From NCBI GenBank assembly GCA_027331445.1, contig DAHWUD010000002.1:77018-141017 (forward strand): 64,000 nucleotides of DNA, given 5' to 3'. The notes under the pieces were generated by a model. That model saw nothing but the letters and a program-made list of their open reading frames with translations, was not told the DNA's origin and searched no databases. Below are positions 1 through 64,000 of the stretch, one piece after another; the stretch's first letter is position 1, and each line of letters opens with the position of its first letter. Source of the stretch: Candidatus Amesbacteria bacterium. Lineage in GTDB: Bacteria; Patescibacteriota; Microgenomatia; CAZETR01; Amesbacteraceae. Position numbers and translations under genes: made by a program.

Positions 1-1080
1 GTAATTCAAAAATATGCTCCCCAGGTTGCAGGCGTCAAACGGATACAATGGCTGCTCACCGCATGGATTGGTACTCTCCACCTTCCACCCTTCTTTTCTG
101 ATCGGGTTGGCCGGGCTGTCATTGATACGGTCGATAAACACCAATCCCGGGTCTCCCGTCTTCCACGCCCCGGCGGCAATCTCCTCCCACACTTTCCTGG
201 CCGACAATCTCCCCGTCACTTCCCCGCTTTGCGGCGCCACTAATTCATAGTCCTCATCTTTTGCCAGCGCCTCCATAAATTTATCCGTAATCGTCACCGA
301 AATATTAAAATTCGTGATCCCTCCGTTATCCTTGCAGTGGATAAATTCCAGAATATCCGGGTGATCCACTCTTAAAATCCCCATATTTGCCCCCCTTCGC
401 ATCCCGCCCTGTTTAATTTGTTGGGTCGCCTCGTTATACACCCGCATAAACGACACCGGCCCCGAAGCCACTCCCATGGTCGACTTCACCCGTGACCCGG
501 CCGGCCGCAGTCGGCTAAAGGCAAACCCCGTCCCCCCTCCCGACTGGTGCACAATCCCCTGGTATTTCACCCCGTCGAAAATCCCCTCCAGGCTATCCGG
601 CACCGGGATCACATAACAAGCGCTGTACTGCAGACCGTTGCCTTTTCCTGCATTCATCAGCGTCGGGGAATTAGGCAAAAACCAGCGCTTCCCCATCAGC
701 TCGTAATATTCCCGGGCTTGCAGGATCACTTGCTCCCGCGTCTTCCCGTACTTTATCTCGGCACAGGCAATCTCCCAAGCCACCCTCCAGCACATCTCTT
801 CCACCGACTCCACCACCTTTCCCTCCGTATTTTTAAGAAAATATCTCTCCGCCAACACCCTCAGGGCCTGATCCGACCACTTCGGGAATTCTATGTCTTC
901 CGGCACCGGCGGCCTCGGCCCCGCCAGCTTTCTTATCCACTCCATCATTTCCGGGTACGCCAAACTTTCCCAATCAATCTTTCTGGCATCAATCTTCCCG
1001 TTTCCGTTTCCGTTAACATGCCCGTTAGTTTTCACTTCTGCAGCTTGTCGTCTGATTTTTTGCAACTTTAATTCAGCCAT
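1..1080 (-). CDS. nrdJ: Ribonucleotide reductase, class II (adenosylcobalamin-type); N-terminal part, C-terminus lies beyond the window start
   Basis: My own reverse-strand translation from ATG at 1080-1078 gives an open frame to position 1 (MAELKLQKIRRQAAEVKTNG...FLPNSPTLMNAG...TNPCGEQPLYPFDACNLGSIFLNY). NPCGE and CNLGSI are RNR active-site motifs. It is absent from the ORF track only because no stop lies inside the window. It sits directly downstream of nrdR. Confidence 0.8.
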   Translation of the reverse strand, partial: MAELKLQKIRRQAAEVKTNGHVNGNGNGKIDARKIDWESLAYPEMMEWIRKLAGPRPPVPEDIEFPKWSDQALRVLAERYFLKNTEGKVVESVEEMCWRVAWEIACAEIKYGKTREQVILQAREYYELMGKRWFLPNSPTLMNAGKGNGLQYSACYVIPVPDSLEGIFDGVKYQGIVHQSGGGTGFAFSRLRPAGSRVKSTMGVASGPVSFMRVYNEATQQIKQGGMRRGANMGILRVDHPDILEFIHCKDNGGITNFNISVTITDKFMEALAKDEDYELVAPQSGEVTGRLSARKVWEEIAAGAWKTGDPGLVFIDRINDSPANPIRKEGWKVESTNPCGEQPLYPFDACNLGSIFLNY

Positions 1081-1097
1081 ATATATTACAAAAGAAA

Positions 1098-1547
1098 CTA
1101 ACTCACGATTTTATCCAATAACTTTTCAAACTGGGCTATATCTTCCAGCTCAAAATACACCGAGGCAAACCGCAACCAGGCTACCTTATCAATATTCCGG
1201 AGCCTTTTCAAGACCAGCTTTCCGATACTCACCGAGGTAATCTCCGACACTTCCTTCCGCCGGATTTCTCTTTCCACTTCATCCGCCAGGCGGGTAATGA
1301 GGTCGATGGATACCGGCCGCTTGTCAAACGACTTAATCACGCCTTTGACTATTTTTTCCCGGTCAAACGGCTGCCGGCTGCCGTCCCGCTTCACCACCCA
1401 CAAGGTCGGCCCTTCCACCCGCTCAAATGTCGTAAACCGCTTTTGGCACTTGCCGCATTCCCGCCGCCGCCGCAGCGTCTGGCCGTCCTCCGCCACCCGT
1501 GATTCGAGTACTGATGTTTCAGAATTTCCGCAAAACGGGCATTTCAT
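1098..1547 (-). CDS. nrdR: Transcriptional repressor NrdR (zinc ribbon + ATP-cone)
   Basis: MKCPFCG...CGKC zinc ribbon followed by an ATP-cone-like segment. Typical 149 aa length. Placed upstream of an RNR gene. Confidence 0.9.
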   Translation of the reverse strand: MKCPFCGNSETSVLESRVAEDGQTLRRRRECGKCQKRFTTFERVEGPTLWVVKRDGSRQPFDREKIVKGVIKSFDKRPVSIDLITRLADEVEREIRRKEVSEITSVSIGKLVLKRLRNIDKVAWLRFASVYFELEDIAQFEKLLDKIVS

Positions 1548-1577
1548 ATATCAACTATCAAAACATGGGGTGTACCG

Positions 1578-1645
1578 GCAAATTCGCGCGCAGCGATCGG
1601 ATATTAAGCTTGACCTGCCTGTCGCCAGACAGGGCACGAATTTGC
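1578..1645 (-). ncRNA. Candidate structured 5' leader / cis-regulatory element upstream of nrdR, carrying the conserved 19-nt motif CGCGCGCAGCGATCGGATA (plus-strand reading)
   Basis: A perfect 9-bp inverted repeat (GCAAATTCG at 1578-1586 and CGAATTTGC at 1637-1645) encloses the 19-mer (1585-1603) and an inner hairpin CCTGTC-gcca-GACAGG (1618-1633). The identical 19-mer recurs at 17523-17541 in the same relative position upstream of tktN. Confidence 0.35.
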
Positions 1646-1772
1646 TTACACCGAGTGTTTCAGAAAACATTGCCACCATAGGTAGTGGCATCAATCACAT
1701 TAAACCCCTATATATCTACCGTCAACTATTAATTAGTATATCAGAAGCTATCCTGCCCGCCGGCAGGCAGGT

Positions 1773-2444
1773 CTACTTACTCTCCCGCAATGCCTGAGTT
1801 ACACTCTGTCCCACCATTTGTGTCTCCGCCACCGTATTCATAATTGTTGTTTGGTCGCTTCCTGTCAGTCTTTCCTGCATCGTTTGTAGTAACTCCGTGT
1901 GTTTGGTGGCCGCCGATTGCAGCGTCAGCAGCTGGCTTTTTACATCCAAACCCTGTTTCTGCAAATCTATTACCCCGTTCGCACTCTGTTCCAGATACTT
2001 TTCTGCTTTCGTCGCCGTGGATACTCCCAGGCTGGACTTTCCCCCCTGCTCCAGCTCCCAGGCCGCATTCACCCGCTTGTCCGCGTACAGCAGCTCCAGC
2101 TGTGACTTTTTCAGCGGGTCGAAAGTCAGCCACAAGACTATCCTGTCCCGCACCATTTTCAGCTTATACAAAGGATTATCCGGCAAAATTCCCGGGTATG
2201 GTAAGTAGTATTCTACCGCCGGCGTCGGGCTTACGCTGGCCGAGGGCGTGGCCGCCACCTCCTTCGGAAATACCGCCGTGGGATTGGATACCGCCAGTAA
2301 TGACAGCACCAAAATTGCCACCCCGAACATCAGCGCCGCAAAACTTCCCCACGTCTTAGGTGAAAATATCCTGCCTTTGAGTAATTCCTGTGCCCGTAAC
2401 CCCTCCGTTTTCCCTTCTTGCATAGCTACCCATAAGTATGACAC
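1773..2444 (-). CDS. Hypothetical membrane-anchored protein (N-terminal TM, Ala/Pro-rich linker, coiled-coil C-terminus)
   Basis: 223-aa ORF with one TM helix (FAALMFGVAILVLSLLAV) and a Q/L-rich C-terminal half. No recognisable catalytic motif. Confidence 0.55.
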   Translation of the reverse strand: MSYLWVAMQEGKTEGLRAQELLKGRIFSPKTWGSFAALMFGVAILVLSLLAVSNPTAVFPKEVAATPSASVSPTPAVEYYLPYPGILPDNPLYKLKMVRDRIVLWLTFDPLKKSQLELLYADKRVNAAWELEQGGKSSLGVSTATKAEKYLEQSANGVIDLQKQGLDVKSQLLTLQSAATKHTELLQTMQERLTGSDQTTIMNTVAETQMVGQSVTQALRESK

Positions 2445-2485
2445 ATGCTGTCAACCCGTGGCAACACAAACCATATCATTCACTC

Positions 2486-2983
2486 TCACCCGATCCTGCA
2501 CCCCACCAGACACTCTTCCATCATGTCCTCGATTTCCCCCACGATCTCTTTTGCCTGTTCCCAGGTTATCGCCTCATGGTAATTGGGGAAATAATGAAAA
2601 ATCCTGTTTCTCCCCTTCCGCCATACTTCCCACATTTTCATCGGCAGTTCCTCCCCGCCGCAGCTGTTCATCAATTTCCCGTATACCCATCCCGACCGAT
2701 ATCTCTTGGGTAGCGTCGGCGACAGCGCCCTCCCGATCCGGAAATGTTCCCCGAAATACTGCTGCCGGGTAATCAGTTCCATATCCAAAAATAACTTTTT
2801 CAAAAACCCTTCATACGCTTTGGCCGCCGGAAACACTATAAACGAATAATCTTTATACTCCGCGCTCCCTCCTCCTTCCGCCCTCGCCCGCTCCCGTTCG
2901 ATCAGATCATTACTCTGCTTGATCAACTCCCGCATCTCCTGTTCTACATAACCCCACCAGCCGAATTCCTCCAAATTCTTCAT
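2486..2983 (-). CDS. Hypothetical protein with a possible HEPN-like Rx4H motif (RNRIFHY)
   Basis: 165-aa ORF. The Rx4H(Y) pattern near the C-terminus resembles HEPN/HepT-type motifs. No other signature seen. Confidence 0.45.
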   Translation of the reverse strand: MKNLEEFGWWGYVEQEMRELIKQSNDLIERERARAEGGGSAEYKDYSFIVFPAAKAYEGFLKKLFLDMELITRQQYFGEHFRIGRALSPTLPKRYRSGWVYGKLMNSCGGEELPMKMWEVWRKGRNRIFHYFPNYHEAITWEQAKEIVGEIEDMMEECLVGCRIG

Positions 2984-2990
2984 CTCTTAG

Positions 2991-3203
2991 CTATTGCCCC
3001 CACAAATGGAAGAATCCTCCGATTACCATCACCACCGCCAGCCCCAGCCACCCCAATACGAATATCACCACCGCCTTTAATATCCAGTCCAGGATCTTTT
3101 CTTCCTGAGGGTCCAGCGCGTTTTCCTCCGCCGGTTTTACCTCCGCCTCCGGCTTATTTACACCCTTCACCTCTCCTGCTCTCAGGCTCTTTTTTACTGC
3201 CAT
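2991..3203 (-). CDS. Small membrane protein (C-terminal TM hairpin)
   Basis: 70 aa with a charged N-terminus and a hydrophobic C-terminus (ILKAVVIFVLGWLGLAVVMVIGGFF). Confidence 0.35.
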   Translation of the reverse strand: MAVKKSLRAGEVKGVNKPEAEVKPAEENALDPQEEKILDWILKAVVIFVLGWLGLAVVMVIGGFFHLWGQ

Positions 3204-3243
3204 ATCTGCTCAATAATATCTCCCCTCAGGGTATAATTCAATA

Positions 3244-5604
3244 ATGAGCCCTAAAAAATCTGCCCCTGTCTCCTTTTTTGACCTTGCCCGCCGGCGCCAG
3301 GAACTCAAAAAAAACGGTGCCGCCCTGGTCAAGCACCTCAAAAAATCCCCTATCTATACCCGCTTTGCTACCCGCCGTTATGTGCTCCTGACCCTTATCG
3401 TCTGTCTTCTCGCCTACCTGACCTATATTTATTGGGGTCTCCCCAATCCCCACGATCTCACAGCCATTCCCTCTCCGGCCTCCACCAAACTCCTGGACCG
3501 TCACGGCCGCCTCCTCTATGAAATTTTCGTCAAGGAGCGCCGCACTCCCATCCAGCTCTCCACTCTTCCGACTTACGCCTGGCAGGCCACTCTCGCCGCC
3601 GAAGATAAAAGCTTCTACCAGCACGGTGGCTTCTCCATCCCGGGTATCGCCCGGGCCTTCATCAACACTTTCTTCCACGGCCAGCTCCAGGGTGGCTCCA
3701 CCATCACCCAGCAGCTGGTCCGCACTGCCCTTCTGAACCAGAATCGCACTATCAGAAGAAAACTCCGGGAATTCACCTTAAGCATCATCGTGGAAACTCT
3801 CTACTCTAAAGACCAGATTTTGGAGATGTACTTAAACCGGGTGCCTTACGGCGGCACCGCTTATGGCCTGGAAGCCGCCTCGGAAACTTATTTCGGCAAA
3901 CCCGCCGCCAATCTGACTTTAGCCCAGGCCGCCCTTCTGGCCGGCCTCACCCAAGCCCCCTCTTACTATTCTCCTTTTGGCAGCCACCCCGAATTGGCTA
4001 GGGTCCGGCAAAAGTACGTCCTGGACCAGATGCTGGCCGACCACTTCATTACCGCGTCTCAGTACGCCTCTGCCTCCGCCGAGACCATTGTCTATGCCCC
4101 CACCCCCAGCATCAAAGCCCCTCATTTTTCCCTCTGGGTCAAGGATCTTCTAACTCAGAAATACGGCCTCGCTACCGTAGAGCAAGGCGGTCTGGTCGTT
4201 ACCACCACTCTGGATCTTGACCTGCAGAATTTTGCTCAGGATGCGGTGGCCACTGAAATCGCCCGCCTGAAAAATGAGCATGTCGGCAATGGCGACGCCC
4301 TGGTCACCCATCCCAAAACCGGTGAGATTCTCGCCATGGTCGGTTCCAAAGACTACTTCGACACGGCCGACAACGGCAACGTCAATGTCGTCTTAAGCCA
4401 GCGCCAACCCGGTTCTTCCATCAAACCCGTCAATTACGCTATCGCCATTGACCGCCACCTCTTAACCGCCTCTTCCTTACTGGCCGACAAACCCACCTGC
4501 TTTCTGCAAGCCGATCAAAAACCTTACTGCCCCGTCAACTACGACAACCAATTTCATGGCCCCACCCAGGTCCGTTTTGCTTTGGGCAATTCCTTCAACA
4601 TCCCCGCCGTCAAAGCCCTGACCATCAACGGCCTGACCGATTTTGTCGCCTCCTCCTCGGCTTTTGGCATCACCACCTTCACCCAGCCGGAAAAATACGG
4701 TCCCTCCATTACTTTGGGCGGAGCTGAAGTCACCATGCTGGACCTGTCCACTGCCTACTCTGTTCTAGCCAATACCGGCCAGCGCGTCGATCCTGACCCC
4801 ATTCTCGAAGTTCGCAACGACCGCGGCCAGGTTTTGCAGCAGGCCCCCATGAAAACCATCTCTCCGGAGGCTGCCGCGAAAACCAATCCCTACGACCTCA
4901 TTACCATCGACGGCCAAAATTATGTATCCGCCCCCCGCTCCAACGTCCGGGTCATCTCCCAAGGCGCCGCCTTCATCGTTTCCCACATCCTTTATGACAA
5001 CAGCGCCCGCTCCGCCACCTTCGGCCCCGTTTCTTATCTCAATGTCTCCAAACATCCTGAAGTTTCCGTCAAGACCGGTACCACCAACGACAAACGCGAC
5101 AACTGGACCATCGGTTACAACCCGGACATTCTGGCTGCCGTCTGGGTCGGCAACAACGACAACACCCCCATGAGCGCCATCGCCTCCGGCATCACCGGCG
5201 CCTCCCCCATCTGGAACAAAATTATGACTTATGCCCTGAGAAACTATCCCCAGAACTGGCCCCATCAGCCCGCCGACGTTTCCGGAGCTCTTGTCTGTTC
5301 TATTTCCGGTCTTAAGGCCCCGGACAATCCCGATTCTTCCTGTTCACCCCGTTATGAATACTTCATCAATGGCACTATTCCTCCGACCGACCCCGGCATC
5401 CATCATGATATTCCCATTTACAAGCCCACCCAATCTCCCGCTACCCGCCAGCAGCAGCTCCAGGACCCCGGCAATATTGAAATTCAAAATCACTCCGTCG
5501 TCTGGGACGCCCTCGGTATTCCTTTATGTCTTGACTGTGCCGGCGGCAACGGCCCCCCCGACAACATTCAGTTGGATCAAAACGGAAAAGCGCTTCCCTT
5601 CTGA
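3244..5604 (+). CDS. Class A penicillin-binding protein (bifunctional GT51 transglycosylase / transpeptidase), PBP1A-like
   Basis: EDKSFYQHGGFS and GGSTITQQ (GT51 motifs). SGSSIKP (SxxK), SFN and KTGTT (transpeptidase motifs). N-terminal TM anchor. Confidence 0.9.
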   Translation: MSPKKSAPVSFFDLARRRQELKKNGAALVKHLKKSPIYTRFATRRYVLLTLIVCLLAYLTYIYWGLPNPHDLTAIPSPASTKLLDRHGRLLYEIFVKERRTPIQLSTLPTYAWQATLAAEDKSFYQHGGFSIPGIARAFINTFFHGQLQGGSTITQQLVRTALLNQNRTIRRKLREFTLSIIVETLYSKDQILEMYLNRVPYGGTAYGLEAASETYFGKPAANLTLAQAALLAGLTQAPSYYSPFGSHPELARVRQKYVLDQMLADHFITASQYASASAETIVYAPTPSIKAPHFSLWVKDLLTQKYGLATVEQGGLVVTTTLDLDLQNFAQDAVATEIARLKNEHVGNGDALVTHPKTGEILAMVGSKDYFDTADNGNVNVVLSQRQPGSSIKPVNYAIAIDRHLLTASSLLADKPTCFLQADQKPYCPVNYDNQFHGPTQVRFALGNSFNIPAVKALTINGLTDFVASSSAFGITTFTQPEKYGPSITLGGAEVTMLDLSTAYSVLANTGQRVDPDPILEVRNDRGQVLQQAPMKTISPEAAAKTNPYDLITIDGQNYVSAPRSNVRVISQGAAFIVSHILYDNSARSATFGPVSYLNVSKHPEVSVKTGTTNDKRDNWTIGYNPDILAAVWVGNNDNTPMSAIASGITGASPIWNKIMTYALRNYPQNWPHQPADVSGALVCSISGLKAPDNPDSSCSPRYEYFINGTIPPTDPGIHHDIPIYKPTQSPATRQQQLQDPGNIEIQNHSVVWDALGIPLCLDCAGGNGPPDNIQLDQNGKALPF

Positions 5605-5661
5605 TAAATCTCCTTCTTGTAGCCCGGCAGTAACAAAAATATAATCCGCCCCAGGACAGAC

Positions 5662-7863
5662 ATGCTTAAGTCTTTTTTAAAGGGCTTTTATCCCGCGGCC
5701 CGCCTACTTTCATCAATTAAATTCCGCCGTCCCCCCAAATCTTTTTTTGTGGTTTTTTTTCTTCTCCTGCTGCTGTCCGTTTTCTCCGTCTTCACTTATT
5801 TCTATGTCTTTAAGGATCTGCCCTCGCCCCAGTCCCTCGCCACCGTTCCCCTTCCCCTGACCACTCATATCCGCGATAGAAACGGAGTTGAACTTTACAA
5901 AATATACAGTAATCAAAACCGCACCCTGGTTAAACTGTCAGACCTGCCTCCCTACCTGCGGGAAGCCGTCATCAGCATCGAGGACAAGGACTTCTATCAC
6001 AACCGGGGTTTTTCTGTCCCGGGCATTATCCGCGCCCTCTACTCCAATCTCGCCTGCTCCGTCGACAAAAATCAATGTTCCCTGCAGGGTGGTTCCACCA
6101 TCACCCAGCAATTGGTCAAAACTTCCCTTCTCTCTCCCGAAAGAACCATCCGCCGCAAACTTCGCGAGTTGGTTCTCTCTGTCATCGTCGAATCTCTCTA
6201 TTCCAAAGATCAGATCCTGGAAATGTACTTAAACCGCGTCAGCTTCGGCGGTTCCTCTTATGGCATTGAAGAAGCCTCCCAGACTTACTTTGGCCTCCCC
6301 GCCTCGCAGCTCGACCTGGCCCAATCCGCCCTCCTGGCCGGATTGCCCGCTTCCCCCACCACCTATTCCCCCTTCGGCAGTCACCCGGACTTAGCCAAAG
6401 CCCGCCAGCAGGAAGTCCTTCGCCGTATGGTCCAGGATGGCTATATTACCTGGGACCAGGCCCAATCTGCCAGCGCCGAAGACTTGAAATTCAAACCCCC
6501 GGGAGGCACCATCCTCGCTCCCCACTTCGTCATGTATGTCAAAGAGCTCCTGGCCCAAAAATATGGCTCCGACGTGGTCGAACAGGGCGGCTTAGACGTC
6601 ACCACCTCACTGGATTTATCCACCCAGGAATTAGCCCAGCAGGTCGTCTCCCAGGAAATCGCCAAAATTCAGTATTTGCATATTACCAACGGCGCAGCCT
6701 TGGTCACCCGGCCGGCTACGGGTGAAATTCTCGCCATGGTCGGCTCCCGCGACTATTTCGATATCGCTCATGACGGGAATGTCAATGTCACCCTTTCCCC
6801 CCGCCAGCCCGGTTCTTCTATTAAACCGGTTAATTATTCTCTGGCCTTCAGCCGGGGCTTTACCCCGGCCAGCATTATCGACGATTCCCCCATCACTTAT
6901 TCCACTCCCGGCCAGCCCCCGTACACCCCCATCAACTACGACAACCGCTTCCATGGCCGGGTAACTTTAAGAACCGCCCTGGCTAATAGTTACAATATCC
7001 CCGCCGTAAAACTGGAAGCCGCCAATGGCGTTGTTAACATGGCTGCCCTGGGCCAAAAAATGGGCATTACCACCTGGACCGATCCTTCCCGCTTCGGCCT
7101 GGCCCTGACTCTGGGCAGTAATGAAGTCACCATGGCCGACATGGCCGTAGTTTATGGGGTCCTGGCCAACAGCGGCGCCCGGGTTGACCTCCATCCCATC
7201 CTCTCCGTTAAAGATTCTCAGGGCCATGTCCTGGAAGAACTCCGTTGTCCCACTAAATCGGAGGCCTCCCTGACATCTGCCCTCTTTTTTCCGCCGGTTC
7301 TGGCTGCCCAGGCCTCGGCCACGGAAATTACTTCCTGTCCCAGCGAGCAGGTCATCTCCCCCGGCGTAGCCTTCCTGGTTACCGACATTCTTACCGATAA
7401 CACCGCCCGTACCCCTACCTTCGGCGCCAATTCCCTTCTCAAAATTCCCGGCCACACCGTCGCCGTTAAAACCGGCACCACCAACAACCTGCGCGACAAC
7501 TGGACCATTGGCTTCACCCCCAATATCCTGGTCGCGGCCTGGGTGGGTAACAATGACAATACCCCCATGAGTTACGTGGCTTCCGGCATCACCGGCGCTT
7601 CCCCTATCTGGAACCGCATCATCACTCCCCTCATCCAAGACCAGCCCGATGCCCCCTTTGTTCCCCCACCCGATATCATCAAAGTCAACGTCTGTACCTT
7701 AACCGGCCAGCTCGCCTGCGGTTCCTGCCCCACCCGCGCTGAATATTTCCTCTCGGGCACCCAACCCCGGACTGCCTGTACGGGCGACCAAATCAAGCAG
7801 ATTTTAGACAAAAGTGCGGCCCCCCGTGATAAACTTCTCAACGGAGCCTCCATTGGCTTCTAG
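5662..7863 (+). CDS. Second class A penicillin-binding protein, tandem paralog
   Basis: EDKDFYHNRGFS, GGSTITQQ, PGSSIKP and KTGTT. Same domain order as the upstream PBP. Confidence 0.9.
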   Translation: MLKSFLKGFYPAARLLSSIKFRRPPKSFFVVFFLLLLLSVFSVFTYFYVFKDLPSPQSLATVPLPLTTHIRDRNGVELYKIYSNQNRTLVKLSDLPPYLREAVISIEDKDFYHNRGFSVPGIIRALYSNLACSVDKNQCSLQGGSTITQQLVKTSLLSPERTIRRKLRELVLSVIVESLYSKDQILEMYLNRVSFGGSSYGIEEASQTYFGLPASQLDLAQSALLAGLPASPTTYSPFGSHPDLAKARQQEVLRRMVQDGYITWDQAQSASAEDLKFKPPGGTILAPHFVMYVKELLAQKYGSDVVEQGGLDVTTSLDLSTQELAQQVVSQEIAKIQYLHITNGAALVTRPATGEILAMVGSRDYFDIAHDGNVNVTLSPRQPGSSIKPVNYSLAFSRGFTPASIIDDSPITYSTPGQPPYTPINYDNRFHGRVTLRTALANSYNIPAVKLEAANGVVNMAALGQKMGITTWTDPSRFGLALTLGSNEVTMADMAVVYGVLANSGARVDLHPILSVKDSQGHVLEELRCPTKSEASLTSALFFPPVLAAQASATEITSCPSEQVISPGVAFLVTDILTDNTARTPTFGANSLLKIPGHTVAVKTGTTNNLRDNWTIGFTPNILVAAWVGNNDNTPMSYVASGITGASPIWNRIITPLIQDQPDAPFVPPPDIIKVNVCTLTGQLACGSCPTRAEYFLSGTQPRTACTGDQIKQILDKSAAPRDKLLNGASIGF

Positions 7864-7868
7864 TCCCT

Positions 7869-8579
7869 ATGTACCAAAAACACACCCTTACGGCTATCGT
7901 TCCCTGTTTCAACGAGGTTTCCCGCATCTCCCGTATCCTCACTCCGCTGGCAGCTTCCCGGTTTGTGGATGAAATCATCGTCGTCGACGACGGCTCGACC
8001 GACCGCACACCCGAATTTGTCCGCCGCTCTTATCCCCGAGTCCACCTCATCCGCAACTCCCGTAACCGCGGCAAGTCTGCCGCCATTTTTAAAGGTGTTT
8101 CCGCCTCCCGCTCCGAGGCCGTCTTTTTCATTGATGCTGACCTCATCGGCCTGACCGCCTCTCACATCGATACTGCCGTCGCCGTCTTTTTTAAAAACCG
8201 CCTGGATATGCTCCTTCTACCTGTCCGAAGTGAGCATTTTAACGTCTACTATCAGGCCGTCGGCTGGAACATCATGGCCACCGGTGAGCGCATCGTCAAA
8301 AAAAGCCTTCTTATTCCCCACCTTCACGCCCCCCTCACCGGCTACGCCCTGGAAATGTTCTTAAACCATCTGGCAGTTATCCACAACTGGAAAACGGATA
8401 TCATCTTTTGGAAACCGGGTCAGCCCGCTCCCGTCAGCCCGTCCAAATCCAAAAAAATCGGCCTGCTTCAGGGTGTCTGGGGCGACATCAAAATGTTAAA
8501 CGAGGTCTTTCATCAGGCCAATGTATTAGAATACCTTAAGGATCTTAATTTCCTGGTCATTCGTAATTCTCATCACTGA
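7869..8579 (+). CDS. Family 2 glycosyltransferase (dolichol/polyprenol-phosphate sugar transferase-like)
   Basis: N-terminal GT-A signature: IVPCFNE...VDEIIVVDDGSTD...FIDADL (DxD). Confidence 0.8.
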   Translation: MYQKHTLTAIVPCFNEVSRISRILTPLAASRFVDEIIVVDDGSTDRTPEFVRRSYPRVHLIRNSRNRGKSAAIFKGVSASRSEAVFFIDADLIGLTASHIDTAVAVFFKNRLDMLLLPVRSEHFNVYYQAVGWNIMATGERIVKKSLLIPHLHAPLTGYALEMFLNHLAVIHNWKTDIIFWKPGQPAPVSPSKSKKIGLLQGVWGDIKMLNEVFHQANVLEYLKDLNFLVIRNSHH

Positions 8580-8580
8580 C

Positions 8581-9702
8581 ATGACAAAAGTTTCCCTTCT
8601 CTATGCCAAATCCGGCGGCGGGCATCTCAGTTTAGCTACAGCAACCGCCCAGGCCCTGGATAAGTACTATCCCGGAAAATTCACTTACACTTTTTTTGAT
8701 CCCTTTCCGGCCATCACCGCCACTGCCTACAAGCGGTTGAGTATCCAGATGCAGCAGCTGTGGAAATTTTCCTACGAGGCCACCAACACCCCTCAATTTT
8801 CTTCTTTCATCCACGACATCACCAACCTCACCCTCACCGACAAGCTCGTCGCCCATTTCAAAAAATACCGTCCGGATATCATCGTTACCAACAATCCCTT
8901 AATTACCACGGAAATGCAATCCGCCCTCACCAAATCCGGCATTACCGCCAAAACCGTGGTCATCTTCGCCGATCCCTTTACCGCCCATGAAACCTGGTTC
9001 AACTATAAAACCGCCGACCTCTATCTTTCCCCCACCCCCGAAGTCACCCGGCTGGCCATCGACCACTACCTTCCCGCCTCCAAGATCCAAACCACCGGCT
9101 GGCTCACCCGGGACCAGTTCATCCCCGGCCCCTGTGACAAAACCACTGCCCGCACTCACCTCGGCCTCAATCCCGGCTTATTTACCGTTTTTGTCGGCGG
9201 CGGAGGTCAGGGCGGCGGTAAGGTTTATGCCGTTTGCGAAGCCATCTTAAGCCACCCTTATCTCCTGTCCCACAGCCAGCTTATCGTCAATACCGGTATC
9301 AATTCCCAACTCGTCACCAAAATCATGAAACTTGCCCAGATTATCCCCTCCTTTTTTTATATCATTCCCCTGGCCCACAATATGCACACCCTTTTAAGTG
9401 CCAGCGACTTAGTCGTCGGTAAAGCCGGACCCAATTTCCTCTTCGAATCCGTCCATACCCTGCGTCCGCTCTTGGCCACCGGCTGCCTTCCCGGCCAGGA
9501 AGAAGGCAACCTGGACTTTATTAGGAAAGCCAAAATCGGCTGGGTCGAGGAAAACCCGGATAAAGCTGCCGCTTTAATTGACAAAATTGCCCGCCGCCCC
9601 GATTCCTTAGCCGCTTTTACTCCCCGCCTCCGGGAGGTTAAATCCCAAAATATTGATTCCGCCAGGCATATCGCCGACGCCGTCGCCGGATTAGTCCTAT
9701 GA
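8581..9702 (+). CDS. GT28-family glycosyltransferase (MGDG synthase / UgtP-like diacylglycerol glycosyltransferase)
   Basis: N-terminal SGGGH motif (YAKSGGGHLS). Architecture matches MGDG synthase N- and C-domains. Confidence 0.75.
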   Translation: MTKVSLLYAKSGGGHLSLATATAQALDKYYPGKFTYTFFDPFPAITATAYKRLSIQMQQLWKFSYEATNTPQFSSFIHDITNLTLTDKLVAHFKKYRPDIIVTNNPLITTEMQSALTKSGITAKTVVIFADPFTAHETWFNYKTADLYLSPTPEVTRLAIDHYLPASKIQTTGWLTRDQFIPGPCDKTTARTHLGLNPGLFTVFVGGGGQGGGKVYAVCEAILSHPYLLSHSQLIVNTGINSQLVTKIMKLAQIIPSFFYIIPLAHNMHTLLSASDLVVGKAGPNFLFESVHTLRPLLATGCLPGQEEGNLDFIRKAKIGWVEENPDKAAALIDKIARRPDSLAAFTPRLREVKSQNIDSARHIADAVAGLVL

Positions 9703-9782
9703 AAAACACTCTTATCCTCATCGTCATCCTCACCGCCGTCGCCACTTTCCTGATCATCGCCCACTTCTTTCCCCTGCATTAA
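9699..9782 (+). CDS. Putative 27-aa hydrophobic micro-protein (MKNTLILIVILTAVATFLIIAHFFPLH), translationally coupled to the preceding gene
   Basis: Its ATG overlaps the TGA of the GT28 gene (ATGA). The peptide is a single predicted TM helix. Too short for the ORF track. Confidence 0.3.
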   Translation: MKNTLILIVILTAVATFLIIAHFFPLH

Positions 9783-9790
9783 TAAAACCC

Positions 9791-10783
9791 CTAAATTTCC
9801 CGGGGCAAAATATCGCTGGACCGCGCCAGCCACTCTTCCATTTGCTGCCGGTTTAATAGTCCCCTCTGCGGCCCGATGAATCCCAATTTTGCCGCGCTGT
9901 TACACGTCCCCCATCTCAGCGCCTCTCCCATTCCCTTCCCGTGCATCACCGCCGCCAGAAACCCAGACCCAAAAGCATCTCCAGCTCCCGTCCGCTCGAT
10001 GACTTGCACCGGGACTACCGGCATGTGCAGATATTTCTGTCCGTCAAACGCATATGCGCCTTCCATTCCGTCCGTAATCACCACCAGCTTCGCCCCCGTC
10101 CCCCGCAGTCCATCTAAAAGCTCCTTTACCGGGCTATCCATCGGCCGGTCCAGTAGTGATTCCGCCTCTTCCTTGTTTACAAACAACACCTCCGTCCTCT
10201 CCGCCACAAATTTAATCCTGGACAAGCCGCTTTTTATCTGTCTTGATCCCGGGTTAAAAGCAATTTTGGCTCCGCTTGCCTCGGCCCAATTGACCGCCTC
10301 CCGATAAAAATCTTCGTAATTTTCCCCGGCGGTAGTCAGGTAAATCCACTTGGCTAAAAGTCCCTCTTCTTTGGGAAACACGCACTGCGTCTCCGGATAA
10401 TACGATAAAATCGTCCGCTCACCGGAATAGTCAATCACCACCCCGAACCCCACTTTACCTTTATCCGTCGTCATCAGGTGCGTATCCACCCCCTCATCTG
10501 AAAGCATTTGCAGCGCCTGTTTGTCCGACCACCCGTCCCCCATTGATCCCGCCATCGCGGTTTTATGTCCCAGTCTGACCAGGCCCACCGCATTGTTCCC
10601 CGTATTTCCTCCTACGGCAAAATCTATCCCTGTTACCGGAATTTTTTCCCCGAATCCCAGCTCAATCATGCACCGTTTCCGGTCGATGCTGCAGGCTTCT
10701 TCAATTTCATCCTCCGGCAGCCGCACAAATACATCCATCCTTGCCGGCCCCAGACTGAGCATGTCGTATTGCATCTCCTTCAA
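9791..10783 (-). CDS. PfkB-family carbohydrate kinase (ribokinase/fructokinase-like)
   Basis: GGNTGNNA N-terminal motif and the TGAGDAFGSGFL ATP-binding signature. The start may be the second in-frame ATG just downstream of GAAGGAG. Confidence 0.85.
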   Translation of the reverse strand: MKEMQYDMLSLGPARMDVFVRLPEDEIEEACSIDRKRCMIELGFGEKIPVTGIDFAVGGNTGNNAVGLVRLGHKTAMAGSMGDGWSDKQALQMLSDEGVDTHLMTTDKGKVGFGVVIDYSGERTILSYYPETQCVFPKEEGLLAKWIYLTTAGENYEDFYREAVNWAEASGAKIAFNPGSRQIKSGLSRIKFVAERTEVLFVNKEEAESLLDRPMDSPVKELLDGLRGTGAKLVVITDGMEGAYAFDGQKYLHMPVVPVQVIERTGAGDAFGSGFLAAVMHGKGMGEALRWGTCNSAAKLGFIGPQRGLLNRQQMEEWLARSSDILPREI

Positions 10784-10937
10784 TATACCAAAAATTGCCC
10801 CTCCCCCGCTACTTCTTTTTCGTCCCCAAAATCCTGCTCACTAATGCCGCCTGCAAAGCATGCGCCTCTGCTGCCACATCTAATGACCTCAAACCATTGT
10901 TCCGGTATCCCTAGCATTTTATAGATGTCCCGCATTT

Positions 10938-11900
10938 TCACTCCTGCTGGTATTCCCCTTTTGTCGCCAGCGAATTCATTTTTGCCCGGTGCAAAAATGT
11001 CTGTCTGGCCGACTCTACATTTTCCGCCTTCCCCACCCAGGTCTTAAGGGCGCTGTCCTGCAGGGCCCGGCCGTAAGAAAAGCTCAGTTGCCACGGTGGA
11101 TTTATCTTATTCATTTCATTTAAATTCAAGGTCGACCTGATTTCATCCTGCCCGCCGGACAAAAATACTATCCCCCCCACCTCCACCGGCACCCGTCTTC
11201 TAAGTAGTGCCACCGTCTCCCGCGCCACCTCTTCCGCCCCGGTGTCCATTGCTATCACCATGCTGGCCTTCAAGATCATTCCCTCAAACTCAATTTTGTA
11301 TTCCGCCAGCTTTTCAAATACTTTTTGCCACACCGCATCAGTCACTTCCCTGCACCTTTCCAAATCGTGCCCGTCGTCCAGAAGCACTTCCGGTTCCACA
11401 AACGGCACCAAGCCGGCCGCCTGTGATAAAGCCGCATATCTGGCCAATATCTCGGCGTTTACATTTATACACGTGGTTGTGGGCATGCCCGCGCCGATTT
11501 TTATCACGGCTCTCCACTTGGTAAATTTTGCCCCCATCCCGGCGTATTCTTTAAGTCTTTCCGCCAACCCGTCCAATCCCTCAGTCACTTTTTCCCCCGG
11601 AAAATTTGCCAGTTCCACCGTTCCTTTGTCCACTTTTATCCCCGGGATTATCCCTTTCTCAGACAGCATCTGTCCCAATCCGTCCCTCAACGTTTCGTCA
11701 AAAGTAATTGCCCCGGAAATATATTCCTCCGCTCCGGGCGTCCCGAACAGCATCTCCCGGTATGCCTTCCTGTTCTCGTGGCTGTTCTCAATCCCCAAAG
11801 CCTCAAACCTCTTCCCGATCGATCCCAGGCTTTCATCCGCCGCCAGCACTCCTTTTCCCCGAGTCACCAACTGCTTCGCCACACCAGCCATCTCAGACAT
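10938..11900 (-). CDS. Fructose-bisphosphate aldolase, class I
   Basis: GKGVLAADES, ...LSGGQ..., and a Schiff-base lysine region. Length 320 aa. Confidence 0.85.
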   Translation of the reverse strand: MSEMAGVAKQLVTRGKGVLAADESLGSIGKRFEALGIENSHENRKAYREMLFGTPGAEEYISGAITFDETLRDGLGQMLSEKGIIPGIKVDKGTVELANFPGEKVTEGLDGLAERLKEYAGMGAKFTKWRAVIKIGAGMPTTTCINVNAEILARYAALSQAAGLVPFVEPEVLLDDGHDLERCREVTDAVWQKVFEKLAEYKIEFEGMILKASMVIAMDTGAEEVARETVALLRRRVPVEVGGIVFLSGGQDEIRSTLNLNEMNKINPPWQLSFSYGRALQDSALKTWVGKAENVESARQTFLHRAKMNSLATKGEYQQE

Positions 11901-11927
11901 ACATTATTTATACCAGTTTTGCCAAAC

Positions 11928-12185
11928 TTATTCTTCCAGCAAAAAGTACAGCGCGATCACTACCGAAGCCACCCCGATTACCATCTGCAAACTCACCCCG
12001 AAAACTCCCCAATTTAAAACCGGTCCCAATTGGGTCGGCATCATGTGCCCCAGTCCTGCCAAAAGTAGCATCACCCAACCCGCCGTCACTAACTTAGGCA
12101 TTTTCTTTACACTCACGCTCTCCCGCTCTTCCACTCTTATACTCTTTTTTACCGCCATATCTTTATCATTCTCACTCAGAAACAA
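11928..12185 (-). CDS. Small membrane protein
   Basis: 85 aa with two hydrophobic helices. Confidence 0.35.
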   Translation of the reverse strand: MFLSENDKDMAVKKSIRVEERESVSVKKMPKLVTAGWVMLLLAGLGHMMPTQLGPVLNWGVFGVSLQMVIGVASVVIALYFLLEE

Positions 12186-12201
12186 CCCAAAGTCAATGTG
12201 G

Positions 12202-12624
12202 CTATACAGATAGCAATATCATCGCCCCAATCCCCAAAATCACTCCCAAAATTTTCGTCACCGTCATCTCCTCTCCCAAAAACACAATCCCTAATATTAC
12301 CGCCACAACAGGATATAAAGCAGTAATCGTCGCACCCATCCCCAATTCCATCTTGGATAGTACCAAATAATATAGAGCAGACGCAGCCGCCCAAGCCAGA
12401 TTACTTAAAAAGAACCACTTCACCCCTTCCGCGTTGAGTCCCAGTCTATGACTGAAAAAGGCGATCACCAGAACAATGATTAATGACGGAACCCACACCA
12501 ACGCCGCCATTGTTGCCGCCGTATTCCCCCCCAATTTATTAACCGCCAGCTTATCCCAAAAAGTCGCCACTCCCCAAACTACAAACACAATTAAAGCGTA
12601 GATAAGGCCTATTCTTCCGTTCAC
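12202..12624 (-). CDS. EamA-domain (DMT superfamily) small transporter
   Basis: 140 aa, 4 predicted TM helices, EamA-like pattern. Confidence 0.65.
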   Translation of the reverse strand: MNGRIGLIYALIVFVVWGVATFWDKLAVNKLGGNTAATMAALVWVPSLIIVLVIAFFSHRLGLNAEGVKWFFLSNLAWAAASALYYLVLSKMELGMGATITALYPVVAVILGIVFLGEEMTVTKILGVILGIGAMILLSV

Positions 12625-12657
12625 ATTTCCATTCTACCTTGATGTATACTAAAGTCA

Positions 12658-14142
12658 ATGAAGCCCCCGGCTTTGTGGCTCTCCCTCTTCGGTCTCTCCT
12701 GCTCTCTGGTGATCATTACTTCCCCTCTGATTTCCTTCCGCATTCTCCTGCACCTCCGTCGCCAGGCTATCACTTCCCCCGTCGCTTCCACGATCTCGGT
12801 ACTAACCCCTACTCCAACACCAGGTTCCGTGTGGAAAGTTTATATCAACTCTGACTACAATTACGCCATTAGCTACCCACCCAATCTATCCTCTTCATCT
12901 GCAAGCCAAAATTTTTCTCTTCCTCCATATCTTGATGTCCAAATAACTAAAACGTTACCTCACACTTCCAATGGCATATTAGCCCCAACATATGTAAATA
13001 ACTATCCTGCATCACAAGCCTTTATCGCCGGCTCGGAATACAAAACCGTTTATTTACAAATACCAAAACAAACAAACTATCTTGAAATAATGGTAAATCA
13101 AACACCTGAAAAATCTGCTTTGGCTGACCAAATCCTCTCCACCTTCAATTTTCTTCCAGATACCTCCGACTGGACCACTTATCAAAACTCAAAATATGGG
13201 TTTACCCTAAAATTCCCCTCTAAATTTGCCTACAAAAACTCCGATTCCGATTCCTTCCAACCGGGCGCCTTACCCGGCATCATCGGACACCTCGTCCCCA
13301 CCCAGGTTCCCGAACTTTCATATCCCGATTTCGGAATTTCAGTTGCCCGAACAGACCTCTCGCCAGACGCCTGGATTAAATCCGAAAACCTCTGTCCCGA
13401 TTGGCCGACTCAGCCTTCCTGCCAACCCGTCATTCCCGGCCCAATTTCCGGCTCACTTCAAATCACCGCCCTTAACCGCCACTACGCCAGCGTGGATACA
13501 TTCGTTAAAAAAGATCGCCTCTTGTTTGACCTTTCCCTGACCTATAGAAACCCCAACCAACCCCTTCCCAATCCCGTCACCTCGGAATACAACGCCATTC
13601 TTTCCACCTTTAAATTTACAGATCTAATATCAGGCACTTCTACCTGGAAAAACTATCAAAATTCCACCTACCACTTCTCCTTCTCCTATCCCCCGAATTT
13701 CGACCTCCTCACTCCCGGTCCCCATGACCTGCTTCCGCTTGGATTTATTTCTGTTTGCGACGGCAGTAAAGATCTGGTCTGTCTTCACCTCCCTCCTTCC
13801 GCCTATCCCAACACCAACTTTGAAGGCGCCGGAGTTGCCGTCAGTTATCTGCTCCAACTTACCTCCCCGGCTTCCTGCTCCACTACAAATCTCATGGGTC
13901 AAATCACTGCCACCCAGATCAACGGCATTGGCTACTGGCAGAGTACTATCGGCAACGGCGCTACCGGTCATACTGGCGGTGGCCCGGTTTACCGGACCTT
14001 TAATCAAAATAAATGTTTCGAAATTCAATTATCCATCGATAAATACCGTGACGAATTGAGCCGGTCATTCACTTCCACCGAAGAATCCACTCTTTCTTCT
14101 GTCTTGACCACCATCCTCTCCACCTTCAAATTTGAAAAATAA
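12658..14142 (+). CDS. Secreted protein with three internal repeats of a ~150-aa module
   Basis: N-terminal signal/TM segment. Three modules each begin with W..Y.NS.Y.F...YPP.F and end with ILSTF(N/K)F. A related module appears in the 22564-23157 protein. Confidence 0.6.
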   Translation: MKPPALWLSLFGLSCSLVIITSPLISFRILLHLRRQAITSPVASTISVLTPTPTPGSVWKVYINSDYNYAISYPPNLSSSSASQNFSLPPYLDVQITKTLPHTSNGILAPTYVNNYPASQAFIAGSEYKTVYLQIPKQTNYLEIMVNQTPEKSALADQILSTFNFLPDTSDWTTYQNSKYGFTLKFPSKFAYKNSDSDSFQPGALPGIIGHLVPTQVPELSYPDFGISVARTDLSPDAWIKSENLCPDWPTQPSCQPVIPGPISGSLQITALNRHYASVDTFVKKDRLLFDLSLTYRNPNQPLPNPVTSEYNAILSTFKFTDLISGTSTWKNYQNSTYHFSFSYPPNFDLLTPGPHDLLPLGFISVCDGSKDLVCLHLPPSAYPNTNFEGAGVAVSYLLQLTSPASCSTTNLMGQITATQINGIGYWQSTIGNGATGHTGGGPVYRTFNQNKCFEIQLSIDKYRDELSRSFTSTEESTLSSVLTTILSTFKFEK

Positions 14143-14146
14143 ACTT

Positions 14147-14169
14147 CCCCCTCTTAGATTAAGAGGGGG
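14147..14169 (-). terminator. Hairpin (10-bp perfect stem CCCCCTCTTA-gat-TAAGAGGGGG) followed by a T-rich tract on the minus strand; likely terminator for the transketolase C-subunit gene, possibly bidirectional
   Basis: It lies between convergent genes (stop 14142 on +, stop 14190 on -). On the minus strand the stem is followed by AAGTTTATTTTTC. Confidence 0.45.
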
Positions 14170-14189
14170 TGGCCGGCAGGCCAGGGGCG

Positions 14190-15161
14190 TTATTTACGTG
14201 TTACGACCTTCCTCACCGCCTCTTTGATCTTGGTCACACTCATCCCGTACTTTTCCAACAATTCCTCCGGTTGTCCCGACTCTCCAAAGCTGTCCGGCAT
14301 CCCCACAAATTCCATCGGCACGGGAAAATTTTGGGCCAGTACTTCGGCGACAGCCGATCCCATTCCTCCCATCACCTGGTGCTCCTCCACCGTCACCACC
14401 GCCCCGCATTTTTGCGCCGCTTCAATAATTGTTTTTTTATCCATCGGCTTTATGGTGTGATTGTTTATTACTATCACTTCCACTCCTTCATCTTTTAATT
14501 CCTTCGCCGCGATCAGACTTTGATACACCAGCGGCCCACACGCCACAATTGCCACGTCATTTCCATATTCCTGAAACACTTCAGCTTTTCCAATTTCAAA
14601 CGGTGTCTCCGTCGTGGTTACTACCGGCGTCTTTTCTCTGGCCAGCCGCAAATAAAACGGCCCCGCCCATACCGTTCCCGCCAGGGTCGCTTTTTTGGTC
14701 TCTATACTGTCGCACGGTACCACCACGGTCATCTGCGGCAACACCCGCATGATCGCTATATCCTCGAGCGCCTGGTGGGTTGCCCCGTCCGGCCCCACCG
14801 ACACCCCGGCATGTGCTCCCGCAATTTTTACCGGCAGGTTGGAATAAGCGACCGCCACCCGCGCCTGGTCCCACGACCTGCCCGGCGAAAATACGGCATA
14901 CGAGGAGACCCAGGGAATTTTTCCGGCCGCCGCCAGCCCCGCCGCCACCCCCATCATGTTCTGCTCCGCTACCCCGCATTCAATAAATCTCTCCGGCCAC
15001 TTTTTGCTAAATTCCAGCACCCGCGTCGATTCCGCCAAATCCGCCGTTAGCACCACCACCCGTTTATCTTTTTCTCCCAGTTCCATCAATCCCTCTCCGT
15101 ACCCGTTCCTGATCGGCACCCGCTCCACCTCCGCTTCAAACAACTTCGGATTAAGTTTCAT
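14190..15161 (-). CDS. Transketolase, C-terminal subunit (pyrimidine-binding + C-terminal domains)
   Basis: GVAEQNMMGVAAGLA, PDGATHQ. 323 aa, typical of split transketolase C subunit. Confidence 0.9.
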   Translation of the reverse strand: MKLNPKLFEAEVERVPIRNGYGEGLMELGEKDKRVVVLTADLAESTRVLEFSKKWPERFIECGVAEQNMMGVAAGLAAAGKIPWVSSYAVFSPGRSWDQARVAVAYSNLPVKIAGAHAGVSVGPDGATHQALEDIAIMRVLPQMTVVVPCDSIETKKATLAGTVWAGPFYLRLAREKTPVVTTTETPFEIGKAEVFQEYGNDVAIVACGPLVYQSLIAAKELKDEGVEVIVINNHTIKPMDKKTIIEAAQKCGAVVTVEEHQVMGGMGSAVAEVLAQNFPVPMEFVGMPDSFGESGQPEELLEKYGMSVTKIKEAVRKVVTRK

Positions 15162-15164
15162 ATA

Positions 15165-16655
15165 ATGTCATCATACATGATCACTTGGGCCAAGCACCAT
15201 TTTCTCCTTCTATTATTACTGTTATTTCTCGCCACCCGCCTCATAAATTTGACCCTGCTCCCTATTTTCAGCGATGAAGCCAACTATTTGGACTGGGGCT
15301 GGCGCGGTCTCCACGGCGTCCCTTTCCACTCGCTATATGACGCCAAACAGCCCCTTCTTATGTGGCTTTTTGGTCTTGGCGAAGAGATTTTTCCTGATCC
15401 CCTGTTTGGCGCCCGCTTTGTCTCAACTCTCACGGGTCTGGCTTCCATTCTGGCCGTTTATGCTCTTGCCGTCCGCCTCTTTGACAAAACCACCGCCTAT
15501 CTTTCCGTGCTTTTCTATACTTTCATTCCCTTTTTTATTTTTTTCGATCGCCAGGCTCTCATGGAATCATCTCTGACCGCCGTCGGCCTGTGGACGTTTT
15601 ATTTTCTCCTGAAATTTTTCTCCCGGCCCCGCCTCCTCCCCGCCCTGGTCATTGGCGTTCTGCTCGGCCTGGGTTTTTTTATCAAAACCTCCGCCGCCGT
15701 TTTCATCCTGGCTTTTGCTCTCATCGTCCTTCTTGGCCGCTCCTGGAAACTACTTACCCTTTCCTTGGCCTCAGCCATTGCTTTTCTCCTGGTTGATTCT
15801 CCCCTTTTATTTCAGTCGCTTTTTTGGTCTACTTTCACCCGCAATTCCCAGTATTCCTTCACCCTCCCTGAACTGCTGCATTTCCCCCTCCTCACCTGGC
15901 TCACTCATTTGTATATCAACTTCCAAATCTTACTCATTAACTTCACCCCCCTGGTCCTTCTTTTTATCCTTGTCGGCCTTATTCGTATCCGTCTGCCCCG
16001 GCTATATTACTACTGGCTGTTTATTCCCTTAATCATTTTTTCTCTTACCTCCCGCACCGCCGGTTATCTCTCCTTCCGCTACCTCACCCCGTTTATCCCT
16101 CTGTTTATCTTTCCTCTGGCCGCTTACCTAAAATCCCGTCGCATCCTACTTATACTCACTCTTGCCCTCCCCATTATTGCTGCCGTCACCCTCATTTTCT
16201 CCCCCGTTTCCTACTTTCAGATCAAATCCCGCCTCACTCCTTATTCTTACATCTCCGATTACGTCACCGGCTTTGACACCGGCTATCAGGTCAACGCCCT
16301 GGTAAGCCGCCTAGACACTCTCACCGGCAACCAGCCCTCGTACATTGCCATGGCCGTTCATGCCTTCAATCCCGAAGCCGCTCTCCTCGCCTACTACCGC
16401 AAGTCATCTCTCCTCACTCCCGTCTTTCTTGACGCCAAACTTTTCCCCGCCGACCTCTCCTCCCGTTATGACTGTCTGTCCGTCAACCAGCCCCTCTATT
16501 TTGTCGCCAAGTTGAACGACACCGCCGGTCTGGCCAAATTCCTCACCCCGGTCACCGTCGTCAAAAATTCCTACAATCCGGATTATTCCACCATTTATAC
16601 TCTCAAAACCAATTGCCCCCCTGACCGCACTGCCAACATCAGCCCTACTCAGTAG
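15165..16655 (+). CDS. GT-C fold glycosyltransferase (ArnT/PMT-like, family GT39/GT83), polytopic membrane protein
   Basis: First extracytoplasmic loop has the SDEANYLDWGW motif (DE catalytic pair). About 12 hydrophobic helices. Antisense to the tkt operon, lying between tktN and tktC. Confidence 0.75.
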   Translation: MSSYMITWAKHHFLLLLLLLFLATRLINLTLLPIFSDEANYLDWGWRGLHGVPFHSLYDAKQPLLMWLFGLGEEIFPDPLFGARFVSTLTGLASILAVYALAVRLFDKTTAYLSVLFYTFIPFFIFFDRQALMESSLTAVGLWTFYFLLKFFSRPRLLPALVIGVLLGLGFFIKTSAAVFILAFALIVLLGRSWKLLTLSLASAIAFLLVDSPLLFQSLFWSTFTRNSQYSFTLPELLHFPLLTWLTHLYINFQILLINFTPLVLLFILVGLIRIRLPRLYYYWLFIPLIIFSLTSRTAGYLSFRYLTPFIPLFIFPLAAYLKSRRILLILTLALPIIAAVTLIFSPVSYFQIKSRLTPYSYISDYVTGFDTGYQVNALVSRLDTLTGNQPSYIAMAVHAFNPEAALLAYYRKSSLLTPVFLDAKLFPADLSSRYDCLSVNQPLYFVAKLNDTAGLAKFLTPVTVVKNSYNPDYSTIYTLKTNCPPDRTANISPTQ

Positions 16656-17496
16656 CGATTTTTCCCCCCAAACTCCGCAGTTCCGTCAGCGCTTTTTCCG
16701 CCTCTTCCCGGTTAGGCGGCTTCCCGTGCCACTCAAATTTTCCTTCCATAAAATCCACGCCTTTCCCCGGGATAGTATGAGCAACAATCACCGTCGGGTT
16801 TTCAAATATCGCCCTGGCTTTGTCCAGCGCGTCAGCTATCTCCCGGAAATTATGTCCGTCTATCTCCACGACTGACCAATTAAACGCCCGGAATTTATCC
16901 GTTAATGGCTGAAGCGGCATGATATCTTCCGTGTATCCGTCGATCTGGATATTATTCCGGTCCACAATCGCCGTCAGATTGTGCAGGTTGAGTTTCCCCG
17001 CCAGCATGATCGCTTCCCAGTTTGCTCCCTCTTCCAATTCCCCGTCTGACAAAATGGTGTATACCCGGTAGCTCTTCCCGTCCCTCATCCCGGCTATGGC
17101 TTGCCCAATGCCCTGGGCTAGCCCCTGGCCCAAGGGCCCCCCGCTGTTTTCAATCCCTGGCAATTCGCGGTAGTGCGGATGCCCCTGCAGCCGGCTCCCC
17201 AGTTTCCTAAGGGTCATCAGTTCCTCCTTGGGAAAATAACCGGCCTGGGCCAGCGTCGCGTACAGCCCCGGACAAATATGTCCGCAGGACAAAATTATCC
17301 TGTCCCTCCCCTCATTCCAGGGATCTACCGCCCTTACGTTGACCTCTCCCGACAGGTACAGCGTCGTAAACACGTCCGCCATCCCCAATGACCCCGCCGA
17401 ATGTCCGGACCCGGCCGCCAACAGCATGGATATGATGTTTTCCCGGATTTCGTTCGCCGCGGTTTCCAATTCCTTAACTTTTTGATCACTCAGCAT
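16645..17496 (-). CDS. Transketolase, N-terminal subunit (TPP-binding)
   Basis: GSGHSAGSLGMADV, GHICPGLY, SDGELEEG TPP-binding signature. 283 aa. Confidence 0.9.
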   Translation of the reverse strand: MLSDQKVKELETAANEIRENIISMLLAAGSGHSAGSLGMADVFTTLYLSGEVNVRAVDPWNEGRDRIILSCGHICPGLYATLAQAGYFPKEELMTLRKLGSRLQGHPHYRELPGIENSGGPLGQGLAQGIGQAIAGMRDGKSYRVYTILSDGELEEGANWEAIMLAGKLNLHNLTAIVDRNNIQIDGYTEDIMPLQPLTDKFRAFNWSVVEIDGHNFREIADALDKARAIFENPTVIVAHTIPGKGVDFMEGKFEWHGKPPNREEAEKALTELRSLGGKIATE

Positions 17497-17506
17497 AATT
17501 TAGAAA

Positions 17507-17572
17507 GACGTTTGCGAGGCTGGCGCGCGCAGCGATCGGATACAGAGTTCGAGCACGCTCAGACCGCAAACA
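17507..17572 (-). ncRNA. Candidate structured 5' leader / cis-regulatory element upstream of the transketolase N-subunit, carrying the same 19-nt motif as upstream of nrdR
   Basis: A 7-bp inverted repeat (GTTTGCG at 17509-17515 and CGCAAAC at 17564-17570) encloses CGCGCGCAGCGATCGGATA (17523-17541) and a small hairpin GAGC-ac-GCTC (17550-17559). Confidence 0.35.
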
Positions 17573-17580
17573 TCGGCATC

Positions 17581-18210
17581 TCATATTTCAAATGGCTTCT
17601 CCGCCGGGTTAAACGCATGCGTCGTATCGTGTTCCAGCATAAACTCAAACAACTCCAGGGACTTAATCACTTCCTCCGGCGTCTTGGCTACCCGATACAC
17701 CTGGAATTCTTCAGGCCGCATCCGCATGTGCGACATAAACGCCACCATAATATCCTCCCAGAACTTTCCGTAAAGTATCAGCGGTTTATGGTGCCCGAAA
17801 TACAGGCTGGCCAGCCCCCACGCCATTCCGAATTCCGAAATCGTTCCCGTTCCTCCTCGAAAAACTACATATGCCTGGCCCGTTTCCAGTAATTTTAGTG
17901 TCCGCTCCAGGTAATTATTGGTTTTTATTTCTTCATCAATCCGGTTGTTTTTATCCCGCCCCTCAAAATTGGCCATATCTTTAGGATAAAATGTCACCCC
18001 TACTACCCGCCCGCCTACCGACTTTGCCCCTTCGGTCGTCGCCCGCATCACTCCCGGTCCGCCGCCGTTGGCTACCACGTACCCGTTTTGCGCCAGGGCC
18101 TTTCCCACTTCGTACGCATCTTTAAATAGTGGGTCCTCCGGCAGCGCTCCTGCAAACCCCAGACACGTCACGGTTTTGATTAATCTCTCTTTCTTTTCTT
18201 CATTCGGCAT
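17581..18210 (-). CDS. LOG-family protein (TIGR00730; cytokinin riboside 5'-monophosphate phosphoribohydrolase-like)
   Basis: GGGPGVM...GGTGT motifs. Start chosen at the internal ATG (MPNEEKK); the upstream R/W-rich extension in the track is read-through into rpe. The chosen start overlaps the rpe stop by 11 nt. Confidence 0.8.
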   Translation of the reverse strand: MPNEEKKERLIKTVTCLGFAGALPEDPLFKDAYEVGKALAQNGYVVANGGGPGVMRATTEGAKSVGGRVVGVTFYPKDMANFEGRDKNNRIDEEIKTNNYLERTLKLLETGQAYVVFRGGTGTISEFGMAWGLASLYFGHHKPLILYGKFWEDIMVAFMSHMRMRPEEFQVYRVAKTPEEVIKSLELFEFMLEHDTTHAFNPAEKPFEI

Positions 18211-18799
18211 CAGTCCATGATAGCACCCGGGCCGCCCCCACCGCCACCTCATCCGCCCCCGCCGCCTCCAGCTCCGCCAACCTGTCCTGCTCCACTCCCC
18301 CGTCCACACAGATTCTGTACCTGTAATTTTTCTCCCGTCTCAGTCCGCTCAACACCCTGATTTTCTTTATTACTTTGGGATCAAACTCCTGTCCCCCGAA
18401 TCCCGATTCCACCGCCATCACCACTACTACCTCCAACCCCGGCAAATACGGTTCCAGAATATCCGTCCCCGTGTGCACGTCCAGCGCCAGCCCCGCCAAT
18501 TCCCCCGGATGGCCGATGCTTTCCATCTGGGCAATTATCCTATCAAACCCGACCTTTTTTGCCTGCCGGACATATTTTTCCAGATTTTTCTCCACCACCA
18601 TCAGATGAGCATCAAAACCCAATTCCAGATACGGCGTCATATCAACCTCCTCCGGTTCGATTGTCTTGTTATCGGCATACTTCCCGTCGATAAAATCAAT
18701 TTGCACCCTGGAAAACTTCCCTGACTTTTTAATACCCTCAAGCCACTCCCTCGCCTGTCTGGGATCATCTGTCAGTACCGCCGGAATTATTTCCATCAC
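18200..18799 (-). CDS. rpe: Ribulose-phosphate 3-epimerase-like (RPE family TIM barrel)
   Basis: HLMV...VDGGV motifs. 199 aa. Confidence 0.75.
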   Translation of the reverse strand: MMEIIPAVLTDDPRQAREWLEGIKKSGKFSRVQIDFIDGKYADNKTIEPEEVDMTPYLELGFDAHLMVVEKNLEKYVRQAKKVGFDRIIAQMESIGHPGELAGLALDVHTGTDILEPYLPGLEVVVVMAVESGFGGQEFDPKVIKKIRVLSGLRREKNYRYRICVDGGVEQDRLAELEAAGADEVAVGAARVLSWTDAE

Positions 18800-19911
18800 T
18801 TAAACTGCTCCGTTATCTTATCACTCGGCGCCGTATCGCTGCCCAGCATCTGCCCCACCCTGATTACCTGTTCCACCAACCGGTTGGTATATCCCCATTC
18901 GTTATCGTACCAGGCGAGCACTTTCACCAAATCCCCGTCGATCACCTGCGTAAATTCCGGATCCACGATGGCGCTGTAGCTGCTCCCGATAATATCCGAA
19001 CTCACCAGGTGCTCCGGCACGCCGTTTTTTCCCGATACCCCCAAAATTCCCTGATAAATCGGATTATTTATGGCTTCCTCAAATGCCCCGTTAATTTCCT
19101 CGCGGGTGACTTTTCTTTTTGTCACAAACACAAAATCGGTAATCGATCCGGTAATTACCGGCACTCGCAGAGAAATCCCGTCAAACAGTCCTTTCAGTTC
19201 CGGAATCACTTCCATCGTCGCCACCGCCGCCCCGGTGGACGTCGGTACCACATTCATCGCCGCCGCCCTCGCCCGGCGCAAATCTTTATGCGAACTGTCC
19301 TGCAGCACTTGGTCATCCGTATAAGCGTGCACTGTCGTCATCATGGCCTTGGCAATCCCGAATTTGCTGTGGATTACTGCTGCCACCGGGGTAATGCAGT
19401 TCGTGGTGCAGCTGGCATTGGACATTACCACTCCCTCTTTATATTCATTGACTCCCAGCACAAATGTTCCCACATTCCCGCCCTTGGCCGGGGCCGAAAT
19501 CACCACTCTCTTTGCTCCGGCCTTGGCGTGTTTGGCCGCTCCCGCTTCATCCGTAAAGTGCCCCGTCGCTTCAACCACTACTTCCACCCCGTATTTACTC
19601 CACGGCAGTTTCTCCGGATCCCGCTGCGCCAGTACCGGGACTTTGATATTCATGCTCTCCACCACCAAATATCCGATCAATGGGTCCGCATCTGTCACTT
19701 CTTTTACACTCTTCACTCTCTCCGCCTTCACTTCCATTTCAAATTTCCGGTACGTCGTATCCTGGTTTACCAAATGGCACCATCCGTCCACTTCCATTGA
19801 CCCGGACGTGTTCACCGCCACAAACTCCAACTCGTTGTGATGTTTCGTCAACCCTACTCTAAATGCCAACCTCCCGATTCTCCCAAATCCGTTAATCGCA
19901 ACCTTTACCAT
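18796..19911 (-). CDS. gap: Glyceraldehyde-3-phosphate dehydrogenase
   Basis: VAINGFGRIGR Rossmann motif. Catalytic SNASCTTNC motif. Confidence 0.9.
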   Translation of the reverse strand: MVKVAINGFGRIGRLAFRVGLTKHHNELEFVAVNTSGSMEVDGWCHLVNQDTTYRKFEMEVKAERVKSVKEVTDADPLIGYLVVESMNIKVPVLAQRDPEKLPWSKYGVEVVVEATGHFTDEAGAAKHAKAGAKRVVISAPAKGGNVGTFVLGVNEYKEGVVMSNASCTTNCITPVAAVIHSKFGIAKAMMTTVHAYTDDQVLQDSSHKDLRRARAAAMNVVPTSTGAAVATMEVIPELKGLFDGISLRVPVITGSITDFVFVTKRKVTREEINGAFEEAINNPIYQGILGVSGKNGVPEHLVSSDIIGSSYSAIVDPEFTQVIDGDLVKVLAWYDNEWGYTNRLVEQVIRVGQMLGSDTAPSDKITEQFK

Positions 19912-19915
19912 AACT

Positions 19916-20842
19916 CTACTCTACCAAAGCTTCGATCCCCGGTAAAGTCCCTGCTACCAAAAACTCGCACATTGCCCCTCCGCCCACTGACACCCAGTCG
20001 AATTCCGCCGTCAGCCCAAATAGCTGCAGTGCTTCCTCTGTATTTCCCCCGCCCGCCACTCGGTACGCCTGTGAACTCACCACCGCCCCGAGCACCTCCC
20101 TCGTCCCCTTCTGTGCCGACACCTCCTCAAACTTTCCCATCGGCCCGGCCACCACCACTACCGCCGCATCCGCCGTTTCTTCTTTAAACAATTGAATTGA
20201 TTCATCATCTATATCCAGTCCGTCGTCACGCAATTTCGCCAAAATCACATTCTTTGTCACTTCGCTATGAGAACTTAAAATCTGCTCCGGCAATAATCCC
20301 CCTACCAGTACTTGGTCAAATTTCCCCGCCAGCTCCCTGGCGTAGCCGGCTTTATCTTCGGCTTTCGCCCCTCCGATTACCAGCACTTTCTTCCCCGTCC
20401 GCACCAGGACTTCGGACAATTGGCTTGTCTCCTTGGCAAATCTGATTCCCATCGCCACTGCATCCCCCCGCTCCTTCATATACCGCGGCAGGGCATCTAC
20501 CGAAGCGTGTTTGCGGTGGGCCGTCCCGAAAGCTTCGTCCACGTAAATTTCCCACCCCTCCGCCCATTCCCGGGCCAAGCCCGCATCATCCGCCTGTTCC
20601 CGCGGGTCTTTTCTAATATCCCACTCTACCGCTACCTCCGGCCACCACATGGTCATCTCTTCCCGCCCCTTATGCCCGATCACCTTGATCCTCCATGCCC
20701 CGTGATCTTTAAGATATCCCACCAGTTCATCTATCGTCCTCCCCCGCGGACTGTCTTTTTCGGAAAATTCCAAATCTCCCCGCACCAGGACGCTCTTTCC
20801 CGCTACCGGCACATCACTTATGATCTGCGGCTGCTTTTTCAT
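19916..20842 (-). CDS. pgk: Phosphoglycerate kinase (compact form, 308 aa)
   Basis: VDEAFGTAHR motif, KVIGHKGR (SHLGRP equivalent), GGGA C-terminal domain motif. Confidence 0.8.
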   Translation of the reverse strand: MKKQPQIISDVPVAGKSVLVRGDLEFSEKDSPRGRTIDELVGYLKDHGAWRIKVIGHKGREEMTMWWPEVAVEWDIRKDPREQADDAGLAREWAEGWEIYVDEAFGTAHRKHASVDALPRYMKERGDAVAMGIRFAKETSQLSEVLVRTGKKVLVIGGAKAEDKAGYARELAGKFDQVLVGGLLPEQILSSHSEVTKNVILAKLRDDGLDIDDESIQLFKEETADAAVVVVAGPMGKFEEVSAQKGTREVLGAVVSSQAYRVAGGGNTEEALQLFGLTAEFDWVSVGGGAMCEFLVAGTLPGIEALVE

Positions 20843-21275
20843 ATCGGCTAATTTTTTCGATCCGTCGCAAATAACGGTCCGATCTCACGAACTCCGTCTC
20901 CAAAAACTTTTCCACCAGTTCAATGGCCTTAAATTCATCGGTGTTATCCGCTGCCAGCGCCAGCACGTTTATATTGTCATCCTTCCGTGACGCAAACACC
21001 TGGTCCTCTTCAAATCCCAATCCGCATCTGATTCTCTGCACTTTGTTGGCCGCGATTTCCACCCCCACTCCGCTGCCGCACAATACAATTCCCCTGTTTG
21101 CCTCCGGCGCCCTCGCCACTTTCTGCGCCACGTCAATCGCAAAATCCACATAATCATCACCGCTGTCGTATTCAAACGCTCCGGCGTCCTCAAATTCCAG
21201 CTCCCGCCCCGTCAGCCACTCGTTTATTTTCGCTTTCAGTTCAAACCCATGATGATCACTCCCGATATAAATCAT
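20814..21275 (-). CDS. rpiB: Ribose-5-phosphate isomerase B (RpiB/LacAB family)
   Basis: MIYIGSDHHG...GIVLCGSGVG. Start taken at the internal ATG; the upstream MWFWQSIRKK extension overlaps pgk and is unlikely to be real. Confidence 0.85.
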   Translation of the reverse strand: MIYIGSDHHGFELKAKINEWLTGRELEFEDAGAFEYDSGDDYVDFAIDVAQKVARAPEANRGIVLCGSGVGVEIAANKVQRIRCGLGFEEDQVFASRKDDNINVLALAADNTDEFKAIELVEKFLETEFVRSDRYLRRIEKISRYEKAAADHK

Positions 21276-21285
21276 ATTCGTACCG

Positions 21286-21936
21286 CTATATCTTAAAGGC
21301 CTGGGCCAGTTTGCGCAACTCTTTTTCCGGATCGATTGCCAAAACCACATCCGTCGCCACCAGAATTCCCACCGCCCGCAGCTTTAATCCCACTTTCACA
21401 TCTTCCTCTGAATGAATTCCTGCCCCGATCAAAAGCGGTAAGGGAATGGCATTCACGGCCTGGGCGATCACATCCGGTTTTTCCGTCGCCACCGACTTAT
21501 CCCGGCTGCCCACCAGCTCCGGCGGTTCATACGATATATAATTGGGTAACAACTTGGCCAGTTGCACCGTCTCCTCCAGATTTCCGGCACACACGGTCAC
21601 CACAAACCCCGGAAACTCTTTTGCCCGGTCAATGACTTTTCTGATTTCCTCAGCCGCAATCCGGTGTTCCGAGTGATTCAGCATCGTCCCCGTCGCTCCC
21701 GCCCCCATTACTTCCTCAATCGTCACAAAACCCGTGTGCCTGTCCGGTTCCACTCCGTCCGTGTGCTGCGCCCAACATTCCGCCCCCGTATCCCTGCAGG
21801 CCCGCATATCCCCCAATTGTGGCACCACCACTACTCTTATCCCTGTCTCCTTTGCCACCCGTACACTCATTCGGGCCAGTTGCACCGCTTTTTCTCCCGT
21901 CCCTTGTAGATAGGTCTTCAGGTTGACTACCACCAC
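21286..21936 (-). CDS. tpiA: Triosephosphate isomerase, short archaeal-type
   Basis: NHSEHR (catalytic His region), YEPPELVG (catalytic Glu region). 216 aa. Confidence 0.75.
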   Translation of the reverse strand: MVVVNLKTYLQGTGEKAVQLARMSVRVAKETGIRVVVVPQLGDMRACRDTGAECWAQHTDGVEPDRHTGFVTIEEVMGAGATGTMLNHSEHRIAAEEIRKVIDRAKEFPGFVVTVCAGNLEETVQLAKLLPNYISYEPPELVGSRDKSVATEKPDVIAQAVNAIPLPLLIGAGIHSEEDVKVGLKLRAVGILVATDVVLAIDPEKELRKLAQAFKI

Positions 21937-21959
21937 CCTTTCATCTTATCATAATTTAT

Positions 21960-22529
21960 ATGCGTCCTGCCCGCATCCCCTTCCGCCTCTGGCTCCTCGG
22001 CTTAGCCGTCTCTTTTTTCTTAGCCGGCGTCATTCTCCGGGTCTCCGCCGCTTCCGATTTTGCCATCACTTCCCCCGCCCCCAACTCTACCCTGGTGGGC
22101 TCCACCGTCACTCTGCAATTTTCCCTCCCCGCCTCCTTTAAGCTGGTCAATTACCAGACGCATCCGCGTGCCGCTTATGGCCAGGGTCATATCCGTCTCT
22201 GGGTTGATACTGCCCCCAATCCCGATGACGCTATCCCTGTCATTACCACTTCATACACTCTCACCCATCTCCGCTACGGCCCCCACCAGGTTACCGCCGA
22301 ACTTGTCACCAACGACAATGCTTCCCTCATTCCCCAGACCCTCACCACCACCGCCTTCACCACCGTCTCCTCCCTCTCCCCCCATCCCACTCTCCAAACC
22401 CTGCTCCCCCTCTCTCTTCTGACCTTCATCTCCATCGTCTTTGCCATGGTTCTGGTTCTGCCGCACCGCCGTCTCCATCCGCCCAAAAAAACCCTCCGCC
22501 GCTCCCCCAAAAATAAATCCGGAAGATAA
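21960..22529 (+). CDS. Hypothetical secreted/membrane-anchored protein
   Basis: N-terminal signal/TM and C-terminal TM. Thr-rich. Confidence 0.45.
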   Translation: MRPARIPFRLWLLGLAVSFFLAGVILRVSAASDFAITSPAPNSTLVGSTVTLQFSLPASFKLVNYQTHPRAAYGQGHIRLWVDTAPNPDDAIPVITTSYTLTHLRYGPHQVTAELVTNDNASLIPQTLTTTAFTTVSSLSPHPTLQTLLPLSLLTFISIVFAMVLVLPHRRLHPPKKTLRRSPKNKSGR

Positions 22530-22563
22530 TCCTGAGCTTGACATCCTGAGCGCAGCCGAAGGA

Positions 22564-23157
22564 CTAAATAGCTACCAGACTCTTCCACATCTCCCAAAAT
22601 ACTCCTGAATACGTCCTCCAGTCCCCGAGTGCACAATCCGCTTCCGCCATCACCAGCTTGTTTCCCTTTTCTACAAGCGCCTGCTGCCGCATCCGCACCT
22701 GCCCGTTTGCCCCCGTCACCTGCCAGGTAATGACCGTTATATCGGCCCGGTCCGTGGAAATATACTGTCTCTCTCCCCACTGCTTCCACCCCTCTGCCGT
22801 CCTCTCCTTCACCATCCCGTCCACATAATCGACCAGGCTTTGCTTCACCGTATATTCTTCCAGGGTCACTTTTACATCGCTCTTCGGGGCCGCAAATATT
22901 GCCACATCCGTCTTCACCGGCCAGGTCTTGCTCCCCCACACCGCCTGCACCGTCCACGTCTCCGGATAATTTATCCTCACCGCCGCTCCGCCCTCTTCAA
23001 ACAATTTATTGGCCGCCCCGGCCATCCCCAACTTCCCTGGCCCGTGCCCGTATTGGCTGGTTTCCGCCTTCCGCCAGGGCAGATAATCCTTTTTTATCGT
23101 CCATGCTATCCCTCCCGCCAGCGCCACCACTCCGATTCCGATTATTACCTTTTTCAT
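22564..23157 (-). CDS. Hypothetical membrane-anchored protein, related to the repeat module of the 12658-14142 protein
   Basis: N-terminal TM. RINYPETWTVQAVW resembles the YPP.F...W module. Confidence 0.45.
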   Translation of the reverse strand: MKKVIIGIGVVALAGGIAWTIKKDYLPWRKAETSQYGHGPGKLGMAGAANKLFEEGGAAVRINYPETWTVQAVWGSKTWPVKTDVAIFAAPKSDVKVTLEEYTVKQSLVDYVDGMVKERTAEGWKQWGERQYISTDRADITVITWQVTGANGQVRMRQQALVEKGNKLVMAEADCALGDWRTYSGVFWEMWKSLVAI

Positions 23158-23348
23158 ACTATTTGCTATTATATCCTCATGGACCCGCTATCCGATACCC
23201 CGCGTCAGCCGACTTTCTGGCAGAACCTCAGCGCCAAAATCGCCAAAAATTTTCCCTATTTTATAGCCGGCGTCATCCGCACTTTAAGCTACGGCCTCTT
23301 TAAAGTCATCGGGTTTCTAAAACAGGTCATCGCCGACGCCATCGGCCA

Positions 23349-24113
23349 TTAGCCCCTAAATGTCAAAAACCACACCGCCGCGATAATTATTCTGTACCCG
23401 GCAAATCCCTCCCAGCTTCTCTTTTGTAAATTGGCGATCAGCCACTTCACTGATAGCCACGCCACGACAAATGCGATTGCAAACGCCAGGATGAGCAGCC
23501 CCCACTCTCCCCCGGTAAATTTCCAGCTGCTTTTGACTACATCCAGTCCCGTCGCCGCCACCATCGTCGGCACCGCCAGCCAGAATGACATCTCCACCGC
23601 CGCTTTGCGCGATAGTCCCAACCCCATGCCTCCATATACTGTCGCCGCCGACCGGGACACTCCGGGAATCATTGCTAGGGCCTGGGCCACTCCGATTCCC
23701 GCCGCCTGCACCAGGCTTAGATCGTCTACTTCTTTTGTCCCTATCGGGCCTTTCTTCTCCCACCACAGCATCACTAACCCTCCGACCACCAGCGCCACCA
23801 TGGCTATATGCGCGTTTCCCAGCAGATAATTCTTCACAATCTTATAAAAAATCAGCCCCAGTATTCCCGTCGGTACAAACCCAGCAATTAATATCCCCCA
23901 CAACTTCTTGTCCCTCCCCACTCTCACAGCGTACATCCCCACCACCGCCAGCATTGCCCCCAGTTGAATAATAATTTCAAAGCTTTTTACAAATTCCGTC
24001 TGCAATACTCCCATCCACCCTGAAACCATTACCAAATGCGCCGTCGAGGAAATCGGCAAAAACTCCGTAAACCCCTCCACTACGGCCAAAATCATCGCCT
24101 GAAAATAATTCAT
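23349..24113 (-). CDS. uppP: Undecaprenyl-diphosphatase
   Basis: EGFTEFLPISSTAH and PGVSRSAAT signature motifs. 8 TM. Confidence 0.9.
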   Translation of the reverse strand: MNYFQAMILAVVEGFTEFLPISSTAHLVMVSGWMGVLQTEFVKSFEIIIQLGAMLAVVGMYAVRVGRDKKLWGILIAGFVPTGILGLIFYKIVKNYLLGNAHIAMVALVVGGLVMLWWEKKGPIGTKEVDDLSLVQAAGIGVAQALAMIPGVSRSAATVYGGMGLGLSRKAAVEMSFWLAVPTMVAATGLDVVKSSWKFTGGEWGLLILAFAIAFVVAWLSVKWLIANLQKRSWEGFAGYRIIIAAVWFLTFRG

Positions 24114-24132
24114 TCCCCCTTATAATAGCCTT

Positions 24133-24987
24133 ATGTCCCGCCAATTTCCAGTCATTTATCTGACCCTCTCCGCCTTTCTTTTGGTGCTTATCTTTTATCC
24201 CCGCCCCTCTCTCCGGCCCGCCTCTCCCGCCCCTTCCCTCCCCTCGCCCACCCCGGTGCCTTTCCCCACCGTCACTTCCACTCCTACCCCGAAGCCCCTG
24301 ACTTTTGCCCAGCGTAATGCCTTGTCTGGTCCATGTGCCTATCTCCCCGTCCTTTTCTACCACCATATCCAAACCCCCGCGGCAGCCGCTGCCAGCCACC
24401 AATCCTCGCTTACCGTTTATACCGACGTCTTTGCCGGCCAAATGCAGTATTTGGCCGACCGGGGCTATACCCCAATTACCCCCGGCCGGCTCGACGATTT
24501 TTTTGATCACTCCGTCCCCCTCCCCTCCAAAGCCGTCCTCTTAACCTTCGATGACGGCTATGTCGATTTTTATACCGATGCCGCCCCGATCCTGAAGGCT
24601 CATAATTTTCCCGCCGTCATGTTCCTGCCGACAGGCCTGGTCCAAAATCCCGATTACCTCACTTGGGACCAGGTTTCCCGTCTTTCCTCATCAGTTTATT
24701 TTGCCAACCACACCTGGTCTCACGCCAGCCTCTATACAAATCTGGCCGTTCTCTCCCGTGAAGTTGACACCGCCCAAACCCAGCTGGCCGACCACGGCCT
24801 CAACCCCCTGAAGGTTTTTGCCTATCCTTACGGCACCGCTCCCCCGCCCGCCGTCAATTATCTTGCCCGGCACGGCTATTCCCTGGCTTTCACTACCCAG
24901 TATGGCCTCTATCAATGCGCCCGCCTCCGCCTGACTCTGCCCCGCATCCGCGTCGCCAACGTCCCCCTCTCCCGCTATGGCCTCTGA
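24133..24987 (+). CDS. Polysaccharide deacetylase (NodB/CE4 domain), secreted
   Basis: LTFDDGY (TFDDG) and HTWSH motifs. N-terminal TM/signal and a Pro-rich linker. Confidence 0.8.
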   Translation: MSRQFPVIYLTLSAFLLVLIFYPRPSLRPASPAPSLPSPTPVPFPTVTSTPTPKPLTFAQRNALSGPCAYLPVLFYHHIQTPAAAAASHQSSLTVYTDVFAGQMQYLADRGYTPITPGRLDDFFDHSVPLPSKAVLLTFDDGYVDFYTDAAPILKAHNFPAVMFLPTGLVQNPDYLTWDQVSRLSSSVYFANHTWSHASLYTNLAVLSREVDTAQTQLADHGLNPLKVFAYPYGTAPPPAVNYLARHGYSLAFTTQYGLYQCARLRLTLPRIRVANVPLSRYGL

Positions 24988-25052
24988 CCTTCACCCATCC
25001 CAAATCCACCATGACTTCAGTCCCCAAATTTAGTATAGTAAAACTACCTGCC

Positions 25053-26744
25053 ATGACTTCTGTCCGCCCCCCCCTCACCGTGGCCTATTTCTCCATGGAA
25101 ATGATGCTGGAGACGGATATTCCCACTTATGCCGGTGGCCTGGGTGTCCTGGCCGGCGACCTCCTCCGTTCTTGTGCTGACTTATCCGTCCCCGCCGTCG
25201 GTATCACCTTGGTCTATAGCGGCAATACTTTTTCTCAAACCATCCATCCCGACGGCACCCAGTCCTTCACCGAAACCGACTGGCAGAAAATGGACCAGCT
25301 CATCAAACTTCCCGACCAAATCACCCTGACCATCGCCGGCACCCCGGTTAAGGTCGGCTGCTGGCGCTACGATATCGTCGGCATTTCCGGCTTTGTCGTC
25401 CCGGTCTACCTGTTGGACACCGACTTTCCCGAAAATCCCCCTTGGGTGCAAAACATCACCCGCAATCTTTACGGCGGGGGCGGTGACATTCGCCTGGGCC
25501 AGGAAATAGTCCTCGGTTTCGGCGGCGTCGCCATGCTCCGGGAATTAGGTTACAAAGATATTTCCACTTATCACCTCAATGAAGGTCACTGTGCTTTCGT
25601 CCCCCTGGCCCTGATGCCGGAACACGCCTACCGCGACGCTGAAGTTCGGCAGTTGTGTGTCTTTACCACTCACACCCCGGTCCCTGAAGGCCACGACAAG
25701 TTTGCCTACGACTTGGCTTACCGCATGTGCGGCAGCCTCCTCCCCTGGCACATTAAAAAATTGGCCACCGAACCGTCCTTAAGTATGACCCACCTCGCTC
25801 TCAATCTCAGCCGTGTTGCCTTCGCCGTTTCCCAAAAGCACCAGGCCGTTTCCGAGCACCTCTTCCCCGGCTACAAATTCTCCCATATTACCAACGGCGT
25901 CCATCACCGAAGCTGGACCTGGCCCCATTTGCAAAACCTGTATACCCAATTTTTCCCCGGTTGGGACAACGATCCCTCCCTGTTAAAATTTGCCCCCAAA
26001 GTCATTACCGACGACGCCCTCTGGTCTGCTCACATGGCCGCCAAAAAAGACCTTATCAGCTATGTTAATTCTCACTTCAAAAATCCCGCCCCCGATCTCA
26101 TGTTCGATAACGACACTCTGACCGTCTCCCTCGCCCGCCGTCCCGTCGCTTACAAACGCCCCCTGCTCCTATATCATGATTTGGAAAGGTTTATTAGAAT
26201 CGGTGTCGGCAATCTCCAGATTATCCAGTGCGGCAAATCCCACCCCGACGACAACGTTTCCCAGGACTTCGTCAAACAAATTGTCTCTATCTCTCAAAAA
26301 CTGCGTGGCATTCTCAAAATTACCTACTTGGAAAATTATTCCCCCAAAATCGCCCGCCTGTTGGTCGCCGGCTCCGATCTTTGGCTCAATACTCCCCGCC
26401 GTCCCCTGGAGGCTTCCGGTACCAGCGGCATGAAAGCCGCCCTAAACGGCGTCTTGAATCTCTCTGTTCTCGATGGCTGGTGGCTCGAAGGTTTTGCCCT
26501 AGCTCCCCAGGCCGGCTTCCCCATCGGCCCTTCCGATCCCTCCCCCACAGCGGGCAGCAACGACGACGTCGACGCCGACGACCTCTACAACCAGCTGCAA
26601 AATCACATTATTCCCCTATATTACCAGCACCGCTCCTACTGGATCGCCCGCATGAAACAAGCCATTGCCCTGGGCGGACACTTCAACACTCACCGCGCCG
26701 TTCAGGAATACCTCAAGCTCGCTTGGCAACCGAATCTATCCTGA
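25053..26744 (+). CDS. Alpha-glucan (glycogen/maltodextrin) phosphorylase, short GT35 type
   Basis: AYFSMEM N-terminal motif, GGLGVLAGD, PLP-lysine region GTSGMKAALNGVLNLSVLDGWW. Start chosen at the ATG 10 codons before AYFSME; 25011 is an alternative, and the 24915 start overlaps the upstream gene. Confidence 0.8.
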   Translation: MTSVRPPLTVAYFSMEMMLETDIPTYAGGLGVLAGDLLRSCADLSVPAVGITLVYSGNTFSQTIHPDGTQSFTETDWQKMDQLIKLPDQITLTIAGTPVKVGCWRYDIVGISGFVVPVYLLDTDFPENPPWVQNITRNLYGGGGDIRLGQEIVLGFGGVAMLRELGYKDISTYHLNEGHCAFVPLALMPEHAYRDAEVRQLCVFTTHTPVPEGHDKFAYDLAYRMCGSLLPWHIKKLATEPSLSMTHLALNLSRVAFAVSQKHQAVSEHLFPGYKFSHITNGVHHRSWTWPHLQNLYTQFFPGWDNDPSLLKFAPKVITDDALWSAHMAAKKDLISYVNSHFKNPAPDLMFDNDTLTVSLARRPVAYKRPLLLYHDLERFIRIGVGNLQIIQCGKSHPDDNVSQDFVKQIVSISQKLRGILKITYLENYSPKIARLLVAGSDLWLNTPRRPLEASGTSGMKAALNGVLNLSVLDGWWLEGFALAPQAGFPIGPSDPSPTAGSNDDVDADDLYNQLQNHIIPLYYQHRSYWIARMKQAIALGGHFNTHRAVQEYLKLAWQPNLS

Positions 26745-28662
26745 CTCCCGACAGCCGCAGGGCGTTCAGAATCGGGAAAAAGTCGGTCAGAAAATTGTAC
26801 GCCGCCGCCCACGACGGACCCATCACCCCTGAGAGGACCAATCCCAATCCCACCGCATTCGTCACTCCCCAGATCACAAACTCCTGCCTTACGATCCCCA
26901 GGGCTTTCTTACCCAGGGTCATGGCTTGCGGGATCCTCACCAGGCTGTCCTTGATCAAGGCTACATCGGCCGCTTCTATCGCCGCGTCCGACCCGATCAC
27001 CCCCATGGCCATACTTACATCCGCGAGGGCCAGGGCCGCCGCGTCATTCACTCCGTCCCCGATCATTCCCACCATTCCCGGATTTTCTTTCTTAATTCTG
27101 TCAATCCAGGCGATTTTCTGTTCCGGCAGCAGATTTGCGTGGTACTCGTCTATCCCCACTTCCCGGGCTACCTGCGCCGCCACCCGCTCGTTATCCCCGG
27201 TCAGCATCCACCACTTGGCTACCCCCAGTCTCCGGGTTTCCTCGATCACTTTTTTAGCATGCGGTCTCACCGCGTCTTCCAATTCCACCAGCCCCCGCAG
27301 CTTTTTCCCTTCACCCAGTGCCGACAGACCGTAGCCTTTGTCTCTCGCTTCCGCCACCGCCTTTTCCTGCTCTGCATTTAACTTAATTCCCTTCTTTGTT
27401 AAATAATCAATTTTTCCCAGCCACCAGGTCTTTCCCTCTCCCTTCACTTCGATTCCCTCGCCCGCCGCCTCCTGGAACTCCTGCGGCGCCAGTATTTCCT
27501 CACCTTGCTTCTGCACATACTCTGTAATCGCCCGGGATACCGGATGGTGTGAGCTCCCCGCCGCCATCCCCAATATCCGCCAAAATTCCTTCTTGCTGCC
27601 TTTCTCCCAATCCCGCACTTCTACCACCCTGGGCTTGCCCATAGTCAGCGTCCCCGTCTTGTCCGTCACCACAAATTTCAATTTGGACATTTTCTCAATC
27701 ACTTCTGATCCTTTAAGAATCATCCCCATCCTCGCGCCCCGGGCGATCGCCACGGTAAAAGTGAGCGGTACCGCTACCGCGATATCATCCGCGCACACCA
27801 CCAGCAAAATCGCCAATACCATCTGGCGGTTGCTCATAAATACGTACCCCGCCAGGGCAAATACCAGCATCGAGATCACGTACCACTCGGAAAACTTATC
27901 CGCCACCCTCTCCCCCCTGGCCTTTCTCCGACTGGCTTCCTCTACCAATGCCGCCATCTTGACCAGCCGGCTGTCGCTCCCCACTTTCTCCGCTTTCACA
28001 TATAGTGATCCCCCTTCATTCAGTGTCGAACTGTAAACCATATCTCCCTCTTTCTTAATCACCAGCTCGCTTTCCCCCGTCAGATTGGCTTCATTAATGC
28101 TGGCCTGCCCGGACACCACCGTCCCGTCTACCGGAATCCGGTCTCCCGCTTCCACCACCACCAAATCTCCCTCCCGCACCGCTGAGAGAGGAATCTCCGC
28201 CACATCTTCACCCTTCTTGATTTTTACTTTCTCGGGCAGATATTTCATCATCTGCGACAGGATTCTTTTTACCCTCTCCTCCGTCCACGCGTCAAACAAC
28301 CGGGCAAACGCCAGCATCAGGTTGATAAATACCGCGCTGTACCATTCTCCGGCTATGAAAGCAAACCCCAGCGCCACGCTCGCCAGCAAATCAATCGTGA
28401 CTTTTCTCTTGACCAGGGCCCTGACTGCGCTGATTGCCACAGGTATGACCCCCAAAAACGACAGCACTATAAATACTTCCGTATTCCAGGCCGCTTTGGC
28501 ATACCACGGAATCGTCAGGCTGATACCGAGGGCCGCAATCAAAGAACTCTCCCAGACTATCTTTCTTCTCATTTTCCTTATTCTACCGTAAACTGGGCTC
28601 ATGCGCGCCTGGCTCTTTCCCTTTTCCATCCTCATTATTGTCCTCATCTCCCTGGCCGCCAT
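26713..28662 (-). CDS. P1-type (heavy-metal/Kdp-like topology) P-type ATPase with atypical TM ion-site motif
   Basis: DKTGTLT, TGDN, GDGVNDAAAL. A TGES actuator motif is present. The position of the P1B CPC motif reads VVCADD. The true start may be a downstream Met (MRRKIVW). Confidence 0.8.
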   Translation of the reverse strand: MAAREMRTIMRMEKGKSQARMSPVYGRIRKMRRKIVWESSLIAALGISLTIPWYAKAAWNTEVFIVLSFLGVIPVAISAVRALVKRKVTIDLLASVALGFAFIAGEWYSAVFINLMLAFARLFDAWTEERVKRILSQMMKYLPEKVKIKKGEDVAEIPLSAVREGDLVVVEAGDRIPVDGTVVSGQASINEANLTGESELVIKKEGDMVYSSTLNEGGSLYVKAEKVGSDSRLVKMAALVEEASRRKARGERVADKFSEWYVISMLVFALAGYVFMSNRQMVLAILLVVCADDIAVAVPLTFTVAIARGARMGMILKGSEVIEKMSKLKFVVTDKTGTLTMGKPRVVEVRDWEKGSKKEFWRILGMAAGSSHHPVSRAITEYVQKQGEEILAPQEFQEAAGEGIEVKGEGKTWWLGKIDYLTKKGIKLNAEQEKAVAEARDKGYGLSALGEGKKLRGLVELEDAVRPHAKKVIEETRRLGVAKWWMLTGDNERVAAQVAREVGIDEYHANLLPEQKIAWIDRIKKENPGMVGMIGDGVNDAAALALADVSMAMGVIGSDAAIEAADVALIKDSLVRIPQAMTLGKKALGIVRQEFVIWGVTNAVGLGLVLSGVMGPSWAAAYNFLTDFFPILNALRLSGVRIDSVAKRA

Positions 28663-29059
28663 CTACTTTCACCCCGAATTTTTCGGCTCTTCTCCTCCCC
28701 TTATCACCCCTCTGGCCGCCCTCCCTCCTCCTTCCCTTCCGCCTCTCCCCTCACCCACATCCCTTCCCCCCTCCGGTGTCACCGCCATTACTCTTTCCGC
28801 CGCCGATATTTCCACCTCTTCTGCCCGGCTTCTCTGGACGCTGGACGGCTACCCCAATTCCGGCTTTGCCGTTTTGGTCTCCACCGCTTCCGCCCCTCTC
28901 TATCCTCCCCGTCCCGGTGATTCCGTTTTTACTCTTCCCGACCCTACCACCCGCACCTACACTCTCCACCGGCCTGCTGTCCCCTTTTATATCCGCATTT
29001 GTGTCCTCCTCTCCTCCGCCACCTGCGATACTTACAGCAACCAAATTTCCCTTCCTTAA
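28601..29059 (+). CDS. Hypothetical secreted protein, FN3-like
   Basis: N-terminal TM, Pro-rich linker, ARLLWTLDGYPNSGFAVLVST resembles a fibronectin-III strand pattern. Confidence 0.4.
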   Translation: MRAWLFPFSILIIVLISLAAIYFHPEFFGSSPPLITPLAALPPPSLPPLPSPTSLPPSGVTAITLSAADISTSSARLLWTLDGYPNSGFAVLVSTASAPLYPPRPGDSVFTLPDPTTRTYTLHRPAVPFYIRICVLLSSATCDTYSNQISLP

Positions 29060-30354
29060 GCCAAAAGTTCCCCCATCCGCTCCTCTGTTCTTTCCGCCGT
29101 TTTCCGGTCCTCCTCAAAAATCACATAGGCTAGCCTGCCCAACTTTAATGTCCTCTCCTCCATAATTACTACTCCTTTATTTTTCTGTTTGTCCCACCTC
29201 ACCGGTTCCAGTCTTGAAATTACCTCCCCCCAACTCATCACTCTTCCCATCTCCCTCCAGTTATTCGACACCACAAAAATCTTCTTTTGAAAATCCCTGC
29301 CGTACAGTTTTTGCGCCAGTATAAATACATGTGTCCCTCCCGTCCGTCTCACATTTGATTCTGTCACATACAATTTTCCCGATTTCCCCGCCACAAAATC
29401 CACGTCAAAATATCCCCGGTAGCCTTTTGCCGCATATTTTTTTCCTAACCACCTGACCGTTTCTTCAATTTTTTTCTCGACCTCTCCCGGCAGTACTCCC
29501 GCCCCGATTTCCATCCCCGCAAACTCGCCTTTCCTCGTCACCCGCATTCCGCAACTGTACAAAAATTCCGTCTCCCCCGTCTTTCTCACTACCATCTCCC
29601 CGCTGGGGAATCCTCCGCCTATTTTCTCCTCTGCCTCGATCCACTCCTCCACCACCAGGGGAAATAATTTCCAGTAGTCATTTTTTGCCAGCTCTTCGGC
29701 GATCTTTTTTTCCGCGCCTTCCGCTTCTTCTTTTCTCACTATCAGCACCCCCATCCCCGAATGTGCCTTGTTCGTCTTTATCACCACCCCTTTTCCTGCC
29801 CGCAATTTTTCCTTGGCCGCTTTTATAGCCGTATTTACACTCCGGCAAACCACTCCCGGGGCCATCTCTACCCCCCATTGGCGAATCCCCGATTTGCTGC
29901 CGAAATTATCCACTACCCATCCGTCTTTCTCTTCCGGGGCCTCCGGCGTAGCCACTTCCACTCCCTCACTGCGCAACGCCCTCACCAGATTATAAAACCC
30001 TTTCGATACGCAATAACTGACCAGATTTATCCCCCCGTGTTTTCTTCCCAAAAACCCCAGTCTTTCCCGAAATCTTTCATCACCTATTATACTCTGGCAT
30101 ATCAATCCGTTTCTCACCTCCGGCACCCATACCTGTACCCGATCTCCCCGGATTTCCTCCGCGTATTTTATAAATTCTGCCGCTACCGGCCGGGGGCAGA
30201 TTGCCACCGCTTCCCCCTCCCGCAGACACCAAATTTCCCGATCCCCCAGACTCGCATTCTCATCGATTTCTCTTTCCCGTACTCCCTCATCCGAAATCGC
30301 CTGAATAAACGGCCACACGTCTTCCGACATGTTAAAAATATCAACTGTCACCAT
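29056..30354 (-). CDS. ATP-grasp family ligase of unknown substrate (N-terminal pre-ATP-grasp-like domain + ATP-grasp)
   Basis: KGVVIKTNKAHSGMGV (B-loop/ATP-binding Lys region) and DVDFV...LYVTESNVRRTGGT (Mg/ATP-binding E-x-N-x-R motif). Confidence 0.7.
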   Translation of the reverse strand: MVTVDIFNMSEDVWPFIQAISDEGVREREIDENASLGDREIWCLREGEAVAICPRPVAAEFIKYAEEIRGDRVQVWVPEVRNGLICQSIIGDERFRERLGFLGRKHGGINLVSYCVSKGFYNLVRALRSEGVEVATPEAPEEKDGWVVDNFGSKSGIRQWGVEMAPGVVCRSVNTAIKAAKEKLRAGKGVVIKTNKAHSGMGVLIVRKEEAEGAEKKIAEELAKNDYWKLFPLVVEEWIEAEEKIGGGFPSGEMVVRKTGETEFLYSCGMRVTRKGEFAGMEIGAGVLPGEVEKKIEETVRWLGKKYAAKGYRGYFDVDFVAGKSGKLYVTESNVRRTGGTHVFILAQKLYGRDFQKKIFVVSNNWREMGRVMSWGEVISRLEPVRWDKQKNKGVVIMEERTLKLGRLAYVIFEEDRKTAERTEERMGELLA

Positions 30355-30399
30355 TCATTTAATATACAGCATTCGGCCGGCATTTCATTTATTGATTTC

Positions 30400-30428
30400 T
30401 TGACAACTTTTCTTCCGGGCCTTAATGT
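30400..30428 (+). promoter_or_regulatory. Sigma70-like promoter (TTGACA - 17 nt - TAATGT) for the tasA-like gene, with a strong RBS AGGAGGTG at 30554-30561
   Basis: Near-consensus -35 and an acceptable -10. AGGAGGTG sits 7 nt before the TTG start at 30569. The ~140-nt leader contains three direct TCTCGT(T/A) repeats. Confidence 0.4.
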
Positions 30429-30568
30429 CAACTCAGTCTCGTTGTTAATTCGACTTTTAGCCACAAGTTGAAACGTTTCATCCTGGTCTCGTTATCGTTA
30501 GCCTCTCGTAGTTAACCAAACGCCGCATTTTCTGCGATGTTTTTTTGACCGAAAGGAGGTGAACAAAT

Positions 30569-31365
30569 TTGAAACGTATCCTATTAGGGTTGCTCGTTAC
30601 CGGAACGGTCGCCGGCGTCGCCACTCTGGCCACCAACGCCTTCTTTACCGACACCGCCACTTCCACAGGTGACACCCTTCAGGCCGGTAATCTGAAGTTG
30701 CAGGTCAAAAGCGACTGTAGCTACGACGGTATCGCCAGCGCCTCAGGCTGCGGAACTTTTGACTACACCAATGGCGTCTTGGACAAGTTCTTCAATTTCC
30801 AGGACGTTAAACCCGGAGATTATGGTGAGAACACCATTTCTTTCGAGGTCCTCAACAATCCCGCCTGGATGTGCGCCAATCTCGCCTTTAGTCCTGTCGG
30901 GGACATTGCCAATTACCTGCAGGTTTTCTGGTGGGTAGACAGCGACGGGGATAACGTCTACCAGAACTCAGAGAGCATTCTCTACCCCACGGGGGATATA
31001 CTTTCAGAACTCTCCATGACTGGTTAGCTCTGGGGGCCAAGTTCCCCACACCGCCAACGGCAAACTCACCCCCTCTGACCTTTGCCGACTCGTCCTGGAA
31101 TTGGGTTAGTGGTAAATCTTTTGAACCTATCCCCGCCGGCACCGAGCAACATCTGGGAGTCGGTTGGTGCTTTGGAAAAATCACCTTGGACTCTACTAAA
31201 CCGGCGGGGTTTTCCTGCGACGGATCCGGCGACCAGAACAGTGCTCAGGGAACAAGCGTGGTCGGTGATTTATCTTTCAACATTTCCCAGTCCAAAAATC
31301 AACCCACTTTCCTTTGTCCCGAAAGCCAGTTGATCAATCGTCCGCCGTTGACGCCAACACCCTAA
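30569..31365 (+). pseudogene. TasA/camelysin-like secreted protein with SipW-cognate-type signal peptide; reading frame broken near 31000-31027
   Basis: Frame 2 (TTG start 30569 to TAG 31027) encodes MKRILLGLLVTGTVAGVATLATNAFFTDTATSTGDTLQAGNLKL...DVKPGDYGEN, which is TasA N-terminal-like. Frame 1 (about 31030-31365) encodes GWCFGKITL...DQNSAQGTSVVGDLSFNISQ, which is TasA C-terminal-like. Together they make about 265 aa, like TasA. Confidence 0.55.
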
Positions 31366-31436
31366 GCTTTTTTCACCCTCTGCCCGGGTGAAGGACAGCT
31401 CACTGGCCCTGTAGGAATTCGGGGCTAGTCAGCTGT

Positions 31437-32588
31437 ATGAGTAAAGTTGTCAAAATCATCTCCGACGTTTTGTTCATCACCGGCCTTCTCATCGCCGGAT
31501 TAATTCTTGTCAGCCGCTTTACTTCCTTCCATCCCCTCCGGATTTTCGTCGTCTCCTCCGGCTCCATGACCCCCGCCATTCCGACAGGTAGTATCGTGGT
31601 CACCGTTCCCCAAACGCACTACCGAGTCGGCGATGTGGTCACTTTTTATACCGGCAACGATAACAAAACTACCACTACCCACCGCCTGGTCGCCCTCGGT
31701 GACGGCGTCATCAGAACTGCTGGTGACGCCAACTCCCAGCCCGACCCCGCCCTCACCCCCGCTTCCCAAATCATCGGCCGGGTTTACTCCTCCCTGCCTT
31801 TTGTCGGCTATCTCGCCGGTTTCGCCCAAACCCCCCGGGGTTTTATCCTCCTGGTTATCGTCCCCGCCACCATTATCGTTTACGAAGAACTCAGGGGCAT
31901 GTTTGCGGAATTTAAAAAGCATTTAAAAAATCTCCCCTCTCCGAAATTTTGGAGAGAGGCCGGAGGTGAGGCGGCAAACCCCGCCATTATCCTCCCCGTC
32001 ATTTTCGGAGGCCTTATTTTCTTTACCTTCTCTGGTTCCTTCTTTACCGACACCGCCACCAGTACCGGCAATTCCTTTACTGCCTGGATCCCCACCCCCC
32101 CACCCCTTCTTCATCTGGTCATCAACGAAGTTTCCCCCACCGGAAGAGATAAAAACGAGTGGGTTGAACTTTTTAATCCGACTAATTCATCCATAAATAT
32201 TAGTGGTTGGAAAATTGCCGACGCCTTAACAGACGACACTTTTCCTGCAACCACTTCAGCCATTCCCGCTAATGGGTTCGCTGTCCTCATCGGCAATAAT
32301 AGTAATGTCTCGGGTATTCCCCCGTCTGCCCTAAAAATCACTCTCACCAACGCCACAATCGGCAGCGGCCTAAACGATAGCGGTGATACCGTAACCCTCA
32401 AAAATCCCGCAGATTCAGTTATTGATCAAATGAGCTATGGCAATGCTTCACCTTCGGCCTTCCCCTCACCTCCTGCAGCCCCCAATTCGGGAAAAACTGT
32501 CTCCCGGCATCCTAACGGGGTGGATACCGACACCTCTTCCAACTGGCTGACTAATACAAGTCCCACCCTGGGCACCGCCAATCCATGA
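31437..32588 (+). CDS. SipW-type signal peptidase I (S26B, archaeal/ER-like) fused to an internal SipW-cognate-type cleavage motif and a lamin-tail domain (LTD)
   Basis: aa 1-150: TM, SGSMTP (catalytic Ser), THRLV (His), C-terminal TM. aa 180-200: extra TM. aa 200-216: SGSFFTDTATSTGNSFTA, nearly identical to the N-terminus of the upstream tasA-like precursor. aa about 228-340: LTD (LVINEVSPTGRDKNEWVELFNPTNSSINISGWKIAD...GDTVTLKN). Confidence 0.75.
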   Translation: MSKVVKIISDVLFITGLLIAGLILVSRFTSFHPLRIFVVSSGSMTPAIPTGSIVVTVPQTHYRVGDVVTFYTGNDNKTTTTHRLVALGDGVIRTAGDANSQPDPALTPASQIIGRVYSSLPFVGYLAGFAQTPRGFILLVIVPATIIVYEELRGMFAEFKKHLKNLPSPKFWREAGGEAANPAIILPVIFGGLIFFTFSGSFFTDTATSTGNSFTAWIPTPPPLLHLVINEVSPTGRDKNEWVELFNPTNSSINISGWKIADALTDDTFPATTSAIPANGFAVLIGNNSNVSGIPPSALKITLTNATIGSGLNDSGDTVTLKNPADSVIDQMSYGNASPSAFPSPPAAPNSGKTVSRHPNGVDTDTSSNWLTNTSPTLGTANP

Positions 32589-33451
32589 CTCAAAAAATCA
32601 TCACCGTCTTTCTTGTCATTACTGGTGTAGTTTTGATCGGCATCGCCCGGGCCGGTATCTCTCCCGTTGATTTCACCACTTCCGCCAAATCCGTCGGCGA
32701 TCTCACCGTCACCTGGCAAACCTCTCCCTTGTTTTACGTCGTCAATCTACTCCCCGGCGATACCACCCCGTCAAAAACCATCACCATCTCCAATGGCAGC
32801 CCCTCCCCCATCCCCTTGGGCCTCCGGGGCATAATTACCACCCCGCCGACTGATCCCGCCTTTACCGACCAGTTGATTTTAACCGTTACCCAAAATTCCG
32901 CTCCTGTCTGGTCCGGCTCTCTCACCCAATTTTTCCATACCCCCGGATTTGTTAATTTTGGCCTTCTCCCCAGCCGCGCCACCGCCACCTATCAATTTCA
33001 GGTCCGCTTCAGTTCCGCTGCCGATAGTCGTTACCAAAACGACCTGGTCGTCTTTTCCCTCTCCGTGGGTTACGGCGTGAATATCCCCGAACTCTGCCGC
33101 CGCATCGCCGCCCGGCCGGACGTCGAATACATTTTCGTTACCGGTAAAAATGCCAATATCACCGGTACCAACCACCCGGATATTATCTTTGGTCTCGACG
33201 GTAACTACAAGATCGAAGGCGGCAACGCTGACGACTGCATCGTCGTCGGCAACGGCAACAACCGTATTCATGGCAACAACGGTAATGACATCATCATTGC
33301 CGGCAACAATGATATCTACGGTAACAATGGCAATGATTACATTTCCGTCAGCACAGGGACCAATCGCATCGATGGCGGCAATGGTACCAACACCTGCCTC
33401 TCTGCCGCCCCCTCACGTACCACCTTCCTCCACTGCTCTCCCAAGAAATAA
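32585..33451 (+). CDS. TasA/camelysin-like domain protein with C-terminal RTX-type calcium-binding repeats
   Basis: N-terminal TM. DFTTSAKSVGDLTVTW...FYVVNLLPGDTTPSKTITISNGS resembles TasA. C-terminus holds GGNADDCIV / GNNGNDIII / GNNGNDYIS / GGNGTNTCL nonapeptide repeats. Confidence 0.6.
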   Translation: MTQKIITVFLVITGVVLIGIARAGISPVDFTTSAKSVGDLTVTWQTSPLFYVVNLLPGDTTPSKTITISNGSPSPIPLGLRGIITTPPTDPAFTDQLILTVTQNSAPVWSGSLTQFFHTPGFVNFGLLPSRATATYQFQVRFSSAADSRYQNDLVVFSLSVGYGVNIPELCRRIAARPDVEYIFVTGKNANITGTNHPDIIFGLDGNYKIEGGNADDCIVVGNGNNRIHGNNGNDIIIAGNNDIYGNNGNDYISVSTGTNRIDGGNGTNTCLSAAPSRTTFLHCSPKK

Positions 33452-33472
33452 GGAAACCCACCACGTGACCAT

Positions 33473-33494
33473 TAAAAAATCCCCTCTCGGGGAT
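33473..33494 (-). terminator. Rho-independent terminator for the pilin gene (stem ATCCCC-tctc-GGGGAT followed by T6 on the minus strand)
   Basis: Located 25 nt downstream of the pilA-like stop, between convergent genes. Confidence 0.5.
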
Positions 33495-33518
33495 CTTCAT
33501 CCTGAGCTTTTCGAAGGA

Positions 33519-33986
33519 TTACCTGGTTACTGAGATATTCGGATCCAACTCCCCCGCCGGAGCCGCTACTGTGATCCTGCTGTTGGCAGCACTTCTCACG
33601 ATGGTGTAATTCGTATCCCATGCTGCAGCAGAACAGGAAGCAACGGGCAAACCATTATTGGTAAGAGGATCCACCGGCAACGCCGCCAAGTAGTCTGACA
33701 CCAAACTCGTACACAGATTCGGCATATTTGTACTGTTAATATCGGTCACTGTCGTCGTAATCTCCCCCCCGCCTGGCAACAAACCTTTGTGATCTGCCGC
33801 ATACTGGTGGACCGCATTCAATAAAGCGTTTACGTCACTCCGCCTCTTGGTGTCGTTTGCCTGGGAAAACTGTCTCGCCGGGTTAATAGCAATCAGCACG
33901 ATCGTCAGTAACACTGCCAACACTCCAATAACCACCAGCAGCTCGATCAAGGTAAAGCCTCTTTTCATCCGGGCAGGATAATTCAT
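33519..33986 (-). CDS. Type IV pilin (prepilin with class III signal; major pilin candidate)
   Basis: MNYPARMKRG|FTLIELLVVIGVLAVL shows the canonical G/FTLIE cleavage-methylation motif. 155 aa. Last gene of the pilus operon. Confidence 0.85.
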   Translation of the reverse strand: MNYPARMKRGFTLIELLVVIGVLAVLLTIVLIAINPARQFSQANDTKRRSDVNALLNAVHQYAADHKGLLPGGGEITTTVTDINSTNMPNLCTSLVSDYLAALPVDPLTNNGLPVASCSAAAWDTNYTIVRSAANSRITVAAPAGELDPNISVTR

Positions 33987-34027
33987 TAGTACTAGCGTAA
34001 ACCATATCCTAAGTCCTTGTCAAGGGG

Positions 34028-35095
34028 TTACTTTCCCACAACCAGCACAATATCAAAACCCGATGAGGCACTTTCCGTTGCATTTACCGTGCTCCACGTT
34101 TTTTTCAGCTCATCAGTCATCACCTTCCTGAATGTTTCCGGTACTTTAGCTGAAAATGTCACCGCCGCCCCGACGGTCGCCGGCCCGTTCCCGGTCGTGA
34201 TGTTGGCTATCCCCCACGCCCGCAGTTTGGCCTCCCACGACGCCGCCATCCCGTGCACCGCCGTTCCGTTTAACACCTGCGCCGACAGCGCCTGCACCTG
34301 GGCAGCCGAATAAGTCGCCGCCTCCGGCGTCGGACTGGCTATCATTTCCACCATTACCGTCGGCACCGGCCCCAGATTTATCACTCTGGGCCTCGGCTTC
34401 TTCCTGGTCAATGTCATAATGGCCACCGCAATACATCCCGCTACTACCGCCAGGACCAAAATTACCACCATTATTTTATGCTTCTCCAGCCACGCCTCCT
34501 CTTTATTAGAAAACGACTCATCCTCCGCTCCCCCGCCCGAAAAACTGCTCTCCGTCACCACATCCAGTTTTCGGTAAATTACCCTGCACGATTCCCCAGA
34601 AAATTGCGGCGGCGCATTAATCGTCGTCAGCACAAACCCCGGCACCACCGACATCAGGGGAAACTGCAGCTTCTCAAATACCTGCTGCAATGTTTCATAC
34701 AAATCCCGGTTTATCGCCACCAGTTTAAATCCGTTCCCTACCCGGAATAGTTTTGAAGATACTGCCGAAAACGGCACCGTATCTATAAATTTCTGCACTT
34801 CTTCCATTGGCGGCTGCTCCGGCCCGGGGTACGTCTTTTCAAAACATACCGACTCCTCCAGGATAATTACCAAAGGCGTCGGTTTAATCTTATTTTGCAC
34901 CACGAAATCCTGCAGTTTCGTTCTCAATACCTCTTTATTAATCACCTCCAGGTCAGAAATCATCTCCGGGGTGAATGCAAACACCACCGGCTCCAGATTA
35001 GACTTTGTGCATAAAGACAACCTCTCCCTGGACACGTCTACTACGATCGGAACTGTTTTGACTGATTTTGTTTTTACGGCCATATTTCCTGCCAC
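34028..35095 (-). CDS. Bitopic membrane protein with C-terminal LytR_C domain, embedded in the pilus operon
   Basis: Cytoplasmic N-domain, one TM (IMVVILVLAVVAGCIAVAIM), C-terminal VLNGTAVHGMAASWEAKLRAWGIANITTGN...DIVLVVGK (LytR_C pattern). Confidence 0.5.
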   Translation of the reverse strand: MAGNMAVKTKSVKTVPIVVDVSRERLSLCTKSNLEPVVFAFTPEMISDLEVINKEVLRTKLQDFVVQNKIKPTPLVIILEESVCFEKTYPGPEQPPMEEVQKFIDTVPFSAVSSKLFRVGNGFKLVAINRDLYETLQQVFEKLQFPLMSVVPGFVLTTINAPPQFSGESCRVIYRKLDVVTESSFSGGGAEDESFSNKEEAWLEKHKIMVVILVLAVVAGCIAVAIMTLTRKKPRPRVINLGPVPTVMVEMIASPTPEAATYSAAQVQALSAQVLNGTAVHGMAASWEAKLRAWGIANITTGNGPATVGAAVTFSAKVPETFRKVMTDELKKTWSTVNATESASSGFDIVLVVGK

Positions 35096-35442
35096 GAACT
35101 TACCCCCAACACTCCCTGGTTATAAGTCGTGGTCACTTGCACTTCCCGGGTAAAATTCCCCACCGTCCCGGTGGATGTGATAACAGGATTCGACCCGGCT
35201 ACAGTAATTGTGGCGGTCCCCGACCCCACTGTCAATGTCCCCCCGGTATATGCCGGGTTTCGGAGGAGCAATAATAGCGCATTCTCCGCCCCGGATTCAG
35301 CCACAGCCAGTGCCGTCTCCCCCTGCTCCCACTTTGACGCCATTTGCGAATTGGCAATGATCACCACTACCGCCGCCGAGGTAATCATGATCGCCATTGC
35401 CATAAAAATCAGCAGTAGTACCAGCGTTTGACCTTTTTTCAT
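35074..35442 (-). CDS. Pseudopilin / minor pilin-like protein (non-canonical N-terminus, PilX-like)
   Basis: MKKGQTLVLLLIFMAMAIMI hydrophobic N-terminus with Gly-Gln in place of Gly-Phe. 122 aa. Inside the pilus operon. Confidence 0.5.
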   Translation of the reverse strand: MKKGQTLVLLLIFMAMAIMITSAAVVVIIANSQMASKWEQGETALAVAESGAENALLLLLRNPAYTGGTLTVGSGTATITVAGSNPVITSTGTVGNFTREVQVTTTYNQGVLGVSSWQEIWP

Positions 35443-35930
35443 CGTAGTGTCAGTACCTCCTCATAGTCTTTAACTTCACTTTTCTGCTCCAGACTGGTCG
35501 TCGTACTGGTCAGGGTAAAACTTACATCCACGCTTGGCCTTACCCCCACCGCCCCCGCTACCTCCGTCACCGTAAAATTACTGACCGCCGATCCGAAACT
35601 GGTCAGGTTTTGAGCTATGCCTCCCGCCGTCAGCTGCAGGTTACTTCCGCTGACGCCGTAGGTGTAGTAATTTACCCCCCCGATAGTCAGCTCCAGAGTA
35701 TTTCCTGCCTGTCCCGGCGTCGCCGGCACCACTATGGCCGACGCCCTTCTCACGTCATACCCTATTCTGGCCAGGATATATTCCCCGTCCTGCTGCACAT
35801 CCGAGGAGGCTTGTCCTCTAAGTTGTATCTCCAATACCGCAAATAGTATTTGTCCCATCAGCACCAACAAAATGGACATCAATCCCATATACAGGAGCAG
35901 TTCCACAATAGAAAACCCCTTCCTTATCAT
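35439..35930 (-). CDS. Prepilin-type minor pilin (PilV/PilW-like)
   Basis: MIRKG|FSIVELLLYMGLMSIL. Confidence 0.7.
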   Translation of the reverse strand: MIRKGFSIVELLLYMGLMSILLVLMGQILFAVLEIQLRGQASSDVQQDGEYILARIGYDVRRASAIVVPATPGQAGNTLELTIGGVNYYTYGVSGSNLQLTAGGIAQNLTSFGSAVSNFTVTEVAGAVGVRPSVDVSFTLTSTTTSLEQKSEVKDYEEVLTLR

Positions 35931-37942
35931 GGCGAATAGTTAATCGTAAAATCATCTAATATCGGCGCCACCGAAGGGGCGTTGCTGCTGAATATGGCCC
36001 TGTATTCAAAGCACTGGCCCGGATTGGTGTAATTTCCGTTAGTCGCCAGCGGTACCACCCCTTGCAGCACCAGCGGCCCGGTTCCTGCCACGGTAAAGTA
36101 CTGCCCGGGATCGGCGTTCGGCCCCACAAAAGTGTAACTGGCATTGGCACAGCTCCCGCCCACAGCCGCCGCTACCGCCACTTGAATCCCCAGTGACGTA
36201 TTTTGCGGCTGGTCAATATTTGCCTGGAATCTATTCCACGCCGTAGACCCTCCGGCATTTTTATACGTCGACGTGTAAGTTCCCGAATTGACATATGTTC
36301 CCCCGTTCCCCCCCAAAATCATTTTCAGTTCCGCATGTGTATCCCCGGTCACAATATATGAGTAGGCATACCCGTCCGGCTGCAGCACCGCCGCCACCGC
36401 AAATGCCCCGCCGGAAATCGCCAATCCCGCCGTTACCCCGTTATGAGTACACGCCGTCGGGCTCGCCGGGTTTGTCACATCCATGACCTGGTACTGATAA
36501 GTCCCTCCCGTTCCCACCACTACCGCCCGGTTTCCCGTCAACCAGGCCACCCCCATGGGACTCATGCCGTTAGTACTCGCACCCCCTTCCGGAGTTAATG
36601 TCCCGGACGGTGTCGCGATATTCACGCTGAAAAAATCGTTCAGCGACCCGGACGCATAGCTGGTCACCACATACGCCGTCGACCCGTTCACCGATACGTC
36701 CGTCCCCGGCTGCCCGTTGCCCAGGTTTGATGAAGCCACAATCACCGGCGTAGTTGGGTCCGTGACATCAATAACTTGCAGCTGCGTCGTCGCGGAATTC
36801 ACCGCTACATATGCGTAAGTCTTCCCGTTGGCGCTCACCACTGTGACTTTACTGCCGGTCCCGGCCAGGGTCGGCACAAAAGTCGTGTTCAGCTGCGGCC
36901 GCGATCCGCTGTGCCCCGCCAGATCTCCGCTTCCCAGACCAAAGGTATAAAACTGGTTCCCGTCGGTCATGTACCCCACGTTATTCAGTACGTACACGCT
37001 GTTTCCCTGACCTTGCCCCGGCGCATCAAACCATCCGATCTCGGAAAATGTCGGCGGACTCCCCGATACCGAACCCATATCCAGTATCTGTATCTCCTGC
37101 GAATGGTTTGTCGTCGCAATGTAGCCGTAGTTATTTTCCGTAAACACCCCGTTGGACTTGGAATTATCAAATTGCCCGGAGACTGTAGCCACCGGCGGGT
37201 TGTTCCCCGCCACGTTTATTTCCGCAAACGTCGGCCCGGAAGCGTTTCCCCCCGTCCCGGTCACGACCGTCCCCGGATACGCCGCAATGGCCGTCGGCAC
37301 CCCCTGCCCCGACAAATCGACCGAAGTTACGGACAAACTGGGGTCGCACCAATTTCCCCCTCCCCCTCCCGCCCCCAGCGTTACCTCACCCCCGTTGTTA
37401 TTCGTTACCGCCGTCCCTGAATTTACCCCCGCATTAAAATCCGCCTGCGTCGTCTGTATCCACGACAGGTTGTCAAAATACCGTGTCACATACATCGGCA
37501 AATCCAGGGTGTAGTTTGTCGGCGAATTCCAGGACACTATCGCATCCACCTTTTTTGTCGACGGGTCCGGCGTTCCCGACAGCCCGATCGCCCCGGTTGC
37601 GTCCCGGTACACATCGCTCACCACCACTGATCTCGTGAACCCGTTCACCGTCTCCGCCCCGGTCGGCATCGGCATCACCCATGCCCCCGACCCGCTTGCC
37701 AGATGGTAAGTTCCGTCCACGGCAAAACTTGTCCACCCGGAATCTATAATTACCCGCACCGCTTCCAGTGCTCCCCGGGCCCAGGCCACGGCGTCCTCCC
37801 GCTGCAATTGCTGCGCCTTGCCTTCGGTGGAAGACACCACTCCCGTAAGTAAAGCCGGCAACAGCACCGCCGCCAGCCCCATGGCCAGCACCAGCTCCAC
37901 CAGCGCCTGACCTTTCTTAATTAATCGCCACCGGTACCCCAT
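35927..37942 (-). CDS. Large pseudopilin with beta-propeller-like repeats (candidate pilus tip/adhesin)
   Basis: KKGQALVELVLAMGLAAVLL prepilin-like N-terminus. 671 aa. Repeated ...YAYVAVNSATTQLQVIDVTDPT.../...TAYVVTSYASGSLNDFFSVNI... (LVIVD-like) segments. Gly/Thr/Asn-rich. Confidence 0.6.
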   Translation of the reverse strand: MGYRWRLIKKGQALVELVLAMGLAAVLLPALLTGVVSSTEGKAQQLQREDAVAWARGALEAVRVIIDSGWTSFAVDGTYHLASGSGAWVMPMPTGAETVNGFTRSVVVSDVYRDATGAIGLSGTPDPSTKKVDAIVSWNSPTNYTLDLPMYVTRYFDNLSWIQTTQADFNAGVNSGTAVTNNNGGEVTLGAGGGGGNWCDPSLSVTSVDLSGQGVPTAIAAYPGTVVTGTGGNASGPTFAEINVAGNNPPVATVSGQFDNSKSNGVFTENNYGYIATTNHSQEIQILDMGSVSGSPPTFSEIGWFDAPGQGQGNSVYVLNNVGYMTDGNQFYTFGLGSGDLAGHSGSRPQLNTTFVPTLAGTGSKVTVVSANGKTYAYVAVNSATTQLQVIDVTDPTTPVIVASSNLGNGQPGTDVSVNGSTAYVVTSYASGSLNDFFSVNIATPSGTLTPEGGASTNGMSPMGVAWLTGNRAVVVGTGGTYQYQVMDVTNPASPTACTHNGVTAGLAISGGAFAVAAVLQPDGYAYSYIVTGDTHAELKMILGGNGGTYVNSGTYTSTYKNAGGSTAWNRFQANIDQPQNTSLGIQVAVAAAVGGSCANASYTFVGPNADPGQYFTVAGTGPLVLQGVVPLATNGNYTNPGQCFEYRAIFSSNAPSVAPILDDFTINYSP

Positions 37943-38393
37943 ATTGATTTATAGTAATAGTTTTTGTTGTCCCGTTATCAGGATCGGTTAAGGCAAAGCT
38001 GTCCGTGGCACTGCTCCACCCCGCCACCTCTCCGCTGCCGTCGCTGAACACCACCACCCCCCCGGGAAAGTTCACATTGGCAAAACTGATTGTGGAATCC
38101 AGATTCACCACAAAATTCGCCGCATCTCCGGCCGCATAGCTGTTTCCCCGGAAAAGCGTATACGCGTCCGTCCCGAAATAAATTCCGTAGCTGGAAATCG
38201 TCCCCGTCCCTTCAGTATCCCCCGTCATCGCCCTGATGCGTTGCTCCCGCAGATCGGACACCACCTGGACGACCGCCGCGTCCATCCCCGACTGCCGCTG
38301 TGATCCTACCAGATTCATCGTCCCCAATACCGCCAGGGAACTGATAATCGCCGCCACAATTATTAATTCCACTAATGTAAACCCCCGTCGCAT
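37917..38393 (-). CDS. Prepilin-type minor pilin, GspH/FimT-like
   Basis: MRRG|FTLVELIIVAAIISSLAVL. 158 aa. Confidence 0.7.
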   Translation of the reverse strand: MRRGFTLVELIIVAAIISSLAVLGTMNLVGSQRQSGMDAAVVQVVSDLREQRIRAMTGDTEGTGTISSYGIYFGTDAYTLFRGNSYAAGDAANFVVNLDSTISFANVNFPGGVVVFSDGSGEVAGWSSATDSFALTDPDNGTTKTITINQYGVPVAIN

Positions 38394-38394
38394 A

Positions 38395-39450
38395 TTACAT
38401 GGACCCTACCTGACCGATCATGCCGTAGATAGGGGCAATAATTGCCATCATCATTCCCCCCACGCACACCGCCACCAGAATGAGCATCACCGGTTCCATA
38501 ATTGCCGTCGCCATTTTCAGGGAGTTGGCCACCTGGTAGTCCAGATGGGTCGAAATATCGGACATAGCCTTATCGAGCGACCCACTTCTCTCCCCCGCCT
38601 CCACCAGCTTAATTACAATTGAGGGAATTATCCCCTTTCCGGTTCGCAGTCCCTCCGACAGTTTTTTCCCTCCCATCACCATCTCCCGGCTTTTGCCGAT
38701 CAATTGGGCCGTCTGCTTCCGAAATACTACTTCCCGTGACAGCTCCAGCGCTGACGTAATCGGCACCCCGGAGGACAGCAGCAAAAACATACTCCGGGAA
38801 AACTTGGACAGGTCTATCTCTTTCATCAGTTTGGACACCACCGGCATCCGGTAAAACAGTTCCAGTAAACCGGCCTTGTTTCTTTTGTACAAAAACGCAA
38901 ACAGCCCGCCTATGATCAGAATTCCCCCGACGAGATACAGCGTGTGTTTCAACAGCAGATCAGACATGAATATCATGATCTTGGTCGGCAGCGGCAGTGT
39001 CACCCGCAGCCGCGAAAACACCGTGGAAATCTTCGGCACCACAAACACCAGCATTACCGCCATCACGCCCGCAAACACCACCAAAATGAGAGCCGGGTAC
39101 ATCATGGCAAATTTAATACTGTCCGCAAACTCCATATCCTTCTGGATATGTTCCTCCAGATCCCGCAGTGTAATTTCTAAAGTTCCCGCCTGCTCCGCCG
39201 CTTTGATGAGATTAACCGTCACTTTGTCAAAACACCTGGGATAACTGGCCAGGGACGTGGAAATCTGCTTTCCCTGCATCAGATCCGCCTTAATCGTTTC
39301 CAGGATTTTTTTCTGGTTCCCCTTGGTATCCTCAGCAATCGAATTCACGGCTTCCAGTATGGGAATCCCGGCCGTGAGCATCGTTGTCAGGTTACCGATC
39401 AGCTCGATTTTCTCTCCCCCGGACAGGGATATTTTAGATGTTGTAGCCAT
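38395..39450 (-). CDS. pilC: Type IV pilus assembly platform protein PilC (GspF family)
   Basis: Two T2SSF repeats. 351 aa. 3 TM. Confidence 0.9.
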   Translation of the reverse strand: MATTSKISLSGGEKIELIGNLTTMLTAGIPILEAVNSIAEDTKGNQKKILETIKADLMQGKQISTSLASYPRCFDKVTVNLIKAAEQAGTLEITLRDLEEHIQKDMEFADSIKFAMMYPALILVVFAGVMAVMLVFVVPKISTVFSRLRVTLPLPTKIMIFMSDLLLKHTLYLVGGILIIGGLFAFLYKRNKAGLLELFYRMPVVSKLMKEIDLSKFSRSMFLLLSSGVPITSALELSREVVFRKQTAQLIGKSREMVMGGKKLSEGLRTGKGIIPSIVIKLVEAGERSGSLDKAMSDISTHLDYQVANSLKMATAIMEPVMLILVAVCVGGMMMAIIAPIYGMIGQVGSM

Positions 39451-39453
39451 AAT

Positions 39454-41139
39454 TTAACTCATAAACTCGGCTTTGGTTGCCCGCAGCACTTCTTCAATTG
39501 TCGTCACTCCCCGGTTTATTTTGTCCAGCCCGTCCTGCAGCATGGTCCGCATCCCCTCCTCTATTGCCTTCTTTGCAATCAGCTCCGAATCCGCTTTCTC
39601 GGTAATCAACTTTCTGATTTCTTTAGTTATTTCCAGCACCTCAAATAGTCCCACCCGCCCGGAATATCCCGTATTCCGGCACACCCGGCAGCCCTTCCCG
39701 GCGTAGGCGCTCACCTTGTGGTTAGACCCGAATACCACCCGCAGCGATTCCTGGGGAAAATTCTTGGTAAATTCTTCCCATTCCACGGCAATTTCCTGTT
39801 TGCATTGTTGGCAAATCCGTCTCACCAGCCGTTGTGCCACTATTATATTCACGGTCGACGCCACCAAAAACGGCTCCACTTTCATGTCTGATAGCCGCGG
39901 GATAGCCGTCGCTGCGTCATTCGTGTGCAGCGTGGACAGTACCAAATGCCCCGTTAGGGCAGCGTTTACGGCAATCCCCGCCGTCTCGTTATCCCGGATT
40001 TCCCCCACAAAGATCACGTTGGGGTCCTGCCGTAAAATAGACCTTAGCCCGTTGGCAAACGTCAGATTAGTCTTCACATTTACCTGGATTTGATTGGCCC
40101 CCTTAATCCGGTACTCCACCGGGTCCTCAATCGTGGTGATGTTCTTTTCCCGTGTATTCAGTACCTTGAGCACGGAATAAATTGATGTCGTTTTTCCCGA
40201 TCCCGTCGGCCCGGTGGACAGCACCATCCCGTAGGACTTGGTATAAGCTCCTTCCACTTTTTTCAAATCCGCCTCGTTCATCCCCAAATCCCCGAACGAA
40301 TAATCCCTAAAGCGTGAAGACAGCAGCCGCAGCACCGCCTTCTCCCCCGCTACGATGGGCACAATCGACACCCGAATGTCCAGAATTTCTTCCTGCAGCT
40401 GCATCCGCATTTTCCCGTCCTGCGCCGACAAATGCTCGTCCGTCCGCAGGCTCGACAGCACTTTAATCCGGGTAATGATCCGCTCATGCAGGTACTTCGG
40501 CGCCGTCACCACGTCGTGCAGTATCCCGTCGATCCGAAATCTGATCAGTGAATCCGTTTCCTCCGGTTCAATATGGATGTCCGACGCCCGCTCCTGGTAC
40601 GCCGTATCAATCAGTAAGTCCACGATTTTGGCGACCGGCGGGTCTTCAAGGACACTTCTGGCACTCCATACGTCTTCCTTCAATAGGTCATCCACCGACT
40701 TCTGTAAGTCCTTTTCGTACGTCCTCAGTACGTTAAAAATGTCCTGCTGTGTCGCCAGGTGCACCAGAATTTTTGACCCCGTCTTTTTGGCCAGCATCTC
40801 TACCACCTCCGTCTTTGCCGGATCCGCCACCGCCACCCTTATCCCTGCTCCGTCTCTGGCAAAGGCAATTATTTTTTGCCTTCGTGCCAGCCGCTCGGGC
40901 ACGATTTCAAATACCTGTTCCGGAATCTGGATCTTGGACAAGGCCACAAACGGCACTTTCAGGTACCCGGCCATTATTTGTCCCAGTTTTTCGTCCGTCA
41001 CCAGTCCCCGGTCCATCAGTACGTCATCAAACGACCGTCCGGTCGTCACCGCATAAGCCTCCAGCTCCGGCAGGTCTTTTTCCGCCACCACCCCGGCCTT
41101 GACCACCACTTCCTTAAATTTATCCTCGGGCAGGATCAT
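39454..41139 (-). CDS. pilB: Type IV pilus assembly ATPase PilB (GspE family)
   Basis: N-terminal GspE_N domain, Walker A GPTGSGKTTS, Asp box, His box and a tetracysteine (CQQC...CRVC) zinc motif. Confidence 0.9.
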   Translation of the reverse strand: MILPEDKFKEVVVKAGVVAEKDLPELEAYAVTTGRSFDDVLMDRGLVTDEKLGQIMAGYLKVPFVALSKIQIPEQVFEIVPERLARRQKIIAFARDGAGIRVAVADPAKTEVVEMLAKKTGSKILVHLATQQDIFNVLRTYEKDLQKSVDDLLKEDVWSARSVLEDPPVAKIVDLLIDTAYQERASDIHIEPEETDSLIRFRIDGILHDVVTAPKYLHERIITRIKVLSSLRTDEHLSAQDGKMRMQLQEEILDIRVSIVPIVAGEKAVLRLLSSRFRDYSFGDLGMNEADLKKVEGAYTKSYGMVLSTGPTGSGKTTSIYSVLKVLNTREKNITTIEDPVEYRIKGANQIQVNVKTNLTFANGLRSILRQDPNVIFVGEIRDNETAGIAVNAALTGHLVLSTLHTNDAATAIPRLSDMKVEPFLVASTVNIIVAQRLVRRICQQCKQEIAVEWEEFTKNFPQESLRVVFGSNHKVSAYAGKGCRVCRNTGYSGRVGLFEVLEITKEIRKLITEKADSELIAKKAIEEGMRTMLQDGLDKINRGVTTIEEVLRATKAEFMS

Positions 41140-41168
41140 ACTTAGATTCCATTATATATACCTTTGCC

Positions 41169-41615
41169 CTAATTTAATATCCAAATTGAAACATTTAACA
41201 CGGCGGCAAAACTTACCCAAGCCAGATATGGCCCCATCAGCCAAACAACTGCCTTATCCTTCCTGTAAAAGTCGCGCATCGCCAAAACTATTGCTGCCGT
41301 CAAAAACAGTATCTCCCCCACCGCTGCCTTCGGCTGTTTCAGTCCGAAAAAAATTACCGACCACACCACATTTAATCCCAACTGCACCCAAAACCATTTC
41401 AAATTTACTTTCTTGCTCCATCCCCTGGCCAGCGCAATTCCCATCAGTAAAAACAACGTCGTCCACACCGGAGCAAACACCCAATTCGGCGGATTAAACG
41501 GCGGTTTAACCAGCCCCGCATACCAGGTCCCGATATTCGGCGTCGTAAATACCGACCCCAAAATCCCCGCCCCTTCGCAAATCACAATCGCCGCCGCCAG
41601 CCGCCTTATTGTCAT
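41169..41615 (-). CDS. tspO: TspO/MBR family tryptophan-rich sensory protein
   Basis: WYAGLVKPPFNPPNWVFAPVWTTLFLLMG. 5 TM. 148 aa. Confidence 0.75.
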   Translation of the reverse strand: MTIRRLAAAIVICEGAGILGSVFTTPNIGTWYAGLVKPPFNPPNWVFAPVWTTLFLLMGIALARGWSKKVNLKWFWVQLGLNVVWSVIFFGLKQPKAAVGEILFLTAAIVLAMRDFYRKDKAVVWLMGPYLAWVSFAAVLNVSIWILN

Positions 41616-41639
41616 CTCTTCTATAATAATCCCACCGCC

Positions 41640-42005
41640 ATGAAAGACTATCCTTTAACCCCGGCCGAAAAAGCCGTTATTGAAGATGCCCGCACCGAAA
41701 CGCCTTTTTCCGGTGAGTACGATGATTTCTTTATCCCCGGCACCTACATCTGCTGCCGCTGCCACACCCCCCTTTACAAATCTGAAAACAAATTTGATGC
41801 CCGCTGCGGTTGGCCGGCTTTTGACAACGAGATTCCCGGCACCATCAAACTTCTTCCCGACCCGGACGGCCAGAGAACCGAAATCCGCTGTGCCGCCTGC
41901 GACGCCCATTTGGGCCACGTTTTTACGGGTGAACACTTCACCCCGACCGATACCCGCCACTGCGTCAACTCCCTGTCCTTAAAATTCATTCCCGCCAGGC
42001 CTTAG
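41640..42005 (+). CDS. msrB: Peptide-methionine (R)-S-oxide reductase MsrB
   Basis: CxxC zinc site (CCRCH...CAAC), CGWPAF, HLGHVF and RHCVNS motifs. Confidence 0.9.
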   Translation: MKDYPLTPAEKAVIEDARTETPFSGEYDDFFIPGTYICCRCHTPLYKSENKFDARCGWPAFDNEIPGTIKLLPDPDGQRTEIRCAACDAHLGHVFTGEHFTPTDTRHCVNSLSLKFIPARP

Positions 42006-42117
42006 GGTATAATCTCCCCATGCCTGAAACCCCACCCACCTCGGAAACCCAGGGTCGAAAAATTTCGCTTTCATCGCTATCAATGGGCTCGTAGATATAC
42101 CAGAAGCCGCAATTGAA

Positions 42118-42702
42118 ATGGCCACCAAACATTTTGGCACCATCGGCTTTAAATCCAATTGGGGCAGCACGGAAACCATTGACGAAAAAGCCGACCGGCT
42201 TGACGAATTGGTTTCCAGCCTCAAAGCTCAAGATTTAGAAGTTGTCCTTGTAGGTATGAGCGCCGGTGGCGGCTTTTCCGAATACTATGAATTAACACAT
42301 CCCGGTAAAATTAACCACATTTACTCTCTCGATGGCACTCTCGATACCAAAGTTCCCGGCCAGAAATTAGAAGAGTTGGCCAAGAAGTATCCTTCATTTC
42401 AAGAAATGATGACCTTCAATAATGCCAACCTCACCCCCGAAAATATTGAGAAATATCAATTAGACGAAAAAACCACTGCTTATTACTCCAAAACCGATAG
42501 CATCGTGCCCAAATCAGTCGCTGCCCCATCCTGGGTGAAAGGTGGCCGCATCAGTGCGATGAACTTTCCCGCAATGACTCATGTCGCTGCCATCGGTACC
42601 AGGTTTGTGAACGAAATCGCCACTATCATTTCTGAAGCCAAGGAAAAAGGCCAGCTTCCTTCCCGAGCCCCCGGACAATGGATAAACCAAAACTCGAAAT
42701 AG
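42118..42702 (+). CDS. Alpha/beta-hydrolase-like protein (GMSAGG nucleophile elbow), apparently N-terminally truncated
   Basis: GxSxG lies at aa about 45. The in-frame upstream sequence (42028-42117) reads as plausible protein (NFAFIAINGLVDIPEAAIE) but has no start codon. Confidence 0.45.
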   Translation: MATKHFGTIGFKSNWGSTETIDEKADRLDELVSSLKAQDLEVVLVGMSAGGGFSEYYELTHPGKINHIYSLDGTLDTKVPGQKLEELAKKYPSFQEMMTFNNANLTPENIEKYQLDEKTTAYYSKTDSIVPKSVAAPSWVKGGRISAMNFPAMTHVAAIGTRFVNEIATIISEAKEKGQLPSRAPGQWINQNSK

Positions 42703-43193
42703 CCGTTTTTGGTGGTGGTTGCTTCTGGTGTACCGAAGCCATTTTTCAGCGCCTTAGAGGAGTCATCTCTGTCTCTCCTGGATACTCCGGAGGCACGGTT
42801 CCAAATCCTACCTACGAACAAGTCTGCACTGGTACAACTGGTCACGCCGAAGTCGCCCGCATCGAATTCGATCCCCAAATCATTTCTTATTCCGATCTAT
42901 TAGAAGTCTTCTTCACCACTCACGACCCCACTACCAAAAATCAGCAAGGCGCCGACGTCGGTCCCCAATACCGCTCGGTGATTTTTTATACTTCAGCTGC
43001 TCAAAAAACCGCTGCCAAGACCATTCTCCCCCCACATGCCGTCACCGAAATCTTGCCCTTAGACCAATTTTATCCCGCCGAAAATTATCACCAGAATTAT
43101 TTCAACAGCCACAAAGACGCCCCCTACTGCCAATTAGTCATCGCCCCTAAAATCCGAAAGCTTCTTGACCATTACGGCCGTCTCATTACCTGA
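42678..43193 (+). CDS. msrA: Peptide-methionine (S)-S-oxide reductase MsrA
   Basis: AVFGGGCFWCTEA (GCFWC active site). Confidence 0.9.
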   Translation: MDKPKLEIAVFGGGCFWCTEAIFQRLRGVISVSPGYSGGTVPNPTYEQVCTGTTGHAEVARIEFDPQIISYSDLLEVFFTTHDPTTKNQQGADVGPQYRSVIFYTSAAQKTAAKTILPPHAVTEILPLDQFYPAENYHQNYFNSHKDAPYCQLVIAPKIRKLLDHYGRLIT

Positions 43194-43644
43194 CCACCCA
43201 CCGCAACCCCTCCAGTCCTGCCCAAACCACCAGCCCGATCCAGTAATCCGTAGGCAGCCCCAGCCATCTTTTCGCATGCCAGGGAATCTCCACCGTCAGA
43301 AATTTTTTCATTCCCCACAGCGGATTAATTACAAACCACCACACACTCTCTATCCACCAAAATCCCCACCATAGCTCCACTATCTGTAACCAGTTGCCCC
43401 ACGACAACACCAGCCCGAACAAAAACGGCAGGTGAAACAAAAACAATGTCAGCGTCCACACCGCCAGGTGATAGCCGGTAATATACGGCCATCCGATCAC
43501 CGGATATAGCGGGTTTTTCATTCTCCCCGTCGCCGTCTTGGCGCTCCACCCGTACCCTCCCTCAATCTCCACTTCCACCACCGCCATCCACGCCGCGCAC
43601 CCGATCACAAACAGCCACTGGGCCCACATTCTTCTATCATACAC
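43186..43644 (-). CDS. Hypothetical Trp-rich integral membrane protein
   Basis: 152 aa, 4 predicted TM helices, many Trp. Confidence 0.45.
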   Translation of the reverse strand: MYDRRMWAQWLFVIGCAAWMAVVEVEIEGGYGWSAKTATGRMKNPLYPVIGWPYITGYHLAVWTLTLFLFHLPFLFGLVLSWGNWLQIVELWWGFWWIESVWWFVINPLWGMKKFLTVEIPWHAKRWLGLPTDYWIGLVVWAGLEGLRWVVR

Positions 43645-43651
43645 AAAATCT

Positions 43652-44065
43652 TTACTTCCCCAAATCCTTCAGCCCGGTCCCGACTCTCCAGCCCCACTTT
43701 TCATATACCATATTCCCGGGATTCCGCATTTTCATCGGCAAAATTACCATCCCCTCTTTTGTCTCCAGCCAAAACCCGTATTTATTGTTCGGCCCAAAAG
43801 CCAGCCCCGGCAGCAGTTCCTTCGCGATCTGCTGTACCTGTGGTAATCCGATCTCCCCGATTTCATATTTTTGCTCCATGGTAGCCAGTAGACTCACCAC
43901 CGTCTGCATCTCATTTTGGTTAATTTCCTGCTGACAGCTCATCTGCTGTGCCACCGCCTGTCTTTGCACCTGGCCCGCTTTTAACCTATATCCGGCGGCC
44001 CCCCCGAGCCCCAACGCTACCACCCCCGTCACCACTACCGCCAGTGGCACCCGCCATTTTTTCAT
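43652..44065 (-). CDS. Hypothetical secreted protein
   Basis: N-terminal signal/TM anchor. 137 aa. Confidence 0.4.
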   Translation of the reverse strand: MKKWRVPLAVVVTGVVALGLGGAAGYRLKAGQVQRQAVAQQMSCQQEINQNEMQTVVSLLATMEQKYEIGEIGLPQVQQIAKELLPGLAFGPNNKYGFWLETKEGMVILPMKMRNPGNMVYEKWGWRVGTGLKDLGK

Positions 44066-44069
44066 CCCC

Positions 44070-44744
44070 CTAAGTATACCCGATTCGCTTTTCGCTTTCC
44101 CGGGCCAAAACCGCCACCTTTTCCAGTACCTGCGCCGACAGCCTTCGCACCCGCTCCCGGTCTTCCGCCTCTCCCGTTATGTATAAAGCCTTTCCCACCG
44201 TCATCGCATACGGCCCGGACAGGTACCACGTTCCCAACTCCCGCGTCCCCTTCACCACCGAATATACCCGCTTGACTCTCTCTTTTCTCACTCCGATCCC
44301 CACCGGCACAACCGGCGCTTTTGCCGTCAGTGCCAGCCTCACCGCTCCCGTCTTCGGCTTTCCCATCCCTCCCTCCGCCGGGCTGATATCTCCCTCCATA
44401 AATACGATTATCGTCTTGCCTCTTCTCAAAAGCCCCGCCGCCGCTTCAAACGCCTTGTGTCCTTCTCCCGGTTTTACCGGAATGTGCCGGCACCATTTCA
44501 GATACACTCCGAAAACCGGAATTTTAAATAATACCTCCTTTATCAGAATTATCGCGTGCTCCCGGGACAAGGCCGTGATCAAAAACGGGTCGGATGTGGT
44601 GGGATGGTTGGCTACAATTACTTTCGCCCCCCGGGGCATCGGCGCCTGTCTCACGATATCCATTGAAAGCCCCACCTCCATGTATAGCCTGACCAGCTTC
44701 CTGCCCGCAAAGTACATCAGCCTGTCGCCAAAAAACCTGACCAT
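44070..44744 (-). CDS. plsC: 1-acyl-sn-glycerol-3-phosphate acyltransferase family (PlsC-like)
   Basis: NHPTTSD (HX4D acyltransferase motif), FMEGDIS (FPEGTR-like), VPVGI. Confidence 0.75.
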   Translation of the reverse strand: MVRFFGDRLMYFAGRKLVRLYMEVGLSMDIVRQAPMPRGAKVIVANHPTTSDPFLITALSREHAIILIKEVLFKIPVFGVYLKWCRHIPVKPGEGHKAFEAAAGLLRRGKTIIVFMEGDISPAEGGMGKPKTGAVRLALTAKAPVVPVGIGVRKERVKRVYSVVKGTRELGTWYLSGPYAMTVGKALYITGEAEDRERVRRLSAQVLEKVAVLARESEKRIGYT

Positions 44745-44771
44745 GATCCCAATATTATTACTTTAGTTCCC

Positions 44772-45338
44772 TCAATTCACCCTGGAAATATATTCACCGG
44801 TAGTTGTGTCCAATATGATCATTTCTCCCTCTTTGATAAACAGCGGCACCTGGACCTCGATTCCGGTCTCCAGCTTCACCAGTTTCTTGGGCGCATTTAC
44901 CCGGTTTCCCGCCACCGAATCCGGCGCTTCCACCACTTTGAGGTTTACGTGCGGCGGCAAAATTACCCCGATCGGCTTCTCCCCCCACCATGTTACATAG
45001 CACTTCATGTCCGCGATCAAAAATCCCACCTGGTCCTCTACCAGTGATACCGGCACGCTCACCTGCTCAAATGTCCGCGGATCCATAAACACCACATCCT
45101 CCCCGTCCCGGTACAAAAACTGCATCTCTTTCTTTTCTACATCCGCTTCCTCCACCGACTCATTGGTCTTGTAGGTAAAATCCTGCACCGACCCTGTCTG
45201 CACGTTCTTAAACTTCACCCGCATAATGGGCGATCCCTTGCCGGGGGCCATAAAATCCGCCTTCATCACCTGCTGCGGCACGTCCTTAAACATCAAATAC
45301 ATGCCCTTAGCTATATTTCCCGCATTAATATTTCCCAT
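44772..45338 (-). CDS. efp: Elongation factor P
   Basis: 188 aa. KOW-like N-domain with the APGKGS loop (modifiable Lys). Three-domain length. Confidence 0.9.
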   Translation of the reverse strand: MGNINAGNIAKGMYLMFKDVPQQVMKADFMAPGKGSPIMRVKFKNVQTGSVQDFTYKTNESVEEADVEKKEMQFLYRDGEDVVFMDPRTFEQVSVPVSLVEDQVGFLIADMKCYVTWWGEKPIGVILPPHVNLKVVEAPDSVAGNRVNAPKKLVKLETGIEVQVPLFIKEGEMIILDTTTGEYISRVN

Positions 45339-45379
45339 ATATCGCCAATTTTACCCCCCACTCCTCAATTACTCAATCT

Positions 45380-45976
45380 CTACGACTTAACCTCTGCTGT
45401 TTTCTCACCTTGATTCCCGGCCGCGGCTTTAAACGCCTTCACCAATTCCTCCATCCTCCTCACCTTCCAATTCACCGTTCCGCCCGGGACTTCTTGACTC
45501 GTCAACCTGCCTACCTCATCTTTACCCAATAACACATCGGACTCAAGTGCATTCTCACCCAGCCTCACCCCTAATAGCCCTGCCTTACTATCAAAAGACA
45601 TCTCTTTCACACCCTTCTCATCCTTAATACCACGGTAGCTCCGAGTTATGTCGGGCGTCCACCTCACCGTAATGAAATTCTCATCGCCCGTCACAGGATA
45701 TATCTGTCCCAAATCCTTTCCCCCCATGGCATACCTCAATATAGGCTTGCTCGGACCTAATTCCACTACCACCACTGGGTGGGCAAACTTGCCCTCATCG
45801 ATCAAAATTCCATCTGCAAACACCTTCGCCCCCACGGGCAGACCTAAAGCCCCCAAGTTTGCCTTCACCGTATCCTGTGCCCTCTGCATATACCCTGCGG
45901 TTTCCTGTTTCAAGCCATTCACCCTCCGGCTCAATTCTACTTCCCCTTCACCCACGGCGTCCGGTGCTGGTGCCAT
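45380..45976 (-). CDS. Hypothetical cytoplasmic protein, no Cys, located between epmA and efp
   Basis: 198-aa ORF with an 11-nt gap after epmA and a 41-nt gap before efp, all on the same strand. No recognisable domain. Confidence 0.55.
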   Translation of the reverse strand: MAPAPDAVGEGEVELSRRVNGLKQETAGYMQRAQDTVKANLGALGLPVGAKVFADGILIDEGKFAHPVVVVELGPSKPILRYAMGGKDLGQIYPVTGDENFITVRWTPDITRSYRGIKDEKGVKEMSFDSKAGLLGVRLGENALESDVLLGKDEVGRLTSQEVPGGTVNWKVRRMEELVKAFKAAAGNQGEKTAEVKS

Positions 45977-45987
45977 ACATCCAAAGT

Positions 45988-46932
45988 CTAGCGGGCATTT
46001 AAGTCATTGTCAAGCCCAAACATCTCCCCTGCCGGGAAAAACAGCGTGTCGGCGATAGTCGGCACGTCCGCCGCCAGCATGATGACGCGGTCCATCCCCA
46101 CGGCCATCCCCGCGCACTCCGGCAACCCCGCCTTGAGCGCCTCGATAAAGTCCTCATCCATCCCGAAATCTCTACCCTGTAACTCATTTTTAAACCTGGC
46201 TTCTTGTTCCGCCGCATCCGTCAGTTCCGAAAACGCATTTCCCAGTTCCACCCCCGCCAGAAATACTTCGAATCTTTCCGCAAATCTGGGGTCGTCCTTC
46301 TTTTTCCGGGACAAACTCGCTTGTTCTGCTGGATAATCATATACAAAGGCTGGCTTTCTGCTCTCCCGCAACCGGGGCTCAATCTCGTTATAAAACTTGA
46401 GGTTAAATTCCGGCTCAGGAAGCCCCATCAGCCCCAATTCCTCGCAGCTGTACCTGGGCCACGGCCGACTCAGATCATATTCTTCACCCTGGTATTTCAT
46501 TTTTTCCGCCCCGATAATTTTGACGAACAAATTCTCAAAATCCCCCATAATCTTTCTATAGTCAGCCTCCTTCCGGTACCATTCCAAAATCGTAAATTCC
46601 GGACTGTGCCAGGCCGACACCTCTTCCCCGTTACGAAACGCCCGCGTAATCTCAAATACATTTCCCATCCCCGCCGCCAGTAACTTTTTCAAACTGAACT
46701 CCGGACTCATGATCAAATACCCTGCCCGCTTTATTCTCCGGCCCGTAACAAGTTGTGTTTCAAACGGCTCCAGATTCGGTTCCGCCGACGGCACCGGCAC
46801 CAGAACCGGCGTCTGCACCTCGGCAAACCCCTGTTCCTTAAACCAGTTTCTCATCCCGTCGATTACCTTCTCCCGTACCAGATATTTTTCCCTCAGCCTG
46901 GGGTCGTTTCGTATTTTCTGCCACGTTTTCAT
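45988..46932 (-). CDS. epmA: EF-P lysine aminoacylase EpmA (PoxA/GenX; truncated class II LysRS paralog)
   Basis: 314 aa. Class II aaRS motifs (FEITRAFRNGE; GMAVGMDR). Lacks an anticodon-binding domain. Adjacent to efp. Confidence 0.85.
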   Translation of the reverse strand: MKTWQKIRNDPRLREKYLVREKVIDGMRNWFKEQGFAEVQTPVLVPVPSAEPNLEPFETQLVTGRRIKRAGYLIMSPEFSLKKLLAAGMGNVFEITRAFRNGEEVSAWHSPEFTILEWYRKEADYRKIMGDFENLFVKIIGAEKMKYQGEEYDLSRPWPRYSCEELGLMGLPEPEFNLKFYNEIEPRLRESRKPAFVYDYPAEQASLSRKKKDDPRFAERFEVFLAGVELGNAFSELTDAAEQEARFKNELQGRDFGMDEDFIEALKAGLPECAGMAVGMDRVIMLAADVPTIADTLFFPAGEMFGLDNDLNAR

Positions 46933-46947
46933 GGCCCCATTATAACT

Positions 46948-47190
46948 TTATCCCAGATCCTTCTTCATTTCCTCGAACTCTTTCTTAGAAATCTCTCCTT
47001 TGGCATACCTTTCTTTCAATATCTTCAGCGCGTCATCTTCCCTCTCTTCATGCTTATGAAACAACATCACCACTAGGTAAATCAACGCTACCCAAAACAG
47101 TAGCTGAAACACTAGTCCCACAACTCCCCAGCCCATGCCCACGCCCCAGCCTCCGCCCGCATACATATATGGCGTCCTTTCCCACATCAT
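46948..47190 (-). CDS. SHOCT-domain small membrane protein
   Basis: TM segment followed by LKERYAKGEISKKEFEEMKKDL (SHOCT). Confidence 0.55.
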   Translation of the reverse strand: MMWERTPYMYAGGGWGVGMGWGVVGLVFQLLFWVALIYLVVMLFHKHEEREDDALKILKERYAKGEISKKEFEEMKKDLG

Positions 47191-47194
47191 GGCC

Positions 47195-49573
47195 CTATTG
47201 TACTCCCGCCTTCTGATAATTTCCTGAAATATCCTTCATTACTTCGGACACCTGCATCCAAAATAGCGACCATCCCCATACCAAAACTGATTGCCCCAAT
47301 GAAATCCTTCCCGGCATCAGCCATCCCAAAAGCGCCAGGCTGGTAGCCAAGACTTGGGTCAGCGAGGTCGCCCAGATCACCTGCCGGCTGGGCAGCCATC
47401 TCCACCACCGTTGCTTGGTGTGCGCCACGTAGATGAGCATGTGTCCGGATACCGTCAGCTTTAGAAAATACATTGTCTGGATTACCGGCCAGCTGAAATG
47501 CCACACCGTCGTCATCAGCCAAAACAAGATGAGGCTGTTGGCCACCCCCGTTATGCCGAACATCGAACTCAGGATAAATCTCTTCTTCACTTCAATTTTC
47601 GCTGGCCGGTTGGCCACTCTCACCCGGTCAAACGCCAGCGAGATGATGGGAATATCATTCAAAAGGGCGATGAGAATAATCTGCAGCGCCGTCATCGGAT
47701 ACGCCTTGTACACAATCCCCAAAACTGCAATCGTCACAATCAGCCGCAGGCTCTCCGATATCCGATACAGAGAATAGGTGTAAACCCGTTCAAATATTTT
47801 CCGGCTCTCCCAAATCGCATCCTTGATCACTGCTATTCCTTCAGACAGCAGGACTATGTCCGCCGCCGCTTTCAGCGCCGTCACAGCGTTTTTTACCGCC
47901 ATGCCCACGTTGGCCGCCTTCACCGGCGGCAGGTCGTTTACCCCGTCCCCATTGGCCGACACCACAAAAAATTCCTTCGCTTTTTGTACCAGCCGGAATT
48001 TATCCTCCGGCAGGATTTCGGCAAACGCGCTCGTGGACAGGAAAAAATTGCTCCCCATTTTATCCCAGTCCATCCGGTCCAGCTCTTCCTTCGCCACAAT
48101 CTGTCGCTGCTCCATATTTAGTTGCCGCGAAATCTGCGCCGCGATCGCCCGGTTGTCCCCCGTGACCATGGTCACTCCGATGCCGTTGTCCTCCAAATAC
48201 TTCACTACCGCCGGAGCTTCTTCCCGCAGTGTATCCGACAGCGCCAGTATCCCCACCAGCTGCATCCGCTTTTCCTCGCCGCCCTCCGCTATCGCGACCG
48301 TCAGTGTCCTAAACCCCGATTGGGCCAACGCTTCCACCTCCCGGTCATACTTTTCCTGCACCTTTTTATCCATCGCGCACAGCCCGCCGACTATCTGCGG
48401 CGCTCCTACCGCCACTGCCGTCTTTTTTCCGCCTTTTTCCAGCACCAGTGTGCTCCGTTTCCTCACCGAATCCGCCGGCACGAAGTCTACCTTCTCAAAC
48501 CCCGGCATTTCCGTTTGCGACGTTTTTACTTTATCCAGAATTGCCGCGTCTATCGCGTTGTCTGCCTCAACCGAGGCCACCGTTCCCGCCCACATCAGCA
48601 CGTCGTCATGCGTAAATCCCCCGTAGGCGTAAATATCCTGTACCGCAATCTTGTTCTGGGTCAGTGTCCCCGTCTTATCCGTCAGCAAAAAATTGACGTT
48701 GGCCAGGTCTTCCAGCGCCGACAAACGTCTGACTATGACGTCCTTTTTAGCCAAATCCAGCACTCCAAATTCAATGATCAGTGTCATTACCGTCGGCAGG
48801 CTGATCGGAATCCCGGCGATGATGATGGACAAATCCAGCGTTAAAAGTTCCCAGATCGAGACTTTTTCTGCCAAAAACACCCCGGTCAGAATGACTACCG
48901 CTACCAGACTTAATACCGTCAAAAACTTGGAGATATTGATCATGTCCTTTTCCAGCAGGCTCTTTTTTCTCACCCGCTCCACCGAAAACAGGGTTTTTCC
49001 GAAGCTGGTATTTCCCCCCGTCGCCGTAATCTGCACGATGGCTATACCCGTCTCCATAAACGCCCCGGAAAAAACTGTTTCCCCGGCCTTTTTTTCCTTA
49101 GGCAGCGACTCCCCCGTGAGGGCCGCTTCGTTCACCGTCACCCGGTTCGCGTCCACCAGCTTGCCATCCGCCGGGATAACTTCTCCCGAGGCCAGCTGCA
49201 CCACATCTCCCGGCACCAGGATTCTTGACCCTACATACTGCCACTTGCCGTCCCGCCAAACTTTTATACTTTGTTCCAGATGTTCATTTAGTTTGGCAAT
49301 TGCATTGTCTGCCTTGCTTTCCTGCCACAGCGTTATCGCGATGTTAAGACCCAAAAGTACCACAATAAAATACCCGTCGAATGTCTTTCCCAATCCGAAT
49401 GACAATCCCGACGCCAGCACCAGCATCAGGCCGATCGGGGAAAATACATTTTTCAGTATCTTCCTCCCCAGGCCGGCCTTTTTTTCCGGAATTTCATTCC
49501 CCCCGACTTCTTTTATTAGTTGTTCTGCCTCTGCCGAAGTCAGCCCTAAATTTACGAAGTCTCCTTTTTCCAC
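47195..49573 (-). CDS. P-type ATPase, P3A (plasma-membrane H+-ATPase-like) / P2-type cation pump
   Basis: GLTSAEAEQLIKEVGGNEIPEKK N-terminus, TGES, IPISLPTV (P3A-like TM4), DKTGTLTQN, TGDN, GDGVNDLPPVKAANVG. 792 aa. Confidence 0.85.
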   Translation of the reverse strand: MEKGDFVNLGLTSAEAEQLIKEVGGNEIPEKKAGLGRKILKNVFSPIGLMLVLASGLSFGLGKTFDGYFIVVLLGLNIAITLWQESKADNAIAKLNEHLEQSIKVWRDGKWQYVGSRILVPGDVVQLASGEVIPADGKLVDANRVTVNEAALTGESLPKEKKAGETVFSGAFMETGIAIVQITATGGNTSFGKTLFSVERVRKKSLLEKDMINISKFLTVLSLVAVVILTGVFLAEKVSIWELLTLDLSIIIAGIPISLPTVMTLIIEFGVLDLAKKDVIVRRLSALEDLANVNFLLTDKTGTLTQNKIAVQDIYAYGGFTHDDVLMWAGTVASVEADNAIDAAILDKVKTSQTEMPGFEKVDFVPADSVRKRSTLVLEKGGKKTAVAVGAPQIVGGLCAMDKKVQEKYDREVEALAQSGFRTLTVAIAEGGEEKRMQLVGILALSDTLREEAPAVVKYLEDNGIGVTMVTGDNRAIAAQISRQLNMEQRQIVAKEELDRMDWDKMGSNFFLSTSAFAEILPEDKFRLVQKAKEFFVVSANGDGVNDLPPVKAANVGMAVKNAVTALKAAADIVLLSEGIAVIKDAIWESRKIFERVYTYSLYRISESLRLIVTIAVLGIVYKAYPMTALQIILIALLNDIPIISLAFDRVRVANRPAKIEVKKRFILSSMFGITGVANSLILFWLMTTVWHFSWPVIQTMYFLKLTVSGHMLIYVAHTKQRWWRWLPSRQVIWATSLTQVLATSLALLGWLMPGRISLGQSVLVWGWSLFWMQVSEVMKDISGNYQKAGVQ

Positions 49574-49591
49574 TCTTTATTTATACCTCAT

Positions 49592-50131
49592 TTGACAACG
49601 CTCAAACAAAGTGATTTACTTATCAATCAGTCTATGCAGTCTATGAAAAATACGTACCTGGTCATCGGCGCGGTCATCATAGTCATCCTCGGCATCGTCG
49701 GCTATACCAACAAACACCAAATCAAGCTCCTTCTCATGGGCCAGCCCTCTCCTACTCCGGAAGCCATAACCGGAACTTCTCCCGCAAACCCCAACGGCAG
49801 CACCATAACGGGTGATGTTGTTACCACCCAAACCAGTTCCGTCAAAGGCCCCTATGTCGCCGATTCCAAAGGCCGGACTCTTTACATTTATGACAAAGAC
49901 CAGCCCAACGTCAGCAATTGCTCCGGCGCCTGCGCCTCCATCTGGCCTCCCTATACTACTCCCTCGGCTCCGGCTACCCTCCCCGCCCACGTTACCACTT
50001 TCACCCGCACCGACGGCACCATCCAATTTGCTTACAATAGCCAGCCGCTCTACTACTACAACCTGGACAAAAAAATCGGTGACGTCAACGGTGACGGCGT
50101 CGGCAAAGTCTGGCATCTGGTCAAACCCTAA
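49592..50131 (+). CDS. Secreted lipoprotein-like protein with a PF03640-type repeat
   Basis: N-terminal TM. YVADSKGRTLYIYDKD...NCSGACASIWPP matches the secreted repeat carrying a Cys pair and the WPP motif. Confidence 0.55.
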   Translation: MTTLKQSDLLINQSMQSMKNTYLVIGAVIIVILGIVGYTNKHQIKLLLMGQPSPTPEAITGTSPANPNGSTITGDVVTTQTSSVKGPYVADSKGRTLYIYDKDQPNVSNCSGACASIWPPYTTPSAPATLPAHVTTFTRTDGTIQFAYNSQPLYYYNLDKKIGDVNGDGVGKVWHLVKP

Positions 50132-50162
50132 TTCCCCTTGCCTCTCCTGGTATCATTAAAGT

Positions 50163-50480
50163 GTGAATAACGTTCGTCTTTATTTTCCTCCCACCAGCCA
50201 GTTTACCCACCTTTCCTACTGGACTCCCACCACTTTCATTGCCGCCTTCGTCAACCTTATTCTCGTCGCTTCCGCCGTTTCCTCCTTTTTTATGCTCCTG
50301 ATCGGCGGCCTGCGTTTTATTATCGCCGGCGGTGACCGGGACGCCACCACAGCCGCCGGCCGCACCATCGCCAATGCCCTGATCGGCTTGGTCATTGTCT
50401 TTTCCGTCTACGGCCTGATGAACCTTCTCAGTGATTTCTTCGGCGTCCGCCTGCTGCAGTACACTATCATTAGTATCTGA
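50163..50480 (+). CDS. Small two-TM membrane protein (possible TrbC/VirB2-like pilin fold)
   Basis: 105 aa. Two hydrophobic helices joined by a GG..AGGDRDATTAAGRT loop. Assignment is tentative. Confidence 0.35.
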   Translation: MNNVRLYFPPTSQFTHLSYWTPTTFIAAFVNLILVASAVSSFFMLLIGGLRFIIAGGDRDATTAAGRTIANALIGLVIVFSVYGLMNLLSDFFGVRLLQYTIISI

Positions 50481-50483
50481 CCC

Positions 50484-51197
50484 TCAGTATCCCGAAAACT
50501 CTTCGGCTTTGATCTTCTCCGGTCTCACCTTCTCCTGCTCCAACAGCTCCCGCATCGCCCCCACCATCCCGGCCGGCCCTGACAGGTAGTAAATCGGTTC
50601 CGTCAAATCTTTGACATACCGGCCCAGCATCTCCCGGTTAATGTGCCCCTTTTCCCCGTTCCAACTCTGTTCTCCCGCCGCCGTCATCACCGGCACAAAG
50701 GTAAATTTCGGATTTCCTTCCGCCAGCGCCTGCAGGTCTCCCAAAAACACTCCCTCCTGCGGCGTTCTGTTGGCATATATCAATATTATTTTCCCCGCCC
50801 GTTTTTCCTGCATTGCCTGGGCAATCATGCTCCGCACCGGCGTGATCCCGATTCCCCCGGTCAGAAACACCGCCGGCGCTGTCCCCTCATGCAGCCCAAA
50901 ACTTCCGTACGGGCCGCTCATTTTTATTTGGCCTCCCACCGGCAAACTTTTCAGCCCCCGTTTAAACGCCGTATCCCGCATCCTGGTGGCAATTACCAAC
51001 TCCTTTTCGTACGGGGCATGCGCCAACGAAAAAATCCTCTCCTTCCCCTCTTTGTCCGTCTCGATCGGATCCGCCAGCTCAAATTTTGCGAACTGTCCGG
51101 CTTTAAATTCAAATCCCTCCGGCTTTTTGAAGTGAAATGCCATTGTCCCGCTGGCCACCTCCTCTTTTTCCGCCAGCGTCACCATATACTCGGCCAC
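50484..51197 (-). CDS. FNR-like oxidoreductase (FAD-binding FR-type + NAD(P)-binding domains)
   Basis: RIFSLAH (RxYS FAD motif), GGIGITP (NAD(P) motif). No Fe-S cysteine cluster. Confidence 0.8.
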   Translation of the reverse strand: MAEYMVTLAEKEEVASGTMAFHFKKPEGFEFKAGQFAKFELADPIETDKEGKERIFSLAHAPYEKELVIATRMRDTAFKRGLKSLPVGGQIKMSGPYGSFGLHEGTAPAVFLTGGIGITPVRSMIAQAMQEKRAGKIILIYANRTPQEGVFLGDLQALAEGNPKFTFVPVMTAAGEQSWNGEKGHINREMLGRYVKDLTEPIYYLSGPAGMVGAMRELLEQEKVRPEKIKAEEFSGY

Positions 51198-51263
51198 AAA
51201 ATCATTTTAACTCATTTCTGCCGTTTTTTTGACAGCCGGGCAAAATATGCTTAATCTTATCCT

Positions 51264-54131
51264 GTGGCTGCCGATCTCTCCTCCTTTCTCACCCCCCGTT
51301 CCGTCACCGTCATCGGTGCCTCCCGCTCCCCCGAAAAAGTCGGCGCCATCGTCCTTAAAAATCTACTGGACTTCCACTTTCCCGGCCATATCTACCCCGT
51401 CAACCCCCAAACCGACTCCCTCCAAAACCTGCCTTGTTTCAAATCCGTCGCAAATCTCCCCGAAGTTCCCGATTTAGCCATCGTGGCCTTGCCCGCCGCC
51501 GCCGTCATTGACACTCTCACCCAAATCGGCACCAAAGGTATTTCCAACGTCGTCGTTTTTTCTGCCGGCTTTAAGGAGATCGGCCCCGACGGCGCCCGGT
51601 TGGAGCAGCAATTGACAGATATTGCCGCCAGGTATCACCTGCGCCTTTTGGGTCCCAATTGTCTGGGCTTTATCAACGAGTCCGCCTCTCTTAACGCCAC
51701 CTTCGCCCTCTCCGCCCATCAGTCCGGCAACCTGCGCTTTATTTCTCAATCCGGAGCCATCGCCGCCGCCCTGTTTGACTGGTGTCAGTCCGTCGGCCTG
51801 GGCTTTTCTCAGTTTATTACCCTGGGCAACAAACCCGTCCTCAACGAAAACGATTTTCTAACTGCCTTCGCTGCCGCTTCACTGCCCCCTCCCGCTCCCG
51901 GCCTCTCTTCCGTTTCCCCCATTGGCCTTTATCTGGAATCCATTTCCGACGGCCCGGAATTTGTCCGCCTGACCACCCAAATCAGCCGCACTCAGCCCAT
52001 TTTCATCATTAAGCCCGGCAAAACTCCCGCCGCCGCCGCCGCCATGCAGTCCCACACCGGAGCCATAGCCGGAGCCGACGATATCCTTGACACTGCCCTG
52101 GCTCAGGCCCACGTCGAAAGGTGCGCTACTCTGGAGGATTTCTTCGATCTCTCCCGCGCCCTGGCCTGGGAAAATGCTCCCGCCGGTCCCCGCGTCGCCG
52201 TCATCAGTAACGCCGGCGGCCCCGCCGTCTTAACCGCTGACGCCATCGCCTCCTCCGGACTCAAATTGGCCGAGCTGGACGCCGCCACTAAGGAAAAGCT
52301 GCAGTCTGTTCTTCCCCGCAGTGCCAGTATCAGAAATCCCATTGATGTTTTGGGCGACGCCCTGGCTGACCGCTACGCCGCCGCCGCCGACACCGTTCTA
52401 GCTACCGGCCAAGCCGACGCTTTATTGGTCATTCTCACCCCCCAGGTTATGACCCAGGTTGACCGCACCGCCCAGCTGATCAGCGACCTCTCCCGCAAAT
52501 ACCCCCAGCCCATTTTCTGCTCTTTCATCGGCGGCCGGCTGGTCCATGAAGGCGAACGTATCCTGAATCAAAATCTTATCCCTTCTTTCCGCTTCCCCGA
52601 GCGGGCCGTCGCCGCTATTTCCGCCATGTGGCATTGGCAATCCACCCGCACCGCCCCGGCTGCAATTTCCGGCTCCGGTCCGGCATCGCCGGCCGAAGCC
52701 GAGGGCGCAAGTCCAGACTCCACCCGCATCCACCAGATTGTCACCGCCGCCGAGGACAGCCACCATCCCGCCCTGGATAATCTCGAAACCAATGAAATCA
52801 TGTCCCTTCTGGGCTTGCCCACCCCTCCCACCGCTGCCGTCCCCACCCTGGAATCTGCTCACCAGTTCGCCACTCAAACCGGCTGGCCCGTAGTTCTCAA
52901 ACTCTCTTCCCCGGGTCTTTTACACAAAGCCCATATGGGCGGCGTCATCACCGGTATCAATAACGCCTCCCAGCTCGAACTGGCTTGGGATCGCCTCAAT
53001 CATGCCGCCGCCCAACTTCCTCCTGCCGCCCACGATCACCTTCGTTACCAAATCCAGAAAGAGGCTACTTCCGGTATTGAAGTCATCGTCGGCCTGCGTG
53101 TCGATCCGACTTTTGGCCCGGTTCTCCTCTTTGGCGCCGGCGGTCAGTTGGCCGAACTGGTGGCCGATAAAAACCTGAAAATCCTCCCCGTCTCCCGCGA
53201 CCAGGTCAAAGATTTAGTAAGTAAATCCAAGGTTTTCCGTCTGCTCCAACCCCAGCCAGGCGAGCCGGAATATGCCCTCGATCAACTCTACGACCTCATC
53301 GTCAATCTTACCCGCCTCATTCCCCTGCTCCCCCAGGCTTCGGATATTGAAGTCAATCCCGTCATTGTTACCCACAATCACGTCTGGGCCGTTGACGCCA
53401 AGATTCTTTTAACCGGCATCGCCTCCCGCCCCGCCGTCTCTCCCCAATTCCACACCGCTGTTCTCACCGACCACACCCCCCTGGCCGGTAAATTCCATTA
53501 CTTTGAATTCACTACTCCGGAGCCCTTCGTCTCCCGCCCCGGTCAATACGTCAGCGTCAAAGTCGCCCCCGATCGCATCAACAGCTACTCTATTGCCGAC
53601 CGTCCCGCAGACAATAAGTTTACCCTGCTCGTGGACACCGCTCCCGGGGGCCCCGGTTCCAAATTCTTTGACAATTTACAGCCTCAGGACAAAGTGGCCT
53701 TCCTCGGTCCGTTCGGCGTCTTTACCCTCCAGCCCGACGACGGCGCGCAGCGGATTCTTTTCTTAGGTACCGGCTCCGGCTGCAGCCCCTTAAGATCCAT
53801 TCTGGAAGCCGCCCTCAAACACCCCGACCTTAAAGTCCCCATCGACTTTTACTTTGGCCTCCGGCATACTGATGATGTTTTCTGGCAGGATTATTTCCAA
53901 AAATTATCCGTTGATCACCCCAACTTCCATTTCAATTTTGTCCTTTCCCAACCCGACGCCGCTTGGCACGGCCAGGCCGGCCATATTACCGAGCTTTTGG
54001 AAAAGGAGGTCCCCGATGCCACTCACTGCAGCGCTTATCTTTGCGGCAACCCTAAAATGATCGACGAAGCCACCCAAATTTTACTTTCCAGAAACTGTCC
54101 GGAGGGCCGGATCTACACCGAAAAATTCTAA
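51264..54131 (+). CDS. ADP-forming acetyl-CoA synthetase (NDP-forming acyl-CoA synthetase, fused alpha/beta) with a C-terminal FNR-like FAD/NAD(P)-binding domain
   Basis: CoA-binding N-domain (VTVIGASRSPEKVGA), succinyl-CoA-synthetase-like and ATP-grasp segments. From about nt 53445: RINSYSIA (FAD motif), GTGSGCSP, YLCGNPKM. 955 aa. Confidence 0.85.
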   Translation: MAADLSSFLTPRSVTVIGASRSPEKVGAIVLKNLLDFHFPGHIYPVNPQTDSLQNLPCFKSVANLPEVPDLAIVALPAAAVIDTLTQIGTKGISNVVVFSAGFKEIGPDGARLEQQLTDIAARYHLRLLGPNCLGFINESASLNATFALSAHQSGNLRFISQSGAIAAALFDWCQSVGLGFSQFITLGNKPVLNENDFLTAFAAASLPPPAPGLSSVSPIGLYLESISDGPEFVRLTTQISRTQPIFIIKPGKTPAAAAAMQSHTGAIAGADDILDTALAQAHVERCATLEDFFDLSRALAWENAPAGPRVAVISNAGGPAVLTADAIASSGLKLAELDAATKEKLQSVLPRSASIRNPIDVLGDALADRYAAAADTVLATGQADALLVILTPQVMTQVDRTAQLISDLSRKYPQPIFCSFIGGRLVHEGERILNQNLIPSFRFPERAVAAISAMWHWQSTRTAPAAISGSGPASPAEAEGASPDSTRIHQIVTAAEDSHHPALDNLETNEIMSLLGLPTPPTAAVPTLESAHQFATQTGWPVVLKLSSPGLLHKAHMGGVITGINNASQLELAWDRLNHAAAQLPPAAHDHLRYQIQKEATSGIEVIVGLRVDPTFGPVLLFGAGGQLAELVADKNLKILPVSRDQVKDLVSKSKVFRLLQPQPGEPEYALDQLYDLIVNLTRLIPLLPQASDIEVNPVIVTHNHVWAVDAKILLTGIASRPAVSPQFHTAVLTDHTPLAGKFHYFEFTTPEPFVSRPGQYVSVKVAPDRINSYSIADRPADNKFTLLVDTAPGGPGSKFFDNLQPQDKVAFLGPFGVFTLQPDDGAQRILFLGTGSGCSPLRSILEAALKHPDLKVPIDFYFGLRHTDDVFWQDYFQKLSVDHPNFHFNFVLSQPDAAWHGQAGHITELLEKEVPDATHCSAYLCGNPKMIDEATQILLSRNCPEGRIYTEKF

Positions 54132-54133
54132 CC

Positions 54134-55846
54134 ATGTCTGCCCCAATTTATTCTCTCAAAATCGGCGGCCAGGCCGGCCAGGGTATCAAATCATCGGGCC
54201 AGCTGATAGCCAAAGTCGCCTCCCGTTCCGGCTATCATATCCATACCTATACCGAGTTCCCCTCCTTAATCCGCGGCGGTCACAACATCACTCAGGTCCT
54301 CTTCTCTCCCGATGAAATTGCCGCCCCCCTCCGTCAGACCGACCTGCTCATTGCTCTCAATCAGGATACTATTACCCGCCACCTCGCCGAACTGGTCTCC
54401 GGTTCCGGTCTGTTGTTTGATGCCGACAAAAAATTCCGCACCGCCGGCGCCGCCCCCGGCGTCCGTCTTCTCCCTGTGCCTTTGGCCAAACTATCAGGCG
54501 GTCAGGAATTATTGATCAACACCGTCGCCGTCGGCGCCGCCCTGGCTCTCCTCGGCGGCCGGCTGGATACCCTTAACGACCTCCTGCGGGCCGAGTTTGC
54601 CGACAAAGGCGATGCCGTCATCCGTCCCAACCTCGAAGCCGCCGCCGCCGGTTTCGATTTTGCCGCCCGGAATTTTGCCGCCCAAGTAGAGCCCCGTCTC
54701 ACCCCCCTGCCCGACCGCCCGCGTCAGATGATTGTCAACGGAGCCGAGGCCGTGGCTCTGGGAGCCATCGCCGGCGGTCTGCAGTTTGCCGCCATCTATC
54801 CCATGTCTCCCATCTCCGGCATTCTCCGGGTCTTAGCGCAGTACCAGGCGGAATATGGCTATATCTACAAACAGCCCGAGGATGAAATTTCTGCCGTCAA
54901 CATGGCCGTCGGCGCCGGCTTTGCTGGAGCGAGGGCCATGACCGCCACCAGTGGCGGCGGTTTTTGCCTCATGACCGAGGGCTATGGCCTGGCCGGCATG
55001 ACCGAAACTCCGGTGGTCATTGTCGAAGGCATGCGTCCCGGTCCCGCTACCGGCCTGCCCACCTGGTCTGCCCAGAGCGATCTGCAGTTTATTCTTCATG
55101 CCCACCAGGGTGATTTCCCCCGCATTGTTCTGGCCGCTTCCGACATCCGCGACGCCTTCTATCTCACCCGCCAGGCCTTCAACCTGGCCGCCAAATATCA
55201 GACCCCCGTAGTCGTCATCATCGACAAAGACCTTTGCGACGACGATCACAGCTATCCCGTATTCGACAATTCCGACTTTAAGCTAGACCGCGGCAAATTC
55301 ACTTCCGACTTCAACCCCGGCTTCGCCCGCTACTACATCGAATCCGACGGTATCTCTACTAGAAGCGCCCCCGGTACCGGCAACTTCTTCATCGCCAATT
55401 CCGACGAGCATAACCAGCAGGGTTTCAGTTCGGAAGACATCTCCGACGTCGTCTCCCAGCAGGCCAAGCGCCTGCGCAAGTTGGATACCTGTGCCCAAAC
55501 CGACATGCCTGCTCCCCAGCTCATCGGCCCCCCAGACGCTCCCCTGACTTTAGTCTCCTGGGGCAGTAACCGTGGCGCCGTCCTCCACGCCCTCCGGGAT
55601 TTTCCGGATGTGAATTACCTTCATCTCACCTGGATGAGTCCTTTCCCCACCACCGCCGTCACCTCACAGCTTTCCCGCGCCCGTCATATTATTGATATCG
55701 AATCCAACGCCACCGCCCAGCTGGCCCAGCTGATTGCCGCCCAAACCGGTATCACGATCACCGACCACCTGCTCAAATTCGACGGCCGCCCCTTTTTCCC
55801 CGATGAAATCTCCGCCAAAATTAATTCTGTTCTCCATCCCGCCTGA
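54134..55846 (+). CDS. 2-oxoacid:ferredoxin oxidoreductase alpha subunit (gamma+alpha fusion)
   Basis: N-terminal PorG-like KIGGQAGQGIKSSG, then a PFOR domain I/II pattern. 570 aa. Confidence 0.9.
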   Translation: MSAPIYSLKIGGQAGQGIKSSGQLIAKVASRSGYHIHTYTEFPSLIRGGHNITQVLFSPDEIAAPLRQTDLLIALNQDTITRHLAELVSGSGLLFDADKKFRTAGAAPGVRLLPVPLAKLSGGQELLINTVAVGAALALLGGRLDTLNDLLRAEFADKGDAVIRPNLEAAAAGFDFAARNFAAQVEPRLTPLPDRPRQMIVNGAEAVALGAIAGGLQFAAIYPMSPISGILRVLAQYQAEYGYIYKQPEDEISAVNMAVGAGFAGARAMTATSGGGFCLMTEGYGLAGMTETPVVIVEGMRPGPATGLPTWSAQSDLQFILHAHQGDFPRIVLAASDIRDAFYLTRQAFNLAAKYQTPVVVIIDKDLCDDDHSYPVFDNSDFKLDRGKFTSDFNPGFARYYIESDGISTRSAPGTGNFFIANSDEHNQQGFSSEDISDVVSQQAKRLRKLDTCAQTDMPAPQLIGPPDAPLTLVSWGSNRGAVLHALRDFPDVNYLHLTWMSPFPTTAVTSQLSRARHIIDIESNATAQLAQLIAAQTGITITDHLLKFDGRPFFPDEISAKINSVLHPA

Positions 55847-55848
55847 CT

Positions 55849-56703
55849 ATGCAGCTCTCCGACTTAGCCACCGTCTGCTCCCCCAATTGGTGCCCCGGCT
55901 GCGGCGACCTGGCCATTTGGGGCGCCTTTAAAAGTGCTTGTGTCAGCGAGGGTTGGGACAGTACCAATACCGCCCTGGTTGCCGGTATCGGCTGTCATGG
56001 CCACCTTTTAAACTTCACCAAACTCGTCTCCTTCGAGGGTTTGCACGGCCGGGCCATCCCCCTGGCCTTCGGCCTCAAAATGTCCAATCACCGCCTCAAT
56101 GTCTTTGTCTTTACCGGTGACGGAGACTGTCTGTCCGAAGGCGGCAATCACTTTATTCACGCCTGCCGCCGCAATCCCAATCTCAAGATCTTTATCCACG
56201 ACAACGCCATTTATGGCTTAACTACCGGCCAAACCTCTCCTACCTCTCCCTTGGGTTTCAAATCCAAATCCACCCCCGAAGGCAACGCCGATTTTCCCCT
56301 CAATCCTCTGGCCCTGGCCATTGCCTCCGGCGCCACTTTCGTCGCCCGCGGCTACGCCGGCGATATTCCCGGCCTTTCTGCCCTCATGATCAAAGCGCAG
56401 CAGCATCAGGGCCTGGCCGTTGTGGACATCCTCCAACCCTGCGTCACCTTCAACAAGGAATACACTCATACTTTTTATCGCGAAAACACCTATCAGTTAG
56501 ACGGGTCATACCAGCCTACCGACAAAATCGCGGCTTTCCAAAAAGCCCAGGAATGGGGTCTCAAAAGTATTCCCCTGGGTATTTTCTACGCCGTCGATTC
56601 CCCCACTTATGAATCCCGTTTTCCCCAAATTGCCGCCACTCCCCTGGTCGATCATTCCCCGGACAGGCCGGATCTTTCCGGATTGTTCCGCAAATTCGTC
56701 TAA
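55849..56703 (+). CDS. 2-oxoacid:ferredoxin oxidoreductase beta subunit (TPP-binding)
   Basis: CPGCGD and GDGD TPP motifs. 284 aa. Confidence 0.9.
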   Translation: MQLSDLATVCSPNWCPGCGDLAIWGAFKSACVSEGWDSTNTALVAGIGCHGHLLNFTKLVSFEGLHGRAIPLAFGLKMSNHRLNVFVFTGDGDCLSEGGNHFIHACRRNPNLKIFIHDNAIYGLTTGQTSPTSPLGFKSKSTPEGNADFPLNPLALAIASGATFVARGYAGDIPGLSALMIKAQQHQGLAVVDILQPCVTFNKEYTHTFYRENTYQLDGSYQPTDKIAAFQKAQEWGLKSIPLGIFYAVDSPTYESRFPQIAATPLVDHSPDRPDLSGLFRKFV

Positions 56704-57278
56704 CTTTGTTTTTCTCTCACTCCGTACTTTTCCCAAAATACCATCTCTCCGATCGGCTTTCTGTTTTCTTCATTATGCGGTACCGGACTTCCCCGGATAT
56801 GTCCCAGTGCCAGACTCCCGATCACCACCTGTTCCCGCGGGATTTCCAGCGTCAAATATGTCGTCTCTCTATCCATCGTCACCCAGCACGCCCCGATCCC
56901 CAGGCTCCACGCCGCCAGCCACATGTCTTGTAACGCTGCCGCCGCCGCGTATTCATACTGGTTATGTTCAGCTAGCCAAACGATCAGCTCTTTTCGTTCC
57001 TGGTTTTGCACCTCCTGCTCCGTCATTACCTGTTTTTCCGTGCTCACCACAATGCATACTTTGGCAGATCGCATGAAGCCTCCCTCTTTCGCCGTCTGCG
57101 CGAGCGTCTGTATGGTTTCCGGCTTTTTTACCACCACCAGGTGCCAAGGTTGGGAATCCAGCGGGCTGGGTGACCACCGCCCCGCCTCCAGAATTTGTGC
57201 CAACATTTCATCACCCACTTCCTCTTCCGTCCACGCCCGTACCGACCGCCGGGATTTTATGGCCTCGATTACTTCCAT
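56700..57278 (-). CDS. Nitroreductase family protein
   Basis: IKSRRSVRAWTEE N-terminus. 192 aa. Confidence 0.75.
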   Translation of the reverse strand: MEVIEAIKSRRSVRAWTEEEVGDEMLAQILEAGRWSPSPLDSQPWHLVVVKKPETIQTLAQTAKEGGFMRSAKVCIVVSTEKQVMTEQEVQNQERKELIVWLAEHNQYEYAAAAALQDMWLAAWSLGIGACWVTMDRETTYLTLEIPREQVVIGSLALGHIRGSPVPHNEENRKPIGEMVFWEKYGVREKQS

Positions 57279-57339
57279 CGTCCCATTATAATTTAGTTAT
57301 TGATCAACCGGAAGATAAACTTTATACTCCTTATCACTT

Positions 57340-57621
57340 ATGGCTGATGCTAATCCTTCCCCCGCTCCTCAGATGGACACCGACAAAGAAGTCATCGTCG
57401 GCAAATACAAAATCAAGGTTCTGCGTAGCGCCTGTATCGGCGCCGCTTCGTGTGTCGCCGTTTCCCCGGGCACTTTTTCCCTCGATCCCCAAAATAAAGC
57501 CGTCGTCAATTCCGGTTCCACCGACGTTCCCGAGAATATTCTCATGGCCGCCCAATCCTGTCCCACCAAAGCCATAGTCATCATCGATACCGAGACCGGA
57601 CAACAGGTTTGGCCCGCTTAA
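57340..57621 (+). CDS. Small ferredoxin (Pyrococcus-type single-cluster Fd with Ala in place of the second ligand)
   Basis: ACIGAASC...SCP cysteine spacing as in 4Fe/3Fe single-cluster ferredoxins. 93 aa. Confidence 0.6.
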   Translation: MADANPSPAPQMDTDKEVIVGKYKIKVLRSACIGAASCVAVSPGTFSLDPQNKAVVNSGSTDVPENILMAAQSCPTKAIVIIDTETGQQVWPA

Positions 57622-57624
57622 TTT

Positions 57625-58524
57625 ATGTCTAAAGGTTACCTTCTCGCCGCCGCCGCCGCCCTCATTTCCGGCGTTTCCATTTTTCTCAACAAATACGCTG
57701 TTACCGCCATTGTCCAGCCCTTAGTCTTTACCGCCGTCAAAAACTCCCTCGTCGCCCTCCTCATCCTGGCTCTGATCTTCGCCTCCGGTAAATGGCGCGG
57801 GGTTAAACAGCTTAGCCGCCGGCAGCTGCTGCTTCTGCTCGCCATCGGTATTATCGGCGGCTCCCTGCCTTTCTATCTCTTCTTTACCGGCTTGTCCCTC
57901 ATTCCCGCAGTCACCGGGGCCATTATTCAAAAGACTTTGGTGGTTTGGGTCGCCCTGCTGGCTTTTCCCTGGCTCAAAGAAAAGCTCTCCCCCGCCCACT
58001 GGGCCTTGGTCGTGCTCCTCTTTGCCGCCAACATCGCCGTCGGCGGTTTTCCCGGATTTAAACTCTCTATAGGAGAGCTGTTTGTCCTTCTGGCCACTCT
58101 CCTCTGGGCCGTAGAAACCATCCTCGCCAAACTCGTCCTCCCCCGTGTCGACCCGGACTTGGTCACTGCCGCCAGAATGGTCCTGGGATCGGCCATTTTA
58201 TTGACCGTCTCCGCCGTCGCCCAGCCCGCCGCCCTCCTGCATGTGTCCGCTCTGACTCTCACTCAGTGGTCATGGATCATTCTCACCGCCGTTACCTTAC
58301 TGCTTTATGTCACCACCTGGTATCGCGCCCTGAAATTTGCTCCCGCCACCGCCGTCACTGCCATTCTGGTCGCCTCCACTCTGGTTACCAATGTTCTCTC
58401 CGCCGTTTTCGTCACCCATTCTCTCTCCCGCCCCCTCGCCGTCCAGTCCCTGGCTATCGCCGCCGTCGTCGTCGCCTTTAGCCTTCTGCCTCTAGCACGG
58501 CCTCGCTCCACCGTTTCAGGTTAG
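57625..58524 (+). CDS. EamA/DMT superfamily transporter (10 TM)
   Basis: 299 aa with two EamA-like halves. Confidence 0.75.
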   Translation: MSKGYLLAAAAALISGVSIFLNKYAVTAIVQPLVFTAVKNSLVALLILALIFASGKWRGVKQLSRRQLLLLLAIGIIGGSLPFYLFFTGLSLIPAVTGAIIQKTLVVWVALLAFPWLKEKLSPAHWALVVLLFAANIAVGGFPGFKLSIGELFVLLATLLWAVETILAKLVLPRVDPDLVTAARMVLGSAILLTVSAVAQPAALLHVSALTLTQWSWIILTAVTLLLYVTTWYRALKFAPATAVTAILVASTLVTNVLSAVFVTHSLSRPLAVQSLAIAAVVVAFSLLPLARPRSTVSG

Positions 58525-59188
58525 CTTCCTCCCGCTCCGTCAATATTTTCACCGCCTGCTTCCAGTGCACAGCTACCGTCTCCCCTACTTTTACCCCCGG
58601 CAACATCTCTTCCCTATATTTATATTTCCCCTCCAAAACAGTCAGCTTTTTTTTACCTTTCATTTTGGCCAAACTGATCAGATTTACCGTTAACCGGGCC
58701 CGGCCTACCTCCGTCACTTTTCCCCACCGGATCATGCAGTTGTTGATCGTCTCCATATTAAACGGCACCGACCCGCTGGCCCGCCCCACTCCCACATGCA
58801 GCACCTGGAACAAATGACAGGGAATAAATTTTTTGGGTTTATCCCTCTCCAATTCCGCCACCAGCCACTCCGGCACCCCCTGCTTGGCCAAATTCGAAAG
58901 TAGTAGCTTGTAATGCTCTCCCTTTGCCTTCTTCAGTTCCTCATTTCCCAGCCAGTACGCCTCTACCCCGGCATAACTCAGCTTATCCTTTCCGGTCACC
59001 GCTGTGAGTGTCTCCAGATAGGGGTTTAATACGATAAATTTACCCACTTCCTTCGCAATTCCCTCGCACGCTCCCTTTTCTATACATTCCCGAAACTTGG
59101 CAGGTGCCGTTCCCCGCCCGCAGTACCCCAGACTATTCGGCGGCAGTGCGAATCGGGCCGCCAGTTGTAATGCTTTTTTCTCCGCCAT
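58478..59188 (-). CDS. Hypothetical Cys-containing protein downstream of the hydrogenase genes
   Basis: 236 aa. YCGRG...C...C cluster near the N-terminus. No recognised domain. Confidence 0.45.
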   Translation of the reverse strand: MAEKKALQLAARFALPPNSLGYCGRGTAPAKFRECIEKGACEGIAKEVGKFIVLNPYLETLTAVTGKDKLSYAGVEAYWLGNEELKKAKGEHYKLLLSNLAKQGVPEWLVAELERDKPKKFIPCHLFQVLHVGVGRASGSVPFNMETINNCMIRWGKVTEVGRARLTVNLISLAKMKGKKKLTVLEGKYKYREEMLPGVKVGETVAVHWKQAVKILTEREEANLKRWSEAVLEAEG

Positions 59189-59205
59189 TCGCTATATTGT
59201 ACAGC

Positions 59206-59607
59206 ATGACCGTTTACGTCTTCGGTAACCCCGACGTCCCCCCGGATGATCGCGCCTTCATTGTCACCGCCCGCCTGAAATCCGTCTTTCCCGCTATCGA
59301 TTTTCAGCCTGTTGCCCCCAATGCCGACCTTCCCTTCGCCGACGTGGATCATGTCCGCCTTATCGACGTCGTCGCCGGCCTTCCCCACGCCGCTTTAATT
59401 GACCAAACTGACCTGGGCCGTTTAATCACTTCCCCCTCTGTTACTGCCCACGACTATGATTTGGGGTTTCAGCTCAGGTACTTAAAAAAACTCGGCCGGC
59501 TCGGCCGCGTCTCCATTCTCGGTCTCCCACCTCATGGCCGGCTGAATTATTCCCTGATCCAGTCAATCTTCAAAAAATTGGTCGCGCAGGACATGCAGGG
59601 GTCGTAA
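59206..59607 (+). CDS. Hydrogenase maturation protease (HycI/HybD/FrhD family)
   Basis: Start taken at the internal ATG: MTVYVFGNPDVPPDDRAFIVTARL...VRLIDVV, matching the GNxxxxDDgxG...vDA pattern. The track ORF 59104-59607 begins upstream inside the neighbouring gene. Confidence 0.6.
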   Translation: MTVYVFGNPDVPPDDRAFIVTARLKSVFPAIDFQPVAPNADLPFADVDHVRLIDVVAGLPHAALIDQTDLGRLITSPSVTAHDYDLGFQLRYLKKLGRLGRVSILGLPPHGRLNYSLIQSIFKKLVAQDMQGS

Positions 59608-60851
59608 GCCCGGATAATCACTTCCGCCGCGTGATGTAATTCTTCTTCGCTCTGCCCGATATTCTCATTGAAATATTTCTTCAGGTCGTTTTCGATCGTG
59701 ATCTGGTTTTGGGCCGTCGGCACGATCACTTCATACCCTTCGATCATCCCTTTGTCGTTAACTTTTGCCATATGATACAACACCCCCCGCGGCGCCTCCA
59801 CCACTCCGACTCCCTCCCCGGCCTGCCACGGCTTTCTCACCGGCTTTTCTTCCGGGTTGATCTGGATGGACTTGAGAATGTCTATGGCGTCGTCCACGCA
59901 TTGCAGCACTTCCACCGCCTGCGCCAGGTTGTTATGGTAAATGTTCTCTGATGGGAACACCGTTAGGTACTCTCCTGCGTCCGCCGCCGTCCGGGAATTA
60001 AGTAAGTCTTTGTTGAAATTCATGCGCGCGAGCGCCCCCACCAGGTAATCCTCGTGTGTCTGTGCCAGTTTATATCCCTCCGCTTGTGAATACGGGATCA
60101 CTACCTGCTCCAAAAAGTTTTTAAACTCTTTTTCGTAAAACCGCCTCCCGTCGGAAATCCTCAGCTCCCCTTCCAGAAAATCATATTGCCGGTCATTTCT
60201 CAGATACATGTAATCGCTGTTGCGCACCAAACTGTCCTTGGCCTCAAAAAAAGTCTTTATCCCCCGCAGCACTTGCGGCCGGATGGCTTCCAGCCGGGTG
60301 ACCAGCTCCGGAAATTTCGTGGGATCGGGGTTTCTCAGAAACCCTCCCACCGTCGGCCAGGGTGCGTGAATGGCGGCCCCGATAACCACATTGGTAATAT
60401 CCGTCCCCAGCCTTTTGATATCAAATGAGTCGTGCAGCAGCACGTGCCCGATATCGGCGTCGTCATCCGGAATCTCCAAAATGGAATCCAGCCCCAGAAT
60501 ATCCGGCAGCACAAAAAAATACAGGTGCAATGCGTGATCCCGAATCATCAGTCCGTCATACGCCAGCCGCCGTAGCAATTTGCTCTGCTCTGACAATTCG
60601 ATCCCCTGCGACCTTTCCACCGCCTCCAGGCTGGCAAATAGGTGCGCCACGGAGCACGTTCCGCAGATTCGCGACAAAAACGCCGGCACGGCGATTATTG
60701 GCTTGCCGACTACCGCCTCCGTGTAAAACCGCCGGTAGTCCTGGACGATAAATTTCAAATCCGTCACCGTGTCATTTTCAATCTTCACTGCCAGTCCGGC
60801 CGACCCCTCGATTTTGGTTACGTTTTCAATCGTGATATCTCCGCTGTGCAT
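59547..60851 (-). CDS. [NiFe]-hydrogenase large subunit (group 3-like, cytoplasmic)
   Basis: N-terminal RICGTCSVAH (L1) and C-terminal DPCMSCATN (L2) Ni-Fe ligand motifs. 434 aa. Confidence 0.85.
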   Translation of the reverse strand: MHSGDITIENVTKIEGSAGLAVKIENDTVTDLKFIVQDYRRFYTEAVVGKPIIAVPAFLSRICGTCSVAHLFASLEAVERSQGIELSEQSKLLRRLAYDGLMIRDHALHLYFFVLPDILGLDSILEIPDDDADIGHVLLHDSFDIKRLGTDITNVVIGAAIHAPWPTVGGFLRNPDPTKFPELVTRLEAIRPQVLRGIKTFFEAKDSLVRNSDYMYLRNDRQYDFLEGELRISDGRRFYEKEFKNFLEQVVIPYSQAEGYKLAQTHEDYLVGALARMNFNKDLLNSRTAADAGEYLTVFPSENIYHNNLAQAVEVLQCVDDAIDILKSIQINPEEKPVRKPWQAGEGVGVVEAPRGVLYHMAKVNDKGMIEGYEVIVPTAQNQITIENDLKKYFNENIGQSEEELHHAAEVIIRAYDPCMSCATNFLKIDWIRE

Positions 60852-60854
60852 ATT

Positions 60855-61346
60855 TTATGCCGGGACAATGCTAAATAGTTTCAGGTATTTCGTCAGCATC
60901 GCCATAAACGTCTCCGCATTCATCGGACACCCGGGCACCGCATCGTCTATCTTGATTACTTCCTCGAGCTTCCGCACTTTCTGGCTGTAATCAAAATTCT
61001 TCATATACCATTGGATTCTTTCCGTAATCATCTCGTCTTTAAAATCGTTTCTGGATGCCGACGGCAGCCCCGTGCACGCGCACGCTCCGATCGCCACCAC
61101 ATACTTGGCGTTATCCCGGATTTTTTTTACCTCCGCCTCCTGCTTCGCCGACGAAATCGCCCCTTCCACAAACGCCACATCTAAACCCTCGATGGAATTT
61201 TTAGTTTTCAGTTGCCTGACATACTTAAAATCTACCAGTTTCTTCCATTCATCCAGGTGATCGTTCAGAAGCTCCGTAAACAAAATCGTGCTGTCCTCGC
61301 AGCAGGTAAATGAGAACCAGCCCACGGCCAATTTTTTCCCGTCCAT
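60855..61346 (-). CDS. [NiFe]-hydrogenase small subunit (group 3 delta-type)
   Basis: FTCCEDS...GACACTG...GCPMN cysteine pattern. 163 aa. Confidence 0.8.
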   Translation of the reverse strand: MDGKKLAVGWFSFTCCEDSTILFTELLNDHLDEWKKLVDFKYVRQLKTKNSIEGLDVAFVEGAISSAKQEAEVKKIRDNAKYVVAIGACACTGLPSASRNDFKDEMITERIQWYMKNFDYSQKVRKLEEVIKIDDAVPGCPMNAETFMAMLTKYLKLFSIVPA

Positions 61347-61360
61347 GCTAATATAATATC

Positions 61361-61561
61361 ATGTGTTTAGCCATCCCGGGCCGGGTCACCGGCATCGACG
61401 GCGCCCGGGTCACCGTTCAATATCCGGGGCAGTCCCGCATCGTTCTCTCCGGCGGTGAATCCGTCAAAATCGGCGACCATGTTTTAGTCCAGATGGGTAT
61501 TATTATTCAGATAATTTCCCCCCGCCGGGCCGCCGCCTCTCTTCGCGCCTGGACCTCATAG
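61361..61561 (+). CDS. hypC: Hydrogenase maturation factor HypC
   Basis: MCLAIPGRV N-terminus. 66 aa. Confidence 0.8.
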   Translation: MCLAIPGRVTGIDGARVTVQYPGQSRIVLSGGESVKIGDHVLVQMGIIIQIISPRRAAASLRAWTS

Positions 61562-61565
61562 ACTC

Positions 61566-61928
61566 TTATTTTATTGCCTCCTGAAGCGTCGCAAATCCCA
61601 AAAGCGCGCATTTCCTTCGCGCCGGCGTCAGCGTAATCCCCATTTTTTTTAAAAAAGCCTCCGACGTCATTTTTTTTATTTTTACCACCGGCTGACCCTC
61701 CGTCTCTCCCGTCAGTATCGATGCCGCCGCTCTGGCTATCGCGCACCCCTCCCCTTCCCATGCTATCTCGGCGATTTTTTTATTGACGATTCTGGCACTG
61801 ATGTGGATTTTGTCCCCGCACAACTCATTCACCGAAGTTTTCTCCGCATTGGCGTTTTTTACTACCCCGTAATTTTGCGGGTGCTCAAAATTCTCCAGAA
61901 TTATTTCCCTGTACAACGGATCATTCAT
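61566..61928 (-). CDS. sufU: SufU/IscU-like Fe-S cluster scaffold (NifU N-terminal domain)
   Basis: LCGDKIHI...GEGCAIARAAAS; lacks LPPVK (SufU-type). Confidence 0.8.
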   Translation of the reverse strand: MNDPLYREIILENFEHPQNYGVVKNANAEKTSVNELCGDKIHISARIVNKKIAEIAWEGEGCAIARAAASILTGETEGQPVVKIKKMTSEAFLKKMGITLTPARRKCALLGFATLQEAIK

Positions 61929-63142
61929 ACTCTGAATATCTTTTTTACCTCGGCTATTCCTTCTGCCAGCCGGTCTATATCCTCTTTGGTGTTATACAGA
62001 TATATCGACGCCCGCACCGTGCTTTCCACCCCCAGCCTGGCCAGAAGCGGCATGGCACAGTGATGTCCGGTGCGCACGCAAATCTGTTTCCTGTTGAGAA
62101 TCTCTCCGACGTCATGCGCATGAACTCCCGCCACATTGAACGCCACCACTCCCAGTCGGTTTTTTCCGCTTTTGCTCCCGTAGATCTCCACCCTGGGAAT
62201 TTTTATCAGTGTTTCCAGCAGATATTCCGTCAGTTCTTTCTCGTATCCGGCGATTTTTTCCCTTCCCGCCTTCTGCAGGTAATCGACAGCCGCCCCCAGG
62301 CCCGCCGCCCCCTCCAGCCGTCCCGTCCCCGTCTCGAACTTTTCCGGCACCCGGTTCCAGCTTGCCCCCTCCTCCGTCACCTCATTGATCATATGGCTTC
62401 CCGACAGCATCGGGTCCATCGCCTCCAGCAATTCCCGCCTGGCCCACAGTCCCCCGATCCCCGACGGCCCCAGCATTTTATGTCCCGACCACGCCAGAAA
62501 ATCACACCCCAGTTTACCGACGTCGATCTTCATATGCGGTATGGACTGCGCCGCATCCACCACCAGCTTCGCTTTTATTTTTCGCCGCTTTAAATAATCG
62601 GCAATTTCGGCAATCGGGTTAACTGTCCCCAGCACGTTTGACGCCTGGGTCAAAGCCACCAGTTTTATCTTCTCTTTTTTTATCTTCGCTTTATCCAAAA
62701 TCCGATAATCAATCGTAAAATCAGGTAAAAGCGGCAGCATGAATATCCTGATTCCGATTTCCTTCCGCAGCCGCAGCCAGGGCACAAAATTTGAGTGGTG
62801 CTCTGCCGCAGAGATTACCACTATATCCCCGCTGGTCAGAAACTTTTTCCCGTACCCCAGCGCCACCAGGTTTAAGGCCTCCGAGGCGTTCCCCGTAAAT
62901 ACTATTTCCCTCTCATCCCTGGCTCCCACAAACCTCGCCATCTTACCCCTTGCCCCCTCAAATATGTCGGTCGCCTCCTGGCTCAAATCATAAATTCCCC
63001 GGTGTACGTTGGCGTTGTGTTTTTCCAAAAACTCCGTCATCGCCGCTATCACCTGCCGGGGTTTCTGGCTGGTCGCCGCACTGTCCAGATATACCATCTC
63101 CGGCCGGTTGCCAAAAATCGGGAAATCTTTTCTGAGGTTCAT
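61925..63142 (-). CDS. sufS: Cysteine desulfurase SufS
   Basis: Aminotransferase class V. VYLDSAATSQKP, SGHKMLGPSG (PLP Lys), RTGHHCA (active Cys). Confidence 0.9.
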   Translation of the reverse strand: MNLRKDFPIFGNRPEMVYLDSAATSQKPRQVIAAMTEFLEKHNANVHRGIYDLSQEATDIFEGARGKMARFVGARDEREIVFTGNASEALNLVALGYGKKFLTSGDIVVISAAEHHSNFVPWLRLRKEIGIRIFMLPLLPDFTIDYRILDKAKIKKEKIKLVALTQASNVLGTVNPIAEIADYLKRRKIKAKLVVDAAQSIPHMKIDVGKLGCDFLAWSGHKMLGPSGIGGLWARRELLEAMDPMLSGSHMINEVTEEGASWNRVPEKFETGTGRLEGAAGLGAAVDYLQKAGREKIAGYEKELTEYLLETLIKIPRVEIYGSKSGKNRLGVVAFNVAGVHAHDVGEILNRKQICVRTGHHCAMPLLARLGVESTVRASIYLYNTKEDIDRLAEGIAEVKKIFRV

Positions 63143-63696
63143 ATACTTAAATTCCTCATGGCCAGCTTCCTCATTTTCTCCGGAAATTTACGCAGCATGC
63201 TCTGGGCGAATCCGGACACCACCAGCCGATAAGCCTGCTCCCGGTCTACCCCCCGGCTCATTAAATAAAACATTTGTTCTTCGTCCACCCGGCCGACGGT
63301 AGCCGCATGCCCGGCCTTGACGTCATTCTCCCCTATCTCCAGGTTCGGCACTGCCCGCCCCGCCGCCTGCCCGGACAAAAGCAGCAGGTGCGCTCCCAGC
63401 CAGGCATCGGACCCGGCCGCCCCCGGCAAAATCTTCACCCACCCGTCAAAATCCACCCTGGCCCGCTCCCCCAGGGCCCCCTTGACCAAAAGTTGGCTTT
63501 TAGTCTGCCGGGCCAGGTGCCGCACTTCCGCTTTAATATTTAGGCTGCTCGTGCCTTTTCCCAACAGTAACAGTAGTATTTCCGTCTCCGCCCCCTCCCC
63601 CGCCAGATCCACATTTATATCCATTTCCGTTTCCTCTCCCGTCCACAGTATCGGCAGCGTTTTTTTCTGCCCCGCCTTTACCGTAATTCTGTTCAT
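63139..63696 (-). CDS. sufD: Short SufD-family Fe-S assembly protein
   Basis: Beta-helix-like C-terminal SufB/D domain ([11 protein letters not shown]). 185 aa. Confidence 0.7.
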
Positions 63697-64000
63697 CCCA
63701 CCGCCCCCTCCATGGACAGGTTAATTAATTGGTTCAGTTCCACCGCATACTCCAGCGGCAATTCTTTGGCAATCGGTTCAATAAATCCGTTGACCACCAG
63801 CGCCGTGGCCGCCGCCTCCGACAACCCCCGGCTCATCAGGTAAAACAGTTGTTCCTCCCCCACTTTAGACACACTGGCTTCATGCCCCAGAGTCACCTCC
63901 CGTTCATTTACAATATTAACTGGATACGTGTCCGACCGCGATTTTTTATCCAGTATTAAGGCATCGCACCGCACAAACGATTTACTCCCCCGTGCTCCCG
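63693..64000 (-). CDS. sufB: Fe-S cluster assembly protein SufB, C-terminal part (N-terminus beyond the window end)
   Basis: ...[16 protein letters not shown]...[13 protein letters not shown]...[24 protein letters not shown]. The frame stays open upstream of the GTG listed in the track. Confidence 0.8.

Follow-up and report, generated by a model that had tools for sequence, protein, structure and literature searches.

What does a plus-strand gene trio that combines TasA-like proteins with a SipW-like signal peptidase, itself fused to a lamin tail domain (LTD), encode in the genome of a Candidatus Amesbacteria bacterium? The CPR/Patescibacteria account for much of bacterial diversity and live mostly attached to other cells; to our knowledge, almost nothing has been described of their surface structures other than type IV pili. 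Our search of the full-text literature found nothing on SipW fused to an LTD, or on SipW in CPR bacteria, and TasA homologues in Patescibacteria have earlier been noted only as a Pfam distribution (PMC9245690). In this work we analyze the locus within a contiguous stretch of 64,000 nucleotides (GCA_027331445.1 DAHWUD010000002.1:77018-141017; hereafter the window, whose coordinates are used throughout) and compare it with related Microgenomates loci. The reading we favor, with a probability of roughly 0.7, is that the locus constitutes the Microgenomates (CPR) version of the TasA/SipW donor-strand-exchange fibre operon.

Results

Gene content and conservation of the locus

ORF calling in the window recovered consecutive plus-strand ORFs at 30569-31027, 31437-32588 and 32585-33451 (g1, g2 and g3), in agreement with the trio described in a first-pass annotation made from the sequence alone. 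That annotation assigned the decapeptide FFTDTATSTG to all three genes. The six-frame translation of the 64-kb window contains exactly two occurrences, one in g1 (nt 30641) and one in the interior of g2 (nt 32040), so the assignment stands for these two genes, g3 having only a degenerate relative (GISPVDFTTSAKSVGDL), and the ubiquity that had been named as grounds for discarding the motif is not seen. Despite their peptide identity, the two copies differ in codon at 4 of 10 residues.

The arrangement is shared by related Microgenomates loci. The order of one to three TasA-like genes, sipW with or without a passenger and a TasA-like::RTX gene is found in 20 of 35 loci; TasA-like genes lie directly upstream of sipW in 30 of them, a g3-type gene lies downstream of it in 22, and the SipW::LTD fusion itself recurs in 16. 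An unfused version of the operon (L040) encodes a Peptidase_M73 protein, SipW (210 aa), LTD (218 aa) and an RTX protein as separate products, and its separate LTD protein begins with an N-terminal SipW-type signal. The earlier proposal of a dedicated secretion-processing module for a fibre or adhesin fits this conserved operon.

As previously reported, the locus faces a type IV pilus operon in convergent orientation, with pilin (N_methyl), PilC/T2SSF and PilB/T2SSE genes on the opposite strand. A GC-rich hairpin at ~33475-33498 is followed by a U-run on the minus strand and by none on the plus strand; it therefore looks like the terminator of the convergent pilin gene, the point at which the locus had been said to end. 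The functional meaning attached to this proximity is not borne out: none of 36 related loci has a pilin gene nearby, and since the adjacency is not conserved among relatives, no functional link is indicated. Scanned with Pfam, the eight flanking ORFs comprise pilus, P-type ATPase, ATP-grasp and TspO genes only.

g1 is a frameshifted, probable TasA/camelysin-family gene

The first gene (30569-31365, plus strand) was identified by tblastn, profile searches and homologue comparison as a probable TasA/camelysin-family fibre-subunit gene. Its product starts with a SipW-type signal peptide (aa 1-24, ending in LATNA) and continues, at the mature N-terminus, with a donor-strand-type segment (aa 25-39, FFTDTATSTGDTLQA; together 30569-30685, plus strand). 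The match to the SipW-cognate signal model TIGR04088 reaches 17.4 bits, under the cutoff of 19, and with hhalign the junction of LATNA and FFTDTATSTGDTLQAGNLKL aligns with that of TWA and AFNDIKSKDATFASGTLDL in TasA, the region corresponding to TasA residues 1-46. Once its frame is repaired, the 265-aa protein shows 45-59% identity, over 96-99% of its length, to intact proteins of 250-266 aa. Similarity to TasA and peptidase M73, on whose detection the first-pass annotation had made its proposal depend, is found at the level of the family: 49 of 50 members match PF12389 (Peptidase_M73) at E<=0.01 (best 6.4e-10), and the family profile aligns with that of authentic TasA/CalY proteins at 97% probability (hhalign, E 1.1e-10, 75 columns). 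Repaired g1 itself scores 12.9 bits against PF12389 (cutoff 22.5), in a match confined to the N-terminal 50 residues. For the model of the closest intact homologue, the top Foldseek match in the PDB is the TasA fibre 8aur_A (E 1.1e-4, probability 0.99). Likeness to the TasA body is tentative: the Foldseek match has low TM-scores (0.27-0.30), the profile matches are confined to the N-terminal part, and the g1-family HMM found no TasA chain in the PDB.

Searching g1 with intact homologues (P0122-P0127) by tblastn yields a match that splits across two frames: frame 0 runs from 30569 to ~31006, ending in a stop codon at 31025-31027, and frame +2 from ~31006 to 31365. Because the gene continues in the other frame, it is frameshifted and has no intact open reading frame; the lesion is the loss of 1 nt at approximately 31003-31010 (plus strand), where there is no slippery heptamer. 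With the sole major-subunit gene at the locus frameshifted, the system may be non-functional here, and fibre production in this genome is probably impaired, unless an intact paralogue exists elsewhere or g3 polymerizes alone.

A stronger version of this argument takes the locus to be a decaying remnant that makes no fibre and whose g2 and g3 are heading for loss or another role. The truncated 152-aa product is recorded from three assemblies (NCBI, ENA and Logan), the Logan contig (L001) differing from the window by 4 SNPs and 0 gaps; relatives retain one to three intact g1-type copies, and the 64-kb window holds no further g1-family ORF, all of which is compatible with decay. The lesion, however, is single. 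The other two genes are undamaged and retain the catalytic residues and the repeats; the promoter, the Shine-Dalgarno sequence and translational coupling are intact as well. The g3 product, too, is TasA-like and has at its N-terminus a segment equal in length to the TasA donor strand, and the window covers only 64 kb of the genome. We hence consider decay a possibility to be kept in mind, though a doubtful one. That the frameshift is instead an assembly or sequencing error, the gene being intact in the organism, appears improbable: indels can occur in MAG consensus sequences and the three records may share the same or overlapping read sets, but the site lies outside any long homopolymer and the same truncated ORF came from different pipelines, in one case from a contig with SNPs and no gap.

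g2 joins a signal peptidase to its own predicted substrate

The second gene (31437-32588, plus strand) encodes a 383-aa fusion of a SipW-like signal peptidase I and a lamin tail domain. Its peptidase module (aa 1-160; 31437-31916, plus strand) consists of TM1 (3-31), the catalytic domain and TM2 (132-153), and aa 7-150 match the archaeal/ER-type signal peptidase I model TIGR02228 at 81.1 bits (cutoff 51.85). Across 44 fusions the catalytic residues S43, H82 and D97 never vary, and D103 is almost invariant. Against the Bacillus SipW equivalog NF046067 the protein obtains 72.6 bits, below the cutoff of 190; judged by its sequence, g2 would work like SipW, yet it is not an orthologue by the NCBI criterion. 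The lamin tail domain (aa 226-335; 32112-32441, plus strand) matches PF00932 at 68.1 bits (cutoff 34.3, E 1e-18).

The linker between these modules harbors an internal signal peptide and donor strand that the first-pass annotation missed. Hydropathy analysis reveals three hydrophobic segments in g2, with a K/R-rich loop preceding the third. This third membrane helix (TM3, aa 179-201) ends in SGS, after which comes a donor-strand-type segment (aa 202-216, FFTDTATSTGNSFTA; together 31971-32084, plus strand), the same type of signal-cleavage/donor-strand segment as in g1. The motif is conserved across fusions of 31-55% identity, with N212 nearly invariant, and in-register fusions have S or A at P-1 and S or T at P-3. 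Aligned by hhalign, the internal segment matches the c-region and donor strand of the g1 family at 94.3% probability (E 9.6e-8); the SipW::LTD profile gave no direct alignment with Bacillus TasA. Since the motif amounts to an entire signal peptide with a donor strand inside g2, the peptidase is in effect fused to its own predicted substrate. L016/L029 and L018/L022 have the same TM-plus-motif linker between SipW and unrelated passengers. Passenger motifs resemble TasA-like motifs more within than between loci (permutation p 0.0013; 0.011 without the window), the co-variation signal being small (0.545 vs 0.504). The LTD passenger combines a SipW-type signal, a donor-strand-like N-terminus, an Ig-like domain and coding within the operon, and has no homology to TapA.

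The internal signal might never be cleaved, leaving TM3 as a permanent anchor and the LTD tethered to the peptidase at the cell surface, where it could, for example, act as an adhesin, position substrates or anchor the fibre in the membrane. Retention of the fusion in at least 16 related loci and ~60 database proteins is easier to explain if linkage matters, and in some SipW proteins (L004, L021 and L028) nothing but a short Pro/Thr-rich tail follows the motif. We nonetheless deem an uncleaved g2 unlikely, given that evolution has kept the small P-1/P-3 residues and the entire substrate-type motif, as in cleaved substrates, and that unfused versions carry the same segment as an ordinary N-terminal signal peptide. 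As to cleavage of g2 itself, the selective gain of a fusion is hard to see if the passenger is always released.

The upstream region and its repeats

A promoter-like site (TTGACA-17 nt-TAATGT; 30400-30428, plus strand) precedes the locus, with a perfect -35 element and a weak -10 element (TAATGT) that matches the consensus at 3 of 6 positions; the promoter scanner did not call it. It had been presented as the only near-consensus sigma70 promoter of the window, a description that does not hold because the window contains four TTGACA-N16-18-TAnnnT sites (0.7 expected), of which this is one. Of 23 loci compared, 13 have TTGACA in the 250 nt before their first tasA-like gene, with ~0.09 expected per locus. 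The Shine-Dalgarno sequence AGGAGGTG (30554-30561, plus strand), located 7 nt before the TTG start of g1, is the best match among the 60 ORFs of the window, which bears out its earlier description as the only strong one but for a single near rival, a 7-mer before 35074-35442 (minus strand). In L002, L003 and L009 the first tasA-like gene is likewise preceded by AGGAGGTG or GGAGGTG, and in L011 by the shorter GGAGGT.

Between promoter and gene lies a predicted 5' leader of ~135 nt (30429-30568, plus strand), which matches no Rfam family and has a folding z-score of -1.0. It contains TCTCGTW at 30437, 30487 and 30504, as annotated, and these repeats had been likened, by way of analogy, to the SinR-type operators found in the Bacillus tapA operon; on this reading a SinR/XRE-type repressor would bind them. 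Three TCTCGT copies do fall within 74 nt, beginning at the predicted transcription start, and two of them extend to 11/12 identity (TCTCGTTGTTAA and TCTCGTAGTTAA). The analogy is nevertheless improbable and the repeats are not significant: some complex 6-mer occurs at least three times in 8-9% of 140-nt stretches, real or simulated, 22 related loci lack TCTCGT ahead of their first tasA-like gene, and a candidate regulator was not identified. We accordingly rejected a SinR-operator-controlled matrix operon, which calls for significant and conserved operator repeats together with a cognate regulator.

g3 is a TasA-like protein with RTX repeats

The start codon of the third gene (32585-33451, plus strand; 288 aa) overlaps the g2 stop (ATGA). 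The structural model of its product shows an N-terminal signal peptide (helix 2-22), followed by a TasA-like beta-sandwich domain (aa 31-167; 32675-33085, plus strand) detected by hhalign and modeled by AF2 with a pLDDT of 90. The g3 family aligns with authentic TasA/CalY proteins at 97.0% (hhalign, E 1.2e-10) over 132 columns and TasA residues 35-228, taking in the NLKPGD and NKYQG motifs, so that profile similarity extends across the whole fold; its alignment with the g1 family reaches 94%. Direct PF12389 matches are obtained for only 3 of 48 members, and the Foldseek matches of the g3 model are weak (AbpA 7ueg, E 8.6e-3). RTX calcium-binding nonapeptide repeats (aa ~185-275; 33137-33409, plus strand) match PF00353 at 32 bits (cutoff 23) and are present in 48/48 family members; this region is modeled as a beta-roll with a repeating pattern of short strands.

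We also considered g3 as a type I secreted RTX toxin or adhesin. This candidate was set aside: the signal peptide is N-terminal, in place of the C-terminal signal and linked ABC/MFP/OMP genes of such proteins, the Pfam scan found no ABC-transporter or membrane-fusion domains in the eight flanking ORFs, and the match to RTX_toxin NF033943 is 36 bits against a cutoff of 1000. That the TasA-like proteins are secreted camelysin-type metalloproteases, as the Pfam name Peptidase_M73 would have it, is highly improbable. The TasA and AbpA structures are those of fibre subunits that join to one another through donor-strand exchange (PMC9674648, PMC9245690); in the present proteins, shared conservation falls on the donor strand and the beta-sandwich core, and the invariant columns contain no metal-binding motif.

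Discussion

A model for processing and assembly

If the locus is a fibre operon, its three genes would be driven from a sigma-70-type promoter, with a long leader and a strong Shine-Dalgarno sequence ahead of the first. The first would provide a TasA-family major subunit, here inactivated by the 1-nt frameshift; the second, an archaeal/ER-type peptidase that continues into a signal peptide, a TasA-type cleavage-site/donor-strand segment and an Ig-like lamin tail domain; and the third, a second TasA-fold subunit bearing a C-terminal Ca2+-binding RTX beta-roll. The predicted topology places the catalytic domain and the passenger of g2 both outside the membrane. The peptidase would cut after SGS201, in cis or between neighboring molecules, freeing an LTD protein whose new N-terminus, FFTDTATSTGNSFTA, would act as donor strand. 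As in TapA, the freed strand could plug into the acceptor groove of a TasA-like subunit, nucleating or capping the fibre, and g3 may be a minor subunit that anchors or tips it through the RTX module. In other CPR lineages, relatives have a C-terminal membrane helix in place of that module.

Should this model hold, Microgenomates would carry a conserved, strongly expressed-looking TasA-type fibre operon of their own architecture, and the fusion yields a simple testable prediction, autoprocessing between SGS and FFTD. We tentatively extend the argument to SipW-passenger fusions as a class, which might be obligate self-processing polyproteins that serve as a chaperone-free platform for nucleating or capping TasA-type fibres. 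The peptidase would set free, right where it sits in the membrane, an Ig-like module with its donor strand (the LTD or, in related lineages, another passenger), and the fibres, together with the RTX-bearing subunit, would attach these ultra-small epibiotic bacteria to host cells or surfaces. If true, an enzyme fused to its cognate signal-peptide substrate would represent a previously undescribed stoichiometric coupling of processing and fibre initiation, and the fusion would constitute a natural experiment on chaperone-free nucleation of donor-strand-exchange fibres.

Comparison with known systems

Gram-negative RTX proteins, the type I secreted toxins and adhesins, share with g3 the GGxGxD-type nonapeptide repeats and the Ca2+-dependent beta-roll. 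In contrast to them, g3 starts with a Sec-type signal peptide, no type I secretion genes lie next to it, and its repeats come after a TasA-like domain in a protein of 288 aa. The archaeal bundling pili AbpA/AbpB and the wider TasA superfamily (AbpX) likewise have TasA-fold subunits and donor-strand complementation, the latter proposed here from the genes, and AbpA (7ueg) is among the fold matches of both the g1-homologue and g3 models. AbpX proteins also have a link to calcium, which they bind at the strand-groove interface, whereas here it is predicted at an appended RTX beta-roll; archaeal bundling pili, moreover, use a general signal peptidase (PMC9245690).

Among bacterial operons, Clostridium perfringens sipW-bsaA-bsaB-bsaC and Bacillus cereus sipW-tasA-calY resemble the locus in combining SipW, several TasA paralogues and an accessory adhesion-type protein, which in C. 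perfringens is BsaC with its vWA domain (PMC11580942). Donor-strand-exchange heteropolymers have been proposed, and secretion in C. perfringens has been linked to type IV pilus genes (PMC11580942). Unlike the locus described here, these operons have neither a peptidase-substrate fusion nor RTX or LTD modules.

The closest parallel is the Bacillus subtilis tapA-sipW-tasA operon, where the TasA donor strand corresponds to residues 28-38, the first after SipW cleavage (PMC9674648), and the TapA N-terminus resembles that strand and nucleates fibres (PMC9674648, PMC10151520). Both operons encode a dedicated ER/archaeal-type signal peptidase together with TasA-fold substrates, place a donor-strand-type segment directly after the cleavage site, include an accessory protein with a donor-strand-like N-terminus and a complete Ig-like domain (TapA in B. 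subtilis, the LTD passenger in the present locus), and have tightly coupled or overlapping genes. They differ in gene order and in host, here a CPR bacterium; SinR-type regulation is not evident in the Amesbacteria locus, g2 falls far under the Bacillus SipW equivalog cutoff (72.6 vs 190), and RTX repeats are attached to the second of the TasA-like proteins. In place of the TapA fold, a lamin tail domain supplies the Ig-like module, and the signal peptide of the accessory protein links it to the peptidase, making the two a single polypeptide.

Methods

Related loci were collected by scanning one genome per species with a 12-sequence query alignment, which yielded 36 loci; hidden Markov models (HMMs) of the three gene families were run over every open reading frame (ORF) of the related loci, 35 of which were scored. 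The genome titles are mostly those of Microgenomates-group metagenome-assembled genomes, the rest being labelled only as Patescibacteria or with other taxon names, and the closest of the 36 loci belong to Ca. Amesbacteria. An authentic TasA/CalY set was retrieved with a B. subtilis TasA query, which shares 99% identity with an entry carrying the name 'biofilm matrix protein TasA', and then aligned.

Results

Fusion of a signal peptidase with a putative substrate

ORF calling delineates three consecutive ORFs on the + strand (30569-33451), the second of which, g2 (31437-32588, +), encodes a SipW-like signal peptidase fused to a lamin tail domain (LTD). Residues 7-150 match the archaeal/ER-type signal peptidase I model (TIGR02228, 81 bits, cutoff 52) and residues 226-335 the lamin tail domain (PF00932, 68 bits). 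Against the Bacillus SipW equivalog model its score is far too low (72.6 bits; cutoff 190), and by that criterion the protein is SipW-like and not an orthologue. Hydropathy analysis reveals three hydrophobic segments (3-31, 132-153 and 179-204), the third preceded by a K/R-rich loop, a layout that would be expected from end-to-end joining of sipW with the signal peptide of the next gene. The 44 aligned fusions (31-55% identical) show no variation at the catalytic residues S43, H82 and D97 and almost none at D103, and after the third helix they have [ST]x[SA] and then [FY]F[ST]DxExSxGNx[FL]xA. Profile alignment matches this segment to the c-region and post-cleavage segment of the g1 family with 94% probability; hhalign of the fusion against Bacillus TasA returned no match.

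At other loci the same linker leads from SipW into an unrelated passenger domain or a short Pro/Thr tail. The motif of the passenger is slightly but significantly more similar to that of the neighbouring TasA-like genes in its own locus than between loci (0.545 vs 0.504; permutation test, p = 0.0013, and p = 0.011 when the window is left out). Passengers other than LTD that use the same transmembrane-plus-motif linker are found in related loci L016 (7800-8855), L029 (5723-6772), L018 (4030-4998) and L022 (7935-9029); one such passenger is a Cys/His-containing domain (…HxAGRxDxPANxxTL…GHEEDYxGPC) and another has the C-terminal end …KFWxSAVGGGQVLRSVxVS.

The gene order recurs among the 35 scored loci: one to three TasA-like genes lie directly upstream of sipW in 30 and a g3-type gene directly downstream in 22, both together in 20, and SipW is fused to LTD in 16. 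At locus L040 the operon is split into genes for Peptidase_M73 (197 aa), SipW (210 aa), LTD (218 aa) and an RTX protein (365 aa), the LTD gene starting 2 nt past the sipW stop and encoding an N-terminal SipW-type signal peptide. A sortase gene (PF04203; 7441-8010, -) lies two genes downstream of this unfused operon. The closest SipW relative (64% identity) is found in Ca. Amesbacteria MFD00709 (L035), where the tasA-like and sipW genes (247-9604) are fragmented into many short ORFs, reflecting either an indel-rich long-read assembly or a heavily decayed locus.

The first-pass annotation had attributed a common FFTDTATSTG-type motif to all three genes. The exact decapeptide joins g1 and g2 only, g3 carrying a degenerate relative of it, and it is not ubiquitous: the six-frame translation of the window contains exactly two copies, one close to the g1 N-terminus and the other at g2 residue 202. 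Codons differ between these copies at four of the ten positions, so the identity is preserved at the protein level.

TasA-like genes flanking the fusion

The first gene, g1, starts with TTG at 30569, 7 nt past AGGAGGTG, and is 152 codons long, with its stop at 31027 (+); the frame read in intact homologues resumes in frame +2 and runs to 31365. Each of five intact relatives is split by tblastn into two frames over g1, with the junction at about 31003-31010, outside any long homopolymer. We treat the frameshift as real, because the 152-aa truncated product is recorded from NCBI, ENA and Logan assemblies and an independent 3.6 kb Logan contig aligns to the window with four substitutions and no gaps. 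Programmed frameshifting was rejected, as the junction has no slippery heptamer. Repair of the frameshift gives a protein that aligns over 96-99% of its length, at 45-59% identity, with intact Patescibacteria proteins of 250-266 aa.

The proposed similarity to TasA and peptidase M73 finds support in profile searches. Peptidase_M73/camelysin matches 49 of 50 aligned g1-family members, though the matches do not extend beyond the signal peptide and the first strands, and the family aligns with authentic TasA/CalY at 97% probability (E 1.1e-10) over the signal peptide, post-cleavage segment and NLKPGD strand. For the closest intact homologue, modelled with AlphaFold2 (pLDDT 85), the best PDB match is the cryo-EM TasA fibre 8aur (E 1.1e-4, probability 0.99, 227 columns), with TM-scores of only 0.27-0.30, and the g1-family HMM retrieved chance matches only, and no TasA chain, from all PDB sequences. 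For g1, support at the level of the fold is moderate. The g1-family alignment also contains four (near-)invariant cysteines (C102, C197, C213 and C247, numbered as in the intact homologue P0122).

The third gene, g3 (32585-33451, +), overlaps g2 by ATGA, and its family consists of small proteins that without exception carry RTX repeats, in agreement with its first description as TasA-like with RTX. Its N-terminal domain aligns with the TasA profile at 97% probability (E 1.2e-10) over TasA residues 35-228, nearly the whole fold and including the NKYQG C-terminal strand, and the family also aligns with the g1 family (94%); Foldseek of the predicted model (pLDDT 90) against PDB returned generic beta-sandwich matches only. 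The N-terminus, GISPVDFTTSAKSVGDL, resembles the FFTD motif only in degenerate form. With predicted cleavage between ARA and G, it would equal the TasA donor-strand segment in length, and in the TasA alignment the predicted mature N-terminus, like that of TasA, lies 13 residues ahead of the (S/V)G(T/D)L strand. We therefore abandoned the idea of g3 as an end subunit with only a groove and no donor strand.

The g3-family alignment likewise contains four (near-)invariant cysteines (C171, C218, C271 and C284 in g3) and a conserved C-terminal CxxGExxxxCE(L/I) motif; both families probably form disulfides outside the cell. Other CPR lineages encode RTX-less g3-type proteins (L013 2748-3419, -; L024 6110-7471; L025 5243-6163; L027 2185-3249; L032 3942-5003) ending in a hydrophobic helix and then basic residues. 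This helix looks like a membrane anchor, and hints that the g3-type family is the cell-proximal subunit.

Expression signals

The g1 promoter candidate, initially regarded as the only near-consensus promoter in the window, combines a perfect -35 with a -10 (TAATGT) matching at 3/6 positions, and is absent from the listing of the promoter scanner. TTGACA-N16-18-TAnnnT occurs four times in the window (0.7 expected), once directly upstream of the pilin gene; the candidate is thus plausible, not unique. In its support, 13 of 23 loci have TTGACA in the 250 nt ahead of their first TasA-like gene, where about 0.09 per locus would be expected. The Shine-Dalgarno sequence of g1 is, as reported, the best match among 60 window ORFs, most of which have none, and strong sites are again present in several relatives. 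A -10-like hexamer (TAnnWT) ends 4-11 nt before the start codon of 17 of 58 ORFs (4% background), so leaderless mRNAs seem common in the source organism and the long g1 leader exceptional. Examples of such starts include 3244, 12624, 23349-24113, 29056-30354, 45988-46932, 56700-57278 and 58478-59188.

A riboswitch or structured leader was dropped as a candidate, since a permissive Rfam scan of 30300-33700 detected no family and the leader folds with a z-score of -1.0. The TCTCGT repeats likened to SinR operators do cluster (three of seven window copies inside 74 nt); some complex 6-mer, nevertheless, is present three times in 8-9% of 140-nt stretches, real or simulated, and TCTCGT is found in none of 22 related leaders, leaving the operator analogy unsupported.

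Strand composition is asymmetric: GC skew, (G-C)/(G+C), lies between -0.23 and -0.39 in all 4-kb blocks independently of gene orientation, 21 ORFs are on the + strand and 39 on the -, and the - strand carries 48 of the 51 AGGAGG copies. The asymmetry matches the extreme G/C disparity between strands reported for some Microgenomates genomes, such as Ch65, with 29.8% C and 15.0% G (PMC7143001).

Neighbouring pilus operon

The convergent pilus operon is real in the window, and the hairpin at 33475-33498, with its U-run on the - strand, serves the pilin gene (33519-33986, -), as the first-pass annotation had it. A functional link to this operon was rejected and the arrangement taken as incidental: a pilin-motif search detected no type IV pilin gene near the locus in any of the 36 related loci. 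TTGACA-N18-TACGCT (33994-34023, -) immediately precedes the pilin gene, its -10 ending about 8 nt before the ATG, a position that suggests a leaderless transcript. The pilus-operon protein at 34028-35095 (-; 355 aa) has a C-terminal LytR_C domain (23.9 bits) and no recognisable PilM/N/O domain.

Discussion

In B. subtilis, the first residues past the SipW cleavage site (28-38) serve as donor strand in building the fibre, and assembly is nucleated by TapA, an accessory protein that has an Ig fold and an N-terminus similar to this strand (PMC9674648, PMC10151520). By the mechanism we propose, g2 would insert with its N-terminus cytoplasmic and its C-terminus outside, and would be cut after SGS201 by its own catalytic domain or that of a neighbour. 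The freed LTD module would donate FFTDTATSTGNSFTA as a strand to a TasA-like subunit and so take the TapA-like role of nucleator or cap; g1-type subunits would polymerise via strand exchange. A specialised subunit, g3, would anchor or tip the fibre, its RTX beta-roll folding with extracellular Ca2+; relatives in other CPR carry a C-terminal membrane helix in place of the RTX module. With g1 frameshifted and no further g1-family ORF within the 64-kb window, the fibre may not be made in this genome, although a paralogue elsewhere or a self-polymerising g3 could still provide one.

TasA homologues in Patescibacteria have been mentioned solely as a Pfam distribution (PMC9245690), and full-text literature searches found nothing relevant on SipW-LTD fusions, SipW in CPR or LTD in Patescibacteria. 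The system belongs to the TasA superfamily, shared with archaeal AbpA and AbpX, and would operate like the tapA-sipW-tasA, sipW-calY and sipW-bsaABC operons. It differs from these in that the peptidase is fused to a putative substrate, an LTD module occupies the TapA-like position, a TasA paralogue bears RTX and the host is a member of the CPR.

Follow-up and report, generated by a model that had tools for sequence, protein, structure and literature searches.

NDP-forming acyl-CoA synthetases (ACDs) such as ckcACD1 (PDB 4xyl/4xym), ACS I/II of P. furiosus and the single-chain Nmar_0206 of Nitrosopumilus (8wzu) share five subdomains. A comparable ACD-type alpha-beta body of ∼700 residues underlies the PatZ/Pat acetyltransferases (9isq, 9it0), which end in a GNAT domain; in PatZ the catalytic histidine has been lost (H254 to L245; PMC12184503). 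On the redox side, the modules of GcoB (5ogx), NqrF, MMOR/MmoC, BenC and Fre combine a flavin beta-barrel with an NAD(P) Rossmann fold in a minimal ∼230 residues. In the fermentation chain of Pyrococcus and Thermococcus, POR and ferredoxin operate with an ADP-forming ACS, a ferredoxin:NADP oxidoreductase and a group 3b sulfhydrogenase. Finally, pyruvate:NADP+ oxidoreductase (PNO) and phenylglyoxylate:NAD+ oxidoreductase join a core of the 2-oxoacid:ferredoxin oxidoreductase (OFOR) family to a FAD/NAD(P) module, with pyridine nucleotide as the final acceptor; in PNO, a P450-reductase-type reductase (FMN plus FAD) is fused to PFOR itself.

The Patescibacteria (CPR) account for a large share of bacterial diversity, have minimal genomes, and owe the current picture of their energy metabolism almost wholly to annotation. 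In the Microgenomates and WWE3, the ATP-yielding acetate step carries the plain annotation 'acetate-CoA ligase', and its attached redox module has been overlooked. Kantor 2013 lists the enzymes of a genome carrying the gene cluster and leaves the fusion unmentioned (PMC3812714), and literature searches found no publication describing an ACD-FNR fusion. An apparent literature match, PMC13198582, deals with AMP-forming ACS and with an arcC-OTC fusion that has no relation to this one.

In the 64,000-nt window analyzed here, from an uncultured small-genome Patescibacteria bacterium, a single gene encodes an ACD followed by a module of the FNR superfamily (Table 1). All six Pfam domain matches exceed their gathering cut-offs, which bears out a preliminary description of the protein as a complete ACD that continues into a FAD/NAD(P)H module of FNR type. 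The module had been placed from about nt 53445 and is computed to start at P727 (nt 53442); the motifs RINSYSIA (nt 53574-53597), GTGSGCSP (53766-53789) and YLCGNPKM (54036-54059) lie where they had been reported. The N-terminus, MAADLSSFLTPRSV, agrees with the homologue consensus MxKDLTxLFSPKSV. A scan of positions 50400-58700 for promoters and terminators gave counts not above those of shuffled sequence.

Table 1. Features of the ACD-FNR locus (nucleotide positions in the window; aa positions in the fusion protein).
Feature	Position	Strand	Remarks
Stand-alone FNR-like gene	50484..51197	-	237 aa; divergently transcribed; Pfam
ACD-FNR fusion gene	51264..54131	+	955 aa; GTG start; TAA stop at 54129-54131
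ACD part	51264..53411	+	aa 1-716; subdomains 1-2-5, internal linker, ATP-grasp (subdomains 3-4)
CoA_binding_2	aa 12-138		Pfam 1e-22
Succ_CoA_lig	aa 155-300		Pfam 8e-36
His264 codon	52053..52055	+	SHTGA loop; swinging-loop phosphohistidine; invariant in 63/63 homologues
Ligase_CoA_2	aa 311-460		Pfam 3e-8
ATP-grasp_5	aa 498-715		Pfam 2e-51
His554 codon	52923..52925	+	LLHK in ATP-grasp; second catalytic His; invariant in 63/63
Inter-module linker TGIASRPAVS	53412..53441	+	aa 717-726; 10 residues; sequence variable
FNR-superfamily module	53442..54128	+	aa 727-955; 229 aa
FAD_binding_6	aa 733-820		Pfam 5e-8, 33.5 bits
NAD_binding_1	aa 833-936		Pfam 2e-17, 64.1 bits
OFOR alpha subunit (fused gamma-alpha)	54134..55846	+	570 aa; TIGR03710 583 bits > 483 cut-off
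OFOR beta subunit (TPP, one [4Fe-4S])	55849..56703	+	284 aa; TIGR02177 297 bits > 262 cut-off; PF02775, PF12367
Nitroreductase-family gene	56700..57278	-	PF00881; between OFOR-beta and ferredoxin gene
Mono-cluster ferredoxin	57340..57621	+	CxxAxxC...CP (3-Cys); Pfam Fer4_13/Fer4_15
Minimal group-3b-like NiFe hydrogenase	59547..61346	-	large subunit 59547-60851; truncated small subunit 60855-61346 (163 aa)

The ACD-FNR fusion is genuine. The reading frame contains no stop or frame change, and a survey across genomes recovers an uninterrupted junction in at least 120 protein clusters (52-67% identity, 100% coverage) and the fusion at 54 loci in independent genome assemblies, the closed WWE3 genome CP006914 included; with such breadth, neither a chimeric assembly nor a local frameshift can account for the junction. 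The AlphaFold2 (AF2) model is likewise confident on either side of the junction, with pLDDT falling below 50 at linker residues 722-725. The chance that the fusion reflects adjacent genes run together through an error of sequencing or assembly, or a missed stop codon, is therefore negligible, and an artefact or frameshift at the junction was discarded. All carriers found belong to the Microgenomates/WWE3 part of the Patescibacteria. Across the family, the spacing between K713 and P727 is held at 12-14 residues in 57 of 63 homologues, and the natural fission points of the fusion fall within the linker.

Judged by its sequence, the ACD part is a complete NDP-forming acyl-CoA synthetase, with all five subdomains and both catalytic histidines kept. 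CoA_binding_2, Succ_CoA_lig and Ligase_CoA_2 correspond to subdomains 1-2-5; 8wzu aligns to residues 6-704 (394 bits), and Foldseek TM scores against 8wzu and 4xym are 0.89-0.92. The segment around H264 aligns with the SHTG of four active ACDs (ckcACD1, 8wzu, 2csu and 9y43) and is absent in PatZ. The swinging-loop phosphohistidine of ckcACD1 is His254-alpha, and the second catalytic histidine of the P. furiosus ACS is His71-beta. The equivalents in Nmar_0206, an active enzyme, are H256 for H264 and H535, the second catalytic histidine, for H554 (PMC11494057). A Pat-like inactive ACD domain was rejected, both histidines being invariant here and the SHTG loop missing from PatZ. The substrate is less certain, since the acetate-CoA ligase alpha model TIGR02717 scores 470 bits against a cut-off of 567. 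At some related loci, however, the ACD is replaced by a non-homologous AMP-forming acetate-CoA ligase, which points to acetate/acetyl-CoA, and acetyl-CoA is the favoured substrate.

Structurally, the FNR module finds its PDB/Foldseek matches in GcoB, NqrF, cytochrome b5 reductase, MMOR, BenC and Fre. Its conserved positions are Y775, S776, GGPGS (residues 795-799), TGSG (836-839), C927-G928, M932 and a C-terminal E953-K-F955. Among 63 homologues, Y775 and S776 of the flavin motif are invariant, as are T836, G837, G928 and M932; S838 (55/63), G839 (62/63), P842 (55/63), the hydride-transfer cysteine C927 (61/63) and the C-terminal aromatic F/Y955 (56/63) are nearly so. The arginine of the RxYS motif looks displaced but retained: its usual position is N773 in 52 of the 63, with R771 two residues earlier, while the other 11 have R773 and lack R771, a swap that implies selection to retain the arginine. 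The residues after beta-2, GLRxxxD, resemble both the NADH-specific NqrF and the dual-specific Fre.

By profile score, the module is not a member of the PetH/Fpr ferredoxin-NADP+ reductase equivalogs (NF045929, 30 bits against a cut-off of 600; NF058510, 33 against 635), and NF008178 (Fpr) is not among the 25 NCBIfam families listed for the protein. Because it falls far below all NCBIfam FNR equivalog cut-offs, a Fre-like free-flavin reductase activity is possible. Families of the group 3b sulfhydrogenase gamma, NfnA and PyrK type score only 37-42 bits against cut-offs of 395-600, and a scan of the fusion protein for an Fe-S cysteine motif found none; the chain ends at F955 and its conserved cysteines are scattered singly. 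A relocated hydrogenase gamma subunit or NfnA-type module was rejected on these low scores and the missing 2Fe-2S cysteine motif. The best 150 representatives of the FNR family comprise only ACD fusions, stand-alone forms of ∼230 residues and 2Fe-2S-FNR proteins of the BenC type, with no fusion to a 4Fe-4S ferredoxin or to OFOR among them.

The architecture raises the question of regulation, since an ACD-like alpha-beta body followed by a C-terminal domain parallels PatZ, the top Foldseek hit, and a short linker of constant length connects the two. The module might thus be a redox sensor or regulator that gates ACD activity by binding NAD(P)H or NAD(P)+, mirroring PatZ, in which an ACD-like domain controls a C-terminal effector. 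This is very improbable: S776, C927 and the C-terminal aromatic are residues of catalysis, conserved beyond what binding needs; the ACD part is catalytically intact, unlike that of PatZ (PMC12184503); and the module persists as a stand-alone gene beside OFOR after the ACD has been lost or replaced.

Genomic neighborhood analysis reveals a highly conserved order, ACD-FNR, OFOR-alpha, OFOR-beta and 3-Cys ferredoxin; in many cases, genes for a minimal group-3b-like NiFe hydrogenase are close by. The OFOR, ferredoxin and hydrogenase genes that the preliminary description gave as context are all located in the window. OFOR-alpha, whose structural relatives are StOFOR (5b46) and 6n2n, lies within 200 nt of the fusion at 45 of 48 loci; in the window, the gaps between the fusion gene and OFOR-alpha and between OFOR-alpha and OFOR-beta are 2 nt each. 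Profile searches found no delta or ferredoxin-like subunit with this OFOR type, which therefore needs an external acceptor. A ferredoxin gene on the same strand is present at 40 of 45 loci; it is related to Thermotoga and Pyrococcus ferredoxins, and its CxxAxxC...CP motif holds in nearly all of 46 aligned genes. The hydrogenase large subunit is encoded within 10 kb at 24 of 32 loci, and no beta or gamma diaphorase subunit accompanies the hydrogenase genes of the window. A nitroreductase-family gene occupies an equal position at L002, L003 and L005. The stand-alone FNR-like gene upstream, previously taken for a paralogue of the fused module, proves to be a distant superfamily relative (26% identity, 72 bits; far outgroup in the tree), and a recent duplication of this neighbor was rejected on the same grounds. 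At some syntenic loci it sits between OFOR-beta and the ferredoxin gene.

Five unfused variants occur naturally, each with the FNR gene directly upstream of OFOR. At three of them (L027, L056 and L057), the FNR is stand-alone and the place of the ACD is taken by an AMP-forming acetate-CoA ligase (NF003313, 813 bits; cut-off 729); at L053, an inserted gene separates ACD and FNR; at L059, the ACD has decayed to a 26-aa relic. At two loci with more remotely related stand-alone FNRs (L063, L064), a ferredoxin gene of this type follows directly and OFOR is lacking. The split variants indicate that what stays constant beside the module is OFOR/ferredoxin, not the ACD, and that joining the two halves is not required; the fusion may ensure merely their 1:1 co-expression or co-localization. 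Of the coupling earlier suggested between ATP-yielding acetate formation and NAD(P)H/ferredoxin electron handling, the electron-handling link is thus upheld by the proximity of OFOR-alpha and ferredoxin, whereas a physical coupling to acetate formation is more doubtful, given the split variants that keep the FNR with OFOR.

The same gene order invites a more intimate arrangement, in which the FNR module docks on OFOR-beta and takes electrons from its [4Fe-4S] cluster, forming a pyruvate:NAD(P)+ oxidoreductase with a tethered ACD that captures acetyl-CoA, a metabolon with channelling. ACD-FNR and OFOR alpha/beta would then be a stable super-complex with pyruvate as its substrate: NAD(P)+ would be reduced through the tethered flavin, reached directly or via bound ferredoxin, ATP would be made from channelled acetyl-CoA, and acetate and CO2 would be released. 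The position immediately upstream of OFOR even when unfused, the 2-nt gaps, the tightly kept linker length and the lack of a delta subunit all fit, and in PNO of Euglena and Cryptosporidium and in phenylglyoxylate:NAD+ oxidoreductase an OFOR core is already known to be linked to a FAD/NAD(P) module. Nevertheless, such a complex is distinctly doubtful, since a dedicated ferredoxin gene is conserved (40 of 45 loci) and the outgroup FNRs pair with ferredoxin where OFOR is lacking. To our knowledge, there is also no precedent in this module type for a flavin taking single electrons straight from an OFOR cluster without an FMN or Fe-S intermediate. If it existed, this soluble machine, confined to ultra-small bacteria, would do anaerobically what pyruvate dehydrogenase and a thiokinase do together.

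ACD-FNR is probably a bifunctional enzyme serving both products of OFOR. The CoA-dependent oxidation of pyruvate (or of a different 2-oxoacid) by OFOR alpha/beta would give acyl-CoA and CO2 and release two electrons, which would exit on the small 3-Cys ferredoxin. The ACD part would convert acetyl-CoA, ADP and Pi to acetate, ATP and CoA via phospho-His264 and His554, while the FNR module would bind flavin and NAD(P)(H) and shuttle electrons between pyridine nucleotides and the ferredoxin, which is a likely partner also of the nearby two-subunit 3b-like hydrogenase. Since each turnover of OFOR produces a single acetyl-CoA together with a single electron pair, a 1:1 fusion would supply matched downstream activities. 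The domain identities, the intact catalytic motifs, the conservation of the fusion and the gene order are directly supported. The flavin content of the module and its ferredoxin partner are presumed; the nearest characterized relatives, GcoB, NqrF, MMOR and BenC, all pass NAD(P)H electrons to an Fe-S ferredoxin domain. Several observations count against the proposal. Besides the sub-cut-off scores of the FNR module and of TIGR02717 and the existence of unfused variants, the ferredoxin has three cysteine ligands only; a high-potential [3Fe-4S] cluster, if it holds one, would disfavor NAD(P)+ reduction or H2 evolution.

For the net direction, the oxidative one is favoured, and the opposite, acetate assimilation, is unlikely. 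In that case, the ACD, or the AMP-forming ligase replacing it, would activate acetate to acetyl-CoA and OFOR would act as a pyruvate synthase, its ferredoxin reduced by the FNR module with NAD(P)H and/or by the hydrogenase with H2. Two observations count against acetate formation and for assimilation: the substitution by an AMP-forming ligase at L027, L056 and L057 hints at acetate activation, and the best structural relative (8wzu) is an acid-activating ADP-forming 4-hydroxybutyrate-CoA ligase (PMC11494057). In characterized relatives, the usual electron flow through FNR-type modules is also from NAD(P)H towards ferredoxin, and a WWE3 genome with the cluster (L022) was recovered from sediment amended with acetate and encodes PEP synthase (PMC3812714). 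Set against this, the glycolysis genes of the window fit a fermenter, and ACDs are typically catabolic in archaea and protists. Pyruvate synthesis requires ferredoxin near -500 mV, a potential at which both a 3-Cys ferredoxin and NAD(P)H acting through a simple FNR would be poor donors, and AMP-forming ligases can run backwards in some anaerobes. Moreover, the organisms have been portrayed as fermenters whose biosynthetic capacity is sparse (PMC3812714).

Should the module be the ferredoxin:NAD(P) link, it would close a gap in the electron balance of Microgenomates/WWE3 organisms, accounting for the connection between electrons from OFOR, NAD(P)H from glycolysis and a hydrogenase that lacks diaphorase subunits. 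Four small genes would then make up a compact unit of fermentative energy conservation.

Compared with the known ACDs, the protein shares the five subdomains in the alpha-beta order of 8wzu and adds a C-terminal FNR module of 229 residues; no Foldseek match in the PDB spans both parts together. Its layout is that of PatZ/Pat, with an intact ACD and an FNR module in place of GNAT, for which Pfam finds no domain in the fusion protein. The ACD scaffold thus gains a second kind of C-terminal partner beside the GNAT of Pat, on an ACD that is, to all appearances, still catalytic. With GcoB, NqrF, MMOR, BenC and Fre, the fused module has in common the fold and the motifs YS, GGxGS, GTGxxP, CG...M and a C-terminal Phe; unlike them, it lacks a 2Fe-2S ferredoxin domain, is attached to an ACD, has the RxYS arginine shifted by two residues in most members, and reads CGN for CGP. 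Unlike PNO, the locus places a minimal FNR on the ACD and keeps separate OFOR genes and a separate, conserved ferredoxin; Pfam/NCBIfam profile searches found no flavodoxin/FMN domain. The closest overall likeness is to the Pyrococcus/Thermococcus chain, in that the neighborhood encodes OFOR, a mono-cluster ferredoxin, an ACD, an NAD(P)-linked flavoprotein and a 3b-like hydrogenase. Here, however, a simple FNR fold on the ACD serves as the NAD(P) module in place of an SuDH/Nfn-type enzyme, the OFOR is of the two-subunit Sulfolobus type, and the hydrogenase dispenses with beta and gamma and has a truncated small subunit.

The fusion ORF runs uninterrupted for 955 codons from a GTG start to a TAA stop and carries six Pfam domains in that single frame (table below). 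The preliminary description had read it as an NDP-forming acyl-CoA synthetase (ACD, here delimited to aa 1-716) joined to a ferredoxin-NADP-reductase-like flavin/NAD(P) module (FNR, here delimited to aa 727-955), and this is borne out: the C-terminal region matches the FNR-family models FAD_binding_6 and NAD_binding_1 above cut-off, the three motifs that it quoted lie where it placed them, and the window sequence at the domain junction (...AVDAKILL-TGIASRPAVS-PQFHTAVL...) is single-frame and stop-free.

Features of the window and domains of the fusion protein ACD-FNR (nt positions in the window; aa positions in the protein)
Feature	Position	Strand	Remark
ACD-FNR fusion gene	51264-54131	+	955 aa
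CoA_binding_2	aa 12-138		Pfam, above gathering cut-off
Succ_CoA_lig	aa 155-300		Pfam, above gathering cut-off
Ligase_CoA_2	aa 311-460		Pfam, above gathering cut-off
ATP-grasp_5	aa 498-715		Pfam, above gathering cut-off
FAD_binding_6	aa 733-820		Pfam, above gathering cut-off
NAD_binding_1	aa 833-936		Pfam, above gathering cut-off
Stand-alone FNR-like gene	50484-51197	-	
OFOR alpha	54134-55846		TIGR03710, 583 bits
OFOR beta	55849-56703		
Nitroreductase-family gene	56700-57278	-	between OFOR beta and ferredoxin gene
Mono-cluster ferredoxin	57340-57621	+	93 aa
ORF beside hydrogenase genes	59104-59607	+	
NiFe hydrogenase, large and small subunit	59547-61346	-	~2 kb beyond ferredoxin gene, 5.4 kb beyond fusion gene
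Transketolase, first gene	14190-15161	-	
PMT_2 glycosyltransferase-like gene	15165-16655	+	between the transketolase genes
Transketolase, second gene	16645-17496	-	

In a search of ~5.8 billion proteins, at least 120 protein clusters matched ACD-FNR at 52-67% identity and 100% coverage, nearly all with the identical Pfam set; the source-named clusters among those listed come from Woesebacteria, Levyibacteria, Roizmanbacteria, WWE3 or 'Patescibacteria group'. Scanning one genome per species yielded 76 loci (L handles below). The FNR module has a close copy at 63 of these, and at 54, one of them in the closed WWE3 genome CP006914, it shares a stop-free frame with the ACD part. We judge this comparative evidence decisive and take the fusion to be real, leaving a vanishingly small chance that it is an artefact. 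The AlphaFold2 model, built with 63 aligned homologues as input, has a mean pLDDT of 87.4, and confidence dips only at residues 468-482 (the internal alpha-beta linker), ~250-270 (around the phosphohistidine loop) and 722-725 (in the ACD-FNR linker). At the MAG locus L025 (7954-10078) this frame is interrupted solely inside the ACD part, which falls into two frames at about residue 415, reflecting either a sequencing frameshift or a pseudogene. Many cluster-bearing MAGs (L002, L003, L014-L017, L054 and others) are labelled 'uncultured Gammaproteobacteria', 'Pseudomonadales', 'Candidatus Saccharibacteria' or 'Woesearchaeota archaeon', labels that are probably wrong because sequences and synteny group with Microgenomates/WWE3.

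Public databases name the family automatically, as 'acetate-CoA ligase family protein' or 'acetyltransferase' and once as 'acyl-CoA synthetase (NDP forming)/NAD(P)H-flavin reductase'. Full-text literature searches turned up no published description of the fusion, and no solved structure matched by Foldseek covers both halves. The paper on a cluster-bearing WWE3 genome lists PFOR alpha/beta, an ADP-forming acetyl-CoA synthetase, a 'ferredoxin oxidoreductase-like protein' and a 3b-like hydrogenase, and leaves the fusion unmentioned (PMC3812714).

The ACD half aligns end to end (394 bits) with 8wzu, the single-chain ADP-forming 4-hydroxybutyrate-CoA ligase of Nitrosopumilus, and ckcACD1 alpha and beta also align with it; fold TM-scores are 0.89-0.92. 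H264 (in SHTGA) and H554 (in LLHK) are invariant in all 63 homologues and correspond in the alignment to the histidines of the ACD mechanism in Nmar_0206, namely H256 of the swinging loop and H535 of the ATP-grasp domain (PMC11494057). The top Foldseek match, PatZ, has the same overall layout of an ACD-like body and a C-terminal domain, but lacks the SHTG segment and is ACD-dead through the change of H254 to L245 (PMC12184503). Because the catalytic histidines are kept, unlike in PatZ, the ACD half looks like an enzyme and not a regulatory relic. Its TIGR02717 score falls below the cut-off, which leaves acetyl-CoA as a putative substrate.

The FNR half, at 229 aa, is a minimal member of the FNR superfamily, related most closely to the reductase modules of GcoB, NqrF, MMOR, BenC and Fre; all of these except Fre pass NAD(P)H electrons to a ferredoxin-type Fe-S domain. 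Conserved among the 63 homologues are Y775 and S776, GGPGS (aa 795-799), TGSG (aa 836-839), C927-G928, M932 and a C-terminal E-K-F. In 52 of the 63 sequences an Asn takes the place of the canonical RxYS Arg, and an Arg stands two residues upstream instead; the other 11 keep the canonical Arg and have none at the upstream position. This reciprocity argues for selection maintaining a putative flavin-phosphate contact; flavin binding is predicted. No Fe-S motif was found in the module, and conserved cysteines are scattered across the entire fusion protein. Scores far below the family cut-offs speak against membership of the true ferredoxin-NADP reductase families and of the hydrogenase-gamma/Nfn type, and we file the module as an 'FNR-superfamily module'.

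The module is unfused at five loci (L027, L056, L057, L059 and L053). At the first three, an FNR gene of 231 aa, starting from a Met of its own, lies directly upstream of the alpha gene of a 2-oxoacid:ferredoxin oxidoreductase (OFOR), and an AMP-forming acetate-CoA ligase precedes it, with no ACD there (L027:2468-4225, L056:8180-9982, L057:8263-9985; NF003313, 813 bits against a cut-off of 729). In these Levybacteria-like genomes, the ligase stands in the ACD position, a non-homologous replacement within a conserved cluster. L059 retains nothing more upstream of FNR than a 26-aa relic of the ACD C-terminus (42% identity, E 0.014), while the single-cell genome L053 encodes a complete ACD of 716 aa that ends at a stop of its own, followed by a 408-aa Pyr_redox_2 flavoprotein (L053:8261-9487; NDH-2-like/disulfide-reductase-like), FNR and OFOR. 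A neighbour-joining tree places L027 as sister to a fused Levybacteria sequence, L057 inside the fused clade, and L053 and L059 at the base, so that L027 and L057, at least, are secondary fissions. Fission points coincide with the linker (aa 717-726), whose length is kept but not its sequence (K713-P727 spacing of 12-14 residues in 57/63 homologues). At L063 and L064, from other Patescibacteria, more distant stand-alone FNRs are followed directly by a ferredoxin of the cluster's type, with no OFOR present. The unfused loci thus point to OFOR and ferredoxin, not ACD, as the constant partners of the module; an acetate/acetyl-CoA-converting enzyme nevertheless seems always to be kept beside it, even when non-homologous. 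Because its catalytic residues are conserved and it outlives loss of the ACD, a role of the module as a redox sensor for the ACD is highly improbable.

The neighbourhood is conserved across the loci whose flanks are long enough to judge: the OFOR-alpha start is no more than 200 nt from the FNR module at 45 of 48, a same-strand ferredoxin is found at 40 of 45, and an opposite-strand hydrogenase large subunit lies within 10 kb at 24 of 32. Two of the three loci lacking an adjacent OFOR-alpha merely have genes inserted before it; these are several short toxin-antitoxin- or PIN-type-like ORFs (L010:10800-12950) and a 234-aa membrane protein (L050:8140-9060). In the window, OFOR starts 2 nt after the fusion stop codon and is a two-subunit enzyme of the Sulfolobus/Magnetococcus type, lacking a ferredoxin-like delta subunit. 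The nitroreductase stop overlaps that of OFOR-beta by 4 nt. Related loci recurrently hold a nitroreductase-family or stand-alone FNR-like gene in this minus-strand slot between OFOR-beta and ferredoxin; the window has both, the latter moved upstream, and they may be extra electron sinks. This FNR-like protein is 26% identical to the fused module and a remote outgroup in the tree.

The ferredoxin, the putative electron partner, is kin to those of Thermotoga and Pyrococcus but has only three cysteines (CxxAxxC...CP), with Ala where the classical 4Fe-4S motif has its second Cys, and a conserved C-terminal TETGxQVWP tail, features common to nearly all of 46 aligned copies from syntenic genes (L001-L074). 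This suggests a [3Fe-4S] or 3-Cys-ligated cluster; which way electrons flow would depend on its potential. An identical set of parts might instead assimilate acetate, taking it through acetyl-CoA to pyruvate, and the AMP-forming ligase at some loci and the acid-activating nearest relative 8wzu support this. Such a ferredoxin and a plain FNR would, however, be poor sources of the very low-potential electrons required for pyruvate synthesis; we regard this direction as possible but doubtful. Attractive, but still less likely given the conservation of a separate ferredoxin, is direct docking of the FNR module on OFOR, which would create an NAD(P)+-linked enzyme resembling PNO and channel acetyl-CoA.

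The large subunit of the hydrogenase most resembles those of group 3b sulfhydrogenases, and the 163-aa small subunit matches only the proximal-cluster part of sulfhydrogenase delta; no beta/gamma diaphorase subunits were found nearby. NifU-like, SufS and SufBD genes lie upstream. The adjacent plus-strand ORF, which is conserved (homologue L042:10780-12015, +), has no Pfam or NCBIfam match; with an N-terminal GN(P/E)D...D and a later HDYDLGFQL, it resembles, by eye, a hydrogenase maturation endopeptidase. The glycolysis and sugar genes of the window (PfkB, class I aldolase, GAPDH, PGK, split transketolase, glycogen phosphorylase) are consistent with a sugar fermenter. The strand composition is extremely asymmetric over positions 1-64000 (G = 11,898, C = 22,412): GC skew is -0.21 to -0.46 in each 2-kb bin whichever way genes point, much stronger than the usual replication skew. 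At third codon positions the skew is about -0.5 to -0.6 for genes on the plus strand, against +0.22 to +0.54 for those on the minus strand, and the encoded proteins are P/S/T/Q/H-rich and G/E/K-rich, respectively.

We consider it fairly probable that ACD-FNR is a bifunctional protein serving both OFOR products. This reading builds on observed domain identities, intact motifs, the fusion and the synteny; flavin binding, partnership with the ferredoxin, the substrate and the direction are predictions. Each OFOR turnover would yield one acyl-CoA and one electron pair, and the fusion would supply one activity per product: the ACD part would convert acetyl-CoA, ADP and Pi to acetate and ATP, the direction we infer, and the flavin/NAD(P) module would exchange electrons between ferredoxin and NAD(P)(H), with ferredoxin as a hub also serving the diaphorase-less hydrogenase. 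Each half comes from a well-known family, and the chemistry we propose is conventional; the fusion offers a clean, testable hypothesis on how a major uncultured lineage balances its electrons, and not a new principle. In the Pyrococcus-type chain, POR, ferredoxin, ADP-forming ACS, ferredoxin:NADP oxidoreductase and a group 3b hydrogenase act together, and the proposed scheme of ACD-FNR, OFOR, ferredoxin and hydrogenase would be a compact form of that chain.
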